Shown here: positions 1 to 64,000 of the stretch, piece by piece
Numbering within the stretch: the first letter of the stretch is position 1
Layout: each line of letters begins with the position of its first letter
Assembly: GCA_918797485.1 (NCBI GenBank)
Contig: CAKKNE010000005.1
Location: forward strand, 3,224,001 to 3,288,000
Length of the DNA: 64,000 nt
Source of the DNA: Pelagomonas calceolata
Lineage: Eukaryota
Direction of reading: 5' to 3'
Notes under the pieces: generated by a model
What the model was told of the DNA's origin: nothing
What the model saw: the letters and a program-made list of their open reading frames with translations, nothing else
Databases searched by the model: none
Position numbers and translations under genes: made by a program

Positions 1-122
1 CGCCGCCGCGCCTTATTCTGGCGGACGAAATCAGCGGTCGCCTCCTCCGCTTCCTCGTCCCTATCCGAGGCTTTTTTCTTTTTGCGCGCAGTCGACTTCT
101 TGGCGGCTTTCTTACGCGCCAT
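1..122 (-). CDS. 5' end of a gene running off the window (basic N-terminus MARKKAAKKSTARKRKK...)
   Basis: ATG at 122 on the minus strand with an open frame to the window edge; a paired-CTAG box lies about 170 nt upstream (295-316). Confidence 0.6.
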   Translation of the reverse strand, partial: MARKKAAKKSTARKKKKASDRDEEAEEATADFVRQNKARR

Positions 123-294
123 AGCAGCTCTCCGGTTAGCCGAGTTTCAAAAGCATTTAAAGCTGCCCGTGATCTCCGTGGTGCCGCAGCGCTGCAGCGC
201 TCAGATGGACTTGCTGGGCTGCTGCTCACAGCGGCTCAAGTCTTTGCCACACGCAGTTACACTCGTACCTCTTTTTTTTGCCCAGGCCTCCGAG

Positions 295-316
295 CTAGCG
301 GCATGTAAGACACTAG
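295..316 (+). promoter_or_regulatory. Paired-CTAG intergenic box
   Basis: CTAGCGGCATGTAAGACACTAG; near-identical copies recur in other promoter spacers. Confidence 0.65.
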
Positions 317-1656
317 CAGGCAAGCAGGAACGACATGCAGCCGTTTGAGTATCGTTCGGTTCGCTAATGGTCCAAAGAGAGCAATGGGACACTTCTTGGG
401 GGCCGAAAAAATTAATTTTTTTAATTCGCGAAATTGACGACGCCGCCATGGCGGCCGCGCCGGCTGAATCCTGTCGATTCGTGGTCCTGAGGTCTCCCCG
501 AGGTCGCCTAGGATCCAAACTAGACATGGGCAATCGCCTACGCCGCATGCGTGGCCACTTCCATCGGTATATACATATGGCAAATCTCCCAGCCAGACAA
601 ATCACTTGCCCATGATTTGCCAAAGATTTCGATCCAGAGCTCTCTGGCGAGCCCTAAGAACTGGCGCATGCGGTGTAGGCGACCATACGACCTTAGATCT
701 ATCCCGGAGGGCGTCCACGAGCCGATCTACCCGCGAAAAAAGTGTGCAAGTTGGGCCCGATGGCGCCGCGTTCCCGTCAAAAACGTCAATTACCCGAGGG
801 GCCCCAGGAATCGTAATAGCGGTCTCGTTGGACCCCATACTACCCCACCGATAGTCAATTACAAGTATATGAGTTCTACACGGCGAGAAGGGTACTTTGG
901 GCTGCTCACGCTCGGGACGTGAACATCTTGATCTGGACCTCGCGCAAGTCGGTCGATCATGGAACAAATGATCGCGTCATGGTCCATGGTGATGGTACAC
1001 GCGCTGATGGTCGTAGGTTCAAGTGGTTTGCCCATTATGAGCCAGATCGTGGGCCCGCAAGACCGAGGACCCGCGCCGAGCATCTTGGGGTCTCGGAGCA
1101 ATGTAGTACACGCTCAGGCCGGTTATCTGGCCCGTCCCACTACTAAAGCGCCTGAAACGCAAATTTATTTTACAAACCACCGGTCTGGGGCCTTTTTGGT
1201 GCTCCGTCAACGTACCGTCGTCCGCGGAGAACGGGCAAGTCGATCGATTGTGAATAGAACAACGGCGTTATGGTCCACCTGGATGGTGTCGTCGCTGATA
1301 CTCGCGGGTCCAAGTTCTGAGCTTGTCTAGACATAAACGTAGGCTCGCGGATTCGCCGAACCGCAAGGCTCCAATGGAGCACTTAATCGTGCTCGCTGTC
1401 GTCCAGGCGGCCTAGATGGAATCTACCATCAACAAACGGAAGGAAACGAACATAAAATCGGGAGTTGTCTAGTAGAATTCTTTTCCCGCCCTCCGAGCGC
1501 CGGCTGTCGGCTCCGGTTCCGTCGAACTTGTATGAAAACTGGGCCGGAGTTGATATAATGCACTAATCGGATGGGAGATGGCGGCGTCAATCGCTGGTGT
1601 ATTTTGGCGAGCCGCAAGACCTAGTGAGCTAGCGTATCGACATACTAGTTGCGGCG

Positions 1657-1680
1657 ATAAATAAATAAATAAATAAATAA
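1657..1680 (+). repeat. (ATAA)6 microsatellite
   Basis: Six perfect ATAA units. Confidence 0.9.
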
Positions 1681-1900
1681 TTAAGGAAGGAATATCCTAA
1701 AGAAAAGGACATACACCAAGCCTCTAGAGGCCTTCTCCCTGCGCGGCTAGGATACCCAGCCGGCGCCTAAAAAGAGACGTAAAAAAACGGTAGAGCAAAT
1801 TCTCAATCTCCTGGGGCGAATCATCTCCCATCAACAAAGCCAGGCAATCCGCGTTCGTTATGTTGCGCGAAAGACTACGAAAGACTACGAAAGACATTAC

Positions 1901-4246
1901 TCACCGATCGAAGAACACGCAGACGACGGAAACGTCGTCGGTCGAGCCAAGAGCCGCCGCGCGCGACGCGAGCGCCGCCGCGACTTGCGCCGCGGACCGC
2001 TCCGGCCGGAAGAGGCGGTTCGCCCGAACAAAGGCCGCGGCGTCGTCGGACGAGAGCACGTCCCAGAGGCCGTCCGACGCCAGGACGAGGCCGTCCGCGC
2101 CGCCGCAAGCCAAAGTCGCGACGTCCGGCGCCGGCGAGATGCCCGCCGCGCGCCACACCTTACCGCCGAGCGCGCGCGGCACGGCCACGGCCCACTGATC
2201 CGCGAGCACGCGGCCGCCGCGCGCCGCCCCGCCCCGGTTTTCCAGTGCGGCTCGTTCCGACGCGAGCTTCAGCGTGTGGTCGCTCGTCTCGTAGGCCGCC
2301 GCCGGCTTGTCTAAACCGACGACGACGGCGCGCGCGTCGCCGCAGTGCAATAAGGAAATGGTCTGCGCCTCGACGTCGACGCAGCAGCACGCCGCCACGG
2401 CGCCGCCCGGACCATCTAACTCGAGCTCCTCGGCGCAGCGCACCCACGCGGCCTTGAGCGCGGACTCCGGGCTTTTTGTCGAGAAAGAAGCCACGAGACC
2501 GGGCAACCGGTCGGCCGCGTGGCGCGACGCTTCTTGCCCGCCGTGGCCGTCGACGGCGCAGGCGACGGCTCTACCATGAGCCACGGAAAGCTCCGCCGTG
2601 AGTTCCTCGCTCGGCTCCCTCGACGGCCAGTCGCGGCCGTTCAAGGTTTCTGATACATCACCAGCACCAATAGCGACGCAGTCCTCCATGGCGGCGCGGC
2701 TCGAGCCCCTCCTCCTGTACGCTCCTAACCGTATCTGGGCCACCGGCGCCGCCTCGCTCACGACGTCGTCGTCGCCGCTACTTTCTCGTTCCACCACCAC
2801 TTCAATCATGCGCTGCTGGGGCACGCCTTCTAAGGTGGCGAGGGCCGCCTCGAAGGACTTCTTGAGCTCGAGGTCCTCGAAGACCGGTTCTTTGTTGTCA
2901 CCTTTGGGCACGTACTCGACGCTCAATAATAAATCGCCGACGCGCGGCGCGCCCAGCTTGTCCGAGTTGCTGCCCGGTGTCACACTGCTCACGCGGACGC
3001 CGCCGTCCTCCTCGACGATGAGGCCCAACGGGGCCTGCAGCGCGTAGCGTCGTCTGGACGGGATCAAGGACGGGTCGCGCGCGCGCGGCGGCACGGCCGT
3101 CGCGGACTCCATATTCGAGGCCTCGTCCAACAATGCCGCCTGGAGCTTCGACGCCTCGACTTTCGCATCTTTGGCCGTCCGTCGCTTCCGGGGATCTTCG
3201 GCCAATAATCGGGAGACGAGCCGCCAGAGCGCCGCGCCGGATTTCAACGAGCGTAGCGCCGACAGCGGCGCGAGTAACCGCTCAGGTAAAGCGGTCTGCG
3301 CGAGTTTCGTCGAGAGCCAGCGGTCCAAGTCGTGGTCCGCCGCGGCGAACTCGACGTTAAAAGCGTCGACGTCGTTCGCGCTTCTTAATGCCGGGGAGAG
3401 TAACAGCCGCAGCGCCACGAGCCCGCAGCCGTACGCATCAAAAGACCTCCAATGCTCGAGCTCGACGAACTGCTCCGGCGGGCAGTATCTGGGTGAGACC
3501 GGCGACTTTCGGGCTTCGTAGCCTTGTTTTGTGTCGACGTCCATCGCGGACCCGAAGTCGATCAGTACTAGTCTTTTTTGAGACGGCTCCACCAGAATAT
3601 TCGAAGCCTTGACGTCTCTATGTATTACTTTGTTCGCTTCCAACGCTGCACAGGCGTCCAACAGAAACGATAATACCACCGAGGCCACGACGACGTTCGC
3701 CGCCCCTGAGCGAGCTTGCTGCGGGTCCGCCGTGCACTCCTCCTCATTATCAACGAAGCAGACCTCATCCCCATAAGCGCACGCGTCCAGACCTAAAGCT
3801 GCCGCGAGGCCGTCGACGCCACACGACCCGTCGTTCAGGTACGTCTCCGCGTCACGGCCGCCTTTCACCCGGTCGAAGAGCAGGTATTTTGTTGACGGGG
3901 GGTCGAAGAACTGCTTTTCTGGGGTTGGGCCTTCGACGACTCCTCTGTAGGGTGCGAGGCCCGGCGTGCCTCTTAGTTTTTCATTGATGGTCCTCTCCAC
4001 CTCAAAGTAGCGCTTGCTGCGGTCGTCCTTGCGCGCGCGCTTGGCGACGTACTGCTTATTATTTTCATCGATCGCGGCGACGACGACGCCGTAGGAACCT
4101 TCTCCAACCACTCTGCGCTCGTCGATGGCGACCGCGTCGGGGGCGCTCGCGCTGAGGTTCGTTCTTCGCACGGTGGGTGTTTTTTTGGGTGGCTGGAGGG
4201 CGGCTGCGAACGCTGCGACGAGCAGCACTGCTTGTGCGCCGCACAT
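1901..4246 (-). CDS. Ser/Thr kinase (STN7/Stt7-like) - PDZ-like - PP2C phosphatase fusion, probably plastid-targeted
   Basis: Kinase motifs GEGSYG, VAK, HRDVKASN, DFG, PRYCPPE; PDZ-like PLGLIVEE...VTPGSNS...VGDLLLSV; PP2C motifs MED, DGHGG, CGDARAV, LASDGLWDV, DDVSVV; hydrophobic signal peptide followed by a basic transit-like segment. Confidence 0.85.
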   Translation of the reverse strand: MCGAQAVLLVAAFAAALQPPKKTPTVRRTNLSASAPDAVAIDERRVVGEGSYGVVVAAIDENNKQYVAKRARKDDRSKRYFEVERTINEKLRGTPGLAPYRGVVEGPTPEKQFFDPPSTKYLLFDRVKGGRDAETYLNDGSCGVDGLAAALGLDACAYGDEVCFVDNEEECTADPQQARSGAANVVVASVVLSFLLDACAALEANKVIHRDVKASNILVEPSQKRLVLIDFGSAMDVDTKQGYEARKSPVSPRYCPPEQFVELEHWRSFDAYGCGLVALRLLLSPALRSANDVDAFNVEFAAADHDLDRWLSTKLAQTALPERLLAPLSALRSLKSGAALWRLVSRLLAEDPRKRRTAKDAKVEASKLQAALLDEASNMESATAVPPRARDPSLIPSRRRYALQAPLGLIVEEDGGVRVSSVTPGSNSDKLGAPRVGDLLLSVEYVPKGDNKEPVFEDLELKKSFEAALATLEGVPQQRMIEVVVERESSGDDDVVSEAAPVAQIRLGAYRRRGSSRAAMEDCVAIGAGDVSETLNGRDWPSREPSEELTAELSVAHGRAVACAVDGHGGQEASRHAADRLPGLVASFSTKSPESALKAAWVRCAEELELDGPGGAVAACCCVDVEAQTISLLHCGDARAVVVGLDKPAAAYETSDHTLKLASERAALENRGGAARGGRVLADQWAVAVPRALGGKVWRAAGISPAPDVATLACGGADGLVLASDGLWDVLSSDDAAAFVRANRLFRPERSAAQVAAALASRAAALGSTDDVSVVCVFFDR

Positions 4247-4417
4247 GGCTCTCTTTGCTGTGTTGGCTCTCTCTGCAGTGCTCGTAACCTAGGCAGTGAC
4301 TGATGTGCTGGTTGCTGTCTGAGCAATGCGCGAGGTCCTGTGGTGCAAAAATGGGCGCTTTTGGCTGCAATAGAGGCTCCTATCCAGGTGCTCAGAGCCA
4401 AAAGTTAATCTGGTGAG

Positions 4418-4439
4418 CTAGCGACCTGTAAGACACTAG
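4418..4439 (+). promoter_or_regulatory. Paired-CTAG box in a divergent promoter
   Basis: CTAGCGACCTGTAAGACACTAG, midway between ATGs at 4246(-) and 4621(+). Confidence 0.65.
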
Positions 4440-4620
4440 AAAACCAACACTTTTGCGCCTGTGCTCGCAGCCGTAAGCGCTAAAGGTTTGGTCGGAACGG
4501 TCTATTTCTTTGTTTTCTTCGGAAGATCAGAGCCCGTGCCGCTCCGACGCTCAAAAACCGCGTAACTGCTCTCAATAACTTGACTTTGGGACCACCAGTT
4601 GGTGTCGACTCTGTCGAGAG

Positions 4621-5399
4621 ATGAAGCTCCTAGTTATAGCGGCGACAGGAAATTTGGGCAAGGCGATCGTCAACGCGGCTCTGAGGGACGGCCATGACGT
4701 GTCGGTTCTGGTCCGCGACGGTACGAAAGTCCCGTGGAACGGCGAACAGCTCACGAAGGTGTACGTCTCCGCGAGCGGGAGTCTCGGCGATCAAGTCGCT
4801 ATTGCGTTGGCGGGCGACACCTTCGACGCCGTCGCGCTGGCAGTCGGGGCGCAAGCGGAGGACGCCGTACGCACGACGATCAGCGCCGTCGCCGCGGCCA
4901 AGCCCTCGCCTGTGTTATTAACGACAGGCGGTGCCCCAGCGCTCATATTACGACCGGGTAATTCCTGCGTCGACAAGTGCTTCGGCGGCGCGCAGTGGGC
5001 CAAGGATTTGCGGGACCTGCACCTCGGCGTCACGTTCGCGGCGCTCCAGGCCTCGACGATTCCTACCTGGACCATGGTGTGTCCAGGAACAATGGTTAAA
5101 AAGGCCGAGGGCGCGCACAGCTTCCACCGCACGCAGCCGGACGTCATCGACGAGTCCGTCGTGGGCGCCTCACTCCTCTACGAGGCCGTCGCCCAGGCGT
5201 TCCTCGACGTCGGCGAGGAGCTGTTGCGTTCTGTGTGGACATGCCAACCACGCCAAAAGGTCACCGGTCGACGCCCCGCAGGGTCAAGAAACGCGACAAG
5301 AGCAAGTACAACAAGGCCCGGGTAGCGTTCAAGGGCGGCGGCGAGATGTCCTGCTACCAGCTCTGCATGACGACGCTCGTCGGCTGCCCCTGCGTCTAA
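4621..5399 (+). CDS. NAD(P)-binding Rossmann protein (flavin reductase/NmrA-like); exons 4621-5222 and 5282-5399
   Basis: N-terminal KLLVIAATGNLGKAIV...GHDVSVLVR and WTMVCPG; removing the GT..AG segment 5223-5281 gives a plausible C-terminus EELVKKRDKSKYNKARVAF...* ending at 5399. Confidence 0.75.
5223..5281 (+). mobile_element. Degenerate introner-like intron (59 nt)
   Basis: GT donor exactly 8 nt before CTGTGTGG (5231), ends in GCAG, and restores the frame; the TSD is no longer recognisable. Confidence 0.5.
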
Positions 5400-5408
5400 G
5401 TATCCAAC

Positions 5409-6314
5409 TTACCCCTCGCCGAGGACGCGCCCGCCGCCCCAACGGGCAGCGCCCTCGAGAAACGCCGCCAGCGAGTCGACGATCAAGCGATAGGCCGCGC
5501 CGTTGAACGTGTCGTTGTGGCCGCAGTTTGGTAATGAAACGAATTCAGACGAGGGTAATAAATCGCAGATGGCCCGCCCCTGGGCGAAGGGCACGATCTC
5601 GTCGCGCGTGCCGTGGAGGCAGAGCACCGGCACATTTACGGAGGGCGCCAGTTTCGCATTATCAAAAGGATCCTTCACGAGGGCCCGCGGCGCCGGGATG
5701 AAGGGAAACAAAGCTTTCGCCATGGCCGGGATCGACTCGAAGCTGCTCAGGAGGACGCAGCTCCCGACCAACCCGTCGTGGGCCGCTTTCAGAGCTACGG
5801 CGCCGCCGATCGACTGGCCGAAGGCTACCGTGTCGCGCGCCGGCGTTTTTAGGGTTTCCCGGAGGTGCCGCAGCATCCGCTGCGAGGTCCAGTGTATGGT
5901 TGTTTCTGTCGGTTCCCCAGACGTACACAAAGCGTACCCCGGGTACTCGATACCGAGAAAACCAACTCCTAAACGCTGCTGCAACGCTTGGCCGAGAAAG
6001 TCCGCGACATTTCCGAGCTGGTCGGCGTTGCCGTGCCAGAACGCCAGCGTCTTGGCGCCCGGTTTCGTTGGAGGAAAGTAGACGCCCACAATCACGTCGG
6101 GCGCGCCGCGCGGGCGCTGCTCGTTGCGGACGTCGACCTCGATCTTCCGGCCTTTTCGGATCGGTAACGCGGGCCCGATGTCCATGGCGTGGCCCGCAAA
6201 AATAAGTTTGCGCTGGAAGGCGTAGAGCGCGCCGAGGAGCGCCACGCAGCCGGCGCCGGCCAGCGCGGCGACGCCCTTGACGGCGGCTATCAAATTTTCG
6301 GCGAGGGTCGACAT
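5409..6314 (-). CDS. Alpha/beta hydrolase (ABHD13/ABHD17-like) with N-terminal TM anchor
   Basis: WHGNAD, IEYPGY, GQSIGG nucleophile elbow, HGTRDEIVP, GHND; ATG at 6314. Confidence 0.9.
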   Translation of the reverse strand: MSTLAENLIAAVKGVAALAGAGCVALLGALYAFQRKLIFAGHAMDIGPALPIRKGRKIEVDVRNEQRPRGAPDVIVGVYFPPTKPGAKTLAFWHGNADQLGNVADFLGQALQQRLGVGFLGIEYPGYALCTSGEPTETTIHWTSQRMLRHLRETLKTPARDTVAFGQSIGGAVALKAAHDGLVGSCVLLSSFESIPAMAKALFPFIPAPRALVKDPFDNAKLAPSVNVPVLCLHGTRDEIVPFAQGRAICDLLPSSEFVSLPNCGHNDTFNGAAYRLIVDSLAAFLEGAARWGGGRVLGEG

Positions 6315-6739
6315 TTTGCTTTGGGATGCTGGTATGCGCGGCGGTCCAACACTCGCGGCGACAGCGTGGGCACGAGCTGTTTCCACCAGGTGGGCTATGC
6401 AAGGAGTTGCAAGTCCGGATCGCTGCGGAGTTCGCAGCGGGCTGAAAGTGGTTGCGACAGGCTTTTCACTCAATCGCTAGCGCACTGGCGGCTATCTATG
6501 CGCGCGCGCGCGGAGAGCTGGCCCCCGCGAGGTATCGTAAGTACTATACATCGATAGGGGGTGATTGCATAAGTACTGATACATCAAAAAGGCGACGTTC
6601 GCGCGTACCACCGCTGCGCACTCATCTGGCAGCGAGGCGCTGTTCTCGACATCGCCTGAGTCGCATTGATCGAAGCTGCAACCCATAAGCTACAAAGCTG
6701 CACAGATTTTAAACACTGCACACGAGAGCAACTGCAGCC

Positions 6740-8125
6740 ATGGCCGACGACGACACCGCGGCCCTCTACGCCTTGACGCCGCTCGACGGCCGCTACGCCG
6801 GCCGCGTTTCAAAAATAAGGGACTACTTCAGCGAAGCAGCCCTCATCAAGGCGAGAGTAAGGGTCGAGGTCGAGTACTTAGCCAGTCTGTCGCAAGTAAT
6901 ACCAGCTTTGGGGGATGTCTTCGAGGGAGACAATCTTACAAGGTGGCGCGCCGTCGCCGCGACTTTCGGCCCCGAGGACGCGCAGCGCGTGAAGACGATC
7001 GAAGCTACCACGAACCATGACGTCAAGGCCGTAGAATACTACCTGAAGGAGCAGTGGGACGCCCTCAAGCTCCCTCCCGTAGGAAGGGAGTACATCCACT
7101 TCGGGCTGACGTCCCAGGACGTGAACCACACGGCCCAGCCCTTGCTCTTGGCCGAGTGTGCCCGAGACGTGCTCATCCCGCGCTACACGGATTTGATAAC
7201 AGCGCTGAAGGAGCGCGCCTGGAGGTGGCGCGACGTCGCCATGCTCGCGCGGACGCACGGGCAGAGCGCGTCGCCGACACGGGTCGGAAAAGAATTTGCG
7301 GTATTTGCTTCTCGATTGCAAGCCTGCGTGGACCAATTACAAGCGTGCTCCCATTCGGCGAAGTTCGGCGGCGCGACGGGCGGCTTCAACGCCCATAGTG
7401 TCGCGTTCCCGAGCGTGGACTGGCCGAGTTTCGGCGACGCGTTTGTGAAGTCCGTGTCGCAGGGTCTATTATCCAGACAAAAGCACACGACGCAAATCGA
7501 ACACTACGATGGCTTGGCGGCTTTCTGCCACGCGCTATGTAGAGCGAACACGGTCATGCTGGATCTATGTAGGGACTGCTGGCAGTATGTTAGTTTGGCG
7601 TACTTCACCCAGAAATTGAAGGCCGGCGAGGTCGGGAGCAGCGCCATGCCCCACAAGGTGAACCCCATTGACTTCGAGAACTCCGAGGGGAATGTGGGCG
7701 TTGCAAATGCTGCTCTTTTGCATCTGGCGGCCAAGCTGCCCGTTTCCAGGCTGCAGCGTGATTTATCTGACTCCACTGTTCTCAGAACGTTGGGCGTGCC
7801 GCTGGGCCACTCCTTCCTGGCCATCGGGGCGTGTTTGAGGGGTCTCGGCAAGCTCGAGCTCAACACGACGCGCATCGCCGACGACCTCGAGAGCAACTGG
7901 GCCGTCGTCGCGGAAGGCATCCAGACGGTCTTGCGAAGGGAGGCGTACCCGAACCCCTACGAGGCCCTGAAGCAGCTGACGCGGACGGGGAAGCCCATCG
8001 ACGCGTCGGCGATCGCGGACTTCGTTTCCGGTTTGGACGTGTCCGAGGCCGTCAAGGCCGAGCTGCGCGCGATCACGCCGCACTCCTACGTCGGCGTCTT
8101 CGACGCGTCGGAGTTCGCGCCTTGA
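6740..8125 (+). CDS. purB: Adenylosuccinate lyase
   Basis: LTPLDGRY, TTNHDVKAVEY, HFGLTSQD, ARTHGQ, GSSAMPHKVNPIDFENSEGN, SRLQRDL. Confidence 0.97.
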   Translation: MADDDTAALYALTPLDGRYAGRVSKIRDYFSEAALIKARVRVEVEYLASLSQVIPALGDVFEGDNLTRWRAVAATFGPEDAQRVKTIEATTNHDVKAVEYYLKEQWDALKLPPVGREYIHFGLTSQDVNHTAQPLLLAECARDVLIPRYTDLITALKERAWRWRDVAMLARTHGQSASPTRVGKEFAVFASRLQACVDQLQACSHSAKFGGATGGFNAHSVAFPSVDWPSFGDAFVKSVSQGLLSRQKHTTQIEHYDGLAAFCHALCRANTVMLDLCRDCWQYVSLAYFTQKLKAGEVGSSAMPHKVNPIDFENSEGNVGVANAALLHLAAKLPVSRLQRDLSDSTVLRTLGVPLGHSFLAIGACLRGLGKLELNTTRIADDLESNWAVVAEGIQTVLRREAYPNPYEALKQLTRTGKPIDASAIADFVSGLDVSEAVKAELRAITPHSYVGVFDASEFAP

Positions 8126-8260
8126 GATTTCGGCGCCGGGGGGTAAGCACTAGTCCTTAATCTCGATACACATCAGCAAATGCCGTTTTCTAGTGGGAGG
8201 CGTTGGTGCAGTGCATATTTTCTGTTACAAAGGCTCAAATTGATCAATTCTCCGACATAC

Positions 8261-8281
8261 TATTGTTACGGTGCTAGGACT
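8261..8281 (+). repeat. Invariant 21-mer TATTGTTACGGTGCTAGGACT (copy 1 of 3)
   Basis: Identical at 38614-38634 (+) and 59803-59823 (-). Confidence 0.85.
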
Positions 8282-8409
8282 CCGACGAAACAGTGCTCTA
8301 GAGTGTGTCGACACGCTAGCTTTGCGTCTCCCAAGCAAAGAGGGCGCGGCGTAGGCAGCCCCAGCACGCCGCCGCCGCAACCCAACAACAACGAAGGCAG
8401 CCCAAAAAA

Positions 8410-9707
8410 ATGACCGACGACGACGGCGACGACGACACGATGGAGGGCCGCCTGGCCCACATCTTGGAGAGTGATGCGATGGACACCGTAGATTTGTGGC
8501 TGACCATCGTCGCTTGTCTAGCGGCCATCGAGACGCTGTACGTCTGCGCGCTGGCAACATACAGGTATTCGAGGCGCATCTACCACCTGCCACTGCAGCG
8601 GTGGACGATCCGCGTTTTGTTGGTCGGGCCGGTCTATTCGGTACTGATGTGGGTGGCGCTGTGGTACCCGTCCCTGGATTTCTATCTGGCCGTGCCGCTG
8701 GGTTTTTATGAGTGTTACGCGTTTTTCGGCTTCTATGCGATGCTCGCGTGTTTTGCGGATGGCGAGGACAGATTGGCAACAGCATTAGGTTCCCTGAACC
8801 CGGGCCCGCCGACGGCCTACCTCTACCACCCTTTTGGTTTTAATTGGTGTTCTTGTAGATGCGACAACTACTCTCCCTTGTTTTGGGGCAACATACATTA
8901 TGCCGCTCTACCCCTCAAGTTCGGGAGCAGCCGCGAGTTATTAAGGTTCTTAAAGCGGGGCGTGGCCCAGGCCATGATCGTCAAGCCCTGCTCGTTACTA
9001 CTCATGCTGACGCTGGAATATCTAGGATATGAAGAATTGTGCAACGCGACGCGCTTGTTGAGCGTCGTCAGCTTCTGGTGCGTCGCGAATAGCATCACGC
9101 AGTTGTACCATGCCGTGTTGCCGCGGATCCGGGGCTTGGGGGGCGAACGACTTGTTGTTCTATTACTGGTCATGGTGTCGGTGCTCGCGATCCAGGACGT
9201 CGTCATCTCCATCTTCCTCATCCAGGAGGAGGCGATCACGGCGCCGACGGACGCGCTGCCGACGCGGCTGGTGGTCATACTGACGATTCTCGAGTTTACG
9301 GCCTTCTCGACGATTTTTTATCGGCTCCTCCCGCCGGAGAAGTTCCGGACCTTTGCAAGACGTAGTGGCGCGTCGCCCGAGCAGTCGCCGTCGCACCAGA
9401 GCATGTCCCTCATGAAATTCGTGGGCGTCGTCCTGGACCCGTCGACGACCGTGTGGAAATCAAAAAGTGAGTTACGTCAACCTGAAGCCATCGAGCAGAT
9501 GCAGTTACGGGGACGACGTCGCGGCGATGGCTTGGGGCGCCCGAAATTTGATTTCCACACAGGTCGACGATGTTCCGCATCAACCGGGGACGCTTCGTCT
9601 CCGCCTACGAGAGCGCCGCCTCGGACACGTTCGACGACCTGGCCCACCTCGGCGTGGCCGAGGCGAAGCAGGACGAGAGCAGCGCGCTCGTGCCCGAGAA
9701 GTGGTAA
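8410..9707 (+). CDS. TMEM184/organic solute transporter alpha-like membrane protein; exons 8410-9440 and 9563-9707
   Basis: Multiple TM helices; LQRWTIRVLLVGPVYS...FYECYAFFGF; splicing out 9441-9562 gives a clean C-terminus ending ...VPEKW* at 9707. Confidence 0.8.
9441..9562 (+). mobile_element. Introner intron (122 nt) with perfect 8-bp TSD
   Basis: TSD GTCGACGA at 9441-9448 and 9563-9570; TIRs CCGTGTGGAAATCAAA / TTTGATTTCCACACAG; internal GCCATCG...CGATGGC inverted pair. Confidence 0.92.
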
Positions 9708-9736
9708 GATTTGTATGGTTAAAACAACAACGTTCC

Positions 9737-11170
9737 TTAATCGAAAAAGTCGGCCGCGCCCCGGCGGCCGTTGCGTTTCGCGCGCTTCGGCTCCGGCGCG
9801 CCACCGGCGTCGCCGGGCGCCGCGTGGCCCGTGGCCTTGATGAAGCCCTGGATGCTCATCGGTCCGCCGCGGGTCTGAGCCGGCGCGGCCTCGCGCACGC
9901 GCCGCGTCGGTGCCGAGGCCGGCGGCTCGACGTAGGCCTTCGGCGGCTCGCCCGTGCGCGGCGGCGGCGCGCCCGGGCGGTCGGGCCTCGTCATCCACGC
10001 GGGGCGGTTGTCGACGCCGCGCCCCCGGCCCGAGGGCGCCGCGGCCGGCGGCGGCGCGGGCGGCGGCGCCACAGGCGCGGGCGTGGCGCCGCCGCTGGTC
10101 ATCCAGGCGGGCCGGTTGTCCACGCCGCGGCCGCGGCCCGCCGGCGCCGCAGGTGGCGTCGCCGAGAAGCCGCGGCGCTGCCGCGGCGGCGCCTCCGCCG
10201 GCGGCCCGACGCCGGCGCGGCGGGCGCGCTCCTGCGCCTGCGCCGGCGGTCCGACGCCGGCGCGGCGGCCGCGTTCCTGCGTCTCCGCCGGCGGCCGCGG
10301 CGCCGCCTTCGCGACGCGGTCGATGTAGGCGAGCTCCTGGACGGAGAACGCGGCGCCCGACCGGCCCTCGGAGCTCGGCCGCGGCGGCGCCGAGACGACC
10401 TCGACCTCGCGCGCGGGCGACGGCGACGGGTCGACGCGCCGCGAGGAGACGGAGGGCGACGGCGAGGGGTCGCGCCGCGCGGGCCGCGCGCCCGTGGGCC
10501 AGAGCTCGCAGCGCAGGCCGCGGCCGTCGAAGGTGCGGCCGTGCATGGCGACGCAGCACTTGCGCGCGGCGTCGACGGCCGTGAACGAGATCAATAAAGC
10601 GCCCGCGTCCGGGCCGCGCAGCACACACTCCGCGTCGAGGACGCGGCCGAAGCGCTGGCACTCGCGGCCGAACTCCGTCTCGATGGACGCGTCCCGTTCC
10701 GTCGTCTTTGTGGCGTCGAAGACGTTCGCGACGAGGGCCTTGGGGCAGTCCGCGGGCGCGCTGTAGTCGCCGGCCTGGACGACGTCCGTGGGCGGCAGCT
10801 CCTTGCCCCAGGCCTTGGCCGCCGCCGCGGCGAGCTCGCGCTGCGACCGCGGCGCCTCCTCCTTGGGCTTGGGCGCGCGCCGCGGCTGCGAGAACTGCGC
10901 CTCGCTCACGGAGATGGTGTAGCAGCCGAGGCCGCCCTGGTCGACGTCCATATCATCTAGCATAGCGACGGCGTCCGCGGCGACGTCGCGGTCGCGCTTG
11001 GCCTCGAAGACCACGAGCGCGTCGCCCTTCGGGACACCGCCCGCGTCTCTGTAAACCTTGATTTTTTTTATCTTGCCCGCCTTCTTGCAGATGTCCTCGA
11101 CCTGAATGTTGCCGATGCTCGTCGGCAGGCCCTGGATGTAGATGGCGGCGGGTTTGAGGCGGTCGTCCAT
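9737..11170 (-). CDS. RRM/UHM splicing factor (HTATSF1/Tat-SF1-like) with Pro/Arg-rich tail
   Basis: IYIQGLP...KIKVYRD...KGDALVVF...ISVSEAQF; second RRM ECQRFGRV...MHGRTFDGR; two GRGRGVDNRPAWMT repeats. Confidence 0.75.
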   Translation of the reverse strand: MDDRLKPAAIYIQGLPTSIGNIQVEDICKKAGKIKKIKVYRDAGGVPKGDALVVFEAKRDRDVAADAVAMLDDMDVDQGGLGCYTISVSEAQFSQPRRAPKPKEEAPRSQRELAAAAAKAWGKELPPTDVVQAGDYSAPADCPKALVANVFDATKTTERDASIETEFGRECQRFGRVLDAECVLRGPDAGALLISFTAVDAARKCCVAMHGRTFDGRGLRCELWPTGARPARRDPSPSPSVSSRRVDPSPSPAREVEVVSAPPRPSSEGRSGAAFSVQELAYIDRVAKAAPRPPAETQERGRRAGVGPPAQAQERARRAGVGPPAEAPPRQRRGFSATPPAAPAGRGRGVDNRPAWMTSGGATPAPVAPPPAPPPAAAPSGRGRGVDNRPAWMTRPDRPGAPPPRTGEPPKAYVEPPASAPTRRVREAAPAQTRGGPMSIQGFIKATGHAAPGDAGGAPEPKRAKRNGRRGAADFFD

Positions 11171-11646
11171 GGTTTGCTGTGCAGCTCTCCGAGGAGCGCA
11201 AGGCAGCAGCGGGCAGCAGTAGTGCTGGACGGCTGGGCACGGCAGCTATTTGCACAAATGTGCCAGCACGCTGCAAGCAAAGCTCGTGAAATCGCGCGTG
11301 GGCCCGCGAAACCCGTTTTTTCTCCCGCCGGAGGCGGGCTTCTTCGCGCGAAACCGACTCGTCTGCAGCCGGGGGGATGTATCTATGCGTCGTCGTGTCA
11401 AAGTGATGCTCGATCCCCAACAACCAATCCCCAACAGCCAACAACCAACAACAGACGGAACACGGGACGACTCTGCTAACATGTTGCAGGTGGTTGCCCG
11501 TGTGAGTGAAGCGTGCGCAGCAAAACTGCACTAAACGACACCACCAATCCCTAAGCTGTGCACGCGAGAGGCTGCCCCAGTGCAGTCTGCTCCCTGTGAA
11601 AGGGCTGCCCCAGTGCAAGGTAGTTCTGCGACGCAAAGCTGCCAAA

Positions 11647-14600
11647 ATGCAGCCCATGCTCCTCGCCTTCCTTCTGAGCATCGCCGCCGCCGATGCGCTA
11701 GGTGTGGAGGTGGGCGGCGGCGGCGGCAGCGGCGGCTACTCGCAGATTGCAAAGCTGATGGCAGATGACGCCGCGGCGGACGACAATCTCGGCTACTTCG
11801 TGGCGATCGACGGAGATTTCGTCGTCGCCGGGGCCAGGGAACATTACTGGGGCCTCAATCCCGAGAATGGCTCTGCGTATGTCTTCCGTACGACTGACGG
11901 CGGCCAAACGTATGGCCAGGTGGTCAAGCTGATGCCCTCCGACAGCGAAGGGGGCGACAAATTTGGCGAAATCGTCGGGATCGATGGGGACACCATCGTG
12001 GTCTCGGCCGGCTACAAGGACGGCGGCGACGAGTGCTACCAGTACGGCTATCAGGAAACAGGCGCAGATTGTGAACAAGGCGCAGTCTACATCTTCCGCA
12101 CGAGCAACGGCTGGGGCACGTACACAGAGACCAAGCTGACGGCAGCTGACGGCGCCGCCGAAGACAATTTCGGCCGCTCCGTGGCGATCGAAGGCAATAC
12201 GGTCGTGGTCGGGGCCCAAGGCGTGGACGACGCCGGCCTATCCTCGGGCGCGGTCTACGTCTTTACCACGAGCGATGGTTGGAACACCTACACGGAGAAC
12301 AAGCTGACGGCCTCAGACGCCGCGGAGTCCGATAACTTCGGCTGGTCGGTGGCAATCGCCGGCGGGGTTGTCGTCGTTGGCGCCTACGGCGTCAACACAC
12401 AAACGGGGGCGATCTACGTCTTCCGCACGAGCGACGGCTGGAACACGCACACAGAGATCAAGCTGACGGCCTCCGACGCCGCTTCAGGCGACCAATTCGG
12501 CCTCTCCGTGGCGATCGACGGCAACACCGTCGTGGTCGGGGCCCGCTTAGACGACGATGACGGCTCCGGCTCGGGCTCGGTCTACGTCTTCCTCACGAGC
12601 GACGGTGGCGCCTCGTACGACGAGGTGGCCAAGCTCAAGGCTCACAACGCCGCGGAGAATGACTACTTCGGCGGCTCCGTGGCGATCGACGGCGGCACGA
12701 TTGCGGTCGGAGCCTACCGCAAGGGAAGCAAGAAGGGTAGTTATGTGGGTGCGGCCTACATCTTCTCCAGCGACGACGGCACTCATTATGACCAGATCGC
12801 CAACCTAACGGCCGCCGACGCCGCGGCGAACGCAAATTTCGGTAGCTCCGTGGCCATCGCCGACGGGAAGGTCGTCGTTGGGGCCGCCGAGGACGACGAC
12901 GGCGGCACCGATTCAGGCGCGGTCTACATCTTCGCGACGCCGAGCCCATCACCGCTGCCGACGCCGTTGCCCACGCCGATACCAACCCCACTACCCTCGA
13001 CGGCCGCCCCGTCGCCGGCGCCGTCGCCGCTACCCTCGACGGCCGCCCCGTCGCCGGCGCCGTCGCCGCTACCCTCGACGGCCGCCCCGTCGCCGGCGCC
13101 GTCGCCGCTACCCTCGACGGCCGCCCCGTCGCCGGCGCCGTCGCGATTGCCGTCGCCGGCGCCCTCCGAGGCGCCCACGAGCGAGCCCTCGCCTTCTCCG
13201 ACGACGGCCGCGCCGAGCGTGGTGCCGACCTCTGGACCGGCCCCCCAGCCTACACCTAGACCGACGCCCGAGCCGTCGCCGAGGCCTACCCCCAGACCGA
13301 CGGCGGAACCCTCCGCCGCGCCCAGCCGCGTGCCGACGTCGCGGCCCACGGCCGTCCCGACCAATTATACGGCACCCGTCGAGGAAGAAACGCACGAGGA
13401 GCTGGCCGAGGACGGCGCGACGGCGGTGACCACCGCCGTCGTCGTGACGGTCGCGACGTCGACGGCCGCCGCCGTGGCGGGCGCCACGGGCGCCAGCGCC
13501 GGAGGGGCCGCCGCGGGCGCCGGCGGGGCCGCCGCCGCGGGCGGCGCCAGTGGCGGCGGCGCCGGGGCCGGCACGACGTCCGCGGGCGCCGCGGGCGAGC
13601 TCCTGAGCGTCATCGCCCAGGTCCAGTTCGTCGTCCTGACCGCCTCGCTGTCGGCGCCGCTCACGTCGGGCGTCCGCGTCCTCGGCAATTCGCTGCGCTG
13701 GTCGCTGTTCCAGGTAAACCTGCCGATCATCCCCCGGTTCGGGAAGCGCTTCGTCGAGGCGCCGGCGGAGCGCCGGCGCCTCGATGAGGCCGAGGACGCG
13801 GAGGCGCTCGAAGAAAACGAGGTCGAAGCGGAGGACGGCGTCGGCTCCTACCTCGCGGCGACGGGGCGGTCCGCGGAGGAGCTCTTCGTGCAGACGATCA
13901 TCGGCGGCCTCGTCTTCGCGATGCTGTACCTCGCGGTCCTCACGCTCCTGAACGACTGGTACGCGCGGCGCCACGACGGCGAGGAGCTGCCCGGGCACCT
14001 GCGGCCGCCGGCCCCGGAGATCGCGCTGTTCTTCGTCTATTCGACCGGCGCGCTCCAGACGTCGTTCTTCATCCTGGCGCTGCCGGACCCGACGGCCGTG
14101 TGGAAGACGCTGGCCGTCGTCCTCGCGCTCGTCATCCTGGGCATCGGCGCGCCGATCATGCTCCTAGTGCTCAACCCCGTCGAGGAGAACAAGCTGTGCT
14201 CGTGGCGCGCGCGGCAGCGCATCGTGCACATCGTCTCGCCGCGGACCCCCATGCTCCAGCAGTCCGGCGGGCACGGCGCGTTCTTCGAGAGCCCGCGCCG
14301 GCCGGCGCCGGGCGGCGCGCCGCCGGACCCCGAGCTGCCCGATGGGACGCTCTCGTCCGTGCGGCGCGACGTGCAGGCGTCGTCGACGCGGATGAGCGAC
14401 GACGGACGCGTGGTCTTCGTGCTCGCCGACCCGGAGGTGGCGACGTGGCGGGACCGGTGGCGGCGGATGTGGCGCGACCCGCAGCACACGCTCGGGGAGT
14501 GGCAGGGCGTGGACGGCGCCTACGCGTCGTGGCTCGTGGCGTCGTTCCCGATCGCCTTCGACCGCCTGACGCACGCCGTGTCGTTCCTGTTGTTCGAGTT

Positions 14601-15723
14601 CACCGTGGACAAGATTCTGGTGCTCGTGCTCATCGTGGCGCTAAGAGGTCAGGCGTCCAAGACGCAGGTGGCCCTGCTCCTCACTTTGATGGTCGTCCGG
14701 GGCCTCTTCATCTTCTTCTTCCTGCCCTTCAATTCCATGTTCGTGAACATCCGCGAGACCGTGGTCAACGCGCTCCGATGCGTCGCGCTCGCCGTGCCCC
14801 TCGTCGCGATGGCGGACCCCGAGTTGCTGTCGTTGAACAAGGCCTCGGAGATCGCCATCCTGCTGCACGTCATCGCGACGCTCCTCTCGTGCGCGCTGCA
14901 GCTGCTGGCGACGGCGGCGGCCAGCGTGGCGCTGTGGTGCGAGGAGGGCTCGGGCGCGCACGCGAAGGGCGGCGCCGCGGCGCGCCTGTCGTCCGCGGCC
15001 GCGGTCTGCGCCGCGGAGGCGATGCTCGAGCCGTTTTTGACGTACAAAACGGCGTTTCAGGACGCGCGGGACGCGGAGCCGCGACCGTCCGTACGAGAAG
15101 CGCACGACATAGCCCTCCATGCAGCATTTCCGGAAGTCGTCGGCACGGAGGGCGAGAGCCTCACCGAGGCGGCCATCGGGAGCTTCGTCGCCGCCATCGT
15201 GTGCGAGAAACTGCCCGAGAAGGACCCCGCGTTCCTCGCGCTCCCGCGCCCGGAGCTCGAGGAGTACGCGGCGTACGCCGTGTCCGTGGCCGTGGGCCGC
15301 GTCTTCGGGCGCGCGGTCAAGTACGTCGAGCGCGGCGGCGACATCGCCACGCTTGCGGGGCCAGGGGCGGCCGCGGGCGGCGACGAGCCGCCGCGCCTCG
15401 TGTACTACCACGACCCGATCCTCCAGCGGCTCTGGCGGCCCTTCACGATGACGGAGACGTCGCGCTCCTTCAAGAAACGGAAAGAGGAGCCGTCGCCACC
15501 CGCCGGGGCGGCCGACGAGGCGGCTGCCCACGCGTCGGTCGTCGCGGTGGACGCGACGAAGCCCGACGCCGACGACGCCGCACCGGCGGCGGCTCCGCCC
15601 GACGCCGGCGAGGTCGGGTGGTTTGGCCGCCTGCGCCGACGTCTCGCGGGCGACCCGGACGTCGTCGAGGTGAGCGTCGAGGGCTTCTCCGAGTCCGAGG
15701 ACGAAGTCGAGAACTTGTGGTGA
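11647..15723 (+). CDS. Cell-surface protein: signal peptide, FG-GAP beta-propeller, Pro/Ser/Thr stalk, multi-pass TM region
   Basis: About seven KLTAxDxAxxDxFGxSVAIxGxTVVVGA...GAVYVF repeats, a PSPAPS stalk and several hydrophobic helices; ATG at 11647. Confidence 0.88.
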   Translation: MQPMLLAFLLSIAAADALGVEVGGGGGSGGYSQIAKLMADDAAADDNLGYFVAIDGDFVVAGAREHYWGLNPENGSAYVFRTTDGGQTYGQVVKLMPSDSEGGDKFGEIVGIDGDTIVVSAGYKDGGDECYQYGYQETGADCEQGAVYIFRTSNGWGTYTETKLTAADGAAEDNFGRSVAIEGNTVVVGAQGVDDAGLSSGAVYVFTTSDGWNTYTENKLTASDAAESDNFGWSVAIAGGVVVVGAYGVNTQTGAIYVFRTSDGWNTHTEIKLTASDAASGDQFGLSVAIDGNTVVVGARLDDDDGSGSGSVYVFLTSDGGASYDEVAKLKAHNAAENDYFGGSVAIDGGTIAVGAYRKGSKKGSYVGAAYIFSSDDGTHYDQIANLTAADAAANANFGSSVAIADGKVVVGAAEDDDGGTDSGAVYIFATPSPSPLPTPLPTPIPTPLPSTAAPSPAPSPLPSTAAPSPAPSPLPSTAAPSPAPSPLPSTAAPSPAPSRLPSPAPSEAPTSEPSPSPTTAAPSVVPTSGPAPQPTPRPTPEPSPRPTPRPTAEPSAAPSRVPTSRPTAVPTNYTAPVEEETHEELAEDGATAVTTAVVVTVATSTAAAVAGATGASAGGAAAGAGGAAAAGGASGGGAGAGTTSAGAAGELLSVIAQVQFVVLTASLSAPLTSGVRVLGNSLRWSLFQVNLPIIPRFGKRFVEAPAERRRLDEAEDAEALEENEVEAEDGVGSYLAATGRSAEELFVQTIIGGLVFAMLYLAVLTLLNDWYARRHDGEELPGHLRPPAPEIALFFVYSTGALQTSFFILALPDPTAVWKTLAVVLALVILGIGAPIMLLVLNPVEENKLCSWRARQRIVHIVSPRTPMLQQSGGHGAFFESPRRPAPGGAPPDPELPDGTLSSVRRDVQASSTRMSDDGRVVFVLADPEVATWRDRWRRMWRDPQHTLGEWQGVDGAYASWLVASFPIAFDRLTHAVSFLLFEFTVDKILVLVLIVALRGQASKTQVALLLTLMVVRGLFIFFFLPFNSMFVNIRETVVNALRCVALAVPLVAMADPELLSLNKASEIAILLHVIATLLSCALQLLATAAASVALWCEEGSGAHAKGGAAARLSSAAAVCAAEAMLEPFLTYKTAFQDARDAEPRPSVREAHDIALHAAFPEVVGTEGESLTEAAIGSFVAAIVCEKLPEKDPAFLALPRPELEEYAAYAVSVAVGRVFGRAVKYVERGGDIATLAGPGAAAGGDEPPRLVYYHDPILQRLWRPFTMTETSRSFKKRKEEPSPPAGAADEAAAHASVVAVDATKPDADDAAPAAAPPDAGEVGWFGRLRRRLAGDPDVVEVSVEGFSESEDEVENLW
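12991..13143 (+). repeat. 39-nt coding tandem repeat x~4 (LPSTAAPSPAPSP)
   Basis: CTACCCTCGACGGCCGCCCCGTCGCCGGCGCCGTCG starts at 12991, 13030, 13069 and 13108. Confidence 0.92.
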
Positions 15724-15785
15724 GTGGCCACATTGTGTCGCCACAGTCGTCCGCCCGTCGCCCCCGATAAGTACAGTCTTAAGTC

Positions 15786-18700
15786 TTAGAACCCCGCGTT
15801 CCGCGCCCGCCCGCGCAGCGCGAGCAGCACGACGATGGCCGCCGAGTAGAGGAACATGTAGAAGAGCGACGGCGTGATCACGAGGGCCTTGCCGAAGACG
15901 CCCGCGGTGCACCGGTCCATCAGCGACGGCTTGGCCTTAGCTTTGGTCACGCTCTTGTGGAAGAACATGGCTGCCGACGGCACGGCCGTCAGCGAGAGGA
16001 AGACGAAGCTCATGACGACGCCGAGCCAGCGCTCGATCTCGTCGAAAGGTTTTTTCGCCGTGCCGATTCTGACTAATCCAACGACGATCGACGACGACAG
16101 CATGACCATCATGGTCAGGACCCACAATTTGGCGGTCGTGATTGCATTGATGGAGTCGAAGGACGCCCACCTGCTCGCATCCTTGGCCGCGAACAGAATC
16201 TTCCAGCTGTCCTGGGTGCCCTGGAAGATGGCTAATGTATGGAGCGGCGCCGTCACGAAGAACATCTGCTGAGCCCGCAATAAACCGAGTTTGTCGGGCG
16301 CCTGGTTGTTCTCGAGGGGCGCCCACGCCGCGATGTGCCCATATATGTAGTTCATGTGCACCTCGACCCAGAGCCCGCCGATCGTCAACGTCACCGCGTC
16401 GTACGTCAAAGCCGACGGGTCCGGCGCCATCGTCATGACGCAGGGGATCGCGAGCCAGAAGTAGGCCGTCTGGGACGAGAAGAAGTACGTGATGTTCTCG
16501 AACATGATGAGGTTGGCGCCGATGCGCGGATTGTTGAACGACGCGACGCTCATGAGGACCATATATATACCGTAACACACGAAGATCGGGTCGCTGATCA
16601 GACCGACCTGTGTGGAAATCAGTGAATCGGGTGCATTCAGATAATTCTTCACTAAGTCCTTTCTCGGCGAGAACGCGGCCGTGCTGACTGAATCGAGCAG
16701 TGGGAGACCACAAGGCCACGCCATCGAGCCGATTGCGTCGATGGCGTGGATGTCATGATTGAGTGGCGGACGCGCCGCGACAATTTGATTTATGCACTGA
16801 GACAGGCAGTCGGGCCCAGGCGGCACCACTGATCGTCCTTGTCGACACCCAGCGTCGCCCACATTTTTGATGAGTACTTCGTGCGGTGGCACTTATCTAA
16901 CCGCGTGGCTTGGAAGTAGATGACCGTGGCCATGATGGGCGCGACGACGAAAAACAAGACCAGCCACGGGTAGAGGTAGCGATGCAGGGGGAACCAGAAC
17001 GACGTCCAGGAGAGCTGCACCGCGCCCTTCGACCAGCGGAACACGGCGGCCACGTAGTCCGCCGTGCCCTTCCTCGCGCCTAATACTAATCTCTTGAACA
17101 GGTAGACGCCCTTCCGGCCGGCGACGATGGCCTCGTGCGACGACGCCGTGTCCTCGATCATCGTTTCTTCGTTAAATTTGTGCGCCAATGGCGTCGTGGC
17201 ATCCAACAATGGGTAGTTCCAGACGGCGTTCGTGCCGCAGCTCGTGATCGCGCCGACGCCCGTCCGCACGGTGTTGGCCATTCTAAATAAATACTCGTTC
17301 CTCATGTCAAAAAAGTCCTCGCGGATCGACAGACCCGTGAACGTCTGCGGGAGCTGCACGAACGCGACCTTGGGGTTGATCTCGAGCTCAGCTGACCACG
17401 GGTTGTTCGGATTCGTATATCTATAAAACTGGGGCACAATCGAATCCCAGAAGCCCTCGAGCGCCATGTGCCGACAGTCAAAAATCGCAAATAGTAAATG
17501 ACCGACCTGCTTCGCGTCGGCCGCGTCCCGCGAGTAGTCCCGCCGCTTCCTTACTCTCCTCATCGTCCGCGAGTAGTGGTGCAGGTACCCATTAACCACC
17601 GCGACGGCGTGGTTCATGCCTCCCGACTTCCCGCGGCACTCGCGGAGCGGCTCGACGACGTCGATCGGCAGCACGGCCTCGAAGTCCCGTTTTTTGGCTT
17701 CATGGATCGACGCCTTGCCCCTTTCTATAATGCGCGAGTCCCGCTTCTCTTCACTAAGACAGCAGAGCGTCTCCATACATCCGCTCGACCCTCTCCAGTG
17801 AAAGGCGGCGTCGGGCATGGCCGCGAGCAGTTCCGGCGTGCACTCCTTCAATTTAACATGTTTGACGCCGTCGATGGACGCGAAGCCCACGACGCGCGCG
17901 TGGCACCGCCGCGCTTCCGGGTACGTCAGCATTCTTTGAGATGTCTTGCAGATTAATGCACTGGAAGACGTCTCATCTTTCAAGCGCACGAACGTGTCCA
18001 CCCTGACACCCCGCACCTCCCTTACTTTAAATCCCGAGGCCCTCTTGATGTCCTCGGGGTTGGCCCGCGCCGAATAGCACATGACTACGGTCCTGAACAA
18101 GTCTCCCCGTTCCCCGGCGTCCGAGTAATAATGGACCTCGGCCGTGCGGAACTGCGTGAAGTCGAACCGCTTCGGCCACTTCGTCCGACCCTGCTCGTTA
18201 TACAACTCGTACCACGCGTCCCAGACCCTCCTACTGATAGCGGCGTCGTCCATGGGCGCGACGCCCGGCGAGAAGGGGTGCAGGCCCTTCTTCCTGGCCG
18301 TCTTCCAGTTCTTCGCCCAGGTTCTTAAACACCGCTCCGCGTCCTCGTTGCCCGCGAGGTCGCACATGCCGACCACTTTCACCTGCGGGTCGCTGTACCA
18401 GAAGCAGTGGTGGCCCAGCGCATTTAATAAATCGAAGCAGTAGAAGGCCAGCTCCAATTGCTGCGCGTCCTCGCGGGAAACGCCGTAGTCGCCGATCAGA
18501 CTCCTGAGCGAATCGTCCAGCAGCACCCCTGACTCTAATTCCTTATCTAAGGTGTCTACCGACGCATCCATGTCCTTCATCTTCTCGGCCATCTTCGCGA
18601 GGAAGCGCAAATCACCATGATCGACCACATTGGCAAACGCCGCCCAGAGAGCAAAGGCCCCAACCCGATGGCCCTCGTCCTGGAAGATGTCGATCATCTC

Positions 18701-21700
18701 CACATATTCATCTAAGCGCCGTTCCGCCGAGATTGTTTGACTTGATTCTTTTCTCGCCCGTCTCAGTTCCCTTTGGCTTCGGGGCGGCGGTTCCGGGCCG
18801 TATTTGTGCACGAGCTCGGTCATCAGCTCCTCCTCTTTACCTTTGTACTTTTTTAGTAAGGCAAAGACGCCGTCTACTTTCATGGGGTCGTATTTGGAAT
18901 AGAACGCTTTTAAGCGCTCGGTATAGGCCATATTTGTATCCTCACTGATCCGAACTCGCGTCGGACTATGTAGATGTTTCAGGGACGACTCCTCCTCGAA
19001 CAACTGGACCTTCTGCGTCATCGCTTGGCTTTCAAACACAAATTTTCTCCTTACAACCCAGGCCATCATCTTGCCCACCAAGTTCCGTAGCACCATCATC
19101 CTAGGCTCGGAGGCCGAGATGGAGAACGCCACGAGACAAAGGGGGTTCTGCGTCTCGGCATTCAACTCCATGTGGTCTTCCACTTCCCGCATCGTCGGGG
19201 GTAGCGGATCTTTATTGACGCCCGTGCCGGGTAGAAACGTAACCCAAGCAGAAGTGCCCATGATCGTCATCATTAATACAAAGAGCACGTGTAACGCGTA
19301 CTTCCACCCTTTCAACTCAAAATGGCCGTCGACCCAGCGCTTCCTTTGGCGCTTTTTTATCTGTGGACCTTCCGTGATGCCCCACTCGACGGCCGTCCTC
19401 TTTGACACTAATTTGTCCAGGGGGATTTCGCCGTCGACGCAGAACTCCTCATCCTCAATAACATTACGAGCAGCTTTCCCGCACGTGCCGCCGCACTTCG
19501 ACCCGATGGCCACACACCGGTCGTCGAAAGGCGGCCCTCGTTGCGGCTGGTAGTACCAGAAGTTCTCCGTGATGTCGTGGGGGTATTCCGGCGTTAAGCA
19601 TGCCACCAAGTAGGTGTAGGTGGGCATGCCGATGCAGCACGTCGACAGGTGGCCGTCGACGATGTCGCGCTCGTAGTCCAAAAACGCCTGGAACTCGTCG
19701 TCCAGGATCGGCTGGATGTCGGAGACCATTTCGGTTTGCGTGCCTTTTGTGGTTGTGGCCGACGTGTCCGTCGTCGCTTCCACGGCCTGCTGGTAGGACG
19801 TGATCTTCGAGCCGGCACTCGCCCCCATGATGAAGTCGTCGAGCTCGGGCGGCGGGTCCGTGCACACGTCGACGGTCTGGTTCAGGGCATCTCTGAGTCC
19901 CGTGAAGACGCCGCTATGCGACACCTGGAACCAATCACTAAAATCGAAGGACGCGTAGAGCGTGACGTATGAGGCACTTCTTACATCTGGAATGTTCTCT
20001 TGCGTAAAGTTCGTGACCTCGGCGGCCACGGGGAACGTGACGTCCTGGCCGTTCGGGCAGACCTCGCAGAGCTCGGACGGCCCGTCCCAGGGCGTGGGGG
20101 CTGGCGTCGGTTTCGGGACTGGCCGCGGCGTTGGTGAAGAAGTGTTCGCACTGGCAGGCGAGGGCGCCGGCGTCAGCGTCGGCAATAACGTGGGCGGGTG
20201 CGTATAATCGGACGCGTAACTGTCAAGATCGACGGCCGGGTAGTCGTCGTCGTCCAACGGAATGGACCACGTGATGTTGGTCAAAGCGGAGGGGCACTTG
20301 ACGCGCCTAAACCGCACGTAGGGGTTGTTCGTCGGGTCCGGCTTGGCCTGGGGATTGTCGTGCTGCTTGTAGGCGTCGCCGAAGCGCCACTTGCACCCAT
20401 CTCTCAAATCGGGGCCGGAGCCGGGCGGGAAGTCCGTGTCGTCCGGGAGCGCGTCGCAATCTGCTATATCATAACATCCGCCGTAGTTGTTGCCACAGTC
20501 GAAGTCCTCCGTAGCCCAGGACGTGCCTTGGGACGGGACGTTCGCGAACTGCGCGGCGCAGCCTGAATCGAAAATTCCTTGCCCGGCGCCCGGGATCTGC
20601 AAATCAAAAGAATGGTCTCCCGAGACGTCGTACCCGATGTTCGTCACCTGGACGATGTGGGACTTGCCCACAATATCAGAATGGGCGCCGCCCCCGTAAC
20701 TATGCTGCCCGTCGGTCCAGACGAGCTCGAAGCACTGGCCGCAGTTCTGGTCGCCGTTTAAGTAGGGGTGGCCCCCCGTCGACGCCGCCGCGAAACCTAA
20801 TGACACGCCGTCGTTGTGGGTCCAGGGTTTGTTGGATGTGCACGAGGCCGCCGTGCCGCCGTCACACACAGAACCCTCGTTGAAGTCTAACGTCACTTTG
20901 CCCGTCTCGGCCGAGCACGCGCGCACCGGCGAATCGACCAGACCCTTGCCGGGCCAGCTGCAGCTCGGCTTGCAGCAGTCCCAGTAGCCCGTCGTGTACG
21001 TGCCGTCGTACCACGTCGATGCTTTGACGCCCGTCGAGACGTAGGCGGCGGCGTCGTCTTCAGTGGAGTCGTCGCGGCCCTCCTCGCGATCGCGCTTCGC
21101 GTGCACCTTGGCCACGTAATCGGGGTCGAAGGACGGCACTTTGAGTTCTAAACCGACGTTGCCGTTGAAGACCGAGACCGGCGTGTTCGGCAGGTACTGT
21201 CGTTCTATCGAGATCAATTTCAGCCACACGGGCAGCCAGACCACGATGTTTAGTAATGCCAGCGTATAGAGCACCCGTCCGGTCCAAGGTTTTGATACCT
21301 GATGGTCCACGCGCGGCGCCACGTACGAGTGGGCCTCGGACTTTCTTCTATTCCGGCCGTAGCCGACGTGGCCCCGCGCGCCGTGGATCGTCGTCTTCGC
21401 CTCGACCGCTCGCAACCCCAGCACCTTATCCTTGCTCTTCTTGTTCGCCGTCGACGACAGGCCCATGGTCTTGAGCGCGTTCCACAGGGAGCCCCGATAT
21501 TTATCATCCCCGTCGTCATCCGTCGTGAGGAGCGCCGTCCGCGCGTCGATGCTCCCGGCGCGCGGCCGGTCCACCTGGAGCGACGGGCGGCCCGCCGAGA
21601 TCTGCGACCCGAGCCGCGGCAGGTAGCGCTCGCGCTGGCTGAGGGACTTGCGCATGAGGGGCTCGTCCTCGGCGGTCGCCGCGAGGTCCGTGGTCTCGTC

Positions 21701-22015
21701 GAAGACATCTTCCGCGTCCTCGGGCGTCGACTTCGCCGTGCCCGTCAGCCGCGCGAAGAAGCCCTCGCTCGCGGGCGCCGGCGCGGCCGGCGCCTCGGCG
21801 TCGTCGTCATCATAATTAAAGCTGATCGTGCTGTCGGCCTCGGAGGGCCGCGAGCCGGACGAGGCGACGCTGAACAGCGAGCCCCGCGTGGCGGCCGGGG
21901 CCTCCGTGGCCAGCGGCGCCTGGCTCTGGCTGAAGGAGCTGCGGTCGCGCACGCGGCGCGGCGGCGGCGGGGCTGCGGGCACAAAGGAGGGTGCCTCCTT
22001 GGTTTCCTCGGCCAT
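15786..22015 (-). CDS. GH45 endoglucanase - cellulose-synthase-like GT2 fusion (~2009 aa); exons 22015-16808 and 16607-15786
   Basis: GH45: TTGYWDCCKPSCSW, CGQCFEL, VQVTNIG, HSFDLQIPGAGQGIF, FRRVKCP. GT2: DEG, GKSGGMN, IFDCRH, FVQLPQTF, SCGTNAV, IED, AVFRWSKG, followed by a TM bundle. The two ORFs join in frame (RLGPT|VGLISDP) across a GC-AG intron. Confidence 0.88.
16608..16807 (-). mobile_element. Introner intron (200 nt, GC-AG)
   Basis: TSD GCCTGTCT (intronic) vs GTCGGTCT (exonic), 6/8; starts CAGTGCATAAATCAAATTGTCGCG, ends TGATTTCCACACAG; homologous to 62016-62173. Confidence 0.88.
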
Positions 22016-22330
22016 GGCTGCGGCTGCTGCCCTTTGCTGCCCTGTGTTTGAAAGGGTCTGCAGGAATTACCAGAGCTTTCGAGATCGAGACTGCGGCCAA
22101 CCAAATATTTTCCCAGAATCGGAGGGGGGGGGAAAAGGGGCGCGCCGAGGACCCGTCCACGGCGGCTCTCAACTCTCAGGCAACAGCTCTACAGATACCT
22201 GCTTCATATTCGCAGCGACGCCAGATCGCCGCCGCGAGCTTCGAGCAAGCTGGGTTCTGCAGCGGGCTTGTGCTGGGCTGAAAGCAAGCCGCGGCGCTTG
22301 GACGCTGCCACGGCCACATTTCCCGCACCA

Positions 22331-25300
22331 ATGAGGCTGCCCCATGCAGTGCTCTTGGCTGCCATGCAGCTTGGTGCTGCTGTAGCTCAGCCGACGGCGC
22401 AGCCGACGACGCCAAGGCCGACGCCCAAGCCGACGCCGGGGCCGAGTGTGACGCCTGGGAACCCGACGGCCATGCCGGTACCCGCGCCAACGCTGAAGCC
22501 GACGCTGGCGCCTTACCCGCTGCCGACGCCGCGCCCGTCGGCCGCGCCGATGCCGGTGCCGACGATAGAGTCGTGCGAAATGGTCCGACTGCGCACGGGC
22601 CCGCCGCCGAACGTGTACTCGGCCCGGTTCGCGTCGACGGGCGCGAGCATCCTCGTCGACCTCGACGCGGTGTCCGACATGGGGGGCAGGCTCGCGGGCG
22701 AGTACTTTCCGTGCGCCGCGCTCCTCGACTTCGCCGACGTCGACACGGCGGAGTGCGTCTGGGTCAGCGCGACGCAGATCTCCGCCGAGGTCAACAAAGC
22801 GCTCAATTTCGTACCGGGCGAGAATGTGACGCTCCGAGCCCAAACTACGATGCTCGCGTGCGACGACGACCGCTGCGACTGTCGCGTGGGCAACACCGCG
22901 TCGAGCGTGCCGGCGACCCCCCCGGACCCGCTGCCCGACGTCGAACCGGTCTTCCAGGTGCCCGACTCGATCGCCCTTTGCGAGGAAGGCGGCCTCGCAG
23001 TCGACGCGTCGCAGTCGATCGGCTCGGGCGGCCGCGACTGGACGCGACTCGTGTGGTCCGTGAACGCGACGGGTCCGCCGGGGCCGAAGGTGAACGGCAC
23101 TGCAAACGCGACCTTTGCCCTGCTCTATATGCAATATAGAGCAACGACCGTCCTCTCGTCCGAATTCACCGCAGAGACGACCGAGCTGCAAGCGCTCGCC
23201 ATAGGGGGCTTCGACACGCTCGTCCTGTCCCTGGAACTCGAGAACTTCCTGGGTAGCACAAAAACAGAGTCCGTGGAAGTGGCGCTCTCGACGAAGTCGA
23301 TCCCGTCGGTCCTCATCGTCGGCGGCGCCAACCAAGTGGCGAGGGTCGGCGACGCGCTGACCGTCGAGGCGTCGGGGCTCGCGTCGGGCTGCGACGGGCG
23401 CAGCAAGGCGCAGCGCGCGGTCGACTACGCGTGGAGCCTCTACCGCCTCGACGGCGTCGACGACCCGGAGGAGGATTGGACGCAACTCGCCGAGGGCGCC
23501 GAGTTCGTCGCCGTCGGTAATTGCGAGTGCACGGGAACGCAGGGCTTTGACCCCTGGGACACCTCTGGGGCCGAGTGCGCCGCGGCGGGCTGCGTGTCCT
23601 ATCCTCCCCTCAATTCATTCGCACTCGAAGCTCTGGAGGGCTACCTCACGCCCGAGGACGCGGCGTCGACGGGCAACGGCACGCGGCGGCGCCTCACCGG
23701 CTCAGCCTACCCGTATTGCCAATGCTGCGAAGCCGCTTGCGCCTCCGTCGGGGGCCACTGGGAGTGCGGCGAGGCGGGCCCCGAGTTCAAGCTCGACCCG
23801 TTTTCGCTCGACTCCGGTACGACGTACGTCGCGCGCGTGGAGGCCACCGACACCAAGTATGACCTCTCCAACACGGCGGACGTCTACCTCGCCGTCGGCG
23901 TCGGCAGCGTCGTCGCGGCGATCGAGGGCGGCGACCGCGTCGTGTCCGTCCAGGACGAGCTGCAGCTCGACGCGTCCTCGTCCTTCGACGAGGACATCAA
24001 CGCGGACTGCGGCGACGGCGCGGGCGACTGGCGGGCGAACTTTGGCCGGCGCAGACTCGCTCATAACGATCAGCACGGGGCGGGCGCCACGGGCGACTGC
24101 GGCACGGGCGACGACGCGGGCCTGTCGTTCTCCTGGATCTGCGAGGAGCTCGCGGTACTCGACGACGGGACGAAACAAGTAAACGGAAGCTGCGCCACCG
24201 ACACCGAACCCTTCCCGACGGGCGTCTGGGCCTTGAAGTCGGTTGAGCAGCGGCTGATTTTCTTGGGCACTTGGCTCGGCACGGGCCATTACCGCTTCAC
24301 GGTGACGGCTACGTCGGCCGATGCTAGGAGCTCCACCACCTCCGTCGACATCGAACTCATCAACGAGGAGCCGAGCAAGGTCGTCGTGTCGAACTTCGCC
24401 CGGAAGGTAAATTCGGCGGAGCGGCAGACGATCCTGGGCATCGTCACGCCGCCCGACGGCGTGGTGATCGACGACCTCACGACGACGTGGACGCTCGCCG
24501 AGGGCTACCTCGCGGCCGACCAGACGCTCCAGGAGGTCTCCAGGACCGTGCTCGAGCTCCAGGCCTCGGGCCAGCGGTATCACGACCTCGTACTCGACCC
24601 CGGCGCGCTGGTGCCCGGCGGGACGTACAAGTTCCTCCTCACCGCGACGCTGACGCCGGAGACCGGCGACACGACCGAGGGCTACGCGAGCGTCGTCGTG
24701 GCGGTGTCGGCGCTGCCGTCGGCGGGCGTCGTCGCGGCGTCGCCGCGCAAGGGCTTGGAGCTCGAGACGCCGTTCGAGCTCGTCGCGAGCTACTGGGTCG
24801 GCGACGAGCTGCCGCTCAAGTACGGCTACGAGACGGGCGAAGCGGTCCTCCGGAGGCCGACGGCCGACCCGAAGCTCTCGGACGTGCGCCTCTCGGTGCC
24901 CGTGGCGACGACGAGCGAGCCCGGGGATGATTATTATGATTGGTGGCACAACGTCACGTTCTACGTCGTGGTCGTCGACCAGGTCGGCGCCACGGGCCAG
25001 GGCGAGACGTCGGTCGCGGTCTTGGAGAACGTCCTGGAGCCAGAGGCGCTCGCGAACCTGACGAACGAGCTCCTCTCCAATGCGTTCGCTACCGCGGACC
25101 TCCCGGGCGGGGCCGCGTGCCCGGCCGCTGACGTCGGGCCCCTAGATCCGACGCCGAATCCGACGACAAGCCCGATGCCGACGCCGGCGCCGGGCGATTG
25201 CGTCTCAGACGACTTCGAGGGGCCGAGCCTCGGCAACCAGTGGACGGCCACCGACGCCGGCGGCGACGGCAACTACGTCGTCGGTGGCGGCGCGATCACG

Positions 25301-26656
25301 TTCAGCGGCTTCTCCGGTCTCAACCACGTCCGCAGCGTCCGGACCTTTTCGGCGCCCTTCGGCTTCCGCGGGGTGGGTTCCGCAGCGTCCGCCTGCTGCT
25401 ACCACTACGTCGCGCTCTCGACGGAGCCGGTCGACGCGGCCAACGCGTGGTCCGGCGGCCCGGGGGTCGTGCGCTTCATTTACCATTGCGGCAAAATCTT
25501 CATCTACGGCCAGTCTGCCACGGCGGATTCAAACTGTGCGCTGAACACGTCGCACAACGACGTCGAGGTCAGAGTCCTCGACTCGGAGCTGACGTTTTCC
25601 GCGGGCGCGTGCGAGCTGAGCCTCGCGGACGGCATTGGCGCGTCGGGCCCCCTCTACGTGTTCTTCGGCGGGGGAAGCTACGGCGAGCCGGCCGTGTGGC
25701 ACGCGGCGAGCGTGTGTCCGGGGGCTTACGCGCCGACCGCGGCGCCAAGTTTCGCTCCGACGCCGGGCCCGACCACGAACTACGCCCCGACGCCCGCCCC
25801 GTCTCTGGCGCCGACTCTGGCGCCTACGACGGCGCGGCCGACGACGCCACAACCGACGCCGGTGCCGACAGAAGCTCCGGTCGTCACCGGCGCCGTCGCG
25901 CTCTCGGGGATCACGGTGGCGGAGGCGGAGAGCTCCAAGGCCGTTCTCCGGGACGCCATCGCCCAAGTCGCGGGCGTGGCCACGGAGGCCGTGACGATCC
26001 TGAGCGTGGCGTCGGCCCGCCGCCGCCTCCAGGAAGGCGGTGTCGTCGTCGCGTACAAGATAGAGTCGAACGATTTCGCCGAGGCGGCGGACGCCGCCGA
26101 CAAGCTCCAGGCCGCGGCCGACGACCCCTCGGTCGTAGATACTGCGATCGAAGAAGCTGCGAAGGACGCGAACGCGGAGGCAGTTTTTGCGGGCGTCAGC
26201 ACCGAGTCGCTCACGTACGACGTCGTCGCCGCGACCGACGCGCCGACCGTAGCGCCCACGACGTACTGGGACAACAAGAAAAAGAGGAAAGAGGACACCC
26301 GCCTCTTGATCGTGATCATCGTCTGCGCCGTCGCCGGCTGCTGTTGCCTCGCGGCATTGTCGATGGCCTGTTTCGCCAAGCACAAAAAGTCCCCGGAGCC
26401 GCCGCCGATCAAGGCCCCGCCGATCTCCCTGGGCGGCGTGGACGTCGACGTCGGGGAGGAGTTGTTGTGCTCGCCCCGCCGTGTCGGCAAGATCTACGCG
26501 CCCCTCGCGGCCTGGTACAACGCGCCTGAGCGCGCCGCGCTGCGCGCTAAGCACGGACCTCTTCCCCTTTCTCCCGACGCGTTCAGAAAGTGGCCGGCGA
26601 TGAATTTAGTTACCATGGCCTTCCTCGACGACCAGGGCGTGCCTCCAGCCTTTTAG
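22331..26656 (+). CDS. Single-pass cell-surface protein with REJ/PKD-like region and Pro/Thr-rich linkers
   Basis: Signal peptide, PTPAPT repeats, VAAIEGGDRVV...LDASSSFDED, LSFSWIC, PSAGVVAASPRKG..LETPFEL...LPLKYGY, and a TM helix near the C-terminus. Confidence 0.8.
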   Translation: MRLPHAVLLAAMQLGAAVAQPTAQPTTPRPTPKPTPGPSVTPGNPTAMPVPAPTLKPTLAPYPLPTPRPSAAPMPVPTIESCEMVRLRTGPPPNVYSARFASTGASILVDLDAVSDMGGRLAGEYFPCAALLDFADVDTAECVWVSATQISAEVNKALNFVPGENVTLRAQTTMLACDDDRCDCRVGNTASSVPATPPDPLPDVEPVFQVPDSIALCEEGGLAVDASQSIGSGGRDWTRLVWSVNATGPPGPKVNGTANATFALLYMQYRATTVLSSEFTAETTELQALAIGGFDTLVLSLELENFLGSTKTESVEVALSTKSIPSVLIVGGANQVARVGDALTVEASGLASGCDGRSKAQRAVDYAWSLYRLDGVDDPEEDWTQLAEGAEFVAVGNCECTGTQGFDPWDTSGAECAAAGCVSYPPLNSFALEALEGYLTPEDAASTGNGTRRRLTGSAYPYCQCCEAACASVGGHWECGEAGPEFKLDPFSLDSGTTYVARVEATDTKYDLSNTADVYLAVGVGSVVAAIEGGDRVVSVQDELQLDASSSFDEDINADCGDGAGDWRANFGRRRLAHNDQHGAGATGDCGTGDDAGLSFSWICEELAVLDDGTKQVNGSCATDTEPFPTGVWALKSVEQRLIFLGTWLGTGHYRFTVTATSADARSSTTSVDIELINEEPSKVVVSNFARKVNSAERQTILGIVTPPDGVVIDDLTTTWTLAEGYLAADQTLQEVSRTVLELQASGQRYHDLVLDPGALVPGGTYKFLLTATLTPETGDTTEGYASVVVAVSALPSAGVVAASPRKGLELETPFELVASYWVGDELPLKYGYETGEAVLRRPTADPKLSDVRLSVPVATTSEPGDDYYDWWHNVTFYVVVVDQVGATGQGETSVAVLENVLEPEALANLTNELLSNAFATADLPGGAACPAADVGPLDPTPNPTTSPMPTPAPGDCVSDDFEGPSLGNQWTATDAGGDGNYVVGGGAITFSGFSGLNHVRSVRTFSAPFGFRGVGSAASACCYHYVALSTEPVDAANAWSGGPGVVRFIYHCGKIFIYGQSATADSNCALNTSHNDVEVRVLDSELTFSAGACELSLADGIGASGPLYVFFGGGSYGEPAVWHAASVCPGAYAPTAAPSFAPTPGPTTNYAPTPAPSLAPTLAPTTARPTTPQPTPVPTEAPVVTGAVALSGITVAEAESSKAVLRDAIAQVAGVATEAVTILSVASARRRLQEGGVVVAYKIESNDFAEAADAADKLQAAADDPSVVDTAIEEAAKDANAEAVFAGVSTESLTYDVVAATDAPTVAPTTYWDNKKKRKEDTRLLIVIIVCAVAGCCCLAALSMACFAKHKKSPEPPPIKAPPISLGGVDVDVGEELLCSPRRVGKIYAPLAAWYNAPERAALRAKHGPLPLSPDAFRKWPAMNLVTMAFLDDQGVPPAF

Positions 26657-26779
26657 GCGGACAATCCGCAGGCGAACCATCCGCCTCGCAAATTCACCAC
26701 AGAACTCGCGTGAACCTTGAACTTCCTTCCCGTAGCCGATCGCTCCTTAGAATCTACCATTAAAAAAACACATCACAAT

Positions 26780-29170
26780 TTACTTTCGAGTCTTCGACTG
26801 CTTCTTCCGCGCCAGGAAGCGCGCCCGCGCCGCGTCGACCGCCTGGCCGCTGTCGACGACCGGCGCTGCCGCCGTCGCAGACGACGCCGCCGGCGCCGCG
26901 GCCGCCGTCGCAGCCACCACCACCGGGGCCTTCGTGGAAGCCTCCTTGCCACACAGCAGGCCCACGTCCGCCGTCCCCACGCGCTTCCGACACTTCTTCA
27001 GCCATTTCCCGTCGACCACGACCACGTTCCGCGCGAAGGAGCCCTTCGCGTGGCGGTTGACCCGTAACTCGTGGAAGCAGATGTGGTCCGGCGGCCGGCT
27101 CATCGGCGCCTCCGTCTCGGCGTCTAATCGAACGAGCGACTTCTCCGGTTTGTTTTCTTGAACGTGGGCCGACGCCGACGGTAGCAATAAGTAGGCGTCG
27201 TTCAACGTCCGTTCGGCCGCGTTCAGGCACAGGCCCGCCGCCAGCGCGCGGCACACCTCGTCCAAATCCACTCTTCCATCCGAAGACTCCCGCCTCCTCT
27301 TGTTCTCGCGCCGCTCGCACCGCGCGAGCTCCGCATCTAACTGATCTCGTGCCTTCCGCGCGAACCGTAAAGCTCGATCTCTTAATGAATGCTTTCTAGC
27401 GAAGGTCCGCTCGCCTCCCGAGCGACAGGCGCGCTCGTACTCCGAGAAGACCACTAGTAATGAGATGAGATCACCTCTAGGGTGCCGGAACCGCGCGTGG
27501 GCGTCCAGCGCCTCGTCGCGGAGCTGGTCCGCGGCGTCGCGCCGCGCGGACGGCGCGCCCCGCCGGTCCGACGCCTTGCCCCCGACGTACCAGACGTCCT
27601 CGGCCGAGAGCATCGCCACCACTGCCAAAACGGCGTTGCGCACCGTAGGGTCCGTCGTCCCTTCGCCCGTGAAGTGGACGCTCTCCAGAGCTGCTCGTGC
27701 GAGATCCGGTTCCAACGCTAACGAGGCCATCGCATGACCCAATGGCGTCAGGATACCGTGGGACTCCAGCGCCCCGAGCGCGTGAAGCTCTAACAAAGCA
27801 CACGCTAATTGCTTCTGGTCCGGCGCGTCCAAGAAATCGAAGCCCAACACATCTACAATTCTCAACGATTTCAGAGCCAAGGCCACCGACGCCATCGACG
27901 ACCGGCGGATTTCCGGGATCGTCTCAGGGGCCATCGCATCAAAACACGCCTTCGAGTACAATCGATAACACTGGCCCGCCTCGGTTCGGCCCGCGCGACC
28001 CGCGCGCTGCTCCGCAGCAATTTTGGAAATAGGTACTACTACTAATGATGCCACGGCTCGTTCCGGATCGTAGCCCTTTTGTTTCACATAACCGGGGTCC
28101 ACCACATACTTGACACCCGGTACGGTGAGCGACGTCTCAGCAATATTTGTGGCCACGACGACCTTTCTAATTTGCGACGCATCCACGGCATCGAAAACCC
28201 TATCTGCGGCCTCCTGCGGCAAGGCACCGTACAAAGGTAGCACGAGCATCGCCGGTCCTCTTTCACCTACTACTATAGTATCTTCCAGTTTAGCGGCTTC
28301 CCTCCTCAGCGCCTGGCACGCATTCTCGATCTCGTCCTGGCCCGTTAAGAATATTAAAATATGTCCTTCATTCTGCGACTTGTGGATCTGCACCGCGACG
28401 TCGACGGCTGCCGATACATACCTCTTGTCGGCGGGGCCGAAGCGCGTCATCGGCTGCTGCTGCTTGCTGTGGTAGATGTCTACCGGGTGGGAGCGGCCGG
28501 GCACTCGTAATACCGGAGCGCCGTCGAAGTACTGGCTGAACCTCGCTGCGTCTAGTGTGGCTGAGGCGACGACGCATCTCAGTTTATCATTTGTAGATTT
28601 TCTCAATTCAACAGCTTGCTTGACCAGCCCGAACAACACGTCGGTGTCCACAGATCTCTCATGGGCTTCATCTAAGACAATAGTTTTGTACTTTGTCAGG
28701 CGGCCGTCGCCCACGCACTCTCGCACTAAAACCCCGTCCGTCATAAAGGTCAATTTCGTGGCCCGCTGCGCTACACTATCAAACCGCACCTTGTAGCCTA
28801 CTTCCTCACCTCCCAGCGTGACGGCGCGCTCCTCCGCGACTCGTCGCGAAACACTCGTCGCGGCGACGCGTCGAGGCTGCGTGATGGCCACCGGCGCGAA
28901 CGTGTCGTTGTCTGTCCTTGATTCGTCGTCCTCCAGCAGGTAGGCCGGTAATTGTGTGGTTTTACCACTACCAGTGTCGCCCACCACGACCAAAAAGTCG
29001 TGCTCTCGCAGTAATCGCACGATGTCCGCGCGCGCGCCGGCGATGGGCAGGTCCGGGTTCGTCTTCGAGTTTGTTGGTATGGGGGGTGGCGGCGGCATCG
29101 CTGCGGCGTCCGCGGCGTCTGGGCGCGGCGGTGGCGGCATCGCGCCTGCGGCCGCGTCCGGAGTGCTCAT
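26780..29170 (-). CDS. DEAH-box RNA helicase (Prp16/Prp22/DHX40-like)
   Basis: GDTGSGKTTQ, TQPRRVAA, DEAHER, SAT, ATNIAETSLT, QRAGRAGR. Confidence 0.95.
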   Translation of the reverse strand: MSTPDAAAGAMPPPPRPDAADAAAMPPPPPIPTNSKTNPDLPIAGARADIVRLLREHDFLVVVGDTGSGKTTQLPAYLLEDDESRTDNDTFAPVAITQPRRVAATSVSRRVAEERAVTLGGEEVGYKVRFDSVAQRATKLTFMTDGVLVRECVGDGRLTKYKTIVLDEAHERSVDTDVLFGLVKQAVELRKSTNDKLRCVVASATLDAARFSQYFDGAPVLRVPGRSHPVDIYHSKQQQPMTRFGPADKRYVSAAVDVAVQIHKSQNEGHILIFLTGQDEIENACQALRREAAKLEDTIVVGERGPAMLVLPLYGALPQEAADRVFDAVDASQIRKVVVATNIAETSLTVPGVKYVVDPGYVKQKGYDPERAVASLVVVPISKIAAEQRAGRAGRTEAGQCYRLYSKACFDAMAPETIPEIRRSSMASVALALKSLRIVDVLGFDFLDAPDQKQLACALLELHALGALESHGILTPLGHAMASLALEPDLARAALESVHFTGEGTTDPTVRNAVLAVVAMLSAEDVWYVGGKASDRRGAPSARRDAADQLRDEALDAHARFRHPRGDLISLLVVFSEYERACRSGGERTFARKHSLRDRALRFARKARDQLDAELARCERRENKRRRESSDGRVDLDEVCRALAAGLCLNAAERTLNDAYLLLPSASAHVQENKPEKSLVRLDAETEAPMSRPPDHICFHELRVNRHAKGSFARNVVVVDGKWLKKCRKRVGTADVGLLCGKEASTKAPVVVAATAAAAPAASSATAAAPVVDSGQAVDAARARFLARKKQSKTRK

Positions 29171-29284
29171 GGCTCTCGTAAACGCTGTGGTTCGTTAGTC
29201 GGTAGTAAAATGTCTGCAGCGATGAGATCTTAAACGACGTAGTCTCTCGCGCGGCGAGCTGTGCAGCTCCCAAAATGGCTCGAG

Positions 29285-29304
29285 CTAGCGGTGTTAGACA
29301 CTAG
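29285..29304 (+). promoter_or_regulatory. Paired-CTAG box in a divergent promoter
   Basis: CTAGCGGTGTTAGACACTAG between ATGs at 29170(-) and 29529(+). Confidence 0.62.
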
Positions 29305-29528
29305 CGATGACGTCTCGACTTTTTGGTACCGCTTTACGCGAGCCTCAGCGATAGCAGATACAAAATAAACCGCAGGTGTTGTTGCTGGGTGCTGCCAGCG
29401 ACTCGTATACCAACAGCGAAGCCTCCGGAGGTCCTCTGCACGGAGTTAGCAATCGCCAAGCAGTTTCAGCCCGCAGCACGCCGTCGTCGCGACACTTGAC
29501 ATAACCGCGGCATCGGTTGAGTGCAACA

Positions 29529-29837
29529 ATGACGCGCGGCAACCAGCGAGAAATAGACCGAGCAAGAGCCCAAGCCAGGGCCGCGAAGCACGCCGGCGGC
29601 GGGAAGGACGACGGCCTCACGCCCCAGCAGCGTAATGAAAGGGACAAGGCGGCCATGCTCGAGAAGCAGGCCAAGAAGCAGGCCGCGAAAGCGGCCGGCG
29701 AGGTCAAAGATAAAAAAGGAGCCCCAAAACCGGGAACGGTCGACGGCCCGGGCAAGAAGAAGAAGAAGGAGAAGAAGGAGGACCTGTCCGCGCTGCTTTC
29801 AGAAGGTCTCAACGTGAGCGGCAAGAAGAAGAAGTGA
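29529..29837 (+). CDS. SERF/4F5 small EDRK-rich factor-like protein
   Basis: MTRGNQREIDRARA...DGLTPQQRNERD. Confidence 0.85.
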   Translation: MTRGNQREIDRARAQARAAKHAGGGKDDGLTPQQRNERDKAAMLEKQAKKQAAKAAGEVKDKKGAPKPGTVDGPGKKKKKEKKEDLSALLSEGLNVSGKKKK

Positions 29838-30119
29838 GCCTTGCGTGTCGCCGGCTACGACTCCTGCGGCCGGCACGCGTCCCCGTAAATTGTGAAAGTT
29901 TTATATAGCCGCCCGTGTTGTGGCCCCCTCACACGCCGTCGCCCCGAGTGTTTGCTGGGAGGCGGCGACGCGACGGCAAGGGGAGAGCTGCGAGGGGTCA
30001 ACGCCGGGTTGCGCGATTCCAAAAATTTTATCCATTCACTTTTACGCCCCTCCCCAGAGAGCGGGCGCCGCCGCGCGGGCGGGGGCGACGCGCCGGCCCC
30101 GCGCGCGCATCCGTCAACT

Positions 30120-31058
30120 TCACGCCGCCGGCGCCGGCGCCGGCGCCGCCTTCGCCGGGTAGGGCATCGGCTCCGTCTGCCCCGGCTTCGGCAGCGGCCC
30201 GGCGACGGGGATCTGGACGCCGACGTAGTTCACGACGCGCTTGTTGATGTCGCGCAGCGCCGCCACGAAGAGCTGGTTCCAGAAGGGCGTGCCGTCCTTG
30301 CGGTAGTTGAGGATCGTCACCGTGACGTCGTCGCCTTGTTTAATGCCCTTGCTCAGTTCCTGCACGGCTTTCGGGTCCGTCGCCGGGCCCTGCAGGAATC
30401 TACAGTTTTTGCTGATGACCTCGTCGATCGTGTAGCCCGTCGTATCTAGGAAGCTTTTCGAGGCGTAGACGATGGGGTTGTCTTCTAATGAGGGGTCCGT
30501 GATGCAGAAGGAGCGCTGGGCCGATTGTAAAGTTTGCATGAGCGTGAAATCGGAGGCATTCAGTAGATCGGTGGCCTGTCTCCTGTTCTCCGTGACGACG
30601 GCGGGCAGAGCAGTCGTACAAGTAGCCAACACTTGCGCGGCGTCGGCTTGTAGAGCTGGCGTCGTCCGCACCAACTCCTTCAGCAACGCGTTCTCCCGTT
30701 CCACTTCGGTCACTTGCTGTTGCAAGCTCTCGAAGAAGAACTTCTTCCGCAGTCGCGTCCGGCGCGCCAGGATGCGGTTCCTATCCCTTCTCCGGTCGAT
30801 CTGGGCCTGGGTCTTCGCTCTAGCTGGTGCGGAGTCCGCCTTCCGCGGCTTCTTCGCCGGCGGCGGCTTCGGCGCCGGCGCGGGCGGCGCCGGCGGCGAG
30901 TGGCCCCTTTGGCTATCGTGGTCGCTCGACGACGCACTCACGGTATTGTACAGGGCGCCGGGGTCATCATCTAGGTCCTGCAGCAGGTAGTCGCAGAGGC
31001 CCGCGTCACTTAAATTCGCCTCAAACGTCCCAAAGGACATGTTGGTCATGTCCGCCAT
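30120..31058 (-). CDS. Aureochrome (bZIP-LOV), AUREO2-like
   Basis: bZIP RRDRNRILARRTRLRKKFFFESLQ; LOV SFCITDPSLEDNPIVYAS...KNCRFLQG...NYRKDGTPFWN...GVQ; first ATG at 31058. Confidence 0.92.
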   Translation of the reverse strand: MADMTNMSFGTFEANLSDAGLCDYLLQDLDDDPGALYNTVSASSSDHDSQRGHSPPAPPAPAPKPPPAKKPRKADSAPARAKTQAQIDRRRDRNRILARRTRLRKKFFFESLQQQVTEVERENALLKELVRTTPALQADAAQVLATCTTALPAVVTENRRQATDLLNASDFTLMQTLQSAQRSFCITDPSLEDNPIVYASKSFLDTTGYTIDEVISKNCRFLQGPATDPKAVQELSKGIKQGDDVTVTILNYRKDGTPFWNQLFVAALRDINKRVVNYVGVQIPVAGPLPKPGQTEPMPYPAKAAPAPAPAA

Positions 31059-31774
31059 GGTTTCGACGGTGCCGGCGGCGCGGCGTCGCGGTGGGGTGTC
31101 TTTCACGCTTATATAGCAAGCTGGTGCGCCGTATGGGCTGCGCGGCGCGGCGGCGGCGTATGGCGAGGCTATTTGGCGCCTCGCGGGGGCTAGCGCGACG
31201 ATTCCGCTATCCTCGCTGCAGGGGTCTGGAGAGCGGTGCTAGGGCTTCCCACGCCAAGCGCTTCGGGCGGTGGGTTGTGGGTGCAAGAAGCTCGAGCTAC
31301 CGCGTGTTTTGGACGGTTGGGGGGCCGGGGCGGTGCCTAACACAGCCTCAGAGCCGGGAGCTGCTGCCTTTCAAGCCCAGCCTAGAGCCTGCGTACTAAA
31401 AGTAACTAAACGCTGGGGCCTCACGACGCGTCCCCGGCCTCGCTCCACCCCCCGGCACCAGCTCGAAGCGTGGCGGCTGAAAACATAGCGCAATACACAC
31501 TCTAGCTTCATGATTGAGTTTCAGTGCTCGTGGGATAAAAATCCAACGCTGCGCCTGCCGCGGCGAGTTGGACTGGCTTGCGTGCGCTGCGGCTGCCGAC
31601 TGGTCGCCCTGGTCAGGCCTGTAGCAACGGCGACGGCGCCAGAGCGCGGGGCCGGTGTGGGTGCAAGAGGCGCGCTCGGAGCGTTTCCGGTCACCGGCGG
31701 CGCGCGCCGAGCGGCGCGGCGGAACGCGTCAGCAACTTAATTTGTTTGTGTAGTAGCGGAACGGGCGAAGGGCG

Positions 31775-33115
31775 ATGAGCATGGCGACCCAGGCGCCGAC
31801 GTTCGGCCTCGACGGGTCCGAGTTGGACGTCATGGACGGCCTCTTCTTCAACGAGTTGACTGATTTACCCGTAGAACCGGCGCACAACCAGACGTTGTTT
31901 GCCCAGCCGAAATCTGAGCCGCCGATCACGGACGAAGAATTAATTGCTTCCTTACCTCTCCCGCACGAGGCGCCGGCGCCGCCGCCGGCGCCGCCGCCGC
32001 CTCCAGCGAAGCCGGCAGCTAGAGGTGCGGCGAAGGATGCGGCGGATCTGTCCGAGACGCGGAGAGCACGGAACAGAGAGCATGCTCGCCGTTCTAGGTG
32101 TCGGAAGAAACTGATCATCGAGTCCTTGCAGCAGTCCTTGACCGCGTATCAAGCGGAAAACGAGCGGTTGAGACAATTTGTAAGGGCCAAATTAGGCGAA
32201 GCGGAAGCCGCGCCGCGGCTCGAGTGGTGCGAGGCCCGTTCGAAGGGCGAGGCGACGGACACGGACTTGACGGGCGGCGCGAACGCGCGCATGATCAACA
32301 AGTACGACTACGGGCTGCTGGAGGCCCTGAAACATGCTCGTAGAAGCTTCGTGATCACCGATCCGACGCTCCCGGACAACCCGATCGTCTTCGCGAGTGG
32401 TGCGCGCGCGGCGTCCGAGTTTTGCGATCCGCGCGAGGGGCGCCGCGGCGTCGTCGCGGCGCGGCGGTACGCGTCGATGGCGTCATGGCCGAGTTTACGA
32501 TCCGTCGGAGCGCGAGAGGCGCCGCGGCGCGGTACGCCCGAGAGACGCCGTCGACGCCGCCTCGGCCCCACGAGACGGTCCCACACGCGCACGCCGTCGC
32601 CGCGACCCGGAGAGCACGCGTCGGTCTTGGGGTCGCGGCGACGGCGCATGGGTGGCACCCGACGCCATCGTTCTCCGAGAGAACACACGCCGTCACCACG
32701 AAAAAACACAGGCGGCTTCCTCTCGCTCACGGGCTACAAGCTCGAGCAGGTCTTGGGGAGGAATTGTCGGTTCCTCCAGGGTCCCAGAACGGACGCGAGG
32801 GCCGTAGCCAAAATCCGGGACGCCATCAAGTCGGGACGGGACGTGCAGATCGTGCTGCTGAACTACAAGATCGACAGCACGACGTTCTGGAACCACTTCT
32901 TCATCGCCGCGCTGCGGGACGACAAGGGGGATGTGGTCAATTTCCTGGGCGTCCAGATCGAGGTGTCCGAGCGGGTCGCCGTGGGCATCCTCCAGAACGC
33001 CGAGGGCAAGGCCAAACAACCGGAGAAGGGCCCGGCCGTGCAGGCGGCGGCGGCGGCGGCGGCGGCGCAGCTGCCGCCGAAGAGCTCGGGCACGAAGCGC
33101 GAGCGCGGCGCGTGA
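31775..33115 (+). CDS. Aureochrome (bZIP-LOV), AUREO1-like; exons 31775-32399 and 32712-33115
   Basis: bZIP RRARNREHARRSRCRKKLIIESLQ; LOV SFVITDPTLPDNPIVFASG|GFLSLTGY...GRNCRFLQG...NYKIDSTTFWN...GVQ after intron removal. Confidence 0.92.
   Translation: MSMATQAPTFGLDGSELDVMDGLFFNELTDLPVEPAHNQTLFAQPKSEPPITDEELIASLPLPHEAPAPPPAPPPPPAKPAARGAAKDAADLSETRRARNREHARRSRCRKKLIIESLQQSLTAYQAENERLRQFVRAKLGEAEAAPRLEWCEARSKGEATDTDLTGGANARMINKYDYGLLEALKHARRSFVITDPTLPDNPIVFASGARAASEFCDPREGRRGVVAARRYASMASWPSLRSVGAREAPRRGTPERRRRRRLGPTRRSHTRTPSPRPGEHASVLGSRRRRMGGTRRHRSPREHTPSPRKNTGGFLSLTGYKLEQVLGRNCRFLQGPRTDARAVAKIRDAIKSGRDVQIVLLNYKIDSTTFWNHFFIAALRDDKGDVVNFLGVQIEVSERVAVGILQNAEGKAKQPEKGPAVQAAAAAAAAQLPPKSSGTKRERGA
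32400..32711 (+). other. Spliceosomal intron (312 nt, in frame, no stop) inside the LOV domain
   Basis: GTGCGC donor and ACACAG acceptor; removal restores the contiguous LOV motif; contains TCGATGGCGT and ACGCCATCG. Confidence 0.88.
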
Positions 33116-33163
33116 TAGCATATAGAATTCCTCCCCCAATTCCTAAAAAAAACATCGTCGCTA

Positions 33164-33457
33164 CTATTGTTTACCTTCCTTCTTGAGCGCTTCATATTCG
33201 ATCGGGTGCATGCCCTTGGGCCGCTCGTTCGCCGGGTCCTTCGCCATCGACATACCGAAGGTGCCGACGGCCAGCACGACGATCGTCGCGCCCTGGGCGA
33301 CGACGCGTGCCCGCATCATCTTTTGGGAGAGCGCGGCCTGGCCCGTGTGGAAAGTATACAAGCCCGCTAATAGGCAGGCGAGCGTCGCGCCGCAGCCGAC
33401 CGGGACCAAAGGGTCCCTTTCTGCTTTACGCATGAATTTTGTGAGGAAGCCCTCCAT
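33164..33457 (-). CDS. HIG1-domain protein (Rcf1-like)
   Basis: PLVPVG...SQKMMRARVVAQGAT with two TM helices. Confidence 0.9.
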   Translation of the reverse strand: MEGFLTKFMRKAERDPLVPVGCGATLACLLAGLYTFHTGQAALSQKMMRARVVAQGATIVVLAVGTFGMSMAKDPANERPKGMHPIEYEALKKEGKQ

Positions 33458-33859
33458 TGTTTAAGCTGTTGTGGCGTGTATTTAGCGTTTCGCCGGCGGC
33501 GTTAAAGCACACGAGACTGCAGGGAGAGCTATCTGCTGCTGTGAGCAGTCGTGGCGCCCTATAGCTGAAGTGAGCGGTCTTGTGGGGTCGCCAGAGCAGC
33601 TATGTGAGTCTCGGTAAACGCTGATGGCACGCTGGGGCTGTGTAATTTGTGCACGTCCAAAAAGCTGTGCGCTGGCGTTAGCGCATAAAGACACTAGCAC
33701 ACAAGCAATCCCAGCTTTTTGCGACCTCCTCCGCGCCACAGCAGCCAGCAGCAGGCCTCACGATCAAGCAGCACACGCCTACATACCCAGCGCACAGAAT
33801 TGGTTGCGAAGGGACCGCTCAAAATAAGCCGCAACGCTAAAAACGCTGTGCACAGCAGG

Positions 33860-34774
33860 ATGCCAGCAGCGCCCGACGTGCCAGCCCACGAGCTGACCGA
33901 AGACAAAGTTTTAAGGATAAAGTACGCGGACCGCTGGACCATTGCTTGGAAATGTGTCCTTGACGACAACAACAACGTGACCGACCTACTACCGGCGAGG
34001 AACGGCCTGCCCGACGGGGACCAGGCGCCGTACACGACCTACCCGCTGGCGAGCTTCCCGAGCTTATTGGGTCAAACAGGGAGCGCACCACTGTCCGACG
34101 TCGCGGCCGACGCCGTAAGAGCATTTCACGCGCGACAGCTCGAGCGTGCCGGCGACGACATACAAGCTCTCGAGCGGCGGGGCGTGCTGCGCGGCGTCGT
34201 CGTCAGCAGCCACCGGACCGAGGTGGTCTGCGACGTGGAGAGCGGTGAAGAGCGGCCGATCGCTGCGCTGACCTTCAACGGCCAGGACTGGCGAGGCTCC
34301 CTAGAGAACCTCGACCACGCGAGGCGCCTGCCTCTGACGCGGGAGAGCGCTCTCCAAGCGGCGCGGTTGCCAGCGCCCACCGCCGACGAGTGGCTCAGTA
34401 AAGCACGACACGCGTTGACCGACGGGCGGGAGAGGCGCAAGGCGTTGTGCCGGGCGTTCGCTGACAAGCATGTGGTCGCCGAGGTGGACACCGACGATTT
34501 TGCCCGGTGCCACGTACTCCTGAGGCGGAGAGTCGATCGGACGCTCATCTCGTGCTTGCTGCGGGTAGAGTTCTCGGCCGATTTCCCGGCGCGGCCGCCG
34601 ACGCTTTACCTCAGGGAATATGGCGGCAAGAAGGACCACCGCCTGGACCCGTCGTTATACAGGTATTCTCCTCGTTGGGACGTGGAGCGCATGTCACAAG
34701 AACTACGAGACCATGCCTATGGAATGGTGGTGGCCACGCTCTGCCAGCCCGCGGGCACGCTGAACACGTTTTGA
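33860..34774 (+). CDS. BRE/BRCC45 (BABAM2)-like protein
   Basis: C-terminal UEV-like segment RRKALCRAF...VAEVDTDDF...FPARPPTLYL...YRYSPRWD; ATG at 33860. Confidence 0.7.
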   Translation: MPAAPDVPAHELTEDKVLRIKYADRWTIAWKCVLDDNNNVTDLLPARNGLPDGDQAPYTTYPLASFPSLLGQTGSAPLSDVAADAVRAFHARQLERAGDDIQALERRGVLRGVVVSSHRTEVVCDVESGEERPIAALTFNGQDWRGSLENLDHARRLPLTRESALQAARLPAPTADEWLSKARHALTDGRERRKALCRAFADKHVVAEVDTDDFARCHVLLRRRVDRTLISCLLRVEFSADFPARPPTLYLREYGGKKDHRLDPSLYRYSPRWDVERMSQELRDHAYGMVVATLCQPAGTLNTF

Positions 34775-34865
34775 ACGCCAACGACGCGACTAAGTACTGT
34801 GTGTGAGTAAAACAAGATAAGTTAGCTCTCCTCCGGCAGGCCGAAGCCGCGGCGGCCGTTGCGGA

Positions 34866-36852
34866 TCAAATCACCCCTAACGCCCTCAACCGCGGGCACA
34901 GCTTGCGGTGGCCCTTCTTCCAGTGCGAGGCCTGGCACTTGCGCGAGCAGTAGGCGACGCGGTGGCAGCCCGTGCAAGCCTTGACGGGGACTTGTTTGGT
35001 CGCGCGCGCGCCGCAGCACGCGCACGCGTGCTCGCCGTCGCAGACGTCGACGAGGACCACGGCGTCGTCCGGCGTCGACGACAACGTGGCGACGGCGTCG
35101 TCCTCGCCCTTCGCGAGGGACACGGCCGTCACCGTGCGCGTCTCCGAAAGAACGAACCGCGCCTGGACGAGCGAGACCTCGCCCAGACCCTTTGGCCCAT
35201 TCTTCGCTTCCGTCACCAAGCCGCGCATGGCGTGCAAGCAGGGTAACGCCTCCTGCGACGACGGCGTCTGCTGGCCCTTGTCGAATTCGATCGTAAACCG
35301 GCCCTCCTTCACTTGCGTCTTCACAAACAACCAGCCGCGCACGCTTAAAGCCAACTGGACCTCCTGGCCCAGCCACGAATCTGGTGGAGGCGTCTCACAC
35401 ACACTCGCGTAGTCGGCGCCGACGGCCGCGACCGCGGCCACGGCCGCGCCCCGTAACGCGGACGCCCAGCCTCGTAAGACGCGCCCGTGGCGGTCGCCGC
35501 GCGCCGCGAGGACGCCGTCCTTCACCGGTATCGTACTATGCAACCAGGCATCCACGGAATGGCCGAAGATCGGATCCGTCAGGGGTTCATACCCTAAATC
35601 ATCTTTGCCGGGAATTTTGTTAAGCAACTCCGAAGATGTAGAAGCGGTGTCGTCGAAGAAGCGACCGATGGCCGTCAAGGCCCGTAGGAACCCGCGCAGC
35701 GTGGTCTGCAGCCCCATCCCGAAGCCGGCCCACTCCTTGATATCGTCTGGATCGTCGTCCTCGAGCGCCAAGACTTGTTGTAAAGCTGGATTTAACACTT
35801 GTAGAGCCGAGGCGCGCCTCGCCCCATTGAGCTTGCGGATGCCTTCTCGTAATGCGTTGGCCAAACAAAGCGCCAGCGTCCCGTATTTCGGCAGGCCGGC
35901 GTGCCGCGCGTAGGCGACGTAACTCACCAACTCGTGGTCCTCGACCCGACCCTGGAGCAGGGGCTGAAATAAGAACGAGGGCGCCGGGCCGCGCGGCTCG
36001 ACGAAGACCTCGACGGCGTCCGCGTCGCCGGGCTCGACGCGCTGCCACGCCGCTATTAACTCATCTTTCCGATCTTCCCGTCTAGACAGGGCGAATAAAA
36101 CTTCGCAGCCGACGCGCTTGATGCCCTCGGTTAACTGTAAGGGGCGCATGCCCGGCTCCGCTACTACGAGAGACGCGCACGCGAGGGGCCCGTCCTGCGC
36201 GTGGGATCGACGCCGTCGACGCGATCCGCTATCGATGGCGTGGCGCTCGACGCCGTCGATGCGACCCCGAAACCATTGATGCCGCGTTGAAGGCACCCAA
36301 GACACACGGTGCGCGCACGGCCCAGGCCGCGTCCCATGCACCCGCTTCGCCCGCGGCCGCCTCTCTAATGGATTCCCAGCACGCATCCACTGCCTTTTCG
36401 CAGACCGGGCGGTTCGTCGGGCCCGTCGCGTCTATCTGATTCGAGACGAAGTACCGCGCGAGGGCCAGCCTCAAGTGCGTGCGCGACGCGAGGTCCTCCC
36501 GCAGCCGCGCGGAACACGTCGCGTCGAGCTTCTTGGCCACACGCGCGTGGGCGTACAACTGCGCCGCGTCGACGGACGGCCACGGGTCTTTCAGGTGTAG
36601 TATAGCTGCGGGGACCGCTTCAGCATCTTTCAGGTTTGAGGGCAGCTGCTCGCCCGCGAATAACGCGCCCGTCGGGCCCGGCGACGCGTGGCGCATGAGG
36701 CACCTTCTCTCGGTTGGCGTCAGCCATGTGGCGTCGCCGGGGATGGGGTTCTTGAGCTTCGCATCGCGCTTGCGCAGCGCGGCGTCGTACTTGTCGGGTC
36801 CGAGGCGCGTGGCGCCCTCTTTCGCCCAGTCGACGCCGGCGATTGTCGGCTC

Positions 36853-36888
<36 letters not shown>

Positions 36889-37020
36889 CGACGCGTGGTC
36901 CTTCGCGAGCTCGTCGTACTTGCGCAGCCAGGCCTCGGCTCTGTCCGGATCGACCGTTTGCTTCTCGTCGTCGCTGTCGCTGGCTCCTTCGATGGTGTTG
37001 AATTTGCTGTAGTCGACCAT
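34866..37020 (-). CDS. MYND zinc-finger protein; exons 37020-36319 and 36194-34866
   Basis: MVDYSKF N-terminus; C-terminal CACCG...CTGCHRVAYCSRKCQASHWKKGHRKLC; the two ORFs join in phase 0 across a GT..AG intron. Confidence 0.82.
36195..36318 (-). other. Spliceosomal intron (124 nt)
   Basis: GTGCGC donor and GCAG acceptor; restores the frame; contains the CCACGCCATCGA motif. Confidence 0.82.
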
Positions 37021-37358
37021 TGTGCTTGGACAGCTCGAGAGGCTTCGGAGAGAGCTCGGCTGGCAAAGTGTGCTGGGGCTTTAACGATGGAATGGATGCG
37101 ACAGCGCGTCAGCGGTATCCAAATGAGCAACGCACTTGCACTGCCGCTCTGATTTTAGGATCAATGAGCGCGTTTCGCGTGTGCCCGGCTTTTGTCGAAA
37201 TCCTAGTATGTCACACTTAGCTGATTATGGAGAGCAGCGCAGCAACATATCGAGCCATATCGAGGCCCGCAGTAGCGTTAGTAAGCGACGCGACGTACCT
37301 GCTGAACTTCGTTCACCATCACATCACTGCACGCATTCGGTTTTATCCGCACGGGCAC

Positions 37359-38591
37359 ATGTCGGCCATCACAGAGCTAGAGGCAGCGCTCAGAGGCACT
37401 GCTGATGCTGACACCGACGGCGAAGACATCGAGGCCTTCCTACCAGGCCGGCGGACCGTGACGTTCGACCGCTCTCCCAAGCGCCAACGCGTGGGCGTGC
37501 CGCCGGCGACGCCGCCGCACGCGCCGCGGCCACGCCCGCCAGCCCCCGCGACGCCTGAGATGAGGCATGCGCCGGCCGTGACGCAGAGCCCGCCCGGCCC
37601 GCCGACCGCGGGCGGCTCCTCCAGCGATGACGAGTCGGTGCCACCGCGCCGGAAATGGGCCCCGCCGACGGCCGGATTCAGTACTTCGGACGATGAAGAG
37701 GAGGAGGCGCCCGCGAGGCCGGCCGACGACGACACGGACGACGGCGACGACGCGCCTGCTGCCGCGTTGCCCGTGCCTGCGCCACCACCGCCACCGCCGC
37801 CACCGCCGCCGCCCCCTGCCCAAACGCCAGCCCAACGAGCCTTCGCGTGCCTCGAGAGCGACGCGAAAGCCATGGGCACCACGCCCCACGGCTTCCGGCG
37901 CATGCCGACGCTGCTGCTCGCCGCCTACCGGGGGGACACGGCGGCAGTGGCGGCGCTACCACTGCTATTCCAGCGGCGCGAGATCGTGATTGGCCTCGGG
38001 ATGCGGGAAGAAAGGGTTGGAGGGGAGGTGACTCGAACGCGACTCGGCAGCCGCGTCGTCAGGGCACCGGTAAGCGATTTCGCGATGCAGAAGACGCCCA
38101 TCGACGATCAGAATGCGCTGCACCTGGCGGCCGGTCCGGGCGAAGAGCGCCTCGCGTTCGTCGTCGCCTTCCTCGACCTCGTTGGCTTCGAGACCGGCAT
38201 GCACCTCGCGATGGAGCGGCAGCGGGACGGCGTCTCGCCCGCGTGGCGCGCGCGGCAGAATAAACACCGGCACGTCGTGGAGCTGTACGAGCCGCTGCAG
38301 AGAGGCGACCGCGCGAGCTTCATGGCGCAACTCGACGCGGCGCGCCGCCTGGTGCCGTTCGAGCCGCCACAGTCTCCGCCGGAGGCGCCACCGCGCGCGC
38401 CCGTCGTGGCACGGTGGGTACAAGAGACGCGACGGCCGCCGCCGCGACGGCGGAGAGCGCCGTCGCCGGACTCCTCGGACGGCGACGACGGCGACTCGTC
38501 GATCGAGTGGGGGCCGGTGATCCCGGCGCCGGCGCGGCGCGCACCTCCTCGGCCTATTCCAGAGGGCAAGGAGATCATTGAGATCGAATAA
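37359..38591 (+). CDS. Proline-rich protein with ankyrin-like repeats
   Basis: PTLLLAAYRGD, NALHLAA, GVSPAWRARQNKH; start could be 37227 or 37359. Confidence 0.65.
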   Translation: MSAITELEAALRGTADADTDGEDIEAFLPGRRTVTFDRSPKRQRVGVPPATPPHAPRPRPPAPATPEMRHAPAVTQSPPGPPTAGGSSSDDESVPPRRKWAPPTAGFSTSDDEEEEAPARPADDDTDDGDDAPAAALPVPAPPPPPPPPPPPPAQTPAQRAFACLESDAKAMGTTPHGFRRMPTLLLAAYRGDTAAVAALPLLFQRREIVIGLGMREERVGGEVTRTRLGSRVVRAPVSDFAMQKTPIDDQNALHLAAGPGEERLAFVVAFLDLVGFETGMHLAMERQRDGVSPAWRARQNKHRHVVELYEPLQRGDRASFMAQLDAARRLVPFEPPQSPPEAPPRAPVVARWVQETRRPPPRRRRAPSPDSSDGDDGDSSIEWGPVIPAPARRAPPRPIPEGKEIIEIE

Positions 38592-38613
38592 GATCCTTTT
38601 TTTGAGTCATGCC

Positions 38614-38634
38614 TATTGTTACGGTGCTAGGACT
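38614..38634 (+). repeat. Invariant 21-mer (copy 2 of 3)
   Basis: TATTGTTACGGTGCTAGGACT. Confidence 0.85.
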
Positions 38635-38660
38635 AGGGGGAACCGATGCATCGCGCGAGA

Positions 38661-38682
38661 CTAGTGTGTTACATGCCGCTAG
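38661..38682 (-). promoter_or_regulatory. Paired-CTAG box
   Basis: Reverse complement CTAGCGGCATGTAACACACTAG, one mismatch to 295-316. Confidence 0.65.
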
Positions 38683-38745
38683 CTCCCTCGAATTTCAAGT
38701 CTCGCAGCCTCGTGCTCGTCGCATAGATCGAGATTGGCAATATCG

Positions 38746-39777
38746 ATGGCTGAGGTAGTAGATCTGACAGCTATCAACAGCGACGACGAGCCGCAGCGCG
38801 CAGCTCCCACCATAGACCTCACCAAGGACAGTGATGATGAGCCGCCAGTCAAGCGCGCGAGACGCGACGAAACTGCTGCAGACGGGCCGATTAAGATCGT
38901 CGCGTGGAACGCGTCCGGCGTCACGCACAAAAGCGGGAAGAACCGGGACAAGCTCGCGCGCCTCGTGCAGCGCATCGGACGGGTCGACGCGATCGTCGTC
39001 GCGGAGTGCACTGTGAAGCGGGGCGAGGAGGCCGCCGCGCGCGCGCTGCTGCCCGGCTACGATTGCTATATCACGCACGTCCAGGAAACGACGCCGCGGG
39101 AGCACAGGGGCGCCGGCGTCGCGTTCTATATTCGGCGTGACAGTGTGCTCGCGCGCAACGGGCGACTGCTGCCCTCGGCGCCGTGGGATCGCCTGGGCAT
39201 GGTCGGCCAGTACTCGTGCGACGTCGGCGTCATCGTGGGCGCCTATCTGCCGACGCCGACAAACAAAAACCAGGACGCTGCGCTGCGCGAGGCGCTCGAC
39301 GACGAGTATCCGCTCCTCGTGAAGAGCCACGGCCATCGCCTCCTCTGCTTCTGCGGCGATTTGAACGCCACGCTATCGAAGACGCTAGACTCGACGAAGT
39401 GGTTCGGCGGCCCGCGCTACACCGTCTCGAGGACGACCCTCGAGAACTGCATCAACAACCTGCACCTCGTCGACGTCGTCCGCAACAGGTGGCCCGCCAC
39501 GGCCAAGTACACGGCGTTCCAGTCGCGCTTTGACGACAAGAAGCAGAAAATGGTGTACTGGCGCGCGCGGCCTGACTACGTCTTGGTGCCCCAGGGGCGC
39601 GCTTCACGCGTCGAGGACGTCGTCGTGCCGGACGGCGAGCAGTGGGTGCGACACATCCCGGCGCCGGCGAGCCAACCCAAGCGCTACGAGGGAGAGCGCT
39701 ACATCTCCGTGGACAAGGAGGGCACGCTCTGCGGCTCGGACCACGTGCCGATCGTCGTGACGATGAGGCTATCCTAA
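38746..39777 (+). CDS. Exonuclease III/AP endonuclease-like (EEP fold) protein
   Basis: IVAWNASG, AE, AGVA, AYLP, CGDLN, YTAF, RPDY, GSDHVPI. Confidence 0.85.
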   Translation: MAEVVDLTAINSDDEPQRAAPTIDLTKDSDDEPPVKRARRDETAADGPIKIVAWNASGVTHKSGKNRDKLARLVQRIGRVDAIVVAECTVKRGEEAAARALLPGYDCYITHVQETTPREHRGAGVAFYIRRDSVLARNGRLLPSAPWDRLGMVGQYSCDVGVIVGAYLPTPTNKNQDAALREALDDEYPLLVKSHGHRLLCFCGDLNATLSKTLDSTKWFGGPRYTVSRTTLENCINNLHLVDVVRNRWPATAKYTAFQSRFDDKKQKMVYWRARPDYVLVPQGRASRVEDVVVPDGEQWVRHIPAPASQPKRYEGERYISVDKEGTLCGSDHVPIVVTMRLS

Positions 39778-39808
39778 GTAAGTACAACAACAAGGTCCCC
39801 TTAGCAAA

Positions 39809-40255
39809 CTAGGCGTGGAACCGCTGGTAGTCGGGCACGCGGTCCTTCTTCACCTTGCCCCAGCCGGCGCCCGGCAGCGCGGGCGCGGGCGATGGTGAAG
39901 GCGGCGGCGGCGGGGCCTCCTCCTTGGCCTCCTCGACGCCATCTTCATGAGTCTTCTTCTTGTGCGCTATTGATTTGTTTTTTCTACAATCAGGATCATC
40001 GCAGTCGGACCCACTGGACTCCGTCGACGACTCACCGAAGGGCCTTTTTTTGTGGTAGATGCAGCAGCGCTTCGACGACTTCCGTCCTAAGTGTTCATTA
40101 TCAACAGTGTCGTCGGCGAAGGAGATGTGGGGCCGCGGGTTCAGGCGGAGCACGAGCGTCGGGGCGGGCGCCGGCGCGGCGTCGCCGTCCGTCTTCGTTT
40201 CTTCTTCTATTATGGTCGCGGTGGCGTCGTTGGTGTTGTCGTGCGTGGGCGCCAT
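39809..40255 (-). CDS. Protein phosphatase 1 inhibitor-3 (PPP1R11/Ypi1-like)
   Basis: [27 protein letters not shown]...FGESS. Confidence 0.9.
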
Positions 40256-40453
40256 GCTTTGGCTTTGTTCGCTCGATTGTTTGTATTTGCACTGTGCTGT
40301 GGGCTGGCCACAGGTGGGGTTTGGGCGGCCGCCAGTCAGTCAGATTTGGCACAGCGCTCGGAGGGGGCTGTGGAAAGATGACGCAGCCTGCGCGTAACCC
40401 GTGCCGCCCCAGAGGCACGCGGCATGCGCGTTTTTGTCACGCTGCTGCTTTTG

Positions 40454-40474
40454 CTAGTGTCTTACAGACGCTAG
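40454..40474 (-). promoter_or_regulatory. Paired-CTAG box in a divergent promoter
   Basis: Reverse complement CTAGCGTCTGTAAGACACTAG. Confidence 0.65.
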
Positions 40475-40701
40475 CGCAGAGATTTTGGAACAGCTCCTAG
40501 TTGTCTTCAGGGACTCCTAGCGACGCAACAGACACCGTCTTTGCAGCTTTGCAGCCTCCGCTCTCAGCCCCTGCTTGCCCTCTGCAGTCTGCGTCTAGCC
40601 GCTGCAGGTGGCCGCGCGTGCACTCAACCGCTATCGCTGTTGCCCACATATCATCCGTTTGCACCAAATAAGCTGTCGCAAAAGTGCTGGGAGCAACAAG
40701 C

Positions 40702-41427
40702 ATGATCAGACGACGAGCCGCGCTCCTCCTCGCCGCGGCGGCGTCCGTCGCGGGCTTCACGCCGGCCAGGCCCCTCCCCGCGGCGGCGCGCGTGCACGCT
40801 GACAAGCCGAGGCAGTCCGTCGTGATGATGCCCATCGGCGTGCCGAAGGTCGCGTACCGCGTGCCGGGCGCGCCGTCGGCCGACTGGATCGACATCTACA
40901 ACCGGTTGTATCGGGAGCGCATCATTTTCCTGGGCCAGGAAATTGATGATGAACTGGCGAACCAGATCATTGGGGTCATGCTGTACCTCGACAGCGAAGA
41001 TTCGACGAAGCCGATCTACCTGTACATCAACTGCCCCGGCGGGAGCGTCATCGCTGGGTTAGCGATTTTTGATACGATGAACCACATCAAGTCGCGGGTC
41101 GTGACGATCAACGTCGGGTTATCCGCCTCGATGGCTTCCTTCCTCTTATGTGGTGGTACCAAAGGATCTCGTTTAGCACTACCGAACAGCCGAGTCATGA
41201 TCCACCAGCCCATGGGCGGCGCCCAGGGCCAGGCCGAGGACATCAAAGTAGAAGCGGCCCAGATCGTGCGCATCAAGGAGAACCTCGTCAAGCTCTACTC
41301 GATGATGACGGGCCAGACGACGGACCAGATCATCAAGGATTTGGACCGGGACAACTTCATGAGCGCGCAGGAGGCGTGCAGCTATGGCATCGTCGACAAG
41401 GTCATCGACGTGGACTACACGAAGTAG
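40702..41427 (+). CDS. clpP: Plastid-targeted Clp protease proteolytic subunit
   Basis: Signal peptide ending [12 protein letters not shown]...[43 protein letters not shown]. Confidence 0.93.
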
Positions 41428-41453
41428 GTGGGCGTAAGTACTAGTATACAACA

Positions 41454-42698
41454 TTAGACACGTCGCTTCTCGCGCCGCTTCTGCCGCCGCGACTTCTTCG
41501 TCTCCGCGCAGAAGAGCGACTCGCTCGCGGCCGCGGCCCTCAGTACGTCATCGACGTTCGGGAGCGCCTCCACGAGCCTCGCGAGCCAGCCCGCGAGGTC
41601 AGCCCTCGAGTCGCCGAGCTGGCGCGAGTACGACTCCGCGTCGGGATGCTCGCTCACCATCTCGACGAGCCGTCGCAACAAAAACAGCTTGGAAACGTCG
41701 TCACAGCGACCAAACAAAACGCAGCACAGATCTAGGTGGAAGAGGACCGCGTTGTACTGGACCTCGCCGTCGCCGTCGGTGAAGGGCGCGTCGCCGGCGT
41801 CTTCCGGCACGCCGACAGCGAACGCGAACATACGCGGGGAGCTGGTGGGCGGCCCGGCGTGGACGTCGTTGCCGCCCGCGCTGAGGAGCGTGCCGGGCGC
41901 GCAGGTCAACGCGAGGCGCCGCGCCACCGGCTGGTAGAGCTTGCCGAAGCACCGGAGCGCGTCGTCAATAGTCCGCCAGAACTTGAAACGTCCCTCCAGT
42001 TGCCGCCTGCCCTCCTCCACAAGCAGTCGACGGAGCGCCGCCGGCACGTCGAGGCCGCCCTCCTCCCAGAGCGCCACCAGCGCGGCAGCGCTGTCCACGG
42101 CCGGCCCGTCCGGGGCGTAGACGACGGTGGACGGACAGTCGCGCGACATGTAGCAGCACAGCTGCCGGTTGGGGACCATGGCGTCTATATGCCTAATTTG
42201 GCCGCTCGTCGGGCCGAACGCCAGCACGAGCATGAAATTGTCCAGCTTCTCGACGTCCCGACACCTCAGCATGTGTCTTCGAATCCTCTCGACCTGTGTG
42301 GAAATTAAATTTCAGGGGCCCCACGCCATCGAGGCGATGTTGCCTCCATAAATGCGTCTGCTCGATGGCGTAGAGGTTTCCACACAGCTCCCCACCGTCA
42401 GACCGCCCCCAAAATTGCGAAGTAGCCGCGATACTACGCTCTCCTCGTCGTCTGTGATCTCCACGCGATAGATCGCGTGCTCGCCGCCGCCCTGCAGCTC
42501 GCCTACGGAGCCGTCGTGATTTTCTTGAAGAATGGCAAGCGACTGCCGCGGCTGCTCCTCGAGCACGAACGTCGCGAACGCCTCCATCAGCGTCGCCGTC
42601 GCTTCCTCGCGCTCGCTCGCCGGTTCGATGCATTCGACTCCCATTGCTTCCATCTCTCGTTTGATATGGGCCTCGTCGGCGCCATGCAGTGCTGCCAT
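41454..42698 (-). CDS. Hypothetical protein; exons 42698-42396 and 42293-41454
   Basis: Two ORFs join in phase 0 (GGLT|VERIRRHMLRC) across an introner; QIRHID and VHAGP could be 2OG-Fe(II)/cupin-type residues (weak). Confidence 0.72.
42294..42395 (-). mobile_element. Introner intron (102 nt) with perfect 11-bp TIRs
   Basis: CTGTGTGGAAA (42294) ... TTTCCACACAG (42387); TSD GTGGGGAG vs GTCGAGAG, 6/8; internal ACGCCATCGAG...CTCGATGGCGT. Confidence 0.9.
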
Positions 42699-42870
42699 TG
42701 GAGAGCTGCAGTGTGCAGCGCTCGTACAGCTGCTCAGAGCTGGCTCACAGCAATGGCATGCGTCCGGCCGAGTAATAATAGGTCATTTTCTCGCACGCAC
42801 AGCTTTAGGCTCGTCTTTTTTATGCCTCAGCGCGCCGCCAGCGTCGCTCTAGAGGGTCTTCACAATAGCA

Positions 42871-43578
42871 TTATTCGATCTCGTCCCCCCACGCGTAGAA
42901 AAAGCTGTCCTTCGCGAGCGTCGCGAGGAGCCCCAGCAGGACGCACTGTACCGCGAAGCGGACGTAGTGGAACGTCAGCGGCAGGGGCCCCGTGCCCATC
43001 GTCGCGCCGTGCGTGTACATGTAGATGTTCGCCGGCGTCACCGCGATGGTCAATAACAAGAGACCAGCACACGCTACCGGCGGGAGCCATTTCAGAGGAG
43101 CCTCGAGCTCGACGCCTGCGAGCGCCGCCGCGCCGCCCGCCACCAGCGTCGCGCCGCCGACGAGTTCCGCCTGGCCCGTCCAAGCCACATGAAATGCCGG
43201 CGCCGTGGGCACGGGCCAGAGGCCCCACGTTCCGAAGGGCGGCGTGATTGCGCGGAAGGCGTCGGCAGCAGCAAAGTGCCCGACGCCGGCGGCGACGTAG
43301 AGGAGGCCGAGGCCGAGGAATGCGATTTCCACAAATTTCCGCCAGGCCTCTGCGCCGGCGCCGGTTTTTTGAGTCGCCGATCGAAGCGCGTCGAGGGCCG
43401 CGTTGCTCGCGACGGCGCCTCCACCGATGCCGCCCGCGCAGCCGAGGAATACCACGGCCTGAAGCGGCACCGGGAGGCCGTCGACGCCGGACGGCGCGAT
43501 CTGCCGGCGCGTGAGACGTCTTCGTCTGACTGGTGCTTGCAGCGCGGTCGCGCAGACGGCGAGATAAAGCACGCGCAT
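42871..43578 (-). CDS. DoxX-like membrane protein, probably plastid-targeted
   Basis: YVAAGVGHF...ITPP...WTGQAELVGG...VTPANIYMY; N-terminal signal and transit-like peptide. Confidence 0.75.
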   Translation of the reverse strand: MRVLYLAVCATALQAPVRRRRLTRRQIAPSGVDGLPVPLQAVVFLGCAGGIGGGAVASNAALDALRSATQKTGAGAEAWRKFVEIAFLGLGLLYVAAGVGHFAAADAFRAITPPFGTWGLWPVPTAPAFHVAWTGQAELVGGATLVAGGAAALAGVELEAPLKWLPPVACAGLLLLTIAVTPANIYMYTHGATMGTGPLPLTFHYVRFAVQCVLLGLLATLAKDSFFYAWGDEIE

Positions 43579-44372
43579 CACAGACAGCCCACCTCTTTGA
43601 AGCAGAGCAGCCCCGGCTGCGACAGCGGGCAGCCGGACTCTTGCCAGCCGAGCCGGATGAGTTCACAGGACACGACGAACGCGAACACGAACGCGAACTC
43701 GAGCTCGCGCCAAACCTGGTCCGCGACGTGCCAGCTGTTCATTTATTTTAGCACTTGTGCAGAGTGAGAGCACTGCTCGACTTCGAGGCTACGAGCACTG
43801 CCAAAACTCTTGTGGCGGCCACGCAGCGTATGACAGAGATCCGAGACAATGCGCAGGTCACGAATAACCCCGCGTAACCACCGTCTACGTACGACGTGCA
43901 ATGCGAGCTGTGTGTGCCTCTGGGCGGCGCGGCCGCAGGCGCTGCAGCTGTAGAGAGGTCGGATTCGTGCCCTATAGTAGGTCCTCGATGACGGATAGGG
44001 AGGAAACCGCAGCACAGACGGGCGCAGGGCCAAAAACACCCCACTGCCGGCAACGCGTCGGGGCAGCCAGCGAGCCCGTGCCACGCCTGGGGGCTGCCCC
44101 CACGCGTGGTCGAAGAGCTTGCAAGTCCCGACTGCGGAATAGGGGGGTCACACCGGGCAGGCGCAAACCGTCGGGCTGCCGGTGCACAAAAACCGGTGTG
44201 ACTGCTGCCCGCCTGCCTAGGCAAGCAAGGCAACCGGTCCCCTCGCAACAACGCGGCCCCAGTCGCGCGCGCGAGGCCGACGCACGAAAGAAGCAGCAGC
44301 GACGAGCGGCTGCGACCGTAGCCCAAGCTGCCCCTCACACGTCCAGCGCTGCGGCGCAGCACCAACGATACG

Positions 44373-47300
44373 ATGCCCGCGAGAGGAGGCGAGGAGGTCA
44401 TTATCGACGATTTTAAGAGCAGCGGCGCGCGGAGCCGCGTGCCGAGCCGCTTCCGCGACCGCCAGCCCGGCGAGCGGCCGCGCGCTTCTTCCAGAGAACG
44501 GCGCAGCGTCGGGGGCCGCCCGCGGCCGACGGGCGTGTCCACGACGTCCAGTCGAGGCACGTACCGCATGGGCGAGACCGTCGAGGCGCGCTACAAGAAC
44601 GGCAGCCAGTACTACAAAGGAAATATCGTGTCCGTCAACTCGAACGGGACCTACGACATCCGCTACGACGACGGCGACGAGGAGCGCAACGTCTCGGCCT
44701 ATAAGATTCGGAGGAAGGCCGGCGCCGCGGCTTCCACCAAACTAAGGGAAGGCGACGCCGTCGAGGCGCGCTACCGGGGCCGGGAAAAGTACTACAAAGG
44801 CAAGATTTCGCGGGATCGCATGGATGGGACGTATGACATTAACTATGACGACGGCGAGAAGGAGTTACGGGTCGAGGAGCGGCTTATCCGGAAGCTGTCG
44901 GACGACTCGATCTCGCCGCGGCCGGCGTCCGACAATTTCCGAGAGGGCGACAAGGTCGAGGCCCGCTATAGAGGTAGGGAGAAGTACTACCCCGGCAAGA
45001 TTTCAAGAGATAGAGGCGACGGGACCTACGACATTGCCTACGACGACGGCGAGCGCGAGACGCGCGTCGAGGCCAAACTGATAAGATCGAAGGACGGCGG
45101 CGGCTCCTCCGATAAGTTAAGGGAGGGTGATGAAATAGAGGCGCGCTACCGCGGCCGCGAGAAGTACTACAAAGGGACTATATCAAGAGACCGCGGCGAC
45201 GGCACCTACGACATTGCCTACGACGACGGGGAGAAGGAGACGCGCGTCGAGGAGCGTTTGATCAGAAAGCGGGAGCGGGGCTCGTCGCGGTCGCGGTCGC
45301 GCGGCGCCGACGATCGTCTCAGCGAGGGCGACAAGGTGGAAGCCGATTATCGGGGCCGGGGCAAGTTCTACCCCGGCAAAATCACGAGGGACCGCGGCGA
45401 CGACACGTACGACATCGCCTACGACGACGGCGAGCGCGAGATTCGCGTCGCCAAGAGATTGATTAGGAAGATTGGAGGGGGCTCGGACAGCTTCCGCGAG
45501 GGCGACAAGATCGAGGCGGATTATCGCGGCCGGGGCAAGTTCTACCCCGGCAAAATTAGTAGGGACCGCGGGGACGACACGTACGACATCGACTATGATG
45601 ATGGAGAGCGCGAGACGCGCGTCGCGAAGCGGCTCATCCGGTCCAAGGAGGGCTCGGGCGGAAGCTCGAAGCTCGAGGAAGGGGACAAGGTCGAGGCGAG
45701 ATATCGCGGCCGGGAGAAGTATTACCCCGGGAAGATCACAAGAGACCGGGGCGACGGGACCTACGACATTAGCTATGACGATGGGGAGCGCGAGACGAGG
45801 GTCGAAGAGCGCCTGATCAAAAAGAAGGACGGCGGCGGCGGCTCGGACAGCTTCCGCGAGGGCGACAAGATCGAAGCCGATTATAGAGGCCGCGGCAAGT
45901 TCTATCCGGGCAAAATTAGCAGAGACCGCGGGGACGACACCTACGATATTGACTACGACGACGGCGAGCGGGAAACGCGCGTCTCGAAGCGCTTGATTCG
46001 GTCCAAGGACGGTGGCTCCGGCTCGAGCGACAAGCTCGAGGAGGGCGACAAGGTGGAGGCGCGCTATCGCGGCCGCGAGAAGTACTACCCTGGGAAAATC
46101 ACTCGGGACCGCGGCGACGGGACCTACGACATTAGCTATGACGATGGGGAGCGCGAGACGCGCGTGGAAGAGCGCCTGATCCGCAAGAAGGACCGCGACC
46201 GCTCGCGGTCCCGCTCGCGCGGCGGTGATGATCGTTTAAGCGAGGGCGACAAGGTCGAAGCCGATTATCGGGGCCGCGGCAAATTCTACAAGGGCAAGAT
46301 CTCTAGAGATAGAGGCGACGACACGTACGACATCGCCTACGACGACGGCGAGCGCGAGCTGCGCGTCGCCAAGAGGTTGATCCGCAAGCTCGACGGCGGC
46401 TCGAGCGACTCGTTCCGCGAAGGCGACAAGGTCGAGGCCGATTATAGAGGCCGGGGCAAGTTCTACAAGGGCAAGATCTCCAGAGACCGCGGCGACGATA
46501 CGTATGATATTGCCTACGACGACGGCGAGCGGGAAATGCGCGTCTCAAAACGGCTCATCCGCAAGCTCGACGGCGGCTCTGGAGGTGACTCGTTCCGCGA
46601 AGGCGACAAGATCGAGGCCGACTACCGCGGCCGCGGCAAATTCTACCCCGGGAAGATCAGCCGAGACCGCGGGGACGATACGTACGACATCGCCTACGAC
46701 GACGGCGAGCGCGAGACGCGGGTGGCGAAGCGCCTGATCCGGTCGACGGGCGGCGGTGGTGGTGGCAGCGATCGTCTGGAGGAAGGGGACAAGGTCGAAG
46801 CTGATTACCGAGGCCGAGGCAAGTTCTACCCCGGGAAAATCACCCGAGACCGCGGCGACGACACCTACGACATCTCCTACGACGACGGGGAGCGTGAGAC
46901 GCGCGTAGCGAAGCGCCTGATCCGCAAGCTCGACGGCGGCAGCTCCGGAGGCCGCCTGCGCGAGGGCGATCGCATCGAAGCCGACTACCGCGGCCGCGGC
47001 AAGTTCTATCCCGGTAAGATTACGAGGGACCGCGGTGATGATACGTACGACATCGACTATGATGATGGAGAGCGCGAGACGCGCGTCGCGAAGCGCCTCA
47101 TCCGGTCCAAGGACGGTGGCGGCGGCGACGACAAATTGCGCGAGGGTGACTTGGTCGAGGCGCGATACAGAGGCCGGGAGAAGTACTACAAGGGCAAGAT
47201 TTCGCGAGACCGCGGCGACGGGACCTACGATATTGCCTACGACGACGGGGAGAAGGAGACGAGGGTCGAGGAGCGTTTGATCAGAAAGCGGGAGCGGGGC

Positions 47301-50141
47301 TCGTCGCGGTCGCGGTCGCGCGGCGCCGACGATCGTCTCAGCGAGGGCGACAAGGTGGAAGCCGATTATCGGGGCCGGGGCAAATTCTACCCCGGCAAAA
47401 TCACGAGGGACCGCGGCGACGACACGTACGACATTTCCTACGACGACGGCGAGCGCGAGATTCGCGTCGCCAAGAGATTGATTAGGAAGATTGGAGGGGG
47501 CTCGGACAGCTTCCGCGAGGGCGACAAGATCGAGGCGGATTATCGCGGCCGGGGCAAGTTCTACCCCGGCAAAATTAGTAGGGACCGCGGGGACGACACG
47601 TACGACATCGACTATGATGATGGAGAGCGCGAGACGCGCGTCGCGAAGCGGCTCATCCGGTCCAAGGAGGGCTCGGGCGGAAGCTCGAAGCTCGAGGAAG
47701 GGGACAAGGTCGAGGCGAGATATCGCGGCCGGGAGAAGTATTACCCCGGGAAGATCACAAGAGACCGGGGCGACGGGACCTACGACATTAGCTATGACGA
47801 TGGGGAGCGCGAGACGAGGGTCGAAGAGCGCCTGATCAAAAAGAAGGACGGCGGCGGCGGCTCGGACAGCTTCCGCGAGGGCGACAAGATCGAAGCCGAT
47901 TATAGAGGCCGCGGCAAGTTCTATCCGGGCAAAATTAGCAGAGACCGCGGGGACGACACCTACGATATTGACTACGACGACGGCGAGCGGGAAACGCGCG
48001 TCTCCAAGCGCCTGATTCGGTCCAAGGACGGTGGCGGAAGCTCGAAGCTCGAGGAGGGCGACAAGGTGGAGGCGCGCTATCGCGGCCGCGAGAAGTATTA
48101 CCCTGGGAAAATCACTCGGGACCGCGGCGACGGGACCTACGACATTAGCTATGACGATGGGGAGCGCGAGACGCGCGTGGAAGAGCGCCTGATCCGCAAG
48201 AAGGACCGCGACCGCTCGCGGTCCCGCTCGCGCGGCGGTGATGATCGTTTAAGCGAGGGCGACAAGGTCGAAGCCGATTATCGGGGCCGCGGCAAATTCT
48301 ACAAGGGCAAGATCTCTAGAGATAGAGGCGACGACACGTACGACATCGCCTACGACGACGGCGAGCGCGAGCTGCGCGTCGCCAAGAGGTTGATCCGCAA
48401 GCTCGACGGCGGCTCGAGCGACTCGTTCCGCGAAGGCGACAAGGTCGAGGCCGATTATAGAGGCCGGGGCAAGTTCTACAAGGGCAAGATCTCGCGGGAC
48501 CGCGGTGATGATACGTATGATATTGCCTACGACGACGGCGAGCGCGAGACGAGAGTCGCGAAGCGGCTCATCCGCAAGCTCGACGGCGGCTCTGGAGGTG
48601 ACTCGTTCCGCGAAGGCGACAAGATCGAGGCTGATTATAGAGGCCGGGGCAAATTCTATCCCGGGAAGATCAGCCGAGACCGCGGGGACGATACGTACGA
48701 CATCGCCTACGACGACGGCGAGCGAGAGACGCGGGTGGCGAAGCGGCTCATTAGGTCCAAGGACGGCGGTGGCTCCTCAAGCGACTCCTTCCGCGAGGGT
48801 GACAAGATCGAGGCGAGATACAGAGGCCGCGAGAAGTACTATCCGGGCAAGATCGATCGAGACCGGCGCGACGGCACCTACGACATTGCCTACGACGACG
48901 GGGAGCGCGAGACGCGCGTCGAGGGCCGCCTCATCCGCGCGAAGGAGTCATCTTCTTCCTCGTCCGGCGAGAAGTTCTACCTCGGCGACAAGGTCGACGC
49001 GCGATACAGGGGTAGGGAAAAGTACTACCCCGGCAAGGTGGGGAGGGCCCACGCCGACGGCACTTATGATATCGACTATGACGACGGGGAGAAGGAGACG
49101 CGCGTCGAGGGGCGGTTGCTGCGGCGGCGCGGCGCCGGCGACTCGCCGCGCGCGCGGTCGCGGTCGCCCGAGCGGCGCTCGTCTAGAGAACGTTCAAGGG
49201 AGCGGTCGCGGTCTCGAAGGTCGCCCTCGCCCCGAAGGCGGTCGCGGTCGCCGTCGCCTAGGCGATCGTCCGGTTCAGGAGCGTTCCGGGAAGGCGACCG
49301 CGTCGAGGCCCGGTTCCGGGGGCGAGAAAAGTACTACCCCGGGACCATCCGGACGGATCGGGGCGACGGCACCTACGACGTGTCCTACGACGACGGCGCC
49401 ACGGAGACGCGCGTGCGCGAGGACCACATCCGCTCCCGGAAGGACGACGACGGTCCCGATCTAAGGAGCGGCGACACGTGCGAGGCGAGGTATAGAGGTA
49501 GGGACAAGTGGTACCCCGGCACTATCAAGAGGAAGCACTCCGATGGCACCTTTGATATTGACTATGACGATGGGGAAAGCGAGCGCAACGTCAAGGGAGG
49601 TCATGTCCGAGAGAAGGGTCGACGAGGCCGCTCTAGGTCCCCGAATTCGGATGATGACGAGGCTCGGAAATTACGAAGGAAGCTCAGGGATCTGGAGGAC
49701 AAGATAACTACGGACCGAGCGCGGTCTTTGTCTAGATCAGATGACAGGAGGAGATCTCGAAGCCCGGACGACATCGAGAGTCTGAAGCGGGAAAACCGCG
49801 AGCTCCGCAAGACGCTCCAACGGGGCGGCGCGACCTTCGGTGCCACGCGTTCATCGACCTCTAGGGCACCGCCCTGGCACGGCATGGTGAACCAGGACGA
49901 CGACGTGATAGACGAACTCGTGGGCGCCATCGGCACGTCCCACGGCTCCGTGGGCCAGTGGCTGAACACGTCGGCGACGCCGCTCGAGAAGCGCAACTTC
50001 GTCGAGTTCGTCCAGTGCCTCGAGGAGTTCGAGGGCCGGCACGGGCTCACGCCGGCGAACCGGTCGGCGGACGACGTCTCGGGCACGATCAACCTGGCGC
50101 TGGGGCCGACGATCAAGTGCTCCCTGAAGTTCCTCGTCTAG
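44373..50141 (+). CDS. Poly-Tudor-like repeat protein (27 repeats) with RS-rich linkers
   Basis: Repeat unit [LF]xEGDKVEA[RD]YRGR[EG]K[YF]YPGKIxRDRGD[GD]TYDIxYDDGExE counted 27 times; RSRS tracts; coiled-coil-like C-terminal part. Confidence 0.88.
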   Translation: MPARGGEEVIIDDFKSSGARSRVPSRFRDRQPGERPRASSRERRSVGGRPRPTGVSTTSSRGTYRMGETVEARYKNGSQYYKGNIVSVNSNGTYDIRYDDGDEERNVSAYKIRRKAGAAASTKLREGDAVEARYRGREKYYKGKISRDRMDGTYDINYDDGEKELRVEERLIRKLSDDSISPRPASDNFREGDKVEARYRGREKYYPGKISRDRGDGTYDIAYDDGERETRVEAKLIRSKDGGGSSDKLREGDEIEARYRGREKYYKGTISRDRGDGTYDIAYDDGEKETRVEERLIRKRERGSSRSRSRGADDRLSEGDKVEADYRGRGKFYPGKITRDRGDDTYDIAYDDGEREIRVAKRLIRKIGGGSDSFREGDKIEADYRGRGKFYPGKISRDRGDDTYDIDYDDGERETRVAKRLIRSKEGSGGSSKLEEGDKVEARYRGREKYYPGKITRDRGDGTYDISYDDGERETRVEERLIKKKDGGGGSDSFREGDKIEADYRGRGKFYPGKISRDRGDDTYDIDYDDGERETRVSKRLIRSKDGGSGSSDKLEEGDKVEARYRGREKYYPGKITRDRGDGTYDISYDDGERETRVEERLIRKKDRDRSRSRSRGGDDRLSEGDKVEADYRGRGKFYKGKISRDRGDDTYDIAYDDGERELRVAKRLIRKLDGGSSDSFREGDKVEADYRGRGKFYKGKISRDRGDDTYDIAYDDGEREMRVSKRLIRKLDGGSGGDSFREGDKIEADYRGRGKFYPGKISRDRGDDTYDIAYDDGERETRVAKRLIRSTGGGGGGSDRLEEGDKVEADYRGRGKFYPGKITRDRGDDTYDISYDDGERETRVAKRLIRKLDGGSSGGRLREGDRIEADYRGRGKFYPGKITRDRGDDTYDIDYDDGERETRVAKRLIRSKDGGGGDDKLREGDLVEARYRGREKYYKGKISRDRGDGTYDIAYDDGEKETRVEERLIRKRERGSSRSRSRGADDRLSEGDKVEADYRGRGKFYPGKITRDRGDDTYDISYDDGEREIRVAKRLIRKIGGGSDSFREGDKIEADYRGRGKFYPGKISRDRGDDTYDIDYDDGERETRVAKRLIRSKEGSGGSSKLEEGDKVEARYRGREKYYPGKITRDRGDGTYDISYDDGERETRVEERLIKKKDGGGGSDSFREGDKIEADYRGRGKFYPGKISRDRGDDTYDIDYDDGERETRVSKRLIRSKDGGGSSKLEEGDKVEARYRGREKYYPGKITRDRGDGTYDISYDDGERETRVEERLIRKKDRDRSRSRSRGGDDRLSEGDKVEADYRGRGKFYKGKISRDRGDDTYDIAYDDGERELRVAKRLIRKLDGGSSDSFREGDKVEADYRGRGKFYKGKISRDRGDDTYDIAYDDGERETRVAKRLIRKLDGGSGGDSFREGDKIEADYRGRGKFYPGKISRDRGDDTYDIAYDDGERETRVAKRLIRSKDGGGSSSDSFREGDKIEARYRGREKYYPGKIDRDRRDGTYDIAYDDGERETRVEGRLIRAKESSSSSSGEKFYLGDKVDARYRGREKYYPGKVGRAHADGTYDIDYDDGEKETRVEGRLLRRRGAGDSPRARSRSPERRSSRERSRERSRSRRSPSPRRRSRSPSPRRSSGSGAFREGDRVEARFRGREKYYPGTIRTDRGDGTYDVSYDDGATETRVREDHIRSRKDDDGPDLRSGDTCEARYRGRDKWYPGTIKRKHSDGTFDIDYDDGESERNVKGGHVREKGRRGRSRSPNSDDDEARKLRRKLRDLEDKITTDRARSLSRSDDRRRSRSPDDIESLKRENRELRKTLQRGGATFGATRSSTSRAPPWHGMVNQDDDVIDELVGAIGTSHGSVGQWLNTSATPLEKRNFVEFVQCLEEFEGRHGLTPANRSADDVSGTINLALGPTIKCSLKFLV

Positions 50142-50183
50142 GGCGCGGGGCCCTTGGGTAACCAAATCTTCATACACATTACA

Positions 50184-50840
50184 CTAGCGCTCGCGGTCGG
50201 CGGGGGGCGGGTACTGCTCAAAAATTTCGCCTAAGGCGCGCTCGAATTCGTCGGCGGTACACGTTCCTTCCTCGAGGTCAAACTTCAAGAAATCTAGGCA
50301 ATCCATAACATCCTCCGGGAAAGTATGGCCTGCGGCGCATCTGCGGGAGTGGCCGCTTCTCCAGTCGGCGGATTGGCAACGCTCATTACAGTAGCGCCTC
50401 GCGCCACAATAGCACACGTTCAAACGCGGTTCTTTGAACGTGCCCTGCCGACCGCAGTTGTCACAAACACGCCGTAGGAAATGCCTCGCGACTCGCCTAT
50501 CGGGATTATTACGGGGAATTTCGTTGTCCGTAATATCTCCCCGACGGACCATCGTCTCGAAGTCTCTCACCGAGAAGAGCTCCGAGCCATTCCTGATGTT
50601 GTAGAATGAGAGTCTGCGGCTGTCCTCTAGTTTCACATGCTCAAAGATGAGGAAAGGCCTTGGGGTCGGAGGGAAGAGAGTTCCCGTCAGCTTTTCCTTG
50701 AGTTTGTAGACCGTCATCTCGGCGACCACCTCCAGCTCGCACACCTGGCCAGAGAGACTCTTGACGATGATTTGGAAGGTCTTCGGGGGCTTAGTAGTCT
50801 TTTTCGGATTCACGCGTCCCTTGCGGCGGCGCGGCGCCAT
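50184..50840 (-). CDS. Ubiquitin-like domain plus MYND zinc-finger protein
   Basis: FQIIVKSLSG...LIFEHVKLEDSRRLSFYNI; CDNC...CYCGARRYCNERCQSADWRSGHSRRC. Confidence 0.8.
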   Translation of the reverse strand: MAPRRRKGRVNPKKTTKPPKTFQIIVKSLSGQVCELEVVAEMTVYKLKEKLTGTLFPPTPRPFLIFEHVKLEDSRRLSFYNIRNGSELFSVRDFETMVRRGDITDNEIPRNNPDRRVARHFLRRVCDNCGRQGTFKEPRLNVCYCGARRYCNERCQSADWRSGHSRRCAAGHTFPEDVMDCLDFLKFDLEEGTCTADEFERALGEIFEQYPPPADRER

Positions 50841-51281
50841 CGGTCTGCCTGCCCGGGTCCAGTTCAGTCCGGCGGCCAGTGCACCGATGTATTAAAGGCG
50901 GGTGGGCGGATGAATGAGTGGCGCAACGTAGCGCAGGCGGCTTATGCACTATCCCAAGGTGGTCCACTTTGCTGGCATGCCACACCCACCCCGCGCGGCA
51001 GTTGCGGCGACGGCGTTGACGACCGAGAGGACTTCAAATATCGACGTCTCTCGGGGCAGCCGCAGTTCTTTGGGGGGCTAGTTGGTTTTTGCGACCTCTG
51101 GGCTGTGCCTTTGTCTCTGCTGCAGGCTGGCGACATTGGCCAGCATAACTCTCCGCATTGCTTCCCTGAGCACGTCACGTTCCTGGCACAGCCGCACGAG
51201 TCATCGACACGTCGATATTAACAGCCCTAACTCATCAACGAGGCGCACGTACCGCGTTTGCAGCAGCTGCAGCACAGCACC

Positions 51282-52499
51282 ATGGAGGAGCTCCTAGGAG
51301 TCATAGCCTCGAACATCAACATGCAAGGCCAGGACGGCAAAACCTTCCGAACGGAAGCAGCAAAGACGCTCCTCGCGCTGACGCAGGACGCGTCGCAGGT
51401 CGACGCGCTCGTCGACGGCGGCGCGCAGGCCCACGCCGTGGCCACGGCGCTCGCCCGCACGCGCGAGGGCGCGCGCGACGGGCTCGCGGCGCTGGCGAAC
51501 GCATTGGCGCGAGCGAATGCCAAGGGCGAGCGGCCCGCGGACGCTTTGGCCGTCGCGCTCGCGACGCCGAGAACGGTGGATGCGGCCTGCGTCGTCGCCG
51601 CGAGCGATGCCTTTGATCCACAGTCGCGGGAGAACGCGCTGGCCTTCCTGCAGAACGCCACCGTGCGGCCGGCGGGCGCCGCCGCCGTGGCCGCGCGCGA
51701 GGAGGCCGTGACGGCGCTCCTCAAAAGATTCGCGCGGCGCGGCGCCGCCGCGGCCCAGGCGTCCTGGGCCGACGCCTTCGCGGCGTGCGCCCAGAACCTG
51801 TCGGCGGCGGCGACGTTCCGAACTTTACTCCTGCGACCGCCGACGCGCATCCTGTCAGCGCTCCTGCCGTTACTGCTTGATGGACATGTAGAAACGCACG
51901 GCGCCGCGTCCCCCGGGAAGCGACGAGGAGTAGCGGCAGCTCTACGGCACTGCTGCCACGACGTCTCGGCACATGGCGTTCTGCTCGACGACTGCTGCGC
52001 GCCGCAGTTCATACTATTCGCCCTCGCGGACGCGTCCGACATTGCTCGACTAGAGTCAGACGATAGCATGGCATTGCAGTTGCCGGGCGGGACGGCCTGG
52101 CACGGCGCGCCCTTCGTCGACGACGCCTCCGAGGTCTACGGCGATGCCAAGAGAAGGGAGCCTAGAGCTGACGTGTCCCTGTTCCTGCTCGAGGCGTTGT
52201 TGTGTCTGTGCGGCACGCGACGGGGGCGCACGGAGCTGCGCCGACTCAAGGCGTACGCCGTCGTGCGCGACTGCGACTACCACTTCGCGCCCGGCCGCGA
52301 CGACCGGGACGAGGGCGACGGAGGCCCATCAGAAGTGCTGGTGACGGCCGACGACGCGCCGGAGCCGCCCCCGGAATCGTTGACCGAGGAGGAGCTCACG
52401 CTCAAAAACGTGGCAAAAGCGTGCGCCGACCTCGCGGCCATGCTCTTGAGGGACGAGGCCGGGCCGCCGGGGCCGCCGACCTACGACGATATGGACTAA
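51282..52499 (+). CDS. HGH1/FAM203-like armadillo protein
   Basis: KRRGVAAALRHCC; KRREPRADVSLFLLEALLCLCGTRRGRTELRRLKAYAVVRD; ATG at 51282. Confidence 0.72.
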   Translation: MEELLGVIASNINMQGQDGKTFRTEAAKTLLALTQDASQVDALVDGGAQAHAVATALARTREGARDGLAALANALARANAKGERPADALAVALATPRTVDAACVVAASDAFDPQSRENALAFLQNATVRPAGAAAVAAREEAVTALLKRFARRGAAAAQASWADAFAACAQNLSAAATFRTLLLRPPTRILSALLPLLLDGHVETHGAASPGKRRGVAAALRHCCHDVSAHGVLLDDCCAPQFILFALADASDIARLESDDSMALQLPGGTAWHGAPFVDDASEVYGDAKRREPRADVSLFLLEALLCLCGTRRGRTELRRLKAYAVVRDCDYHFAPGRDDRDEGDGGPSEVLVTADDAPEPPPESLTEEELTLKNVAKACADLAAMLLRDEAGPPGPPTYDDMD

Positions 52500-52511
52500 A
52501 TTCACAGAACA

Positions 52512-54224
52512 TTAGAAGAGTGGTATTCTTTCCGTGTCGAGCGACGTCTCTAGGTACGATGCCTCGATGAGCAGCGAATCCATATGATCGATTTTGCCGT
52601 CGACGGTCGCGGCGGTTACTTTTGCGAGGGCCCGCCTTTCATCGTCGGCGACGCGCGCCGCGTGCGCGTCCCGCAGCGCCGCGTTTTTGGATTGGGCCGC
52701 GGCGAATTGCCGGTCGATAGATTTGAGCCTTCGTTGAGCTCGGGCTTTGAAATCGGCAGCGAGCCGATCCGCTCGCAATGGGTCGCCGTGCCTCGATACG
52801 GCCGCCTCGACCTTGTCGCGATCCCCTTCACTCAACCGTTCGAGCATCGACGCGCGCTCGTCCGCCATGACCACCTCATACGACGCATCGGGAGTCAACC
52901 GGTCCGCTCGTAAACTGGGCCCAAACACAAAGGCGTCCTCGGCGCGCTGCAGCGCCGTGACGCGCAGCCACGGCGCCGCCGGGTGGTCGCCGCCGATCCC
53001 CAAAGCAGCCAGGACCTCGTGGGGCCAGCAGGCGCACTTCGGGCGGCGCAGCTTCTGCGGGTCCGCCACGACGAGGGCCCCGCGGCGCGCGCCCCACCTT
53101 ACTTCGACGACGAACGTCGCGTTGTCGGCGCGGCCGGTCCCGTACTCGCCGAGGAGCCGCTTTATCTGATCATCGTCGTGTTGGAACTCCCGTGGTGGCG
53201 GCGCGGCGCGGTCCGAATCCTCGGCGGCGCGCGCGGCGGGCGGCGGCGCGTCAGGTGGGGGCGGCGGCGCGGGCGGTGCGCCAGGCGGCGGCGGCGGCGC
53301 GGCGGGCGGCGCCTCGGGTCCTGGCGACGCGGCCGCGGGCGTATCGAGCTTGCGCATCATACCGTCTAGCTCGGCCGCGAGGCGCGCGGCGCGGTCCTTT
53401 GAGTCCTCGGCGGCGCGCGCCACGGGCGGTGCTGGCGGTGCGGGTGGTGGCGCGGCAGACGGCTCACCAGGTGAAGATTCGCGTGGCGGCGTAGCCTTGC
53501 GGACCCGAGTCGGCGGCGAAGCGCCGTCAGCTCCTCCTCCGAGCACCTCGTTCCACGCCGAAGAGCGCGATGTTGTGGGTTGTTCTTCGCGCGCGGCGGG
53601 CGGCGGAGCGTCGGGTGGGGGCGGCGGCGCCACAGGCGGTGCTGGTGATGCGGGCGGCGGCGCCTTAGGTGGCGGCGCCGCCGAATCCTCGGCGGCGCGC
53701 GCGGCGGGCGGGGAAGCGTCAGGTCGTGGCGACGCGTTCGCTTCGATCCAGCGCGCACGCGCGTCCGCCACCGTAATCACGTGCCGCAAACTATCAATCC
53801 AGGCCCGCCGTTCCTCCGTCGACGACGCGCGGAGCTCGAAGGCCTCGTGCGCGTCGAAGACCCGGAAGTCGCGCCAGCCATCGGCGCCCTCTAATTCCCT
53901 CACGGCGCAGCCCGCGAGCGCTAGTGTCATCCGCGCATCATCGTGCTCCTTCTTGTGGTACGTCAGGGCGTAGTTCTCGTTATCTTTCAGGTCGAGTCTC
54001 ACCCGTAACCAGCGCTTCTTCCACGCCCGGCCGCTGAGTCTACTTTTAGACGTCTTCTTGAGCGGGCCGCGGCAGTTTTCTATTTTGAGCTTTGCGGGGT
54101 CGACGGCCGGCGGGCCTCTGGGGCTGCCGGCGCGGCTGCTGGCGGGGCTGCTTTTGTCTGCTTTTGGGGCTGCCCGGCTGGCCGGCGCCGCGCGGTTCGC
54201 GGCTAACGGGTCGCGGCGACCCAT
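52512..54224 (-). CDS. PH-domain, proline-rich protein
   Basis: RGPLKK...WKKRWL...FELRASSTEERRAWIDSL; repeated PPAARAAEDS; ATG at 54224. Confidence 0.78.
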   Translation of the reverse strand: MGRRDPLAANRAAPASRAAPKADKSSPASSRAGSPRGPPAVDPAKLKIENCRGPLKKTSKSRLSGRAWKKRWLRVRLDLKDNENYALTYHKKEHDDARMTLALAGCAVRELEGADGWRDFRVFDAHEAFELRASSTEERRAWIDSLRHVITVADARARWIEANASPRPDASPPAARAAEDSAAPPPKAPPPASPAPPVAPPPPPDAPPPAAREEQPTTSRSSAWNEVLGGGADGASPPTRVRKATPPRESSPGEPSAAPPPAPPAPPVARAAEDSKDRAARLAAELDGMMRKLDTPAAASPGPEAPPAAPPPPPGAPPAPPPPPDAPPPAARAAEDSDRAAPPPREFQHDDDQIKRLLGEYGTGRADNATFVVEVRWGARRGALVVADPQKLRRPKCACWPHEVLAALGIGGDHPAAPWLRVTALQRAEDAFVFGPSLRADRLTPDASYEVVMADERASMLERLSEGDRDKVEAAVSRHGDPLRADRLAADFKARAQRRLKSIDRQFAAAQSKNAALRDAHAARVADDERRALAKVTAATVDGKIDHMDSLLIEASYLETSLDTERIPLF

Positions 54225-54295
54225 TCTGCGTGTCGTGTCGTTATATAGAATTCGCCCTCCCGTTCTAGCTGCCCCAAGTTTGAGATTTGAGCTCG

Positions 54296-54317
54296 CTAGT
54301 ATGTTACTGTACGCTAG
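54296..54317 (-). promoter_or_regulatory. Paired-CTAG box in a divergent promoter
   Basis: Reverse complement CTAGCGTACAGTAACATACTAG. Confidence 0.6.
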
Positions 54318-54477
54318 CTGCGGCCGACTCGAGCGCCAGCCCATTTTGGCCATACGTGCACCAGGGACGTGCGCGCGCTTGCGTCGGACTCTCCAGCAGT
54401 GCCCAGCTGCCGCCAGCGCAAGCCGCGCCGCTCTGCGCCCGCGCCAGCGCCAGCAGATTTGAAATTGGCTCTCACTC

Positions 54478-55869
54478 ATGTCTGAAACCGCGCCGGCCAA
54501 GGAGAACATGAGCTCCAGCCCTGCCAAGACCGACGGCAGCCCAGTAAAAAAGAAACCCAGAACCTTGGACGACGCGCCCAACGAAAGCCACGAAAAAAAG
54601 GGCGCCGCCCAACTCGCGAAGGAAAAAAGAGATCAAGAGTACAAGAACTGGGTCGTCGCCGCGCCCCAACTCTATGATGTCTGCATGCAGAAGCATTTGC
54701 GGTGGCCCTCGCTGACGGTGGAGTGGTTGCCGGGGTATACGGACGCCGGGCGGGAGGGCTGGAACCGCCACCAGCTGTTGTTGGGTACACATACCGATGG
54801 GGAAGAGAACTCGTTGTTAGTTGTGGCGGTCGACTTACCCGACGTGGAAACAGAAATAGACACGAGGGCCGGTGAGTTCGGGAAGGATACTTCCGCCATT
54901 GCCCTTACCTTACCTCACCCAGGAGGGGAAGTCAATCGCGCGAGGCACTGTCCGCAACAACCATCCTTGGTAGCGACACGGCCGGCCTCGAAGGTAGCTT
55001 ATGTTTTTGATATTGCGAAAGCAGCAGAAGAAGGTCCGTCGAGCACGCCGTGGCTCACGCTGCGGGGCCACGGCGACGAGGGCTTCGGCTGCGCCTGGTC
55101 GCCTCATGTAAATGGCCAACTGACGACCTGCGCGAACGACGGCACGATCTGTGGGTGGGACATTGCGACGGCGAAGGGTGGCGGCATCACGCCCACCTAC
55201 TTCGCGTCTCGAGGGGAATCGGCCGTAGCGGACGTCCAGTACTCTCCCCAATGTCCTTTTACTATTTGTGCCGCCGGCGACGACAAAGCTTTAGTTTTTT
55301 GGGATCTGCGGACCCAAGGCGACAAGTGTTCACAGGTGGTCGAAAACGCACATGATGCGGACATCAACGCCCTTGCCTATCCTAACTTCGGCGAGGACGA
55401 CCAGTTTAGATTGCTATCGGCCTCGGCCGACAGAACGGTCAAACTCTGGGACACGCGGCACTTGTCAAAACCGGTGCACACCTTCACATGTGATGGGGAT
55501 GTCGTCCAAGTCCAGTGGTGCCCCCACGACGCCGACGTCTTCGTGACCTGCGGCGCCGACCGGGGCCCGAAGTTCTGGGACGTGTCGCGGATCGGGGCGT
55601 CGGTCGAGCCCGACTCCGACGAAGACGAGCCGGCGCCGCCCGAGCTGGTGTTCGCCCACGGCGGCCACAAGGCCCCGGTCTCGGACTTTTCGCTCTCTCC
55701 CAATGAATCGTGGCTCGCCGCGTCGGTGAGCGAGGACAACGTCTTGCAAGTGGCATGGGTCAGCGAGGCGATCTTCGGCGACGTCGAGGGCGATGGGGAT
55801 GATATTGGGACGGGCTGGCAGAGCGGCGGTGGGACGGCGGCGGCGCCGGCACCGGCCGCGGCGGCGTAG
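54478..55869 (+). CDS. Histone-binding WD40 protein RBBP4/MSI1-like
   Basis: EYKNW...LYD...LRWPSLTVEWLP, LLLGTHT, GEVNRAR, PPELVFAHGGH, SVSEDNVLQV. Confidence 0.92.
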   Translation: MSETAPAKENMSSSPAKTDGSPVKKKPRTLDDAPNESHEKKGAAQLAKEKRDQEYKNWVVAAPQLYDVCMQKHLRWPSLTVEWLPGYTDAGREGWNRHQLLLGTHTDGEENSLLVVAVDLPDVETEIDTRAGEFGKDTSAIALTLPHPGGEVNRARHCPQQPSLVATRPASKVAYVFDIAKAAEEGPSSTPWLTLRGHGDEGFGCAWSPHVNGQLTTCANDGTICGWDIATAKGGGITPTYFASRGESAVADVQYSPQCPFTICAAGDDKALVFWDLRTQGDKCSQVVENAHDADINALAYPNFGEDDQFRLLSASADRTVKLWDTRHLSKPVHTFTCDGDVVQVQWCPHDADVFVTCGADRGPKFWDVSRIGASVEPDSDEDEPAPPELVFAHGGHKAPVSDFSLSPNESWLAASVSEDNVLQVAWVSEAIFGDVEGDGDDIGTGWQSGGGTAAAPAPAAAA

Positions 55870-56033
55870 GGCGTGGCGTGGGGGCGCTTAAGCTAGGTAT
55901 TAGAGGTCGTTCGCGGGGGCTCCGTCGGCGCGGCGGCGTAGAGAACTCGAGTGTGGCTTTTCTATGGCTGCCGGAGAGGTCGGTGTGTCTCCCGAATACG
56001 TCGTCGCGCGCGAAAAAGCCGTTTCGTCCTCGA

Positions 56034-56055
56034 CTAGCGGCCTGTAAGACACTAG
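56034..56055 (+). promoter_or_regulatory. Paired-CTAG box upstream of CDC45
   Basis: CTAGCGGCCTGTAAGACACTAG. Confidence 0.65.
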
Positions 56056-56346
56056 CCCAAGCAATTCGATTTGGCCGGCACCGCGCAGGCTGTAGCGCGC
56101 GCTTCCGGGCCATAGCACTGACATCCAAAGCGGTTAACATTTACAGGGACACCCTCGGTTGACGAATACAGCGCGGCGTCGGGCACAAGGCCCGTGCACG
56201 CGAGTTTCGTTTCAAACGAGCACCGGCCTTGTTTGTAAATTAAACTGGCCGCGGCGCCCTCATAGCTGCCGCGCGCCCTTGTCTGGACCTGCGCCCGGCC
56301 TCCCGCAGCGCCCCAGCGCGCCGGAAGCGCCGCGCACGCGCCAAAG

Positions 56347-58185
56347 ATGCTCGTCGGCCGCGAGCGCTTCGACGAGGTCTACGCGACGATCCGCCAGTCG
56401 GCCTGCGGCGCGGGCCAGACCGTCCTCATCTTGGTGGCGCCGGACACGGACGCTATCTGCGCCTGCCAGATTTTATGTAGATTGCTCCGGGACGACAATG
56501 TCCCGTTTTGCACGAAGCCGGTGAGTGGCTATGCCGACGTGAGAGCCGCCACGGAGGACGTGTCCCAGCAGTTTTCGGATATCAAAACGATCATCATGCT
56601 GAACTGCGGCGCTACTGTGAACCTGGAGAAGCTCTTTGATCAAAGTAACGCTACTATATTTGTGGTTGATAGTCATAGACCCGTCCATCTGCGGAACTAC
56701 CACTCGCCCGGAAGAGTCGTGGTCCTAGACGGCGACGCGCCGGACGACGACGACGCCCCTTCTGATGGAGAGGATCTCGACGAGGACTTCATGGAGTCCG
56801 ACCTCGAGTCCGACGCGGAATTAAGTTCCTCAGATGACGAGCCAGAAGGCGACGAAGAAACAGAAAGGCAGAAGCGGAGAAGAGAGAAGCGGGAAGCTAG
56901 AGCAGCGAAGAAGGCCGAGGCGTCTGATAGACGTAAGCGGCTACGCGCGTACTACGACGGCACTTATGATGGGCCGCCGTCCGCTGCTCTACTCTTCGCC
57001 TTAACAGAAGCTTGTTCGACAGCAGAACCGACGGAGGTCTGGCTCTCAGCCTTGGGCACGACGGGCGCGCGCGCGCAGTGGCGCCTCGACGACGACGCGT
57101 ACGACGACTTCACTGATTATTTTGCTGCTCAACTGAGACACATCGACGCGAGAAAACAGACGTCGGGTGAACCGATGCCCGAGAGCGGCAAGGGCTACCA
57201 GGCGCCTCCTGGAACGGTCACATATGAAAGGGATGAACTTAGGTTCATGCTGCATCGGCACTGGTCGCTCTTCGACGCCATGTACTACTCGAACTATGTG
57301 GCAGCTCGATTATCAGTGTGGAAGCATGATGGGAAAAGACGTTTACAAGAACTGCTGGCGAAGATCGGTCTCAGTCTGGAGGCTTGCAGGCAGACCTATG
57401 CCTTTCTTTCTCTGGATGAACGAACGTCACTGAGAGATAACCTCAAGGTCCAGGGCCCGGCCTACGACCTCGACGATCCGTTTACGGCTACTTTTCACCG
57501 AGTGGCTGGTGGTGGGCGCAATGTCTCCGCACATGACGTGGCGGCCTGCGTCGAGGCTTTGCTCGAGGGCCACTTCACGGAGGACGCGTCTCACGCTTTA
57601 GTACGAGCGGCGAAGAAGCGACGAGTAGAAGCTGTGGACACGGAAGACGAAGCAAGTGTCGAGAAGCGCGCTTTCCTGCGGGGCTTCTGGCACGCTTATG
57701 ATGCGTGTCTCGGGGACGACGACGCTCTGTTGTCGCGAGGCGTCCACGCGGCCTGCGCGCTGCAGCGAGGCGTCGTGGGCCAAGCGGTCTCGATGGTCGA
57801 GAAGCGGGAAATCACGACCTTGAGACATTTCCGATACGCCTACGTCCAGGCTTCCAATGATGTTTTTTCAAAACCTCTCGCTCTGAGGAAGCTGGCCCTC
57901 TTCTTAGTTGGAGTACACACCACAAACGGCAAATGGGTCGATAGCAAGGCGAAGCCCCTCGTGTTACTAGCTGAAAGGAGGGACTGCTTCTTGGTGGCGG
58001 GCGTCGACGGGCGCGAGGGCGCTCGGAAGAACCGGTTGGCGCACGCGTTCCGGTTGGCGGCGGAGCACATCCAGACGTCGTCGCGCCAGGACTTGTTTGA
58101 TTCCTCCGTGGTCGAGGTCGCGCACGACGACGTCCAGCGCTTCGTCGAGTCGCTCCACTACATCATGGCGCAGTCCGCGGCTTAG
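56347..58185 (+). CDS. CDC45: DNA replication initiation factor CDC45
   Basis: VLILVAPDTDAICACQIL, NCGA, VVDSHRP, LRFMLHRHWSLFDAMYYS, LLAKIG, FSKPLAL. Confidence 0.95.
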   Translation: MLVGRERFDEVYATIRQSACGAGQTVLILVAPDTDAICACQILCRLLRDDNVPFCTKPVSGYADVRAATEDVSQQFSDIKTIIMLNCGATVNLEKLFDQSNATIFVVDSHRPVHLRNYHSPGRVVVLDGDAPDDDDAPSDGEDLDEDFMESDLESDAELSSSDDEPEGDEETERQKRRREKREARAAKKAEASDRRKRLRAYYDGTYDGPPSAALLFALTEACSTAEPTEVWLSALGTTGARAQWRLDDDAYDDFTDYFAAQLRHIDARKQTSGEPMPESGKGYQAPPGTVTYERDELRFMLHRHWSLFDAMYYSNYVAARLSVWKHDGKRRLQELLAKIGLSLEACRQTYAFLSLDERTSLRDNLKVQGPAYDLDDPFTATFHRVAGGGRNVSAHDVAACVEALLEGHFTEDASHALVRAAKKRRVEAVDTEDEASVEKRAFLRGFWHAYDACLGDDDALLSRGVHAACALQRGVVGQAVSMVEKREITTLRHFRYAYVQASNDVFSKPLALRKLALFLVGVHTTNGKWVDSKAKPLVLLAERRDCFLVAGVDGREGARKNRLAHAFRLAAEHIQTSSRQDLFDSSVVEVAHDDVQRFVESLHYIMAQSAA

Positions 58186-58529
58186 TGCCGCAAGTTAACT
58201 AACAGTCTACTATAAACTCTCGCCGCCTATCCTATCCTATGACCTACGCAACCGCAGGAGCCTAGCCCGGGGCGGGTACTCCTCCGAGCGTTTCTGCACC
58301 GCGGGGCCTAGAACTCTCAGGCTCGCGGTGCCGGTAGATCACCGTAGATGGGCCCGTCACGGAACCGCTGCGTTGCGCGTCGACAGCGTCTCGGTTGTAC
58401 CACCTCGACGCCATCGAGGCGAAGCATCATGGAGGACACCGAGTCGGCAGCGCGACGCGCGCCCGAGCAACAGCATACCCCCTTCCCCTGAGCACTGCAC
58501 TAACAACGAATAAAAGCAAATAACACAAA

Positions 58530-59447
58530 CTAGTTCTTCTTAGTCAGGAGCTGGTACGCGATGATGCACAGCCCGATCAGGAAGAGCAAACACATGACGT
58601 CCACGCAGAGCTTGTCCGACGACCGCCCCACGACGTCGAGCGTATCCTTCATCTTGGAATTGACCTGGCTGACGTGCTCCTGGACGTTCTCGACGCGCTC
58701 GTTCAGGTCCTCGAGCATGATGCTCTGCTTCGTTACCTCTTCGGCCTGGCGCGACGCCAAGACACCCAGTTCCTCCACGCCTCTGCCAATCCCCGCGATC
58801 TGGTCGTCGAACTGCCTATCCCTTTCCTGTAATTGCTGCATCCGCTGCTGCTGGTGATCGGAGATTGTTTCTCGAGGTTCATCGCGGACAACATCGTCGT
58901 CGTCGCGCCGCTGGAAGAGCTCGTGGTCCTCCTTCTTCACTATGGTGCGAGAGTGGCCCGTCTCGATGTCCTTGACTTCATTCCGCGCTTGTTTTGACAT
59001 TGTACGAGCCGCGTCGATCTCCCGCATCAGCCTTAACACGACCTCCTCGCGCATCTGCAGTTCGTCCTTCTCATACCGCGGCTTCTTCCGTCTTAGCTCC
59101 GCCTGGATCATCGTATCCAAATCGTGCCAGTCGTGTCTTAATTTACGCAATGCTTTCTTCACTTCGGCCTCGCGGGCGATTTGGTCCCTCGGCGTCTTCG
59201 CCGGCTTCGCTTGATGTTCTCTCACTTTGGAACGGACATCAGACAACTGCGCGAGCATGGCCTCCTTCAGATCCAAGAAAGGATCCGCGCCGACGCCGCC
59301 GCGCGCCAATGCTGCTCTAGAGGCTTCTGTCGTGCCGGCGCTGCCGCCGCCTACTCGTACCTGGAGCGTACTCAGCTGTCCTAATAAAGCTTCGAGCTCG
59401 GCGTCCATGCCGCCCTTGACCTTCTTCTTTTTCGTGTCTTTGGGCAT
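58530..59447 (-). CDS. Qc-SNARE/syntaxin (SYP7-like)
   Basis: C-terminal SNARE coiled coil (QFDDQIAGIGRGV...EEVTKQSIML) and a TM helix; ATG at 59447. Confidence 0.82.
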   Translation of the reverse strand: MPKDTKKKKVKGGMDAELEALLGQLSTLQVRVGGGSAGTTEASRAALARGGVGADPFLDLKEAMLAQLSDVRSKVREHQAKPAKTPRDQIAREAEVKKALRKLRHDWHDLDTMIQAELRRKKPRYEKDELQMREEVVLRLMREIDAARTMSKQARNEVKDIETGHSRTIVKKEDHELFQRRDDDDVVRDEPRETISDHQQQRMQQLQERDRQFDDQIAGIGRGVEELGVLASRQAEEVTKQSIMLEDLNERVENVQEHVSQVNSKMKDTLDVVGRSSDKLCVDVMCLLFLIGLCIIAYQLLTKKN

Positions 59448-59802
59448 CTTTGCTGTCGCTTGTGCTGTGGGCAAGTTCTCAAACCGGCGCTTGGTTTGTG
59501 GGCTGCCCCTCGGCACGGCGCGCGCGTCGACTGTCGAATTTAGCAACAGAAATACCAGCTGCGCGCGGGCCTACCACCGGTTCTACAACAGTTCGATCGA
59601 TCGCGCGCCGCCGCCGTGCTTTGTTTTTGCATCTGGCAACACCTAGTTGTGACACACTAGCACTGATTAGTTTTTACACCTCGGACGCACGCGGGTGAAA
59701 ACGCGAACTATCGTTCGGATGGGTGCGGACCCAGAGCCCGCCTCGGGTGATCGTAGCAGCTAGAGTCGGGCGATCGGTGATGACACGCCTCTGGCACCCA
59801 CT

Positions 59803-59823
59803 AGTCCTAGCACCGTAACAATA
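59803..59823 (-). repeat. Invariant 21-mer (copy 3 of 3)
   Basis: AGTCCTAGCACCGTAACAATA is the reverse complement of TATTGTTACGGTGCTAGGACT. Confidence 0.85.
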
Positions 59824-59884
59824 AACGAAGACACCTCTCGAAGCTCCGCCCGCAGACGACGTCGACGCGACTAGAGAACGGAAC

Positions 59885-60781
59885 TTACCCCCGCCCCTGC
59901 TTCACGTCGCTCCAGGTGACGCGCTTCCGCGCGGGCGACTTGGCCGGAGGCGTCGCCGCTTTTCGGGGAGGCGACTTCGGCGGCGGCGGCGACTCCTCCT
60001 TCTCCAAAGCTTCGAGCGCCGCGACGGCGTCCCTATACCTTTTGAGAATGCGAGAGGGAATCACGAGCAGCAGCAGCGCCATGACCGCCAAATAAACATA
60101 AGCGTAGGGTTTTGACTCCTCATCGACGTCAGGCACTTCCAACTCTTCTTCGGTCACATAACCTTTTTGTAACAAATGGTCCAGGTTCGCCTGGGCCTTC
60201 TTATGTTTCGACGCACCAGCAGCTTTGTAGAGGCGCGCGGCCTCGACGTACGACTTCTCAACACCTAACCCCTTGCGGTACATGTTCCCGAGGTTGAACT
60301 GCGCCGACGCGTGGCCCTGGTTCGCCGCCTCCCGGTAATTCCGCGCGGCTTCCTGGGGATCCGACGTCGCCCCCTGGCCGTCGAACATGGTGCCCAAGTT
60401 GTACTGGGCGTCCGCTCTCCCTTCCGCCGCGGCCAGCCGCAGCTCCAGCTCCTCATCGTCCTCGTCCGCCAATTTCAAAAAGCGCAGCGGCCGTCGCGGC
60501 GGTTCCGGGATGTCCGTCGGGTCGAAGGTGCCGACTTTCACCTTCTTCTTGCCCTTGAACCGGTCGGGCGGCGGCGCGGGACAGGAAGTGGCCGCGCAGT
60601 TTTTATTGTTTGCATTGTCGACGGGCGCCGGGCACGATCCCGCGGGGCCACCGGGCGGCGGCGCGGGGCAGCGCTTCCCGGCGCCCGCGGCCGTCGTGAC
60701 GTAAGCAAGGAGAAGGAGGCGTCGGCGCATCGCGCCCGTGGCCGTCGCGACGTAGCCAAGGAGGAGGAGGCGTCGGCGCAT
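59885..60781 (-). CDS. Sel1-repeat single-pass membrane protein
   Basis: AQYNLGTMF, AANQGHASAQFNLGNMYRKGLGV, a TM helix, and a tandemly duplicated signal peptide. Confidence 0.85.
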   Translation of the reverse strand: MRRRLLLLGYVATATGAMRRRLLLLAYVTTAAGAGKRCPAPPPGGPAGSCPAPVDNANNKNCAATSCPAPPPDRFKGKKKVKVGTFDPTDIPEPPRRPLRFLKLADEDDEELELRLAAAEGRADAQYNLGTMFDGQGATSDPQEAARNYREAANQGHASAQFNLGNMYRKGLGVEKSYVEAARLYKAAGASKHKKAQANLDHLLQKGYVTEEELEVPDVDEESKPYAYVYLAVMALLLLVIPSRILKRYRDAVAALEALEKEESPPPPKSPPRKAATPPAKSPARKRVTWSDVKQGRG

Positions 60782-61066
60782 CGCTATCGTCGTCTATCGT
60801 GGCGCTGCATTGTCCTTGCCATTCGGCTGGGGGCAGCCGGCGCGGGGGCGTAAGCTGTACGGCTCTGCTTTGTGCGCGTGCGGGGTCGCACGTGGGGCTG
60901 CGCGTGAGGCGCCTCTGGGGCTATTTGGGCCAGCGCTCCGGGCTCTTTTTTTTCAGTCCTGCTGTCCATCTAGTGTGTCGAAACACTAGCCTACACACAG
61001 CGCACAAGGTCGGAATTTGCAGGGGTCGATACTCGACGAGAGCCCCTCGTCGCGAGGAAATGTTCG

Positions 61067-61086
61067 CTAGCGGTGTGAGACACTAG
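61067..61086 (+). promoter_or_regulatory. Paired-CTAG box (second copy at 60970-60989)
   Basis: CTAGCGGTGTGAGACACTAG. Confidence 0.6.
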
Positions 61087-61245
61087 CACAAGCACTCTGA
61101 GATCTTAACAATTAGCAAGCTGAGCTAATATTGCTCGATACACGTCGTTGTGGCGCGTTTGCGAAGGAGCCATACATCCTCTCACTTGCCCGCGACTCGC
61201 TGTTCGCTGCAGCTCATCCTACAGCCACCACAGACTGCAGATCAG

Positions 61246-61729
61246 ATGGCTGCTCTCCGGCTGTGCGCGCTGCTGCTCGTGTCTGCAGCCCAGGCCCTGC
61301 ATATCACCAGGCAACAGGTGCTGCGCAGCGTAGTGCTCGCGCCGATTGCGCTCCCAGCTTTCGCCGACGACGACTTGAAAGGCCTGCTCGGCGCGGTGGT
61401 CGAGAACGAGGAGGCCAAGCAAGCCAAGAAGGAGGCCGACGCCGCGCTCGAGGAGAAGCTGAGTAAAATGTCGGCGGGCGAGCGCATCCGCTACGAGCGC
61501 GCGCCAGTGTGAAACAACCAGTGAGTCCGAGCGGTGAGAGACCCGTTCCACCACGCCATCGAGCAGACGTCGTCGCAGGCGCGCCGAGGCCGCGAAGACG
61601 AACAAGGCCGCGGCGGATGAAGCGATGCGCAAGATCAAGACGCTCGTCGGCGACCAGGACGCCGCCGACGCGAAGCCCTCGGAGGAGGGGATCCGGAACC
61701 CGGCGAAGTGGGATAAGGCGAGTGAGTAA
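61246..61729 (+). CDS. Small plastid/thylakoid-lumen-like protein; exons 61246-61496 and 61579-61729
   Basis: Signal peptide, then TRQQVL...LPAFA-D (lumen-transfer-like); the spliced frame YERAEAAKTNK...KWDKASE* matches the uninterrupted paralogous sequence near 61944. Confidence 0.78.
61497..61578 (+). mobile_element. Introner-derived intron (82 nt, GC-AG)
   Basis: TSD GCGCGCGC vs GCGCGCCG; CAGTGTG start 8 nt after the donor; contains CCACGCCATCGAG; absent from the duplicate copy. Confidence 0.85.
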
Positions 61730-61892
61730 AATTCTTAGGAGCCAGCGTTCTGCTGCCGAGACCGGCGCTCGAAGGCGTCTAGTCGCCACAGAGTCTTGTG
61801 TTTAGATAATTTTTTACGATGGGGAATGGTTCGTCACGGACGCCCGGATAGCATAACCGCGCCAGACCGAGGTCTACTAGGCTCAACGTTAG

Positions 61893-62257
61893 AATGCGAT
61901 CGAGGCAAAGTTAACCAAGATGTCGGCGGGCGAGCGCATCCGCTACGAGCGCGCCGAGGCGGCGAAGACGAACAAGGCCGCAGCGGACGAGGCCATGCGC
62001 AAGATCAAGACGCTCGTCGGCGACAGTGCATAAATCAAATTGTCGCGACGCGTCTCCGCCACAGCTCAATCATGGCCTCCACGCCATCGACGCGACGCCG
62101 GCTCGATGGCGTGGTGTTGTGGCTCTCTACGGCCGCGTTCGAGAAACCGACTCACTGATTGATCTGCGCACAGGTCGGCGACCAGGACGCCGCGGACGCG
62201 AAGCCCTCGGAGGAGGGGATCCGGAACCCGGCGAAGTGGGACAAGGCGAGTGAGTAA
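61893..62257 (+). pseudogene. 5'-truncated duplicate (or alternative terminal exons) of the 61246 gene
   Basis: Encodes NAIEAKLTKMSAGERIRYERAEAAK...KWDKASE* after removing 62016-62173; lacks the N-terminal targeting part. Confidence 0.65.
62016..62173 (+). mobile_element. Introner intron (158 nt) with perfect 8-bp TSD
   Basis: TSD GTCGGCGA at 62016-62023 and 62174-62181; CAGTGCATAAATCAAATTGTCGCG...GCACAG; empty site at 61646-61653 in the first copy. Confidence 0.93.
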
Positions 62258-62262
62258 AATTC

Positions 62263-63276
62263 TTAGGAGCCAGCGTTCTGCTGCCGCGACCGGCGCTCGG
62301 CGGCGGCGAGGATCGCGTCCCGGTTTCCGCGGGCCGTGCGTTGTGGTGAAGGTGGCGTCGGCGTCGGCACGAGGGGCGCGGCCGCCGGCGCGGAGGCGCC
62401 CAGCACGCGCCCCTGTCCACCAGGTGGCTCGGGCGGAAACGCGGCCTGCCGCGCCTCGGCGAGCATCGTCCCGAAGCCCCGCTGCACCGCCGACGGATTT
62501 TCGGGGTCCGCCCAGTCGCCGCCCGAGACCGTAAAGGCCGACGCCCCCAGGCTCCGCTCGGCGCTCACGAAGGTCGAATCAGAAGTCACGCAGGCGAGAG
62601 CCGAGGCCGCCTCGCAGCGGCTCACGAGCGCGGGCTTGGGTTTGAGCACCTCCAGGTAGCCCTTCGCGTAGCCGTAGCCGTAGGCGCAGCCCAATGATAA
62701 TGAGAGCTTCGGCGCGCCCAAGATCAGCAACAATAACAAAAGGGCCGCGGGGTACCTATCTCTAGGCACCTGGATGGGAATGCAGGGCAGCGGGCGCGTG
62801 CCGTCGGGCGAGGAGAGGCACTCTATGGTAATAAGGCAGAGTAATAAGGGCCAGCCGCCGCTCGTCGCGGCGAGCGCCGGCTCCGCGGAGCCGATCATCA
62901 TCGTAAAGAGGTAGCACAGCGCGCAGAACGAGAGGTTGATGACAATGGAAGCTGTAAGGGTGGCTATCATCATTCGCATAGATCCCCAGCTCTGCTCGAG
63001 GCGCGGGCCGACGCCGTCGCCCAAAACAAAAAGGGCCACGACCGTCCCTAGCAACGAATTGCCGACGCAGGGCGACAGGATCAGGCGCCACAGTTCAAAC
63101 CGTCTTACAATGCGAAACGGCACGGTCTCGAGGCCGCGCTGGAGGTCCAAAATCCACGAGAAGCCGTAGCACGCGGCGAGGCCGACGCACAGTCCTCTAC
63201 AGACGACGGGCGTCCGCGCGGCCCAGGCCTCGTAGGCGCGGTTGAGGGGGTTGGCGTCCTCCGGGGGGGCCTGCAT
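62263..63276 (-). CDS. Rhomboid-like membrane protein (RBL15/RHBDD-like)
   Basis: FELWRLILS, LEQSWGS, several TM helices and C-terminal GQGRVLG; start uncertain. Confidence 0.75.
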   Translation of the reverse strand: MQAPPEDANPLNRAYEAWAARTPVVCRGLCVGLAACYGFSWILDLQRGLETVPFRIVRRFELWRLILSPCVGNSLLGTVVALFVLGDGVGPRLEQSWGSMRMMIATLTASIVINLSFCALCYLFTMMIGSAEPALAATSGGWPLLLCLITIECLSSPDGTRPLPCIPIQVPRDRYPAALLLLLLILGAPKLSLSLGCAYGYGYAKGYLEVLKPKPALVSRCEAASALACVTSDSTFVSAERSLGASAFTVSGGDWADPENPSAVQRGFGTMLAEARQAAFPPEPPGGQGRVLGASAPAAAPLVPTPTPPSPQRTARGNRDAILAAAERRSRQQNAGS

Positions 63277-63453
63277 CGATGCGTCGCGTCGATGGCGTAC
63301 AGGCTGGCGCAGAGAGGGTGAGCACAGAAGGTATTTTAGTGCGGTTCGCGAAGCGCTTCGCCGAGATGGCAGCAGCACCGTTGTAATGTGTACCTAATTT
63401 AAGTTATTCGCCCTCCACAACACCAAAGCGCTTTGAAGCGCGCGTTTCCGGAG

Positions 63454-63475
63454 CTAGCGTCCTGTAACACACTAG
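63454..63475 (+). promoter_or_regulatory. Paired-CTAG box in a divergent promoter
   Basis: CTAGCGTCCTGTAACACACTAG. Confidence 0.65.
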
Positions 63476-63635
63476 GAAATCGTCCGCAGCCAGCCGTTTC
63501 AGTCCGCGCGCGCGCTAAAATTCTGTTAGCCGACCACAGGCTAGTCGCTGTAACCTAACTTCTCGCTGCGCCCGCGAAACCGCGAGTCGTGCGCCCCAGC
63601 AGCCACCAAAACCAAAATCACTGATCAGAGCCAAA

Positions 63636-64000
63636 ATGCACAAAACACTTCTCGCGACCCTCCTCATTGCCGCCAGCGCTTTCCGTCCGCCGCTGCGCCT
63701 CGCACCGCTACGAACCCTCTCAACACTGCGCGCCGCGCCCGACGCGGACAAGTCCGTCGACGCGGCCATCGACCAGCGCGCCGCCGAACTGGCCTCATCG
63801 AAACAGATCGCGCGCGCGACGCTGCCGGGGAATAGGAGGGCGTTGGCATTGTGGCGCGTCGGCTGGCTCAGCTGGTGGTGCCAGGTCATCCTCACGACGA
63901 TCAGCGCCGTCGTGCTCACGTTCGCCAAAGTCTCGGCACCATCGACAGCCACCCAACCGGAGGCGGCGTTGGCGTCGGGGTTCCTCTTCGCGAGCGCCGG
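63636..64000 (+). CDS. Plastid-targeted DUF3611/Tic21(PIC1)-like membrane protein (partial)
   Basis: MHKTLLATLLIAASAF (ASAF motif), then LWRVGWLSWWCQVILTTISAVVLTF; the frame stays open to the window end, so the ORF track misses it. Confidence 0.72.
   Translation, partial: MHKTLLATLLIAASAFRPPLRLAPLRTLSTLRAAPDADKSVDAAIDQRAAELASSKQIARATLPGNRRALALWRVGWLSWWCQVILTTISAVVLTFAKVSAPSTATQPEAALASGFLFASA

Follow-up and report, generated by a model that had tools for sequence, protein, structure and literature searches.

Results of our analysis indicate that a single minus-strand gene in the analysed 64-kb stretch of Pelagomonas calceolata DNA (the window) encodes a 2009 aa protein (about 225 kDa) in which a GH45 endoglucanase module, complete and with an intact-looking catalytic site, is placed between the first two transmembrane helices of a divergent CesA-like synthase. 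The gene is expressed, and a single transcript covers both modules. The GH45 is a lineage-restricted insertion into a protist CesA-like clade that, judged by sequence, is old, widespread and mostly missed by Pfam. We give an even chance to the protein being a synthesise-and-trim glucan enzyme, which would make and export a beta-1,4-linked (or partly beta-1,4-linked) chain and cut it with its own tethered GH45. The parts of the gene are the following (positions in the window):

16808 to 22015, minus: exon 1 coding sequence, aa 1-1736 (stop-free frame from the ATG at 22015; sense polyA reads; RNA contig 16807-22087)
16608 to 16807, minus: 200-nt GC-AG intron, introner-like (spliced RNA reads; related copies elsewhere in the window)
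15786 to 16607, minus: exon 2 coding sequence, aa 1737-2009 (273 aa, 16607-15789) and stop, with C-terminal membrane helices (translation; RNA contig 15774-16606)
21284 to 22015, minus: low-complexity N-terminus, aa 1-244, predicted to be cytosolic, no signal peptide (highest 19-residue hydropathy 0.57; no sequons)
21200 to 21283, minus: TM1, aa 245-272, with a PxWLK motif conserved in the family (sequence, alignment)
20081 to 21124, minus: lineage-restricted insertion of ~345 aa (about aa 298-645), consisting of an acidic spacer, GH45 and a Pro/Thr linker (TM1-CxxC spacing, alignment gap)
20216 to 21025, minus: GH45 endoglucanase, aa 331-600, with Asp346 (20980), Asp471 (20605) and 14 Cys (Pfam, PDB matches, conserved columns)
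19316 to 20080, minus: family ectodomain, aa 646-900, 10 Cys (alignment; Ig/FnIII-like beta-sandwich predicted in homologue P0018)
19217 to 19303, minus: TM2, aa 905-933, followed by the GT domain (sequence, alignment, model)
17021 to 19138, minus: GT-A domain of CesA-like type containing long insertions, about aa 960-1665 (profile, fold comparison, motif table)
18731 to 18958, minus: small helical insert, about aa 1020-1095 (not in 11 aligned homologues; no Pfam family above cut-off)
15801 to 16987, minus: C-terminal membrane region split by the intron, aa 1677-2005 (sequence, profile, model)

According to the ORF translation, the coding sequence comprises positions 22015-16808 and 16607-15786. 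In three polyA libraries from one sample, 79, 40 and 79 reads skip the intron, and it is also missing from an RNA contig of another study; homologues align continuously across the junction (RLGP/VGLISDP vs. RLGPLFGLIFDP). This spliced contig (6114 nt, 0 differences) carries both GH45 and the synthase. The single intron, the 2009 aa product, the domain order and the presence of both modules on one mRNA, all proposed in an earlier note on this DNA, are confirmed by these data. Read ends of one polyA library cluster at 15777. Over the N-terminus (21284-22015) the pooled read depth is low and support comes mainly from the RNA contig. An assembly or annotation error behind the fusion, or an origin of the two modules in separate transcripts, is very improbable, since the reading frame is continuous over 5.2 kb, family sequence flanks GH45 on both sides (TM1 before it, the ectodomain after it), and, besides the contig, sense read depth is above zero in all 240-nt bins of 15641-21424 in the three libraries, and 57-95% of the sequence words occur in 15 runs of five studies with the same organism code. 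Such an artefact would be consistent with the failure to find a second GH45-bearing family member, with the absence of the window's own protein from the protein-search matches, and with support that consists of short reads (raw reads of one sample) and the contig, with a dip in read depth at 19497-19737 (1.5, 11.4 and 14.3, one value per library).

The GH45 module matches Pfam PF02015 at aa 340-581 (E 1.1e-36; 127.2 bits vs. a cut-off of 27; profile positions 3-210 of 214), and all ten PDB sequence matches of the protein are GH45-type endoglucanases. The two motifs YWDCCKPSC (aa 344) and HSFDLQIP (aa 468) contain Asp346 and Asp471, which line up with those of PDB GH45s, along with the disulfide Cys pattern; the Asp residues of the YWD and HxFD motifs are the two catalytic ones. 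Of the 77 columns conserved in 119 relatives, the module retains 72. Both Asp motifs and the Cys pattern are shared with Humicola EGV-type GH45s (PDB 2eng/3eng/5h4u) and with secreted pelagophyte GH45s (Chrysophaeum taylorii CTAYLR_008855/6/8, Aureococcus AURANDRAFT_5984), but these, unlike the query, are free or single-anchor proteins without GT2. The insert groups with the secreted pelagophyte GH45s (59-63% identity to pelagophyte-clade proteins), and the nearest named relatives of the protein are pelagophyte. Four other long GH45 proteins (954-3038 aa) contain no GT2, and among the best 120 of 659 shorter GH45 matches the three that align past GH45 are of secreted or other type and lack the family flanks. 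The 64-kb window holds no second copy of the GH45 or the synthase module.

The TM1-TM2 loop contains four sequons vs. none in the 733-aa GT part (candidate glycosylation sites are Asn580, Asn624, Asn669 and Asn712), its hydrophobic 19-mers are all <=1.22, and its Cys count is near-constant at 10 across the family. The predicted topology places the N-terminus inside, this loop outside and the GT domain inside. The earlier note's reading of a complete GH45 with both catalytic Asp motifs in an extracytoplasmic loop agrees with the Pfam, PDB and motif evidence and with this prediction, in which GH45 and the GT domain lie on opposite sides. In the case of the ectodomain, fold matches reach Z of about 7 only (P0018 model, range 245-375), a range that may imply just a common beta-sandwich, and the Atlas search gave no usable match. 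The C-terminal region comprises, in order, a predicted extra helix pair, CesA-like helices, the LRAQQMF motif (IF3-like) and three last helices.

The synthase half is divergent but CesA/BcsA-like by profile and predicted fold, as the label of cellulose-synthase-like GT2 given to it earlier had suggested. A GT profile (A2) compared with PDB matched BcsA (E 4.5e-6) and plant CesA (E 9e-6), with cellulose synthases in all 13 rows, and CesA1, CslF6 and BcsA ranked at the top of the fold search. The predicted model of the query aligns with soybean CesA1 (8vhz) at Z 18.3 (rmsd 4.7, 346 aligned residues) and a homologue model reaches Z 15.2 (rmsd 3.8, 263 aligned, range 199-1029); the confidence of the models is modest (mean pLDDT 64.5 and 45.8). 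Foldseek with the query model returned nothing at E <= 0.001 (best 0.014). A Pfam scan, expected in the earlier note to show GH45 and GT2 on one protein, gave the former (PF02015) and not the latter; the gathering scores of Cellulose_synt and Glyco_trans_2 are not reached, so the GT2 assignment needs profile or fold comparison. The synthase half also lies below the NCBIfam CesA/GT2 cut-offs, homologues P0015 and P0018 match TIGR03030 weakly and far under its cut-off, a single-sequence PDB search gave no GT2 match for the protein, and PDB searches yielded no matches with the full-length profile A1 and weak ones with profile A5. An alignment of mixed families (A4) was discarded as misaligned.

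The GT motifs of the query are QDEG (1112), RGKSGGMN (1461), DCRH (1513), VQLPQTF (1553), SCGTN (1592), IED (1620-1622) and AVFRW (1657-1661). With plant CesA/CslF6 and BcsA (PDB 8vhz, 8dqk, 4p00, 5ej1) it shares the GT-A core, KxGxxN, QxPQxF, CG, ED, RW and an IF3-like helix, and the two helices ahead of its GT domain are a plant-type likeness. Unlike these proteins, it has DCRH and AVFRW, scores under the Pfam/NCBIfam cut-offs, and contains an ectodomain of ~300 aa in the TM1-TM2 loop, long cytosolic insertions and an additional helix pair predicted to follow the RW helix. The DxD motif, which binds metal in CesA/BcsA-type GT2 (PMC6740014, PMC6433935), is replaced by D[CA]RH in 17/17 near homologues, and Arg takes the place of the second Asp in 89 of 96 aligned distant matches, QxxRW-type ones included. 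Of 101 aligned distant matches, 81 have Ala and 9 have Gln at the first position of QxxRW. The first reading of the sequence did not mention either alteration. The FxVTxK gating-loop motif was not seen in the synthase.

The missing second Asp of DxD and the missing Gln of QxxRW, together with the disappearance of more motif residues in some distant members (P0154, P0157), would fit a GT2 half that has no catalytic activity and serves as a scaffold, channel or sensor, with GH45 as the sole enzyme. We consider this improbable, since the catalytic Asp (100/107), the first DxD Asp (94/96) and the Arg of RW (99/101) are mostly kept among aligned distant matches, and the query retains 164 of 172 (95%) family-invariant columns within the compared stretch. 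In the query, Asp1622 of IED aligns with BcsA TED as the catalytic base, and the RW pair is kept.

Among the family members examined, the GH45 is peculiar to the query. TM1 and CxxC are 383 aa apart in the query vs. 28-45 aa in 15/15 informative homologues, alignment A1 has a clean gap at the insertion, and the site is also empty in genomic locus L001, the one 3-kb locus obtained in the metagenome scan. As GH45 occurs in none of the 163 relatives examined (the site is empty in 15/15 that cover it), the fusion is a lineage-restricted add-on and not a general pelagophyte design, and the domain is dispensable for family function. The earlier supposition of a pelagophyte affinity is upheld; that the synthase comes from an old, widely distributed family without GH45 had not been noticed there. 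A single gain of GH45 is the minimum on either tree; the placement of the query outside the other close members is not rejected (AU test, p 0.062), so its exact nesting is not proven. Short-pattern scans of viral contigs and prokaryote genomes, which do not prove absence, found no relatives. The nearest group outside the family by profile search and tree, which a quick tree places as the sister group of the AxxRW clade, is represented by the stramenopile CesA-like protein of Vaucheria litorea (EP00612_P003333; P0254), which shares DCRH but keeps QVLRW, passes Pfam Cellulose_synt and has neither ectodomain nor hydrolase.

In a family member of the predatory dinoflagellate Polykrikos kofoidii (P0160, EukProt), the family's last helix is followed immediately by a GH5 endoglucanase that has both Glu motifs. 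This is likely a second, independent cellulase capture, although the single Trinity transcript that represents it could be a chimera or prey-derived. The joining of two different beta-1,4-endoglucanase families to the clade points to a beta-1,4-glucan product.

In the synthesise-and-trim reading, the GT domain would polymerise a beta-1,4-linked or partly beta-1,4-linked glucan in the cytosol, probably from UDP-glucose, the Arg that replaces the second Asp of DxD possibly binding pyrophosphate without the usual metal contact. The glucan would pass through the protein's own membrane channel and be cut by the tethered GH45 outside the cell or in the Golgi lumen, which may set its length or release a soluble or gel-like cell-coat glucan instead of microfibrils. 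Golgi vesicles are where theca rafts arise (PMC12168098). Endoglucanases go with cellulose deposition in plants and dinoflagellates (PMC9959387). Against this reading count the altered DxD and QxxRW, the missing FxVTxK, the missed Pfam/NCBIfam cut-offs, the lack of GH45 in 163 of 163 relatives, the doubt over the single GH5 transcript, the Foldseek result and the modest models, as well as a 2009 survey that found no CesA/Csl in Aureococcus (PMC3091534) and the description of Aureococcus as having no wall (PMC10720644).

The altered motifs and long cytosolic insertions may also suggest that the synthase makes another polymer (mixed-linkage, mannan- or xylan-like, or non-glucose), in which GH45 would cut rare beta-1,4-glucosyl stretches or to which it would only bind. 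The product of a GT2 is not readable from sequence, and CslF6 scores about as well as CesA1 in the fold search (Z 17.8 vs. 18.3); however, the characterised proteins closest to the synthase in sequence are all cellulose synthases and both fused hydrolases are of cellulase families, and we regard this possibility as unlikely. Slightly less unlikely, though still doubtful, is that both halves work on different targets, the synthase anchoring an active cellulase that, without regard to the nascent chain, remodels the old covering when the cell divides or breaks down external glucan. The insert reproduces a secreted GH45 almost completely, including its Pro/Thr tail, some pelagophyte-clade GH45s (P0032, P0075) have C-terminal hydrophobic anchors, and the family does not need GH45, all of which would suit an anchor; yet single-helix GH45s already supply simple anchoring, and the independent second cellulase fusion in the clade suggests coupling to the product.

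A broader extension of the synthesise-and-trim reading, which we offer tentatively, is that the undescribed DxR/AxxRW clade of marine protists, largely invisible to Pfam, is active, possibly without the usual metal, and builds beta-1,4-glucan coats in algae thought to be CesA-less, having captured a working cellulase twice (GH45 in the first outer loop, GH5 at the C-terminus) to give single-chain make-and-cut enzymes.

Hydrolases of KORRIGAN GH9 and dinoflagellate dCel1 type also act beside the synthase outside the membrane, but they are encoded by separate genes, and bacterial BcsZ (GH8) is likewise a separate synthase-associated endoglucanase. Other synthase-hydrolase fusions, such as fungal Ags1 (GH13-GT5) and NdvB (GH17-GT2), involve other enzyme families and products. 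The closest parallel is tunicate CesA-GH6, where a CesA-type GT2 and a cellulase-family domain predicted to lie outside share one chain (PMC6523144, PMC7464555). There, GH6 follows TM7, has lost its catalytic Asp and is common to all tunicates, whereas the GH45 of the query lies inside the TM1-TM2 loop, keeps both catalytic Asp and is restricted to one lineage; the query is thus not of the tunicate type. Synthase-hydrolase fusion as such is already known, and the apparent novelty concerns the GH45 partner, its position and its intact catalytic site, none of which our literature search found in a described synthase fusion, in line with the earlier note.

The glycocalyx of the brown-tide alga is called little understood (PMC10720644). 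The pelagophyte cell covering is almost uncharted in both its chemistry and its enzymes, and this gene and its family provide a concrete candidate synthase overlooked by standard Pfam annotation. The role of synthase-associated endoglucanases such as KORRIGAN and BcsZ is a long-standing question, for which a natural single-chain version whose cellulase looks intact and close relatives with an empty site, such as the CCMP2135 protein, permit a direct comparison with and without GH45. If active, the protein would also be a one-protein source of short beta-glucans for practical use.

Introners are short introns that are spliced and recur as families of related sequences, and the intron here is assigned as introner-like on the basis of its splicing and its repeat family. 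The joints 15581-21761, 16676-16769 and 16758-16769 were rejected as splice forms and read as other loci (a GC-rich repeat and other intron copies). Copies of the intron are present in the window at 62024-62127, 36206-36244 and 61551-61581, and also in reads from other loci.

The fusion is present in the DNA and in a single mRNA. The minus strand is free of stop codons from 16790 to 22066, and the gene comprises two coding exons, which when joined encode 2009 aa, in agreement with the one-intron gene of about this size proposed earlier:

22015 (ATG) to 16808, minus strand, coding part of exon 1, 1736 aa
16607-15789, minus strand, coding part of exon 2, 273 aa

The 200-nt intron between these exons has GC...AG ends and related copies at three other sites of the window, and its exact stretch is skipped by 79, 40, and 79 reads in three polyA libraries made from one sample. 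In a run belonging to another study, a 6114-nt contig joins 22087-16807 to 16606-15774 with no differences, which places the GH45 and GT2 parts on one mRNA, as the earlier note had supposed; the RNA status of that run is a tool's guess, but the contig nevertheless lacks the intron. The reads lie on the expected strand, with a depth above zero in all 240-nt bins of 15641-21424 and the 3' bias typical of polyA libraries, while in the GC-rich first 350 nt the raw-read depth is about zero and support is supplied by the contig. Between 57 and 95% of sampled words are present in 15 runs with the same organism code (5 studies), and about half of them in 5 marine metatranscriptomes; reads were mapped onto the gene from 4 of 24 listed runs. 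Beside the spliced reads and the contig, an artefactual fusion is highly improbable.

The GH45 module described earlier as complete, with both catalytic Asp motifs, proved to be so: Pfam PF02015 matches aa 340-581 (E 1.1e-36), all 10 PDB matches are GH45-type endoglucanases, and Asp346 and Asp471 align with their motifs. Of the 77 columns that are conserved across 90% or more of 119 relatives, it keeps 72 (0.935, vs. a median of 0.987 and a lowest score of 0.844 among those relatives), so that the module looks intact, though slightly drifted. Its nearest relatives (59-63% identity) are free proteins, several with signal-peptide-like N-termini and Pro/Thr tails, and a quick tree of 123 rows places it inside a 20-row group (SH-aLRT 99) whose named rows, one other NCBI row aside, are Chrysophaeum taylorii and Aureococcus proteins. 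No GT2 was found in any of the four long GH45 proteins (all GH45 matches among proteins of 954-3038 aa). Next to such free relatives, the module could be regarded as an anchored cellulase working on another substrate, which is unlikely in our opinion. The C. taylorii protein KAJ8613777.1 (P0024) contains two GH45 domains within Cys-rich repeats, the second of which is probably inactive because WNCCK replaces WDCCK; the products of the adjoining locus tags 008856 and 008858 are GH45s too.

No signal peptide was found in the query, and no 19-mer between TM1 and TM2 has a hydropathy above 1.22. CesA-type enzymes have their GT-A domain in the cytosol, after TM2, and the TM1-TM2 loop with its GH45 is therefore predicted to be extracytoplasmic, consistent with the earlier note. 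This loop contains 24 Cys residues, 14 in GH45 and 10 of the family, the latter count being shared by 10 of 13 homologues. Four N-glycosylation sequons in the loop and none in the 733-aa GT part lend weak support to this topology, because such enrichment is inconsistent among homologues. The loop may face the outside of the plasma membrane or the Golgi lumen, the latter being considered because assembly of the pelagophyte theca takes place in Golgi vesicles (available text of PMC12168098).

Of the two domains that a Pfam scan was expected to reveal, GH45 was detected and GT2 was not; the synthase half was likewise matched neither by NCBIfam nor by a single-sequence PDB search. A core profile of 8 sequences has 13 PDB matches, every one a cellulose synthase (best E 4.5e-6), and its alignment to BcsA pairs DCRH with DADH, IED with TED, and AVFRW with QRGRW. 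For aa 900-1736, modelled with AlphaFold (mean pLDDT 64.5), Foldseek gave nothing at E <= 0.001, and 9 of its top 10 rows are cellulose synthases; VIA-align ranks soybean CesA1 first (Z 18.3, rmsd 4.7, 346 aligned), followed by barley CslF6 (Z 17.8) and E. coli BcsA (Z 16.6). In the low-confidence model of P0018, a compact full-length homologue (pLDDT 45.8), the alignment to CesA1 begins at the first helix and runs through to the last (Z 15.2, rmsd 3.8, 263 aligned, model range 199-1029), and the loop domain is predicted to be an Ig/FnIII-like sandwich (Z about 7). The query would work in a CesA-like manner, but it fails two defining motifs, DxD and QxxRW (stated as conserved in the available text of PMC6433935 and PMC6740014), as well as the Pfam cut-offs, and is therefore classed as CesA-like. 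With these motifs altered, the product could be a different polymer, which seems quite unlikely beside matches that are all cellulose synthases. The 17 near homologues (1062-1955 aa, one named Pelagophyceae sp. CCMP2135) all have D[CA]RH, and all those reaching the other motif have AxxRW. A three-helix insert of ~75 aa in the GT domain (YTERLKAFY...KYGPEP, 18731-18958, minus strand) has no Pfam family and is missing from all 11 aligned homologues.

When 1.84 billion representatives were searched with a profile, 742 matched at E <= 0.001; the 150 best of these were examined (146 new). Within these best 150 of 742, the second DxD Asp is replaced by Arg in 89 of 96 aligned sequences and the QxxRW Gln by Ala in 81 of 101 (Gln retained in 9), while the catalytic Asp is retained in 100 of 107. 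In a quick family tree of 77 of the 164 rows (9 kept by hand, the others with a profile coverage of 70% or more), 69 rows group together (SH-aLRT 97) and adjoin 7 QxxRW rows; its deep branching order is uncertain because of long branches. One of the seven, a Vaucheria litorea protein that passes Pfam Cellulose_synt, has DCRH with QVLRW, and the presence of DCRH in this QxxRW-type sister protein suggests that the DxR change predates the AxxRW clade. This change alone would not mean loss of activity, and a dead synthase half appears improbable. Judged by sequence, the near homologues and the further matches (P0003-P0019 and P0148-P0293) are a widespread protist clade of CesA-like GT2 proteins (D[CA]RH, AxxRW), nearly all missed by Pfam, with named members from a pelagophyte, the dinoflagellate Polykrikos kofoidii, Epipyxis, and Gefionella. 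Two members, P0154 and P0157, with IED changed to IDD or LDG and RW to RRV or RKI, are possibly inactive paralogues.

No GH45 was found in the 17 near homologues by Pfam or by a custom GH45 HMM. The same holds for the 146 further matches from the best 150 of 742, although this count is weaker than it appears, because many are fragments and just 16 match the ectodomain; with representatives clustered at 50% identity, a close orthologue could also be missed. More telling is the insertion site: 28-45 aa separate the TM1 motif from the first ectodomain CxxC in all 15 homologues having it vs. 383 aa in the query, their alignment contains a single clean gap at the GH45 site, and the site is empty also in a 3-kb metagenome locus (L001). 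An architecture common to relatives, a possibility left by the earlier note, was not found, and the GH45 fusion is seen in a single lineage. Trees nest the query amid GH45-free members with one state change, a placement outside them being not rejected by the AU test (p 0.062). The simplest account would be that the module was acquired once, from a pelagophyte gene for a secreted GH45.

We consider a sequence of synthesis, export, and cutting the most likely, with about an even chance of being right, and infer every enzymatic step of it. The GT domain would polymerise a beta-1,4-containing glucan, the membrane helices would carry it outward, and the Pro/Thr-tethered GH45 would cut it, which would set its length or free it into a gel-like coat. 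Synthase-hydrolase fusions as such are already known, and BcsZ, Ags1, and NdvB offer further comparisons of synthase-associated or synthase-fused hydrolases. Tunicate CesA-GH6 has a similar layout, but there the GH6 is located after TM7 and has lost its catalytic Asp, and the query is not a member (available text of PMC6523144 and PMC7464555). Endoglucanase partners in cellulose deposition are treated in the available text of PMC9959387. As context for the query only, the available text of an Aureococcus survey reports CesA/Csl as not found (PMC3091534), and that of PMC10720644 describes the cell as lacking a wall and its glycocalyx as poorly known. The literature searched, with few subscription papers, gave no description of a GH45-cellulose synthase or GH45-GT2 fusion in pelagophytes, Aureococcus, or algae, as the earlier note had anticipated, and supplementary CAZyme tables may mention one. 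The architecture is real and expressed, and apparently undescribed; noteworthy are its intact-looking catalytic site, the clean empty-site controls, a second fusion, and the overlooked family.

This second fusion is P0160 of P. kofoidii (EukProt EP00927_Polykrikos_kofoidii_P027055, 1395 aa), with DARH, ALERW, and a short TM1-TM2 loop. Its GH5 cellulase at 1020-1299 (E 4.6e-42; PDB GH5 endoglucanase matches down to E 1e-67) has both Glu motifs, WDEP and VSEWG. The helix preceding GH5 corresponds in the alignment to the last helix of the family itself, at which the sister protein P0155 stops without GH5. As P0160 is a single transcript from a predator, it may be chimeric or prey-derived.

Other features of the window are as follows:

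22331-26656, plus strand, head-to-head neighbour whose start codon lies about 316 bp from that of the fusion gene
11506-15723, plus strand, tail-to-tail neighbour with seven FG-GAP repeats, a Pro/Ser/Thr stalk, and a multi-pass membrane region
26780-29194, minus strand, DEAH-box RNA helicase
about 44322-50138, plus strand, 1939-codon open frame where AT and GC skew are strong, with long antisense frames
62024-62127, 36206-36244, and 61551-61581, window copies related to the intron

The head-to-head neighbour encodes a secreted-type protein with a Pro/Thr linker, an REJ domain (E 3.5e-37), and a single membrane helix at the C-terminus; the tail-to-tail product is another large cell-surface protein. 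The region of the 1939-codon frame looks repetitive. The GC-AG intron (16608-16807) contains a 34-nt imperfect palindrome and is a member of a repeat family, and reads of other loci accumulate on it.
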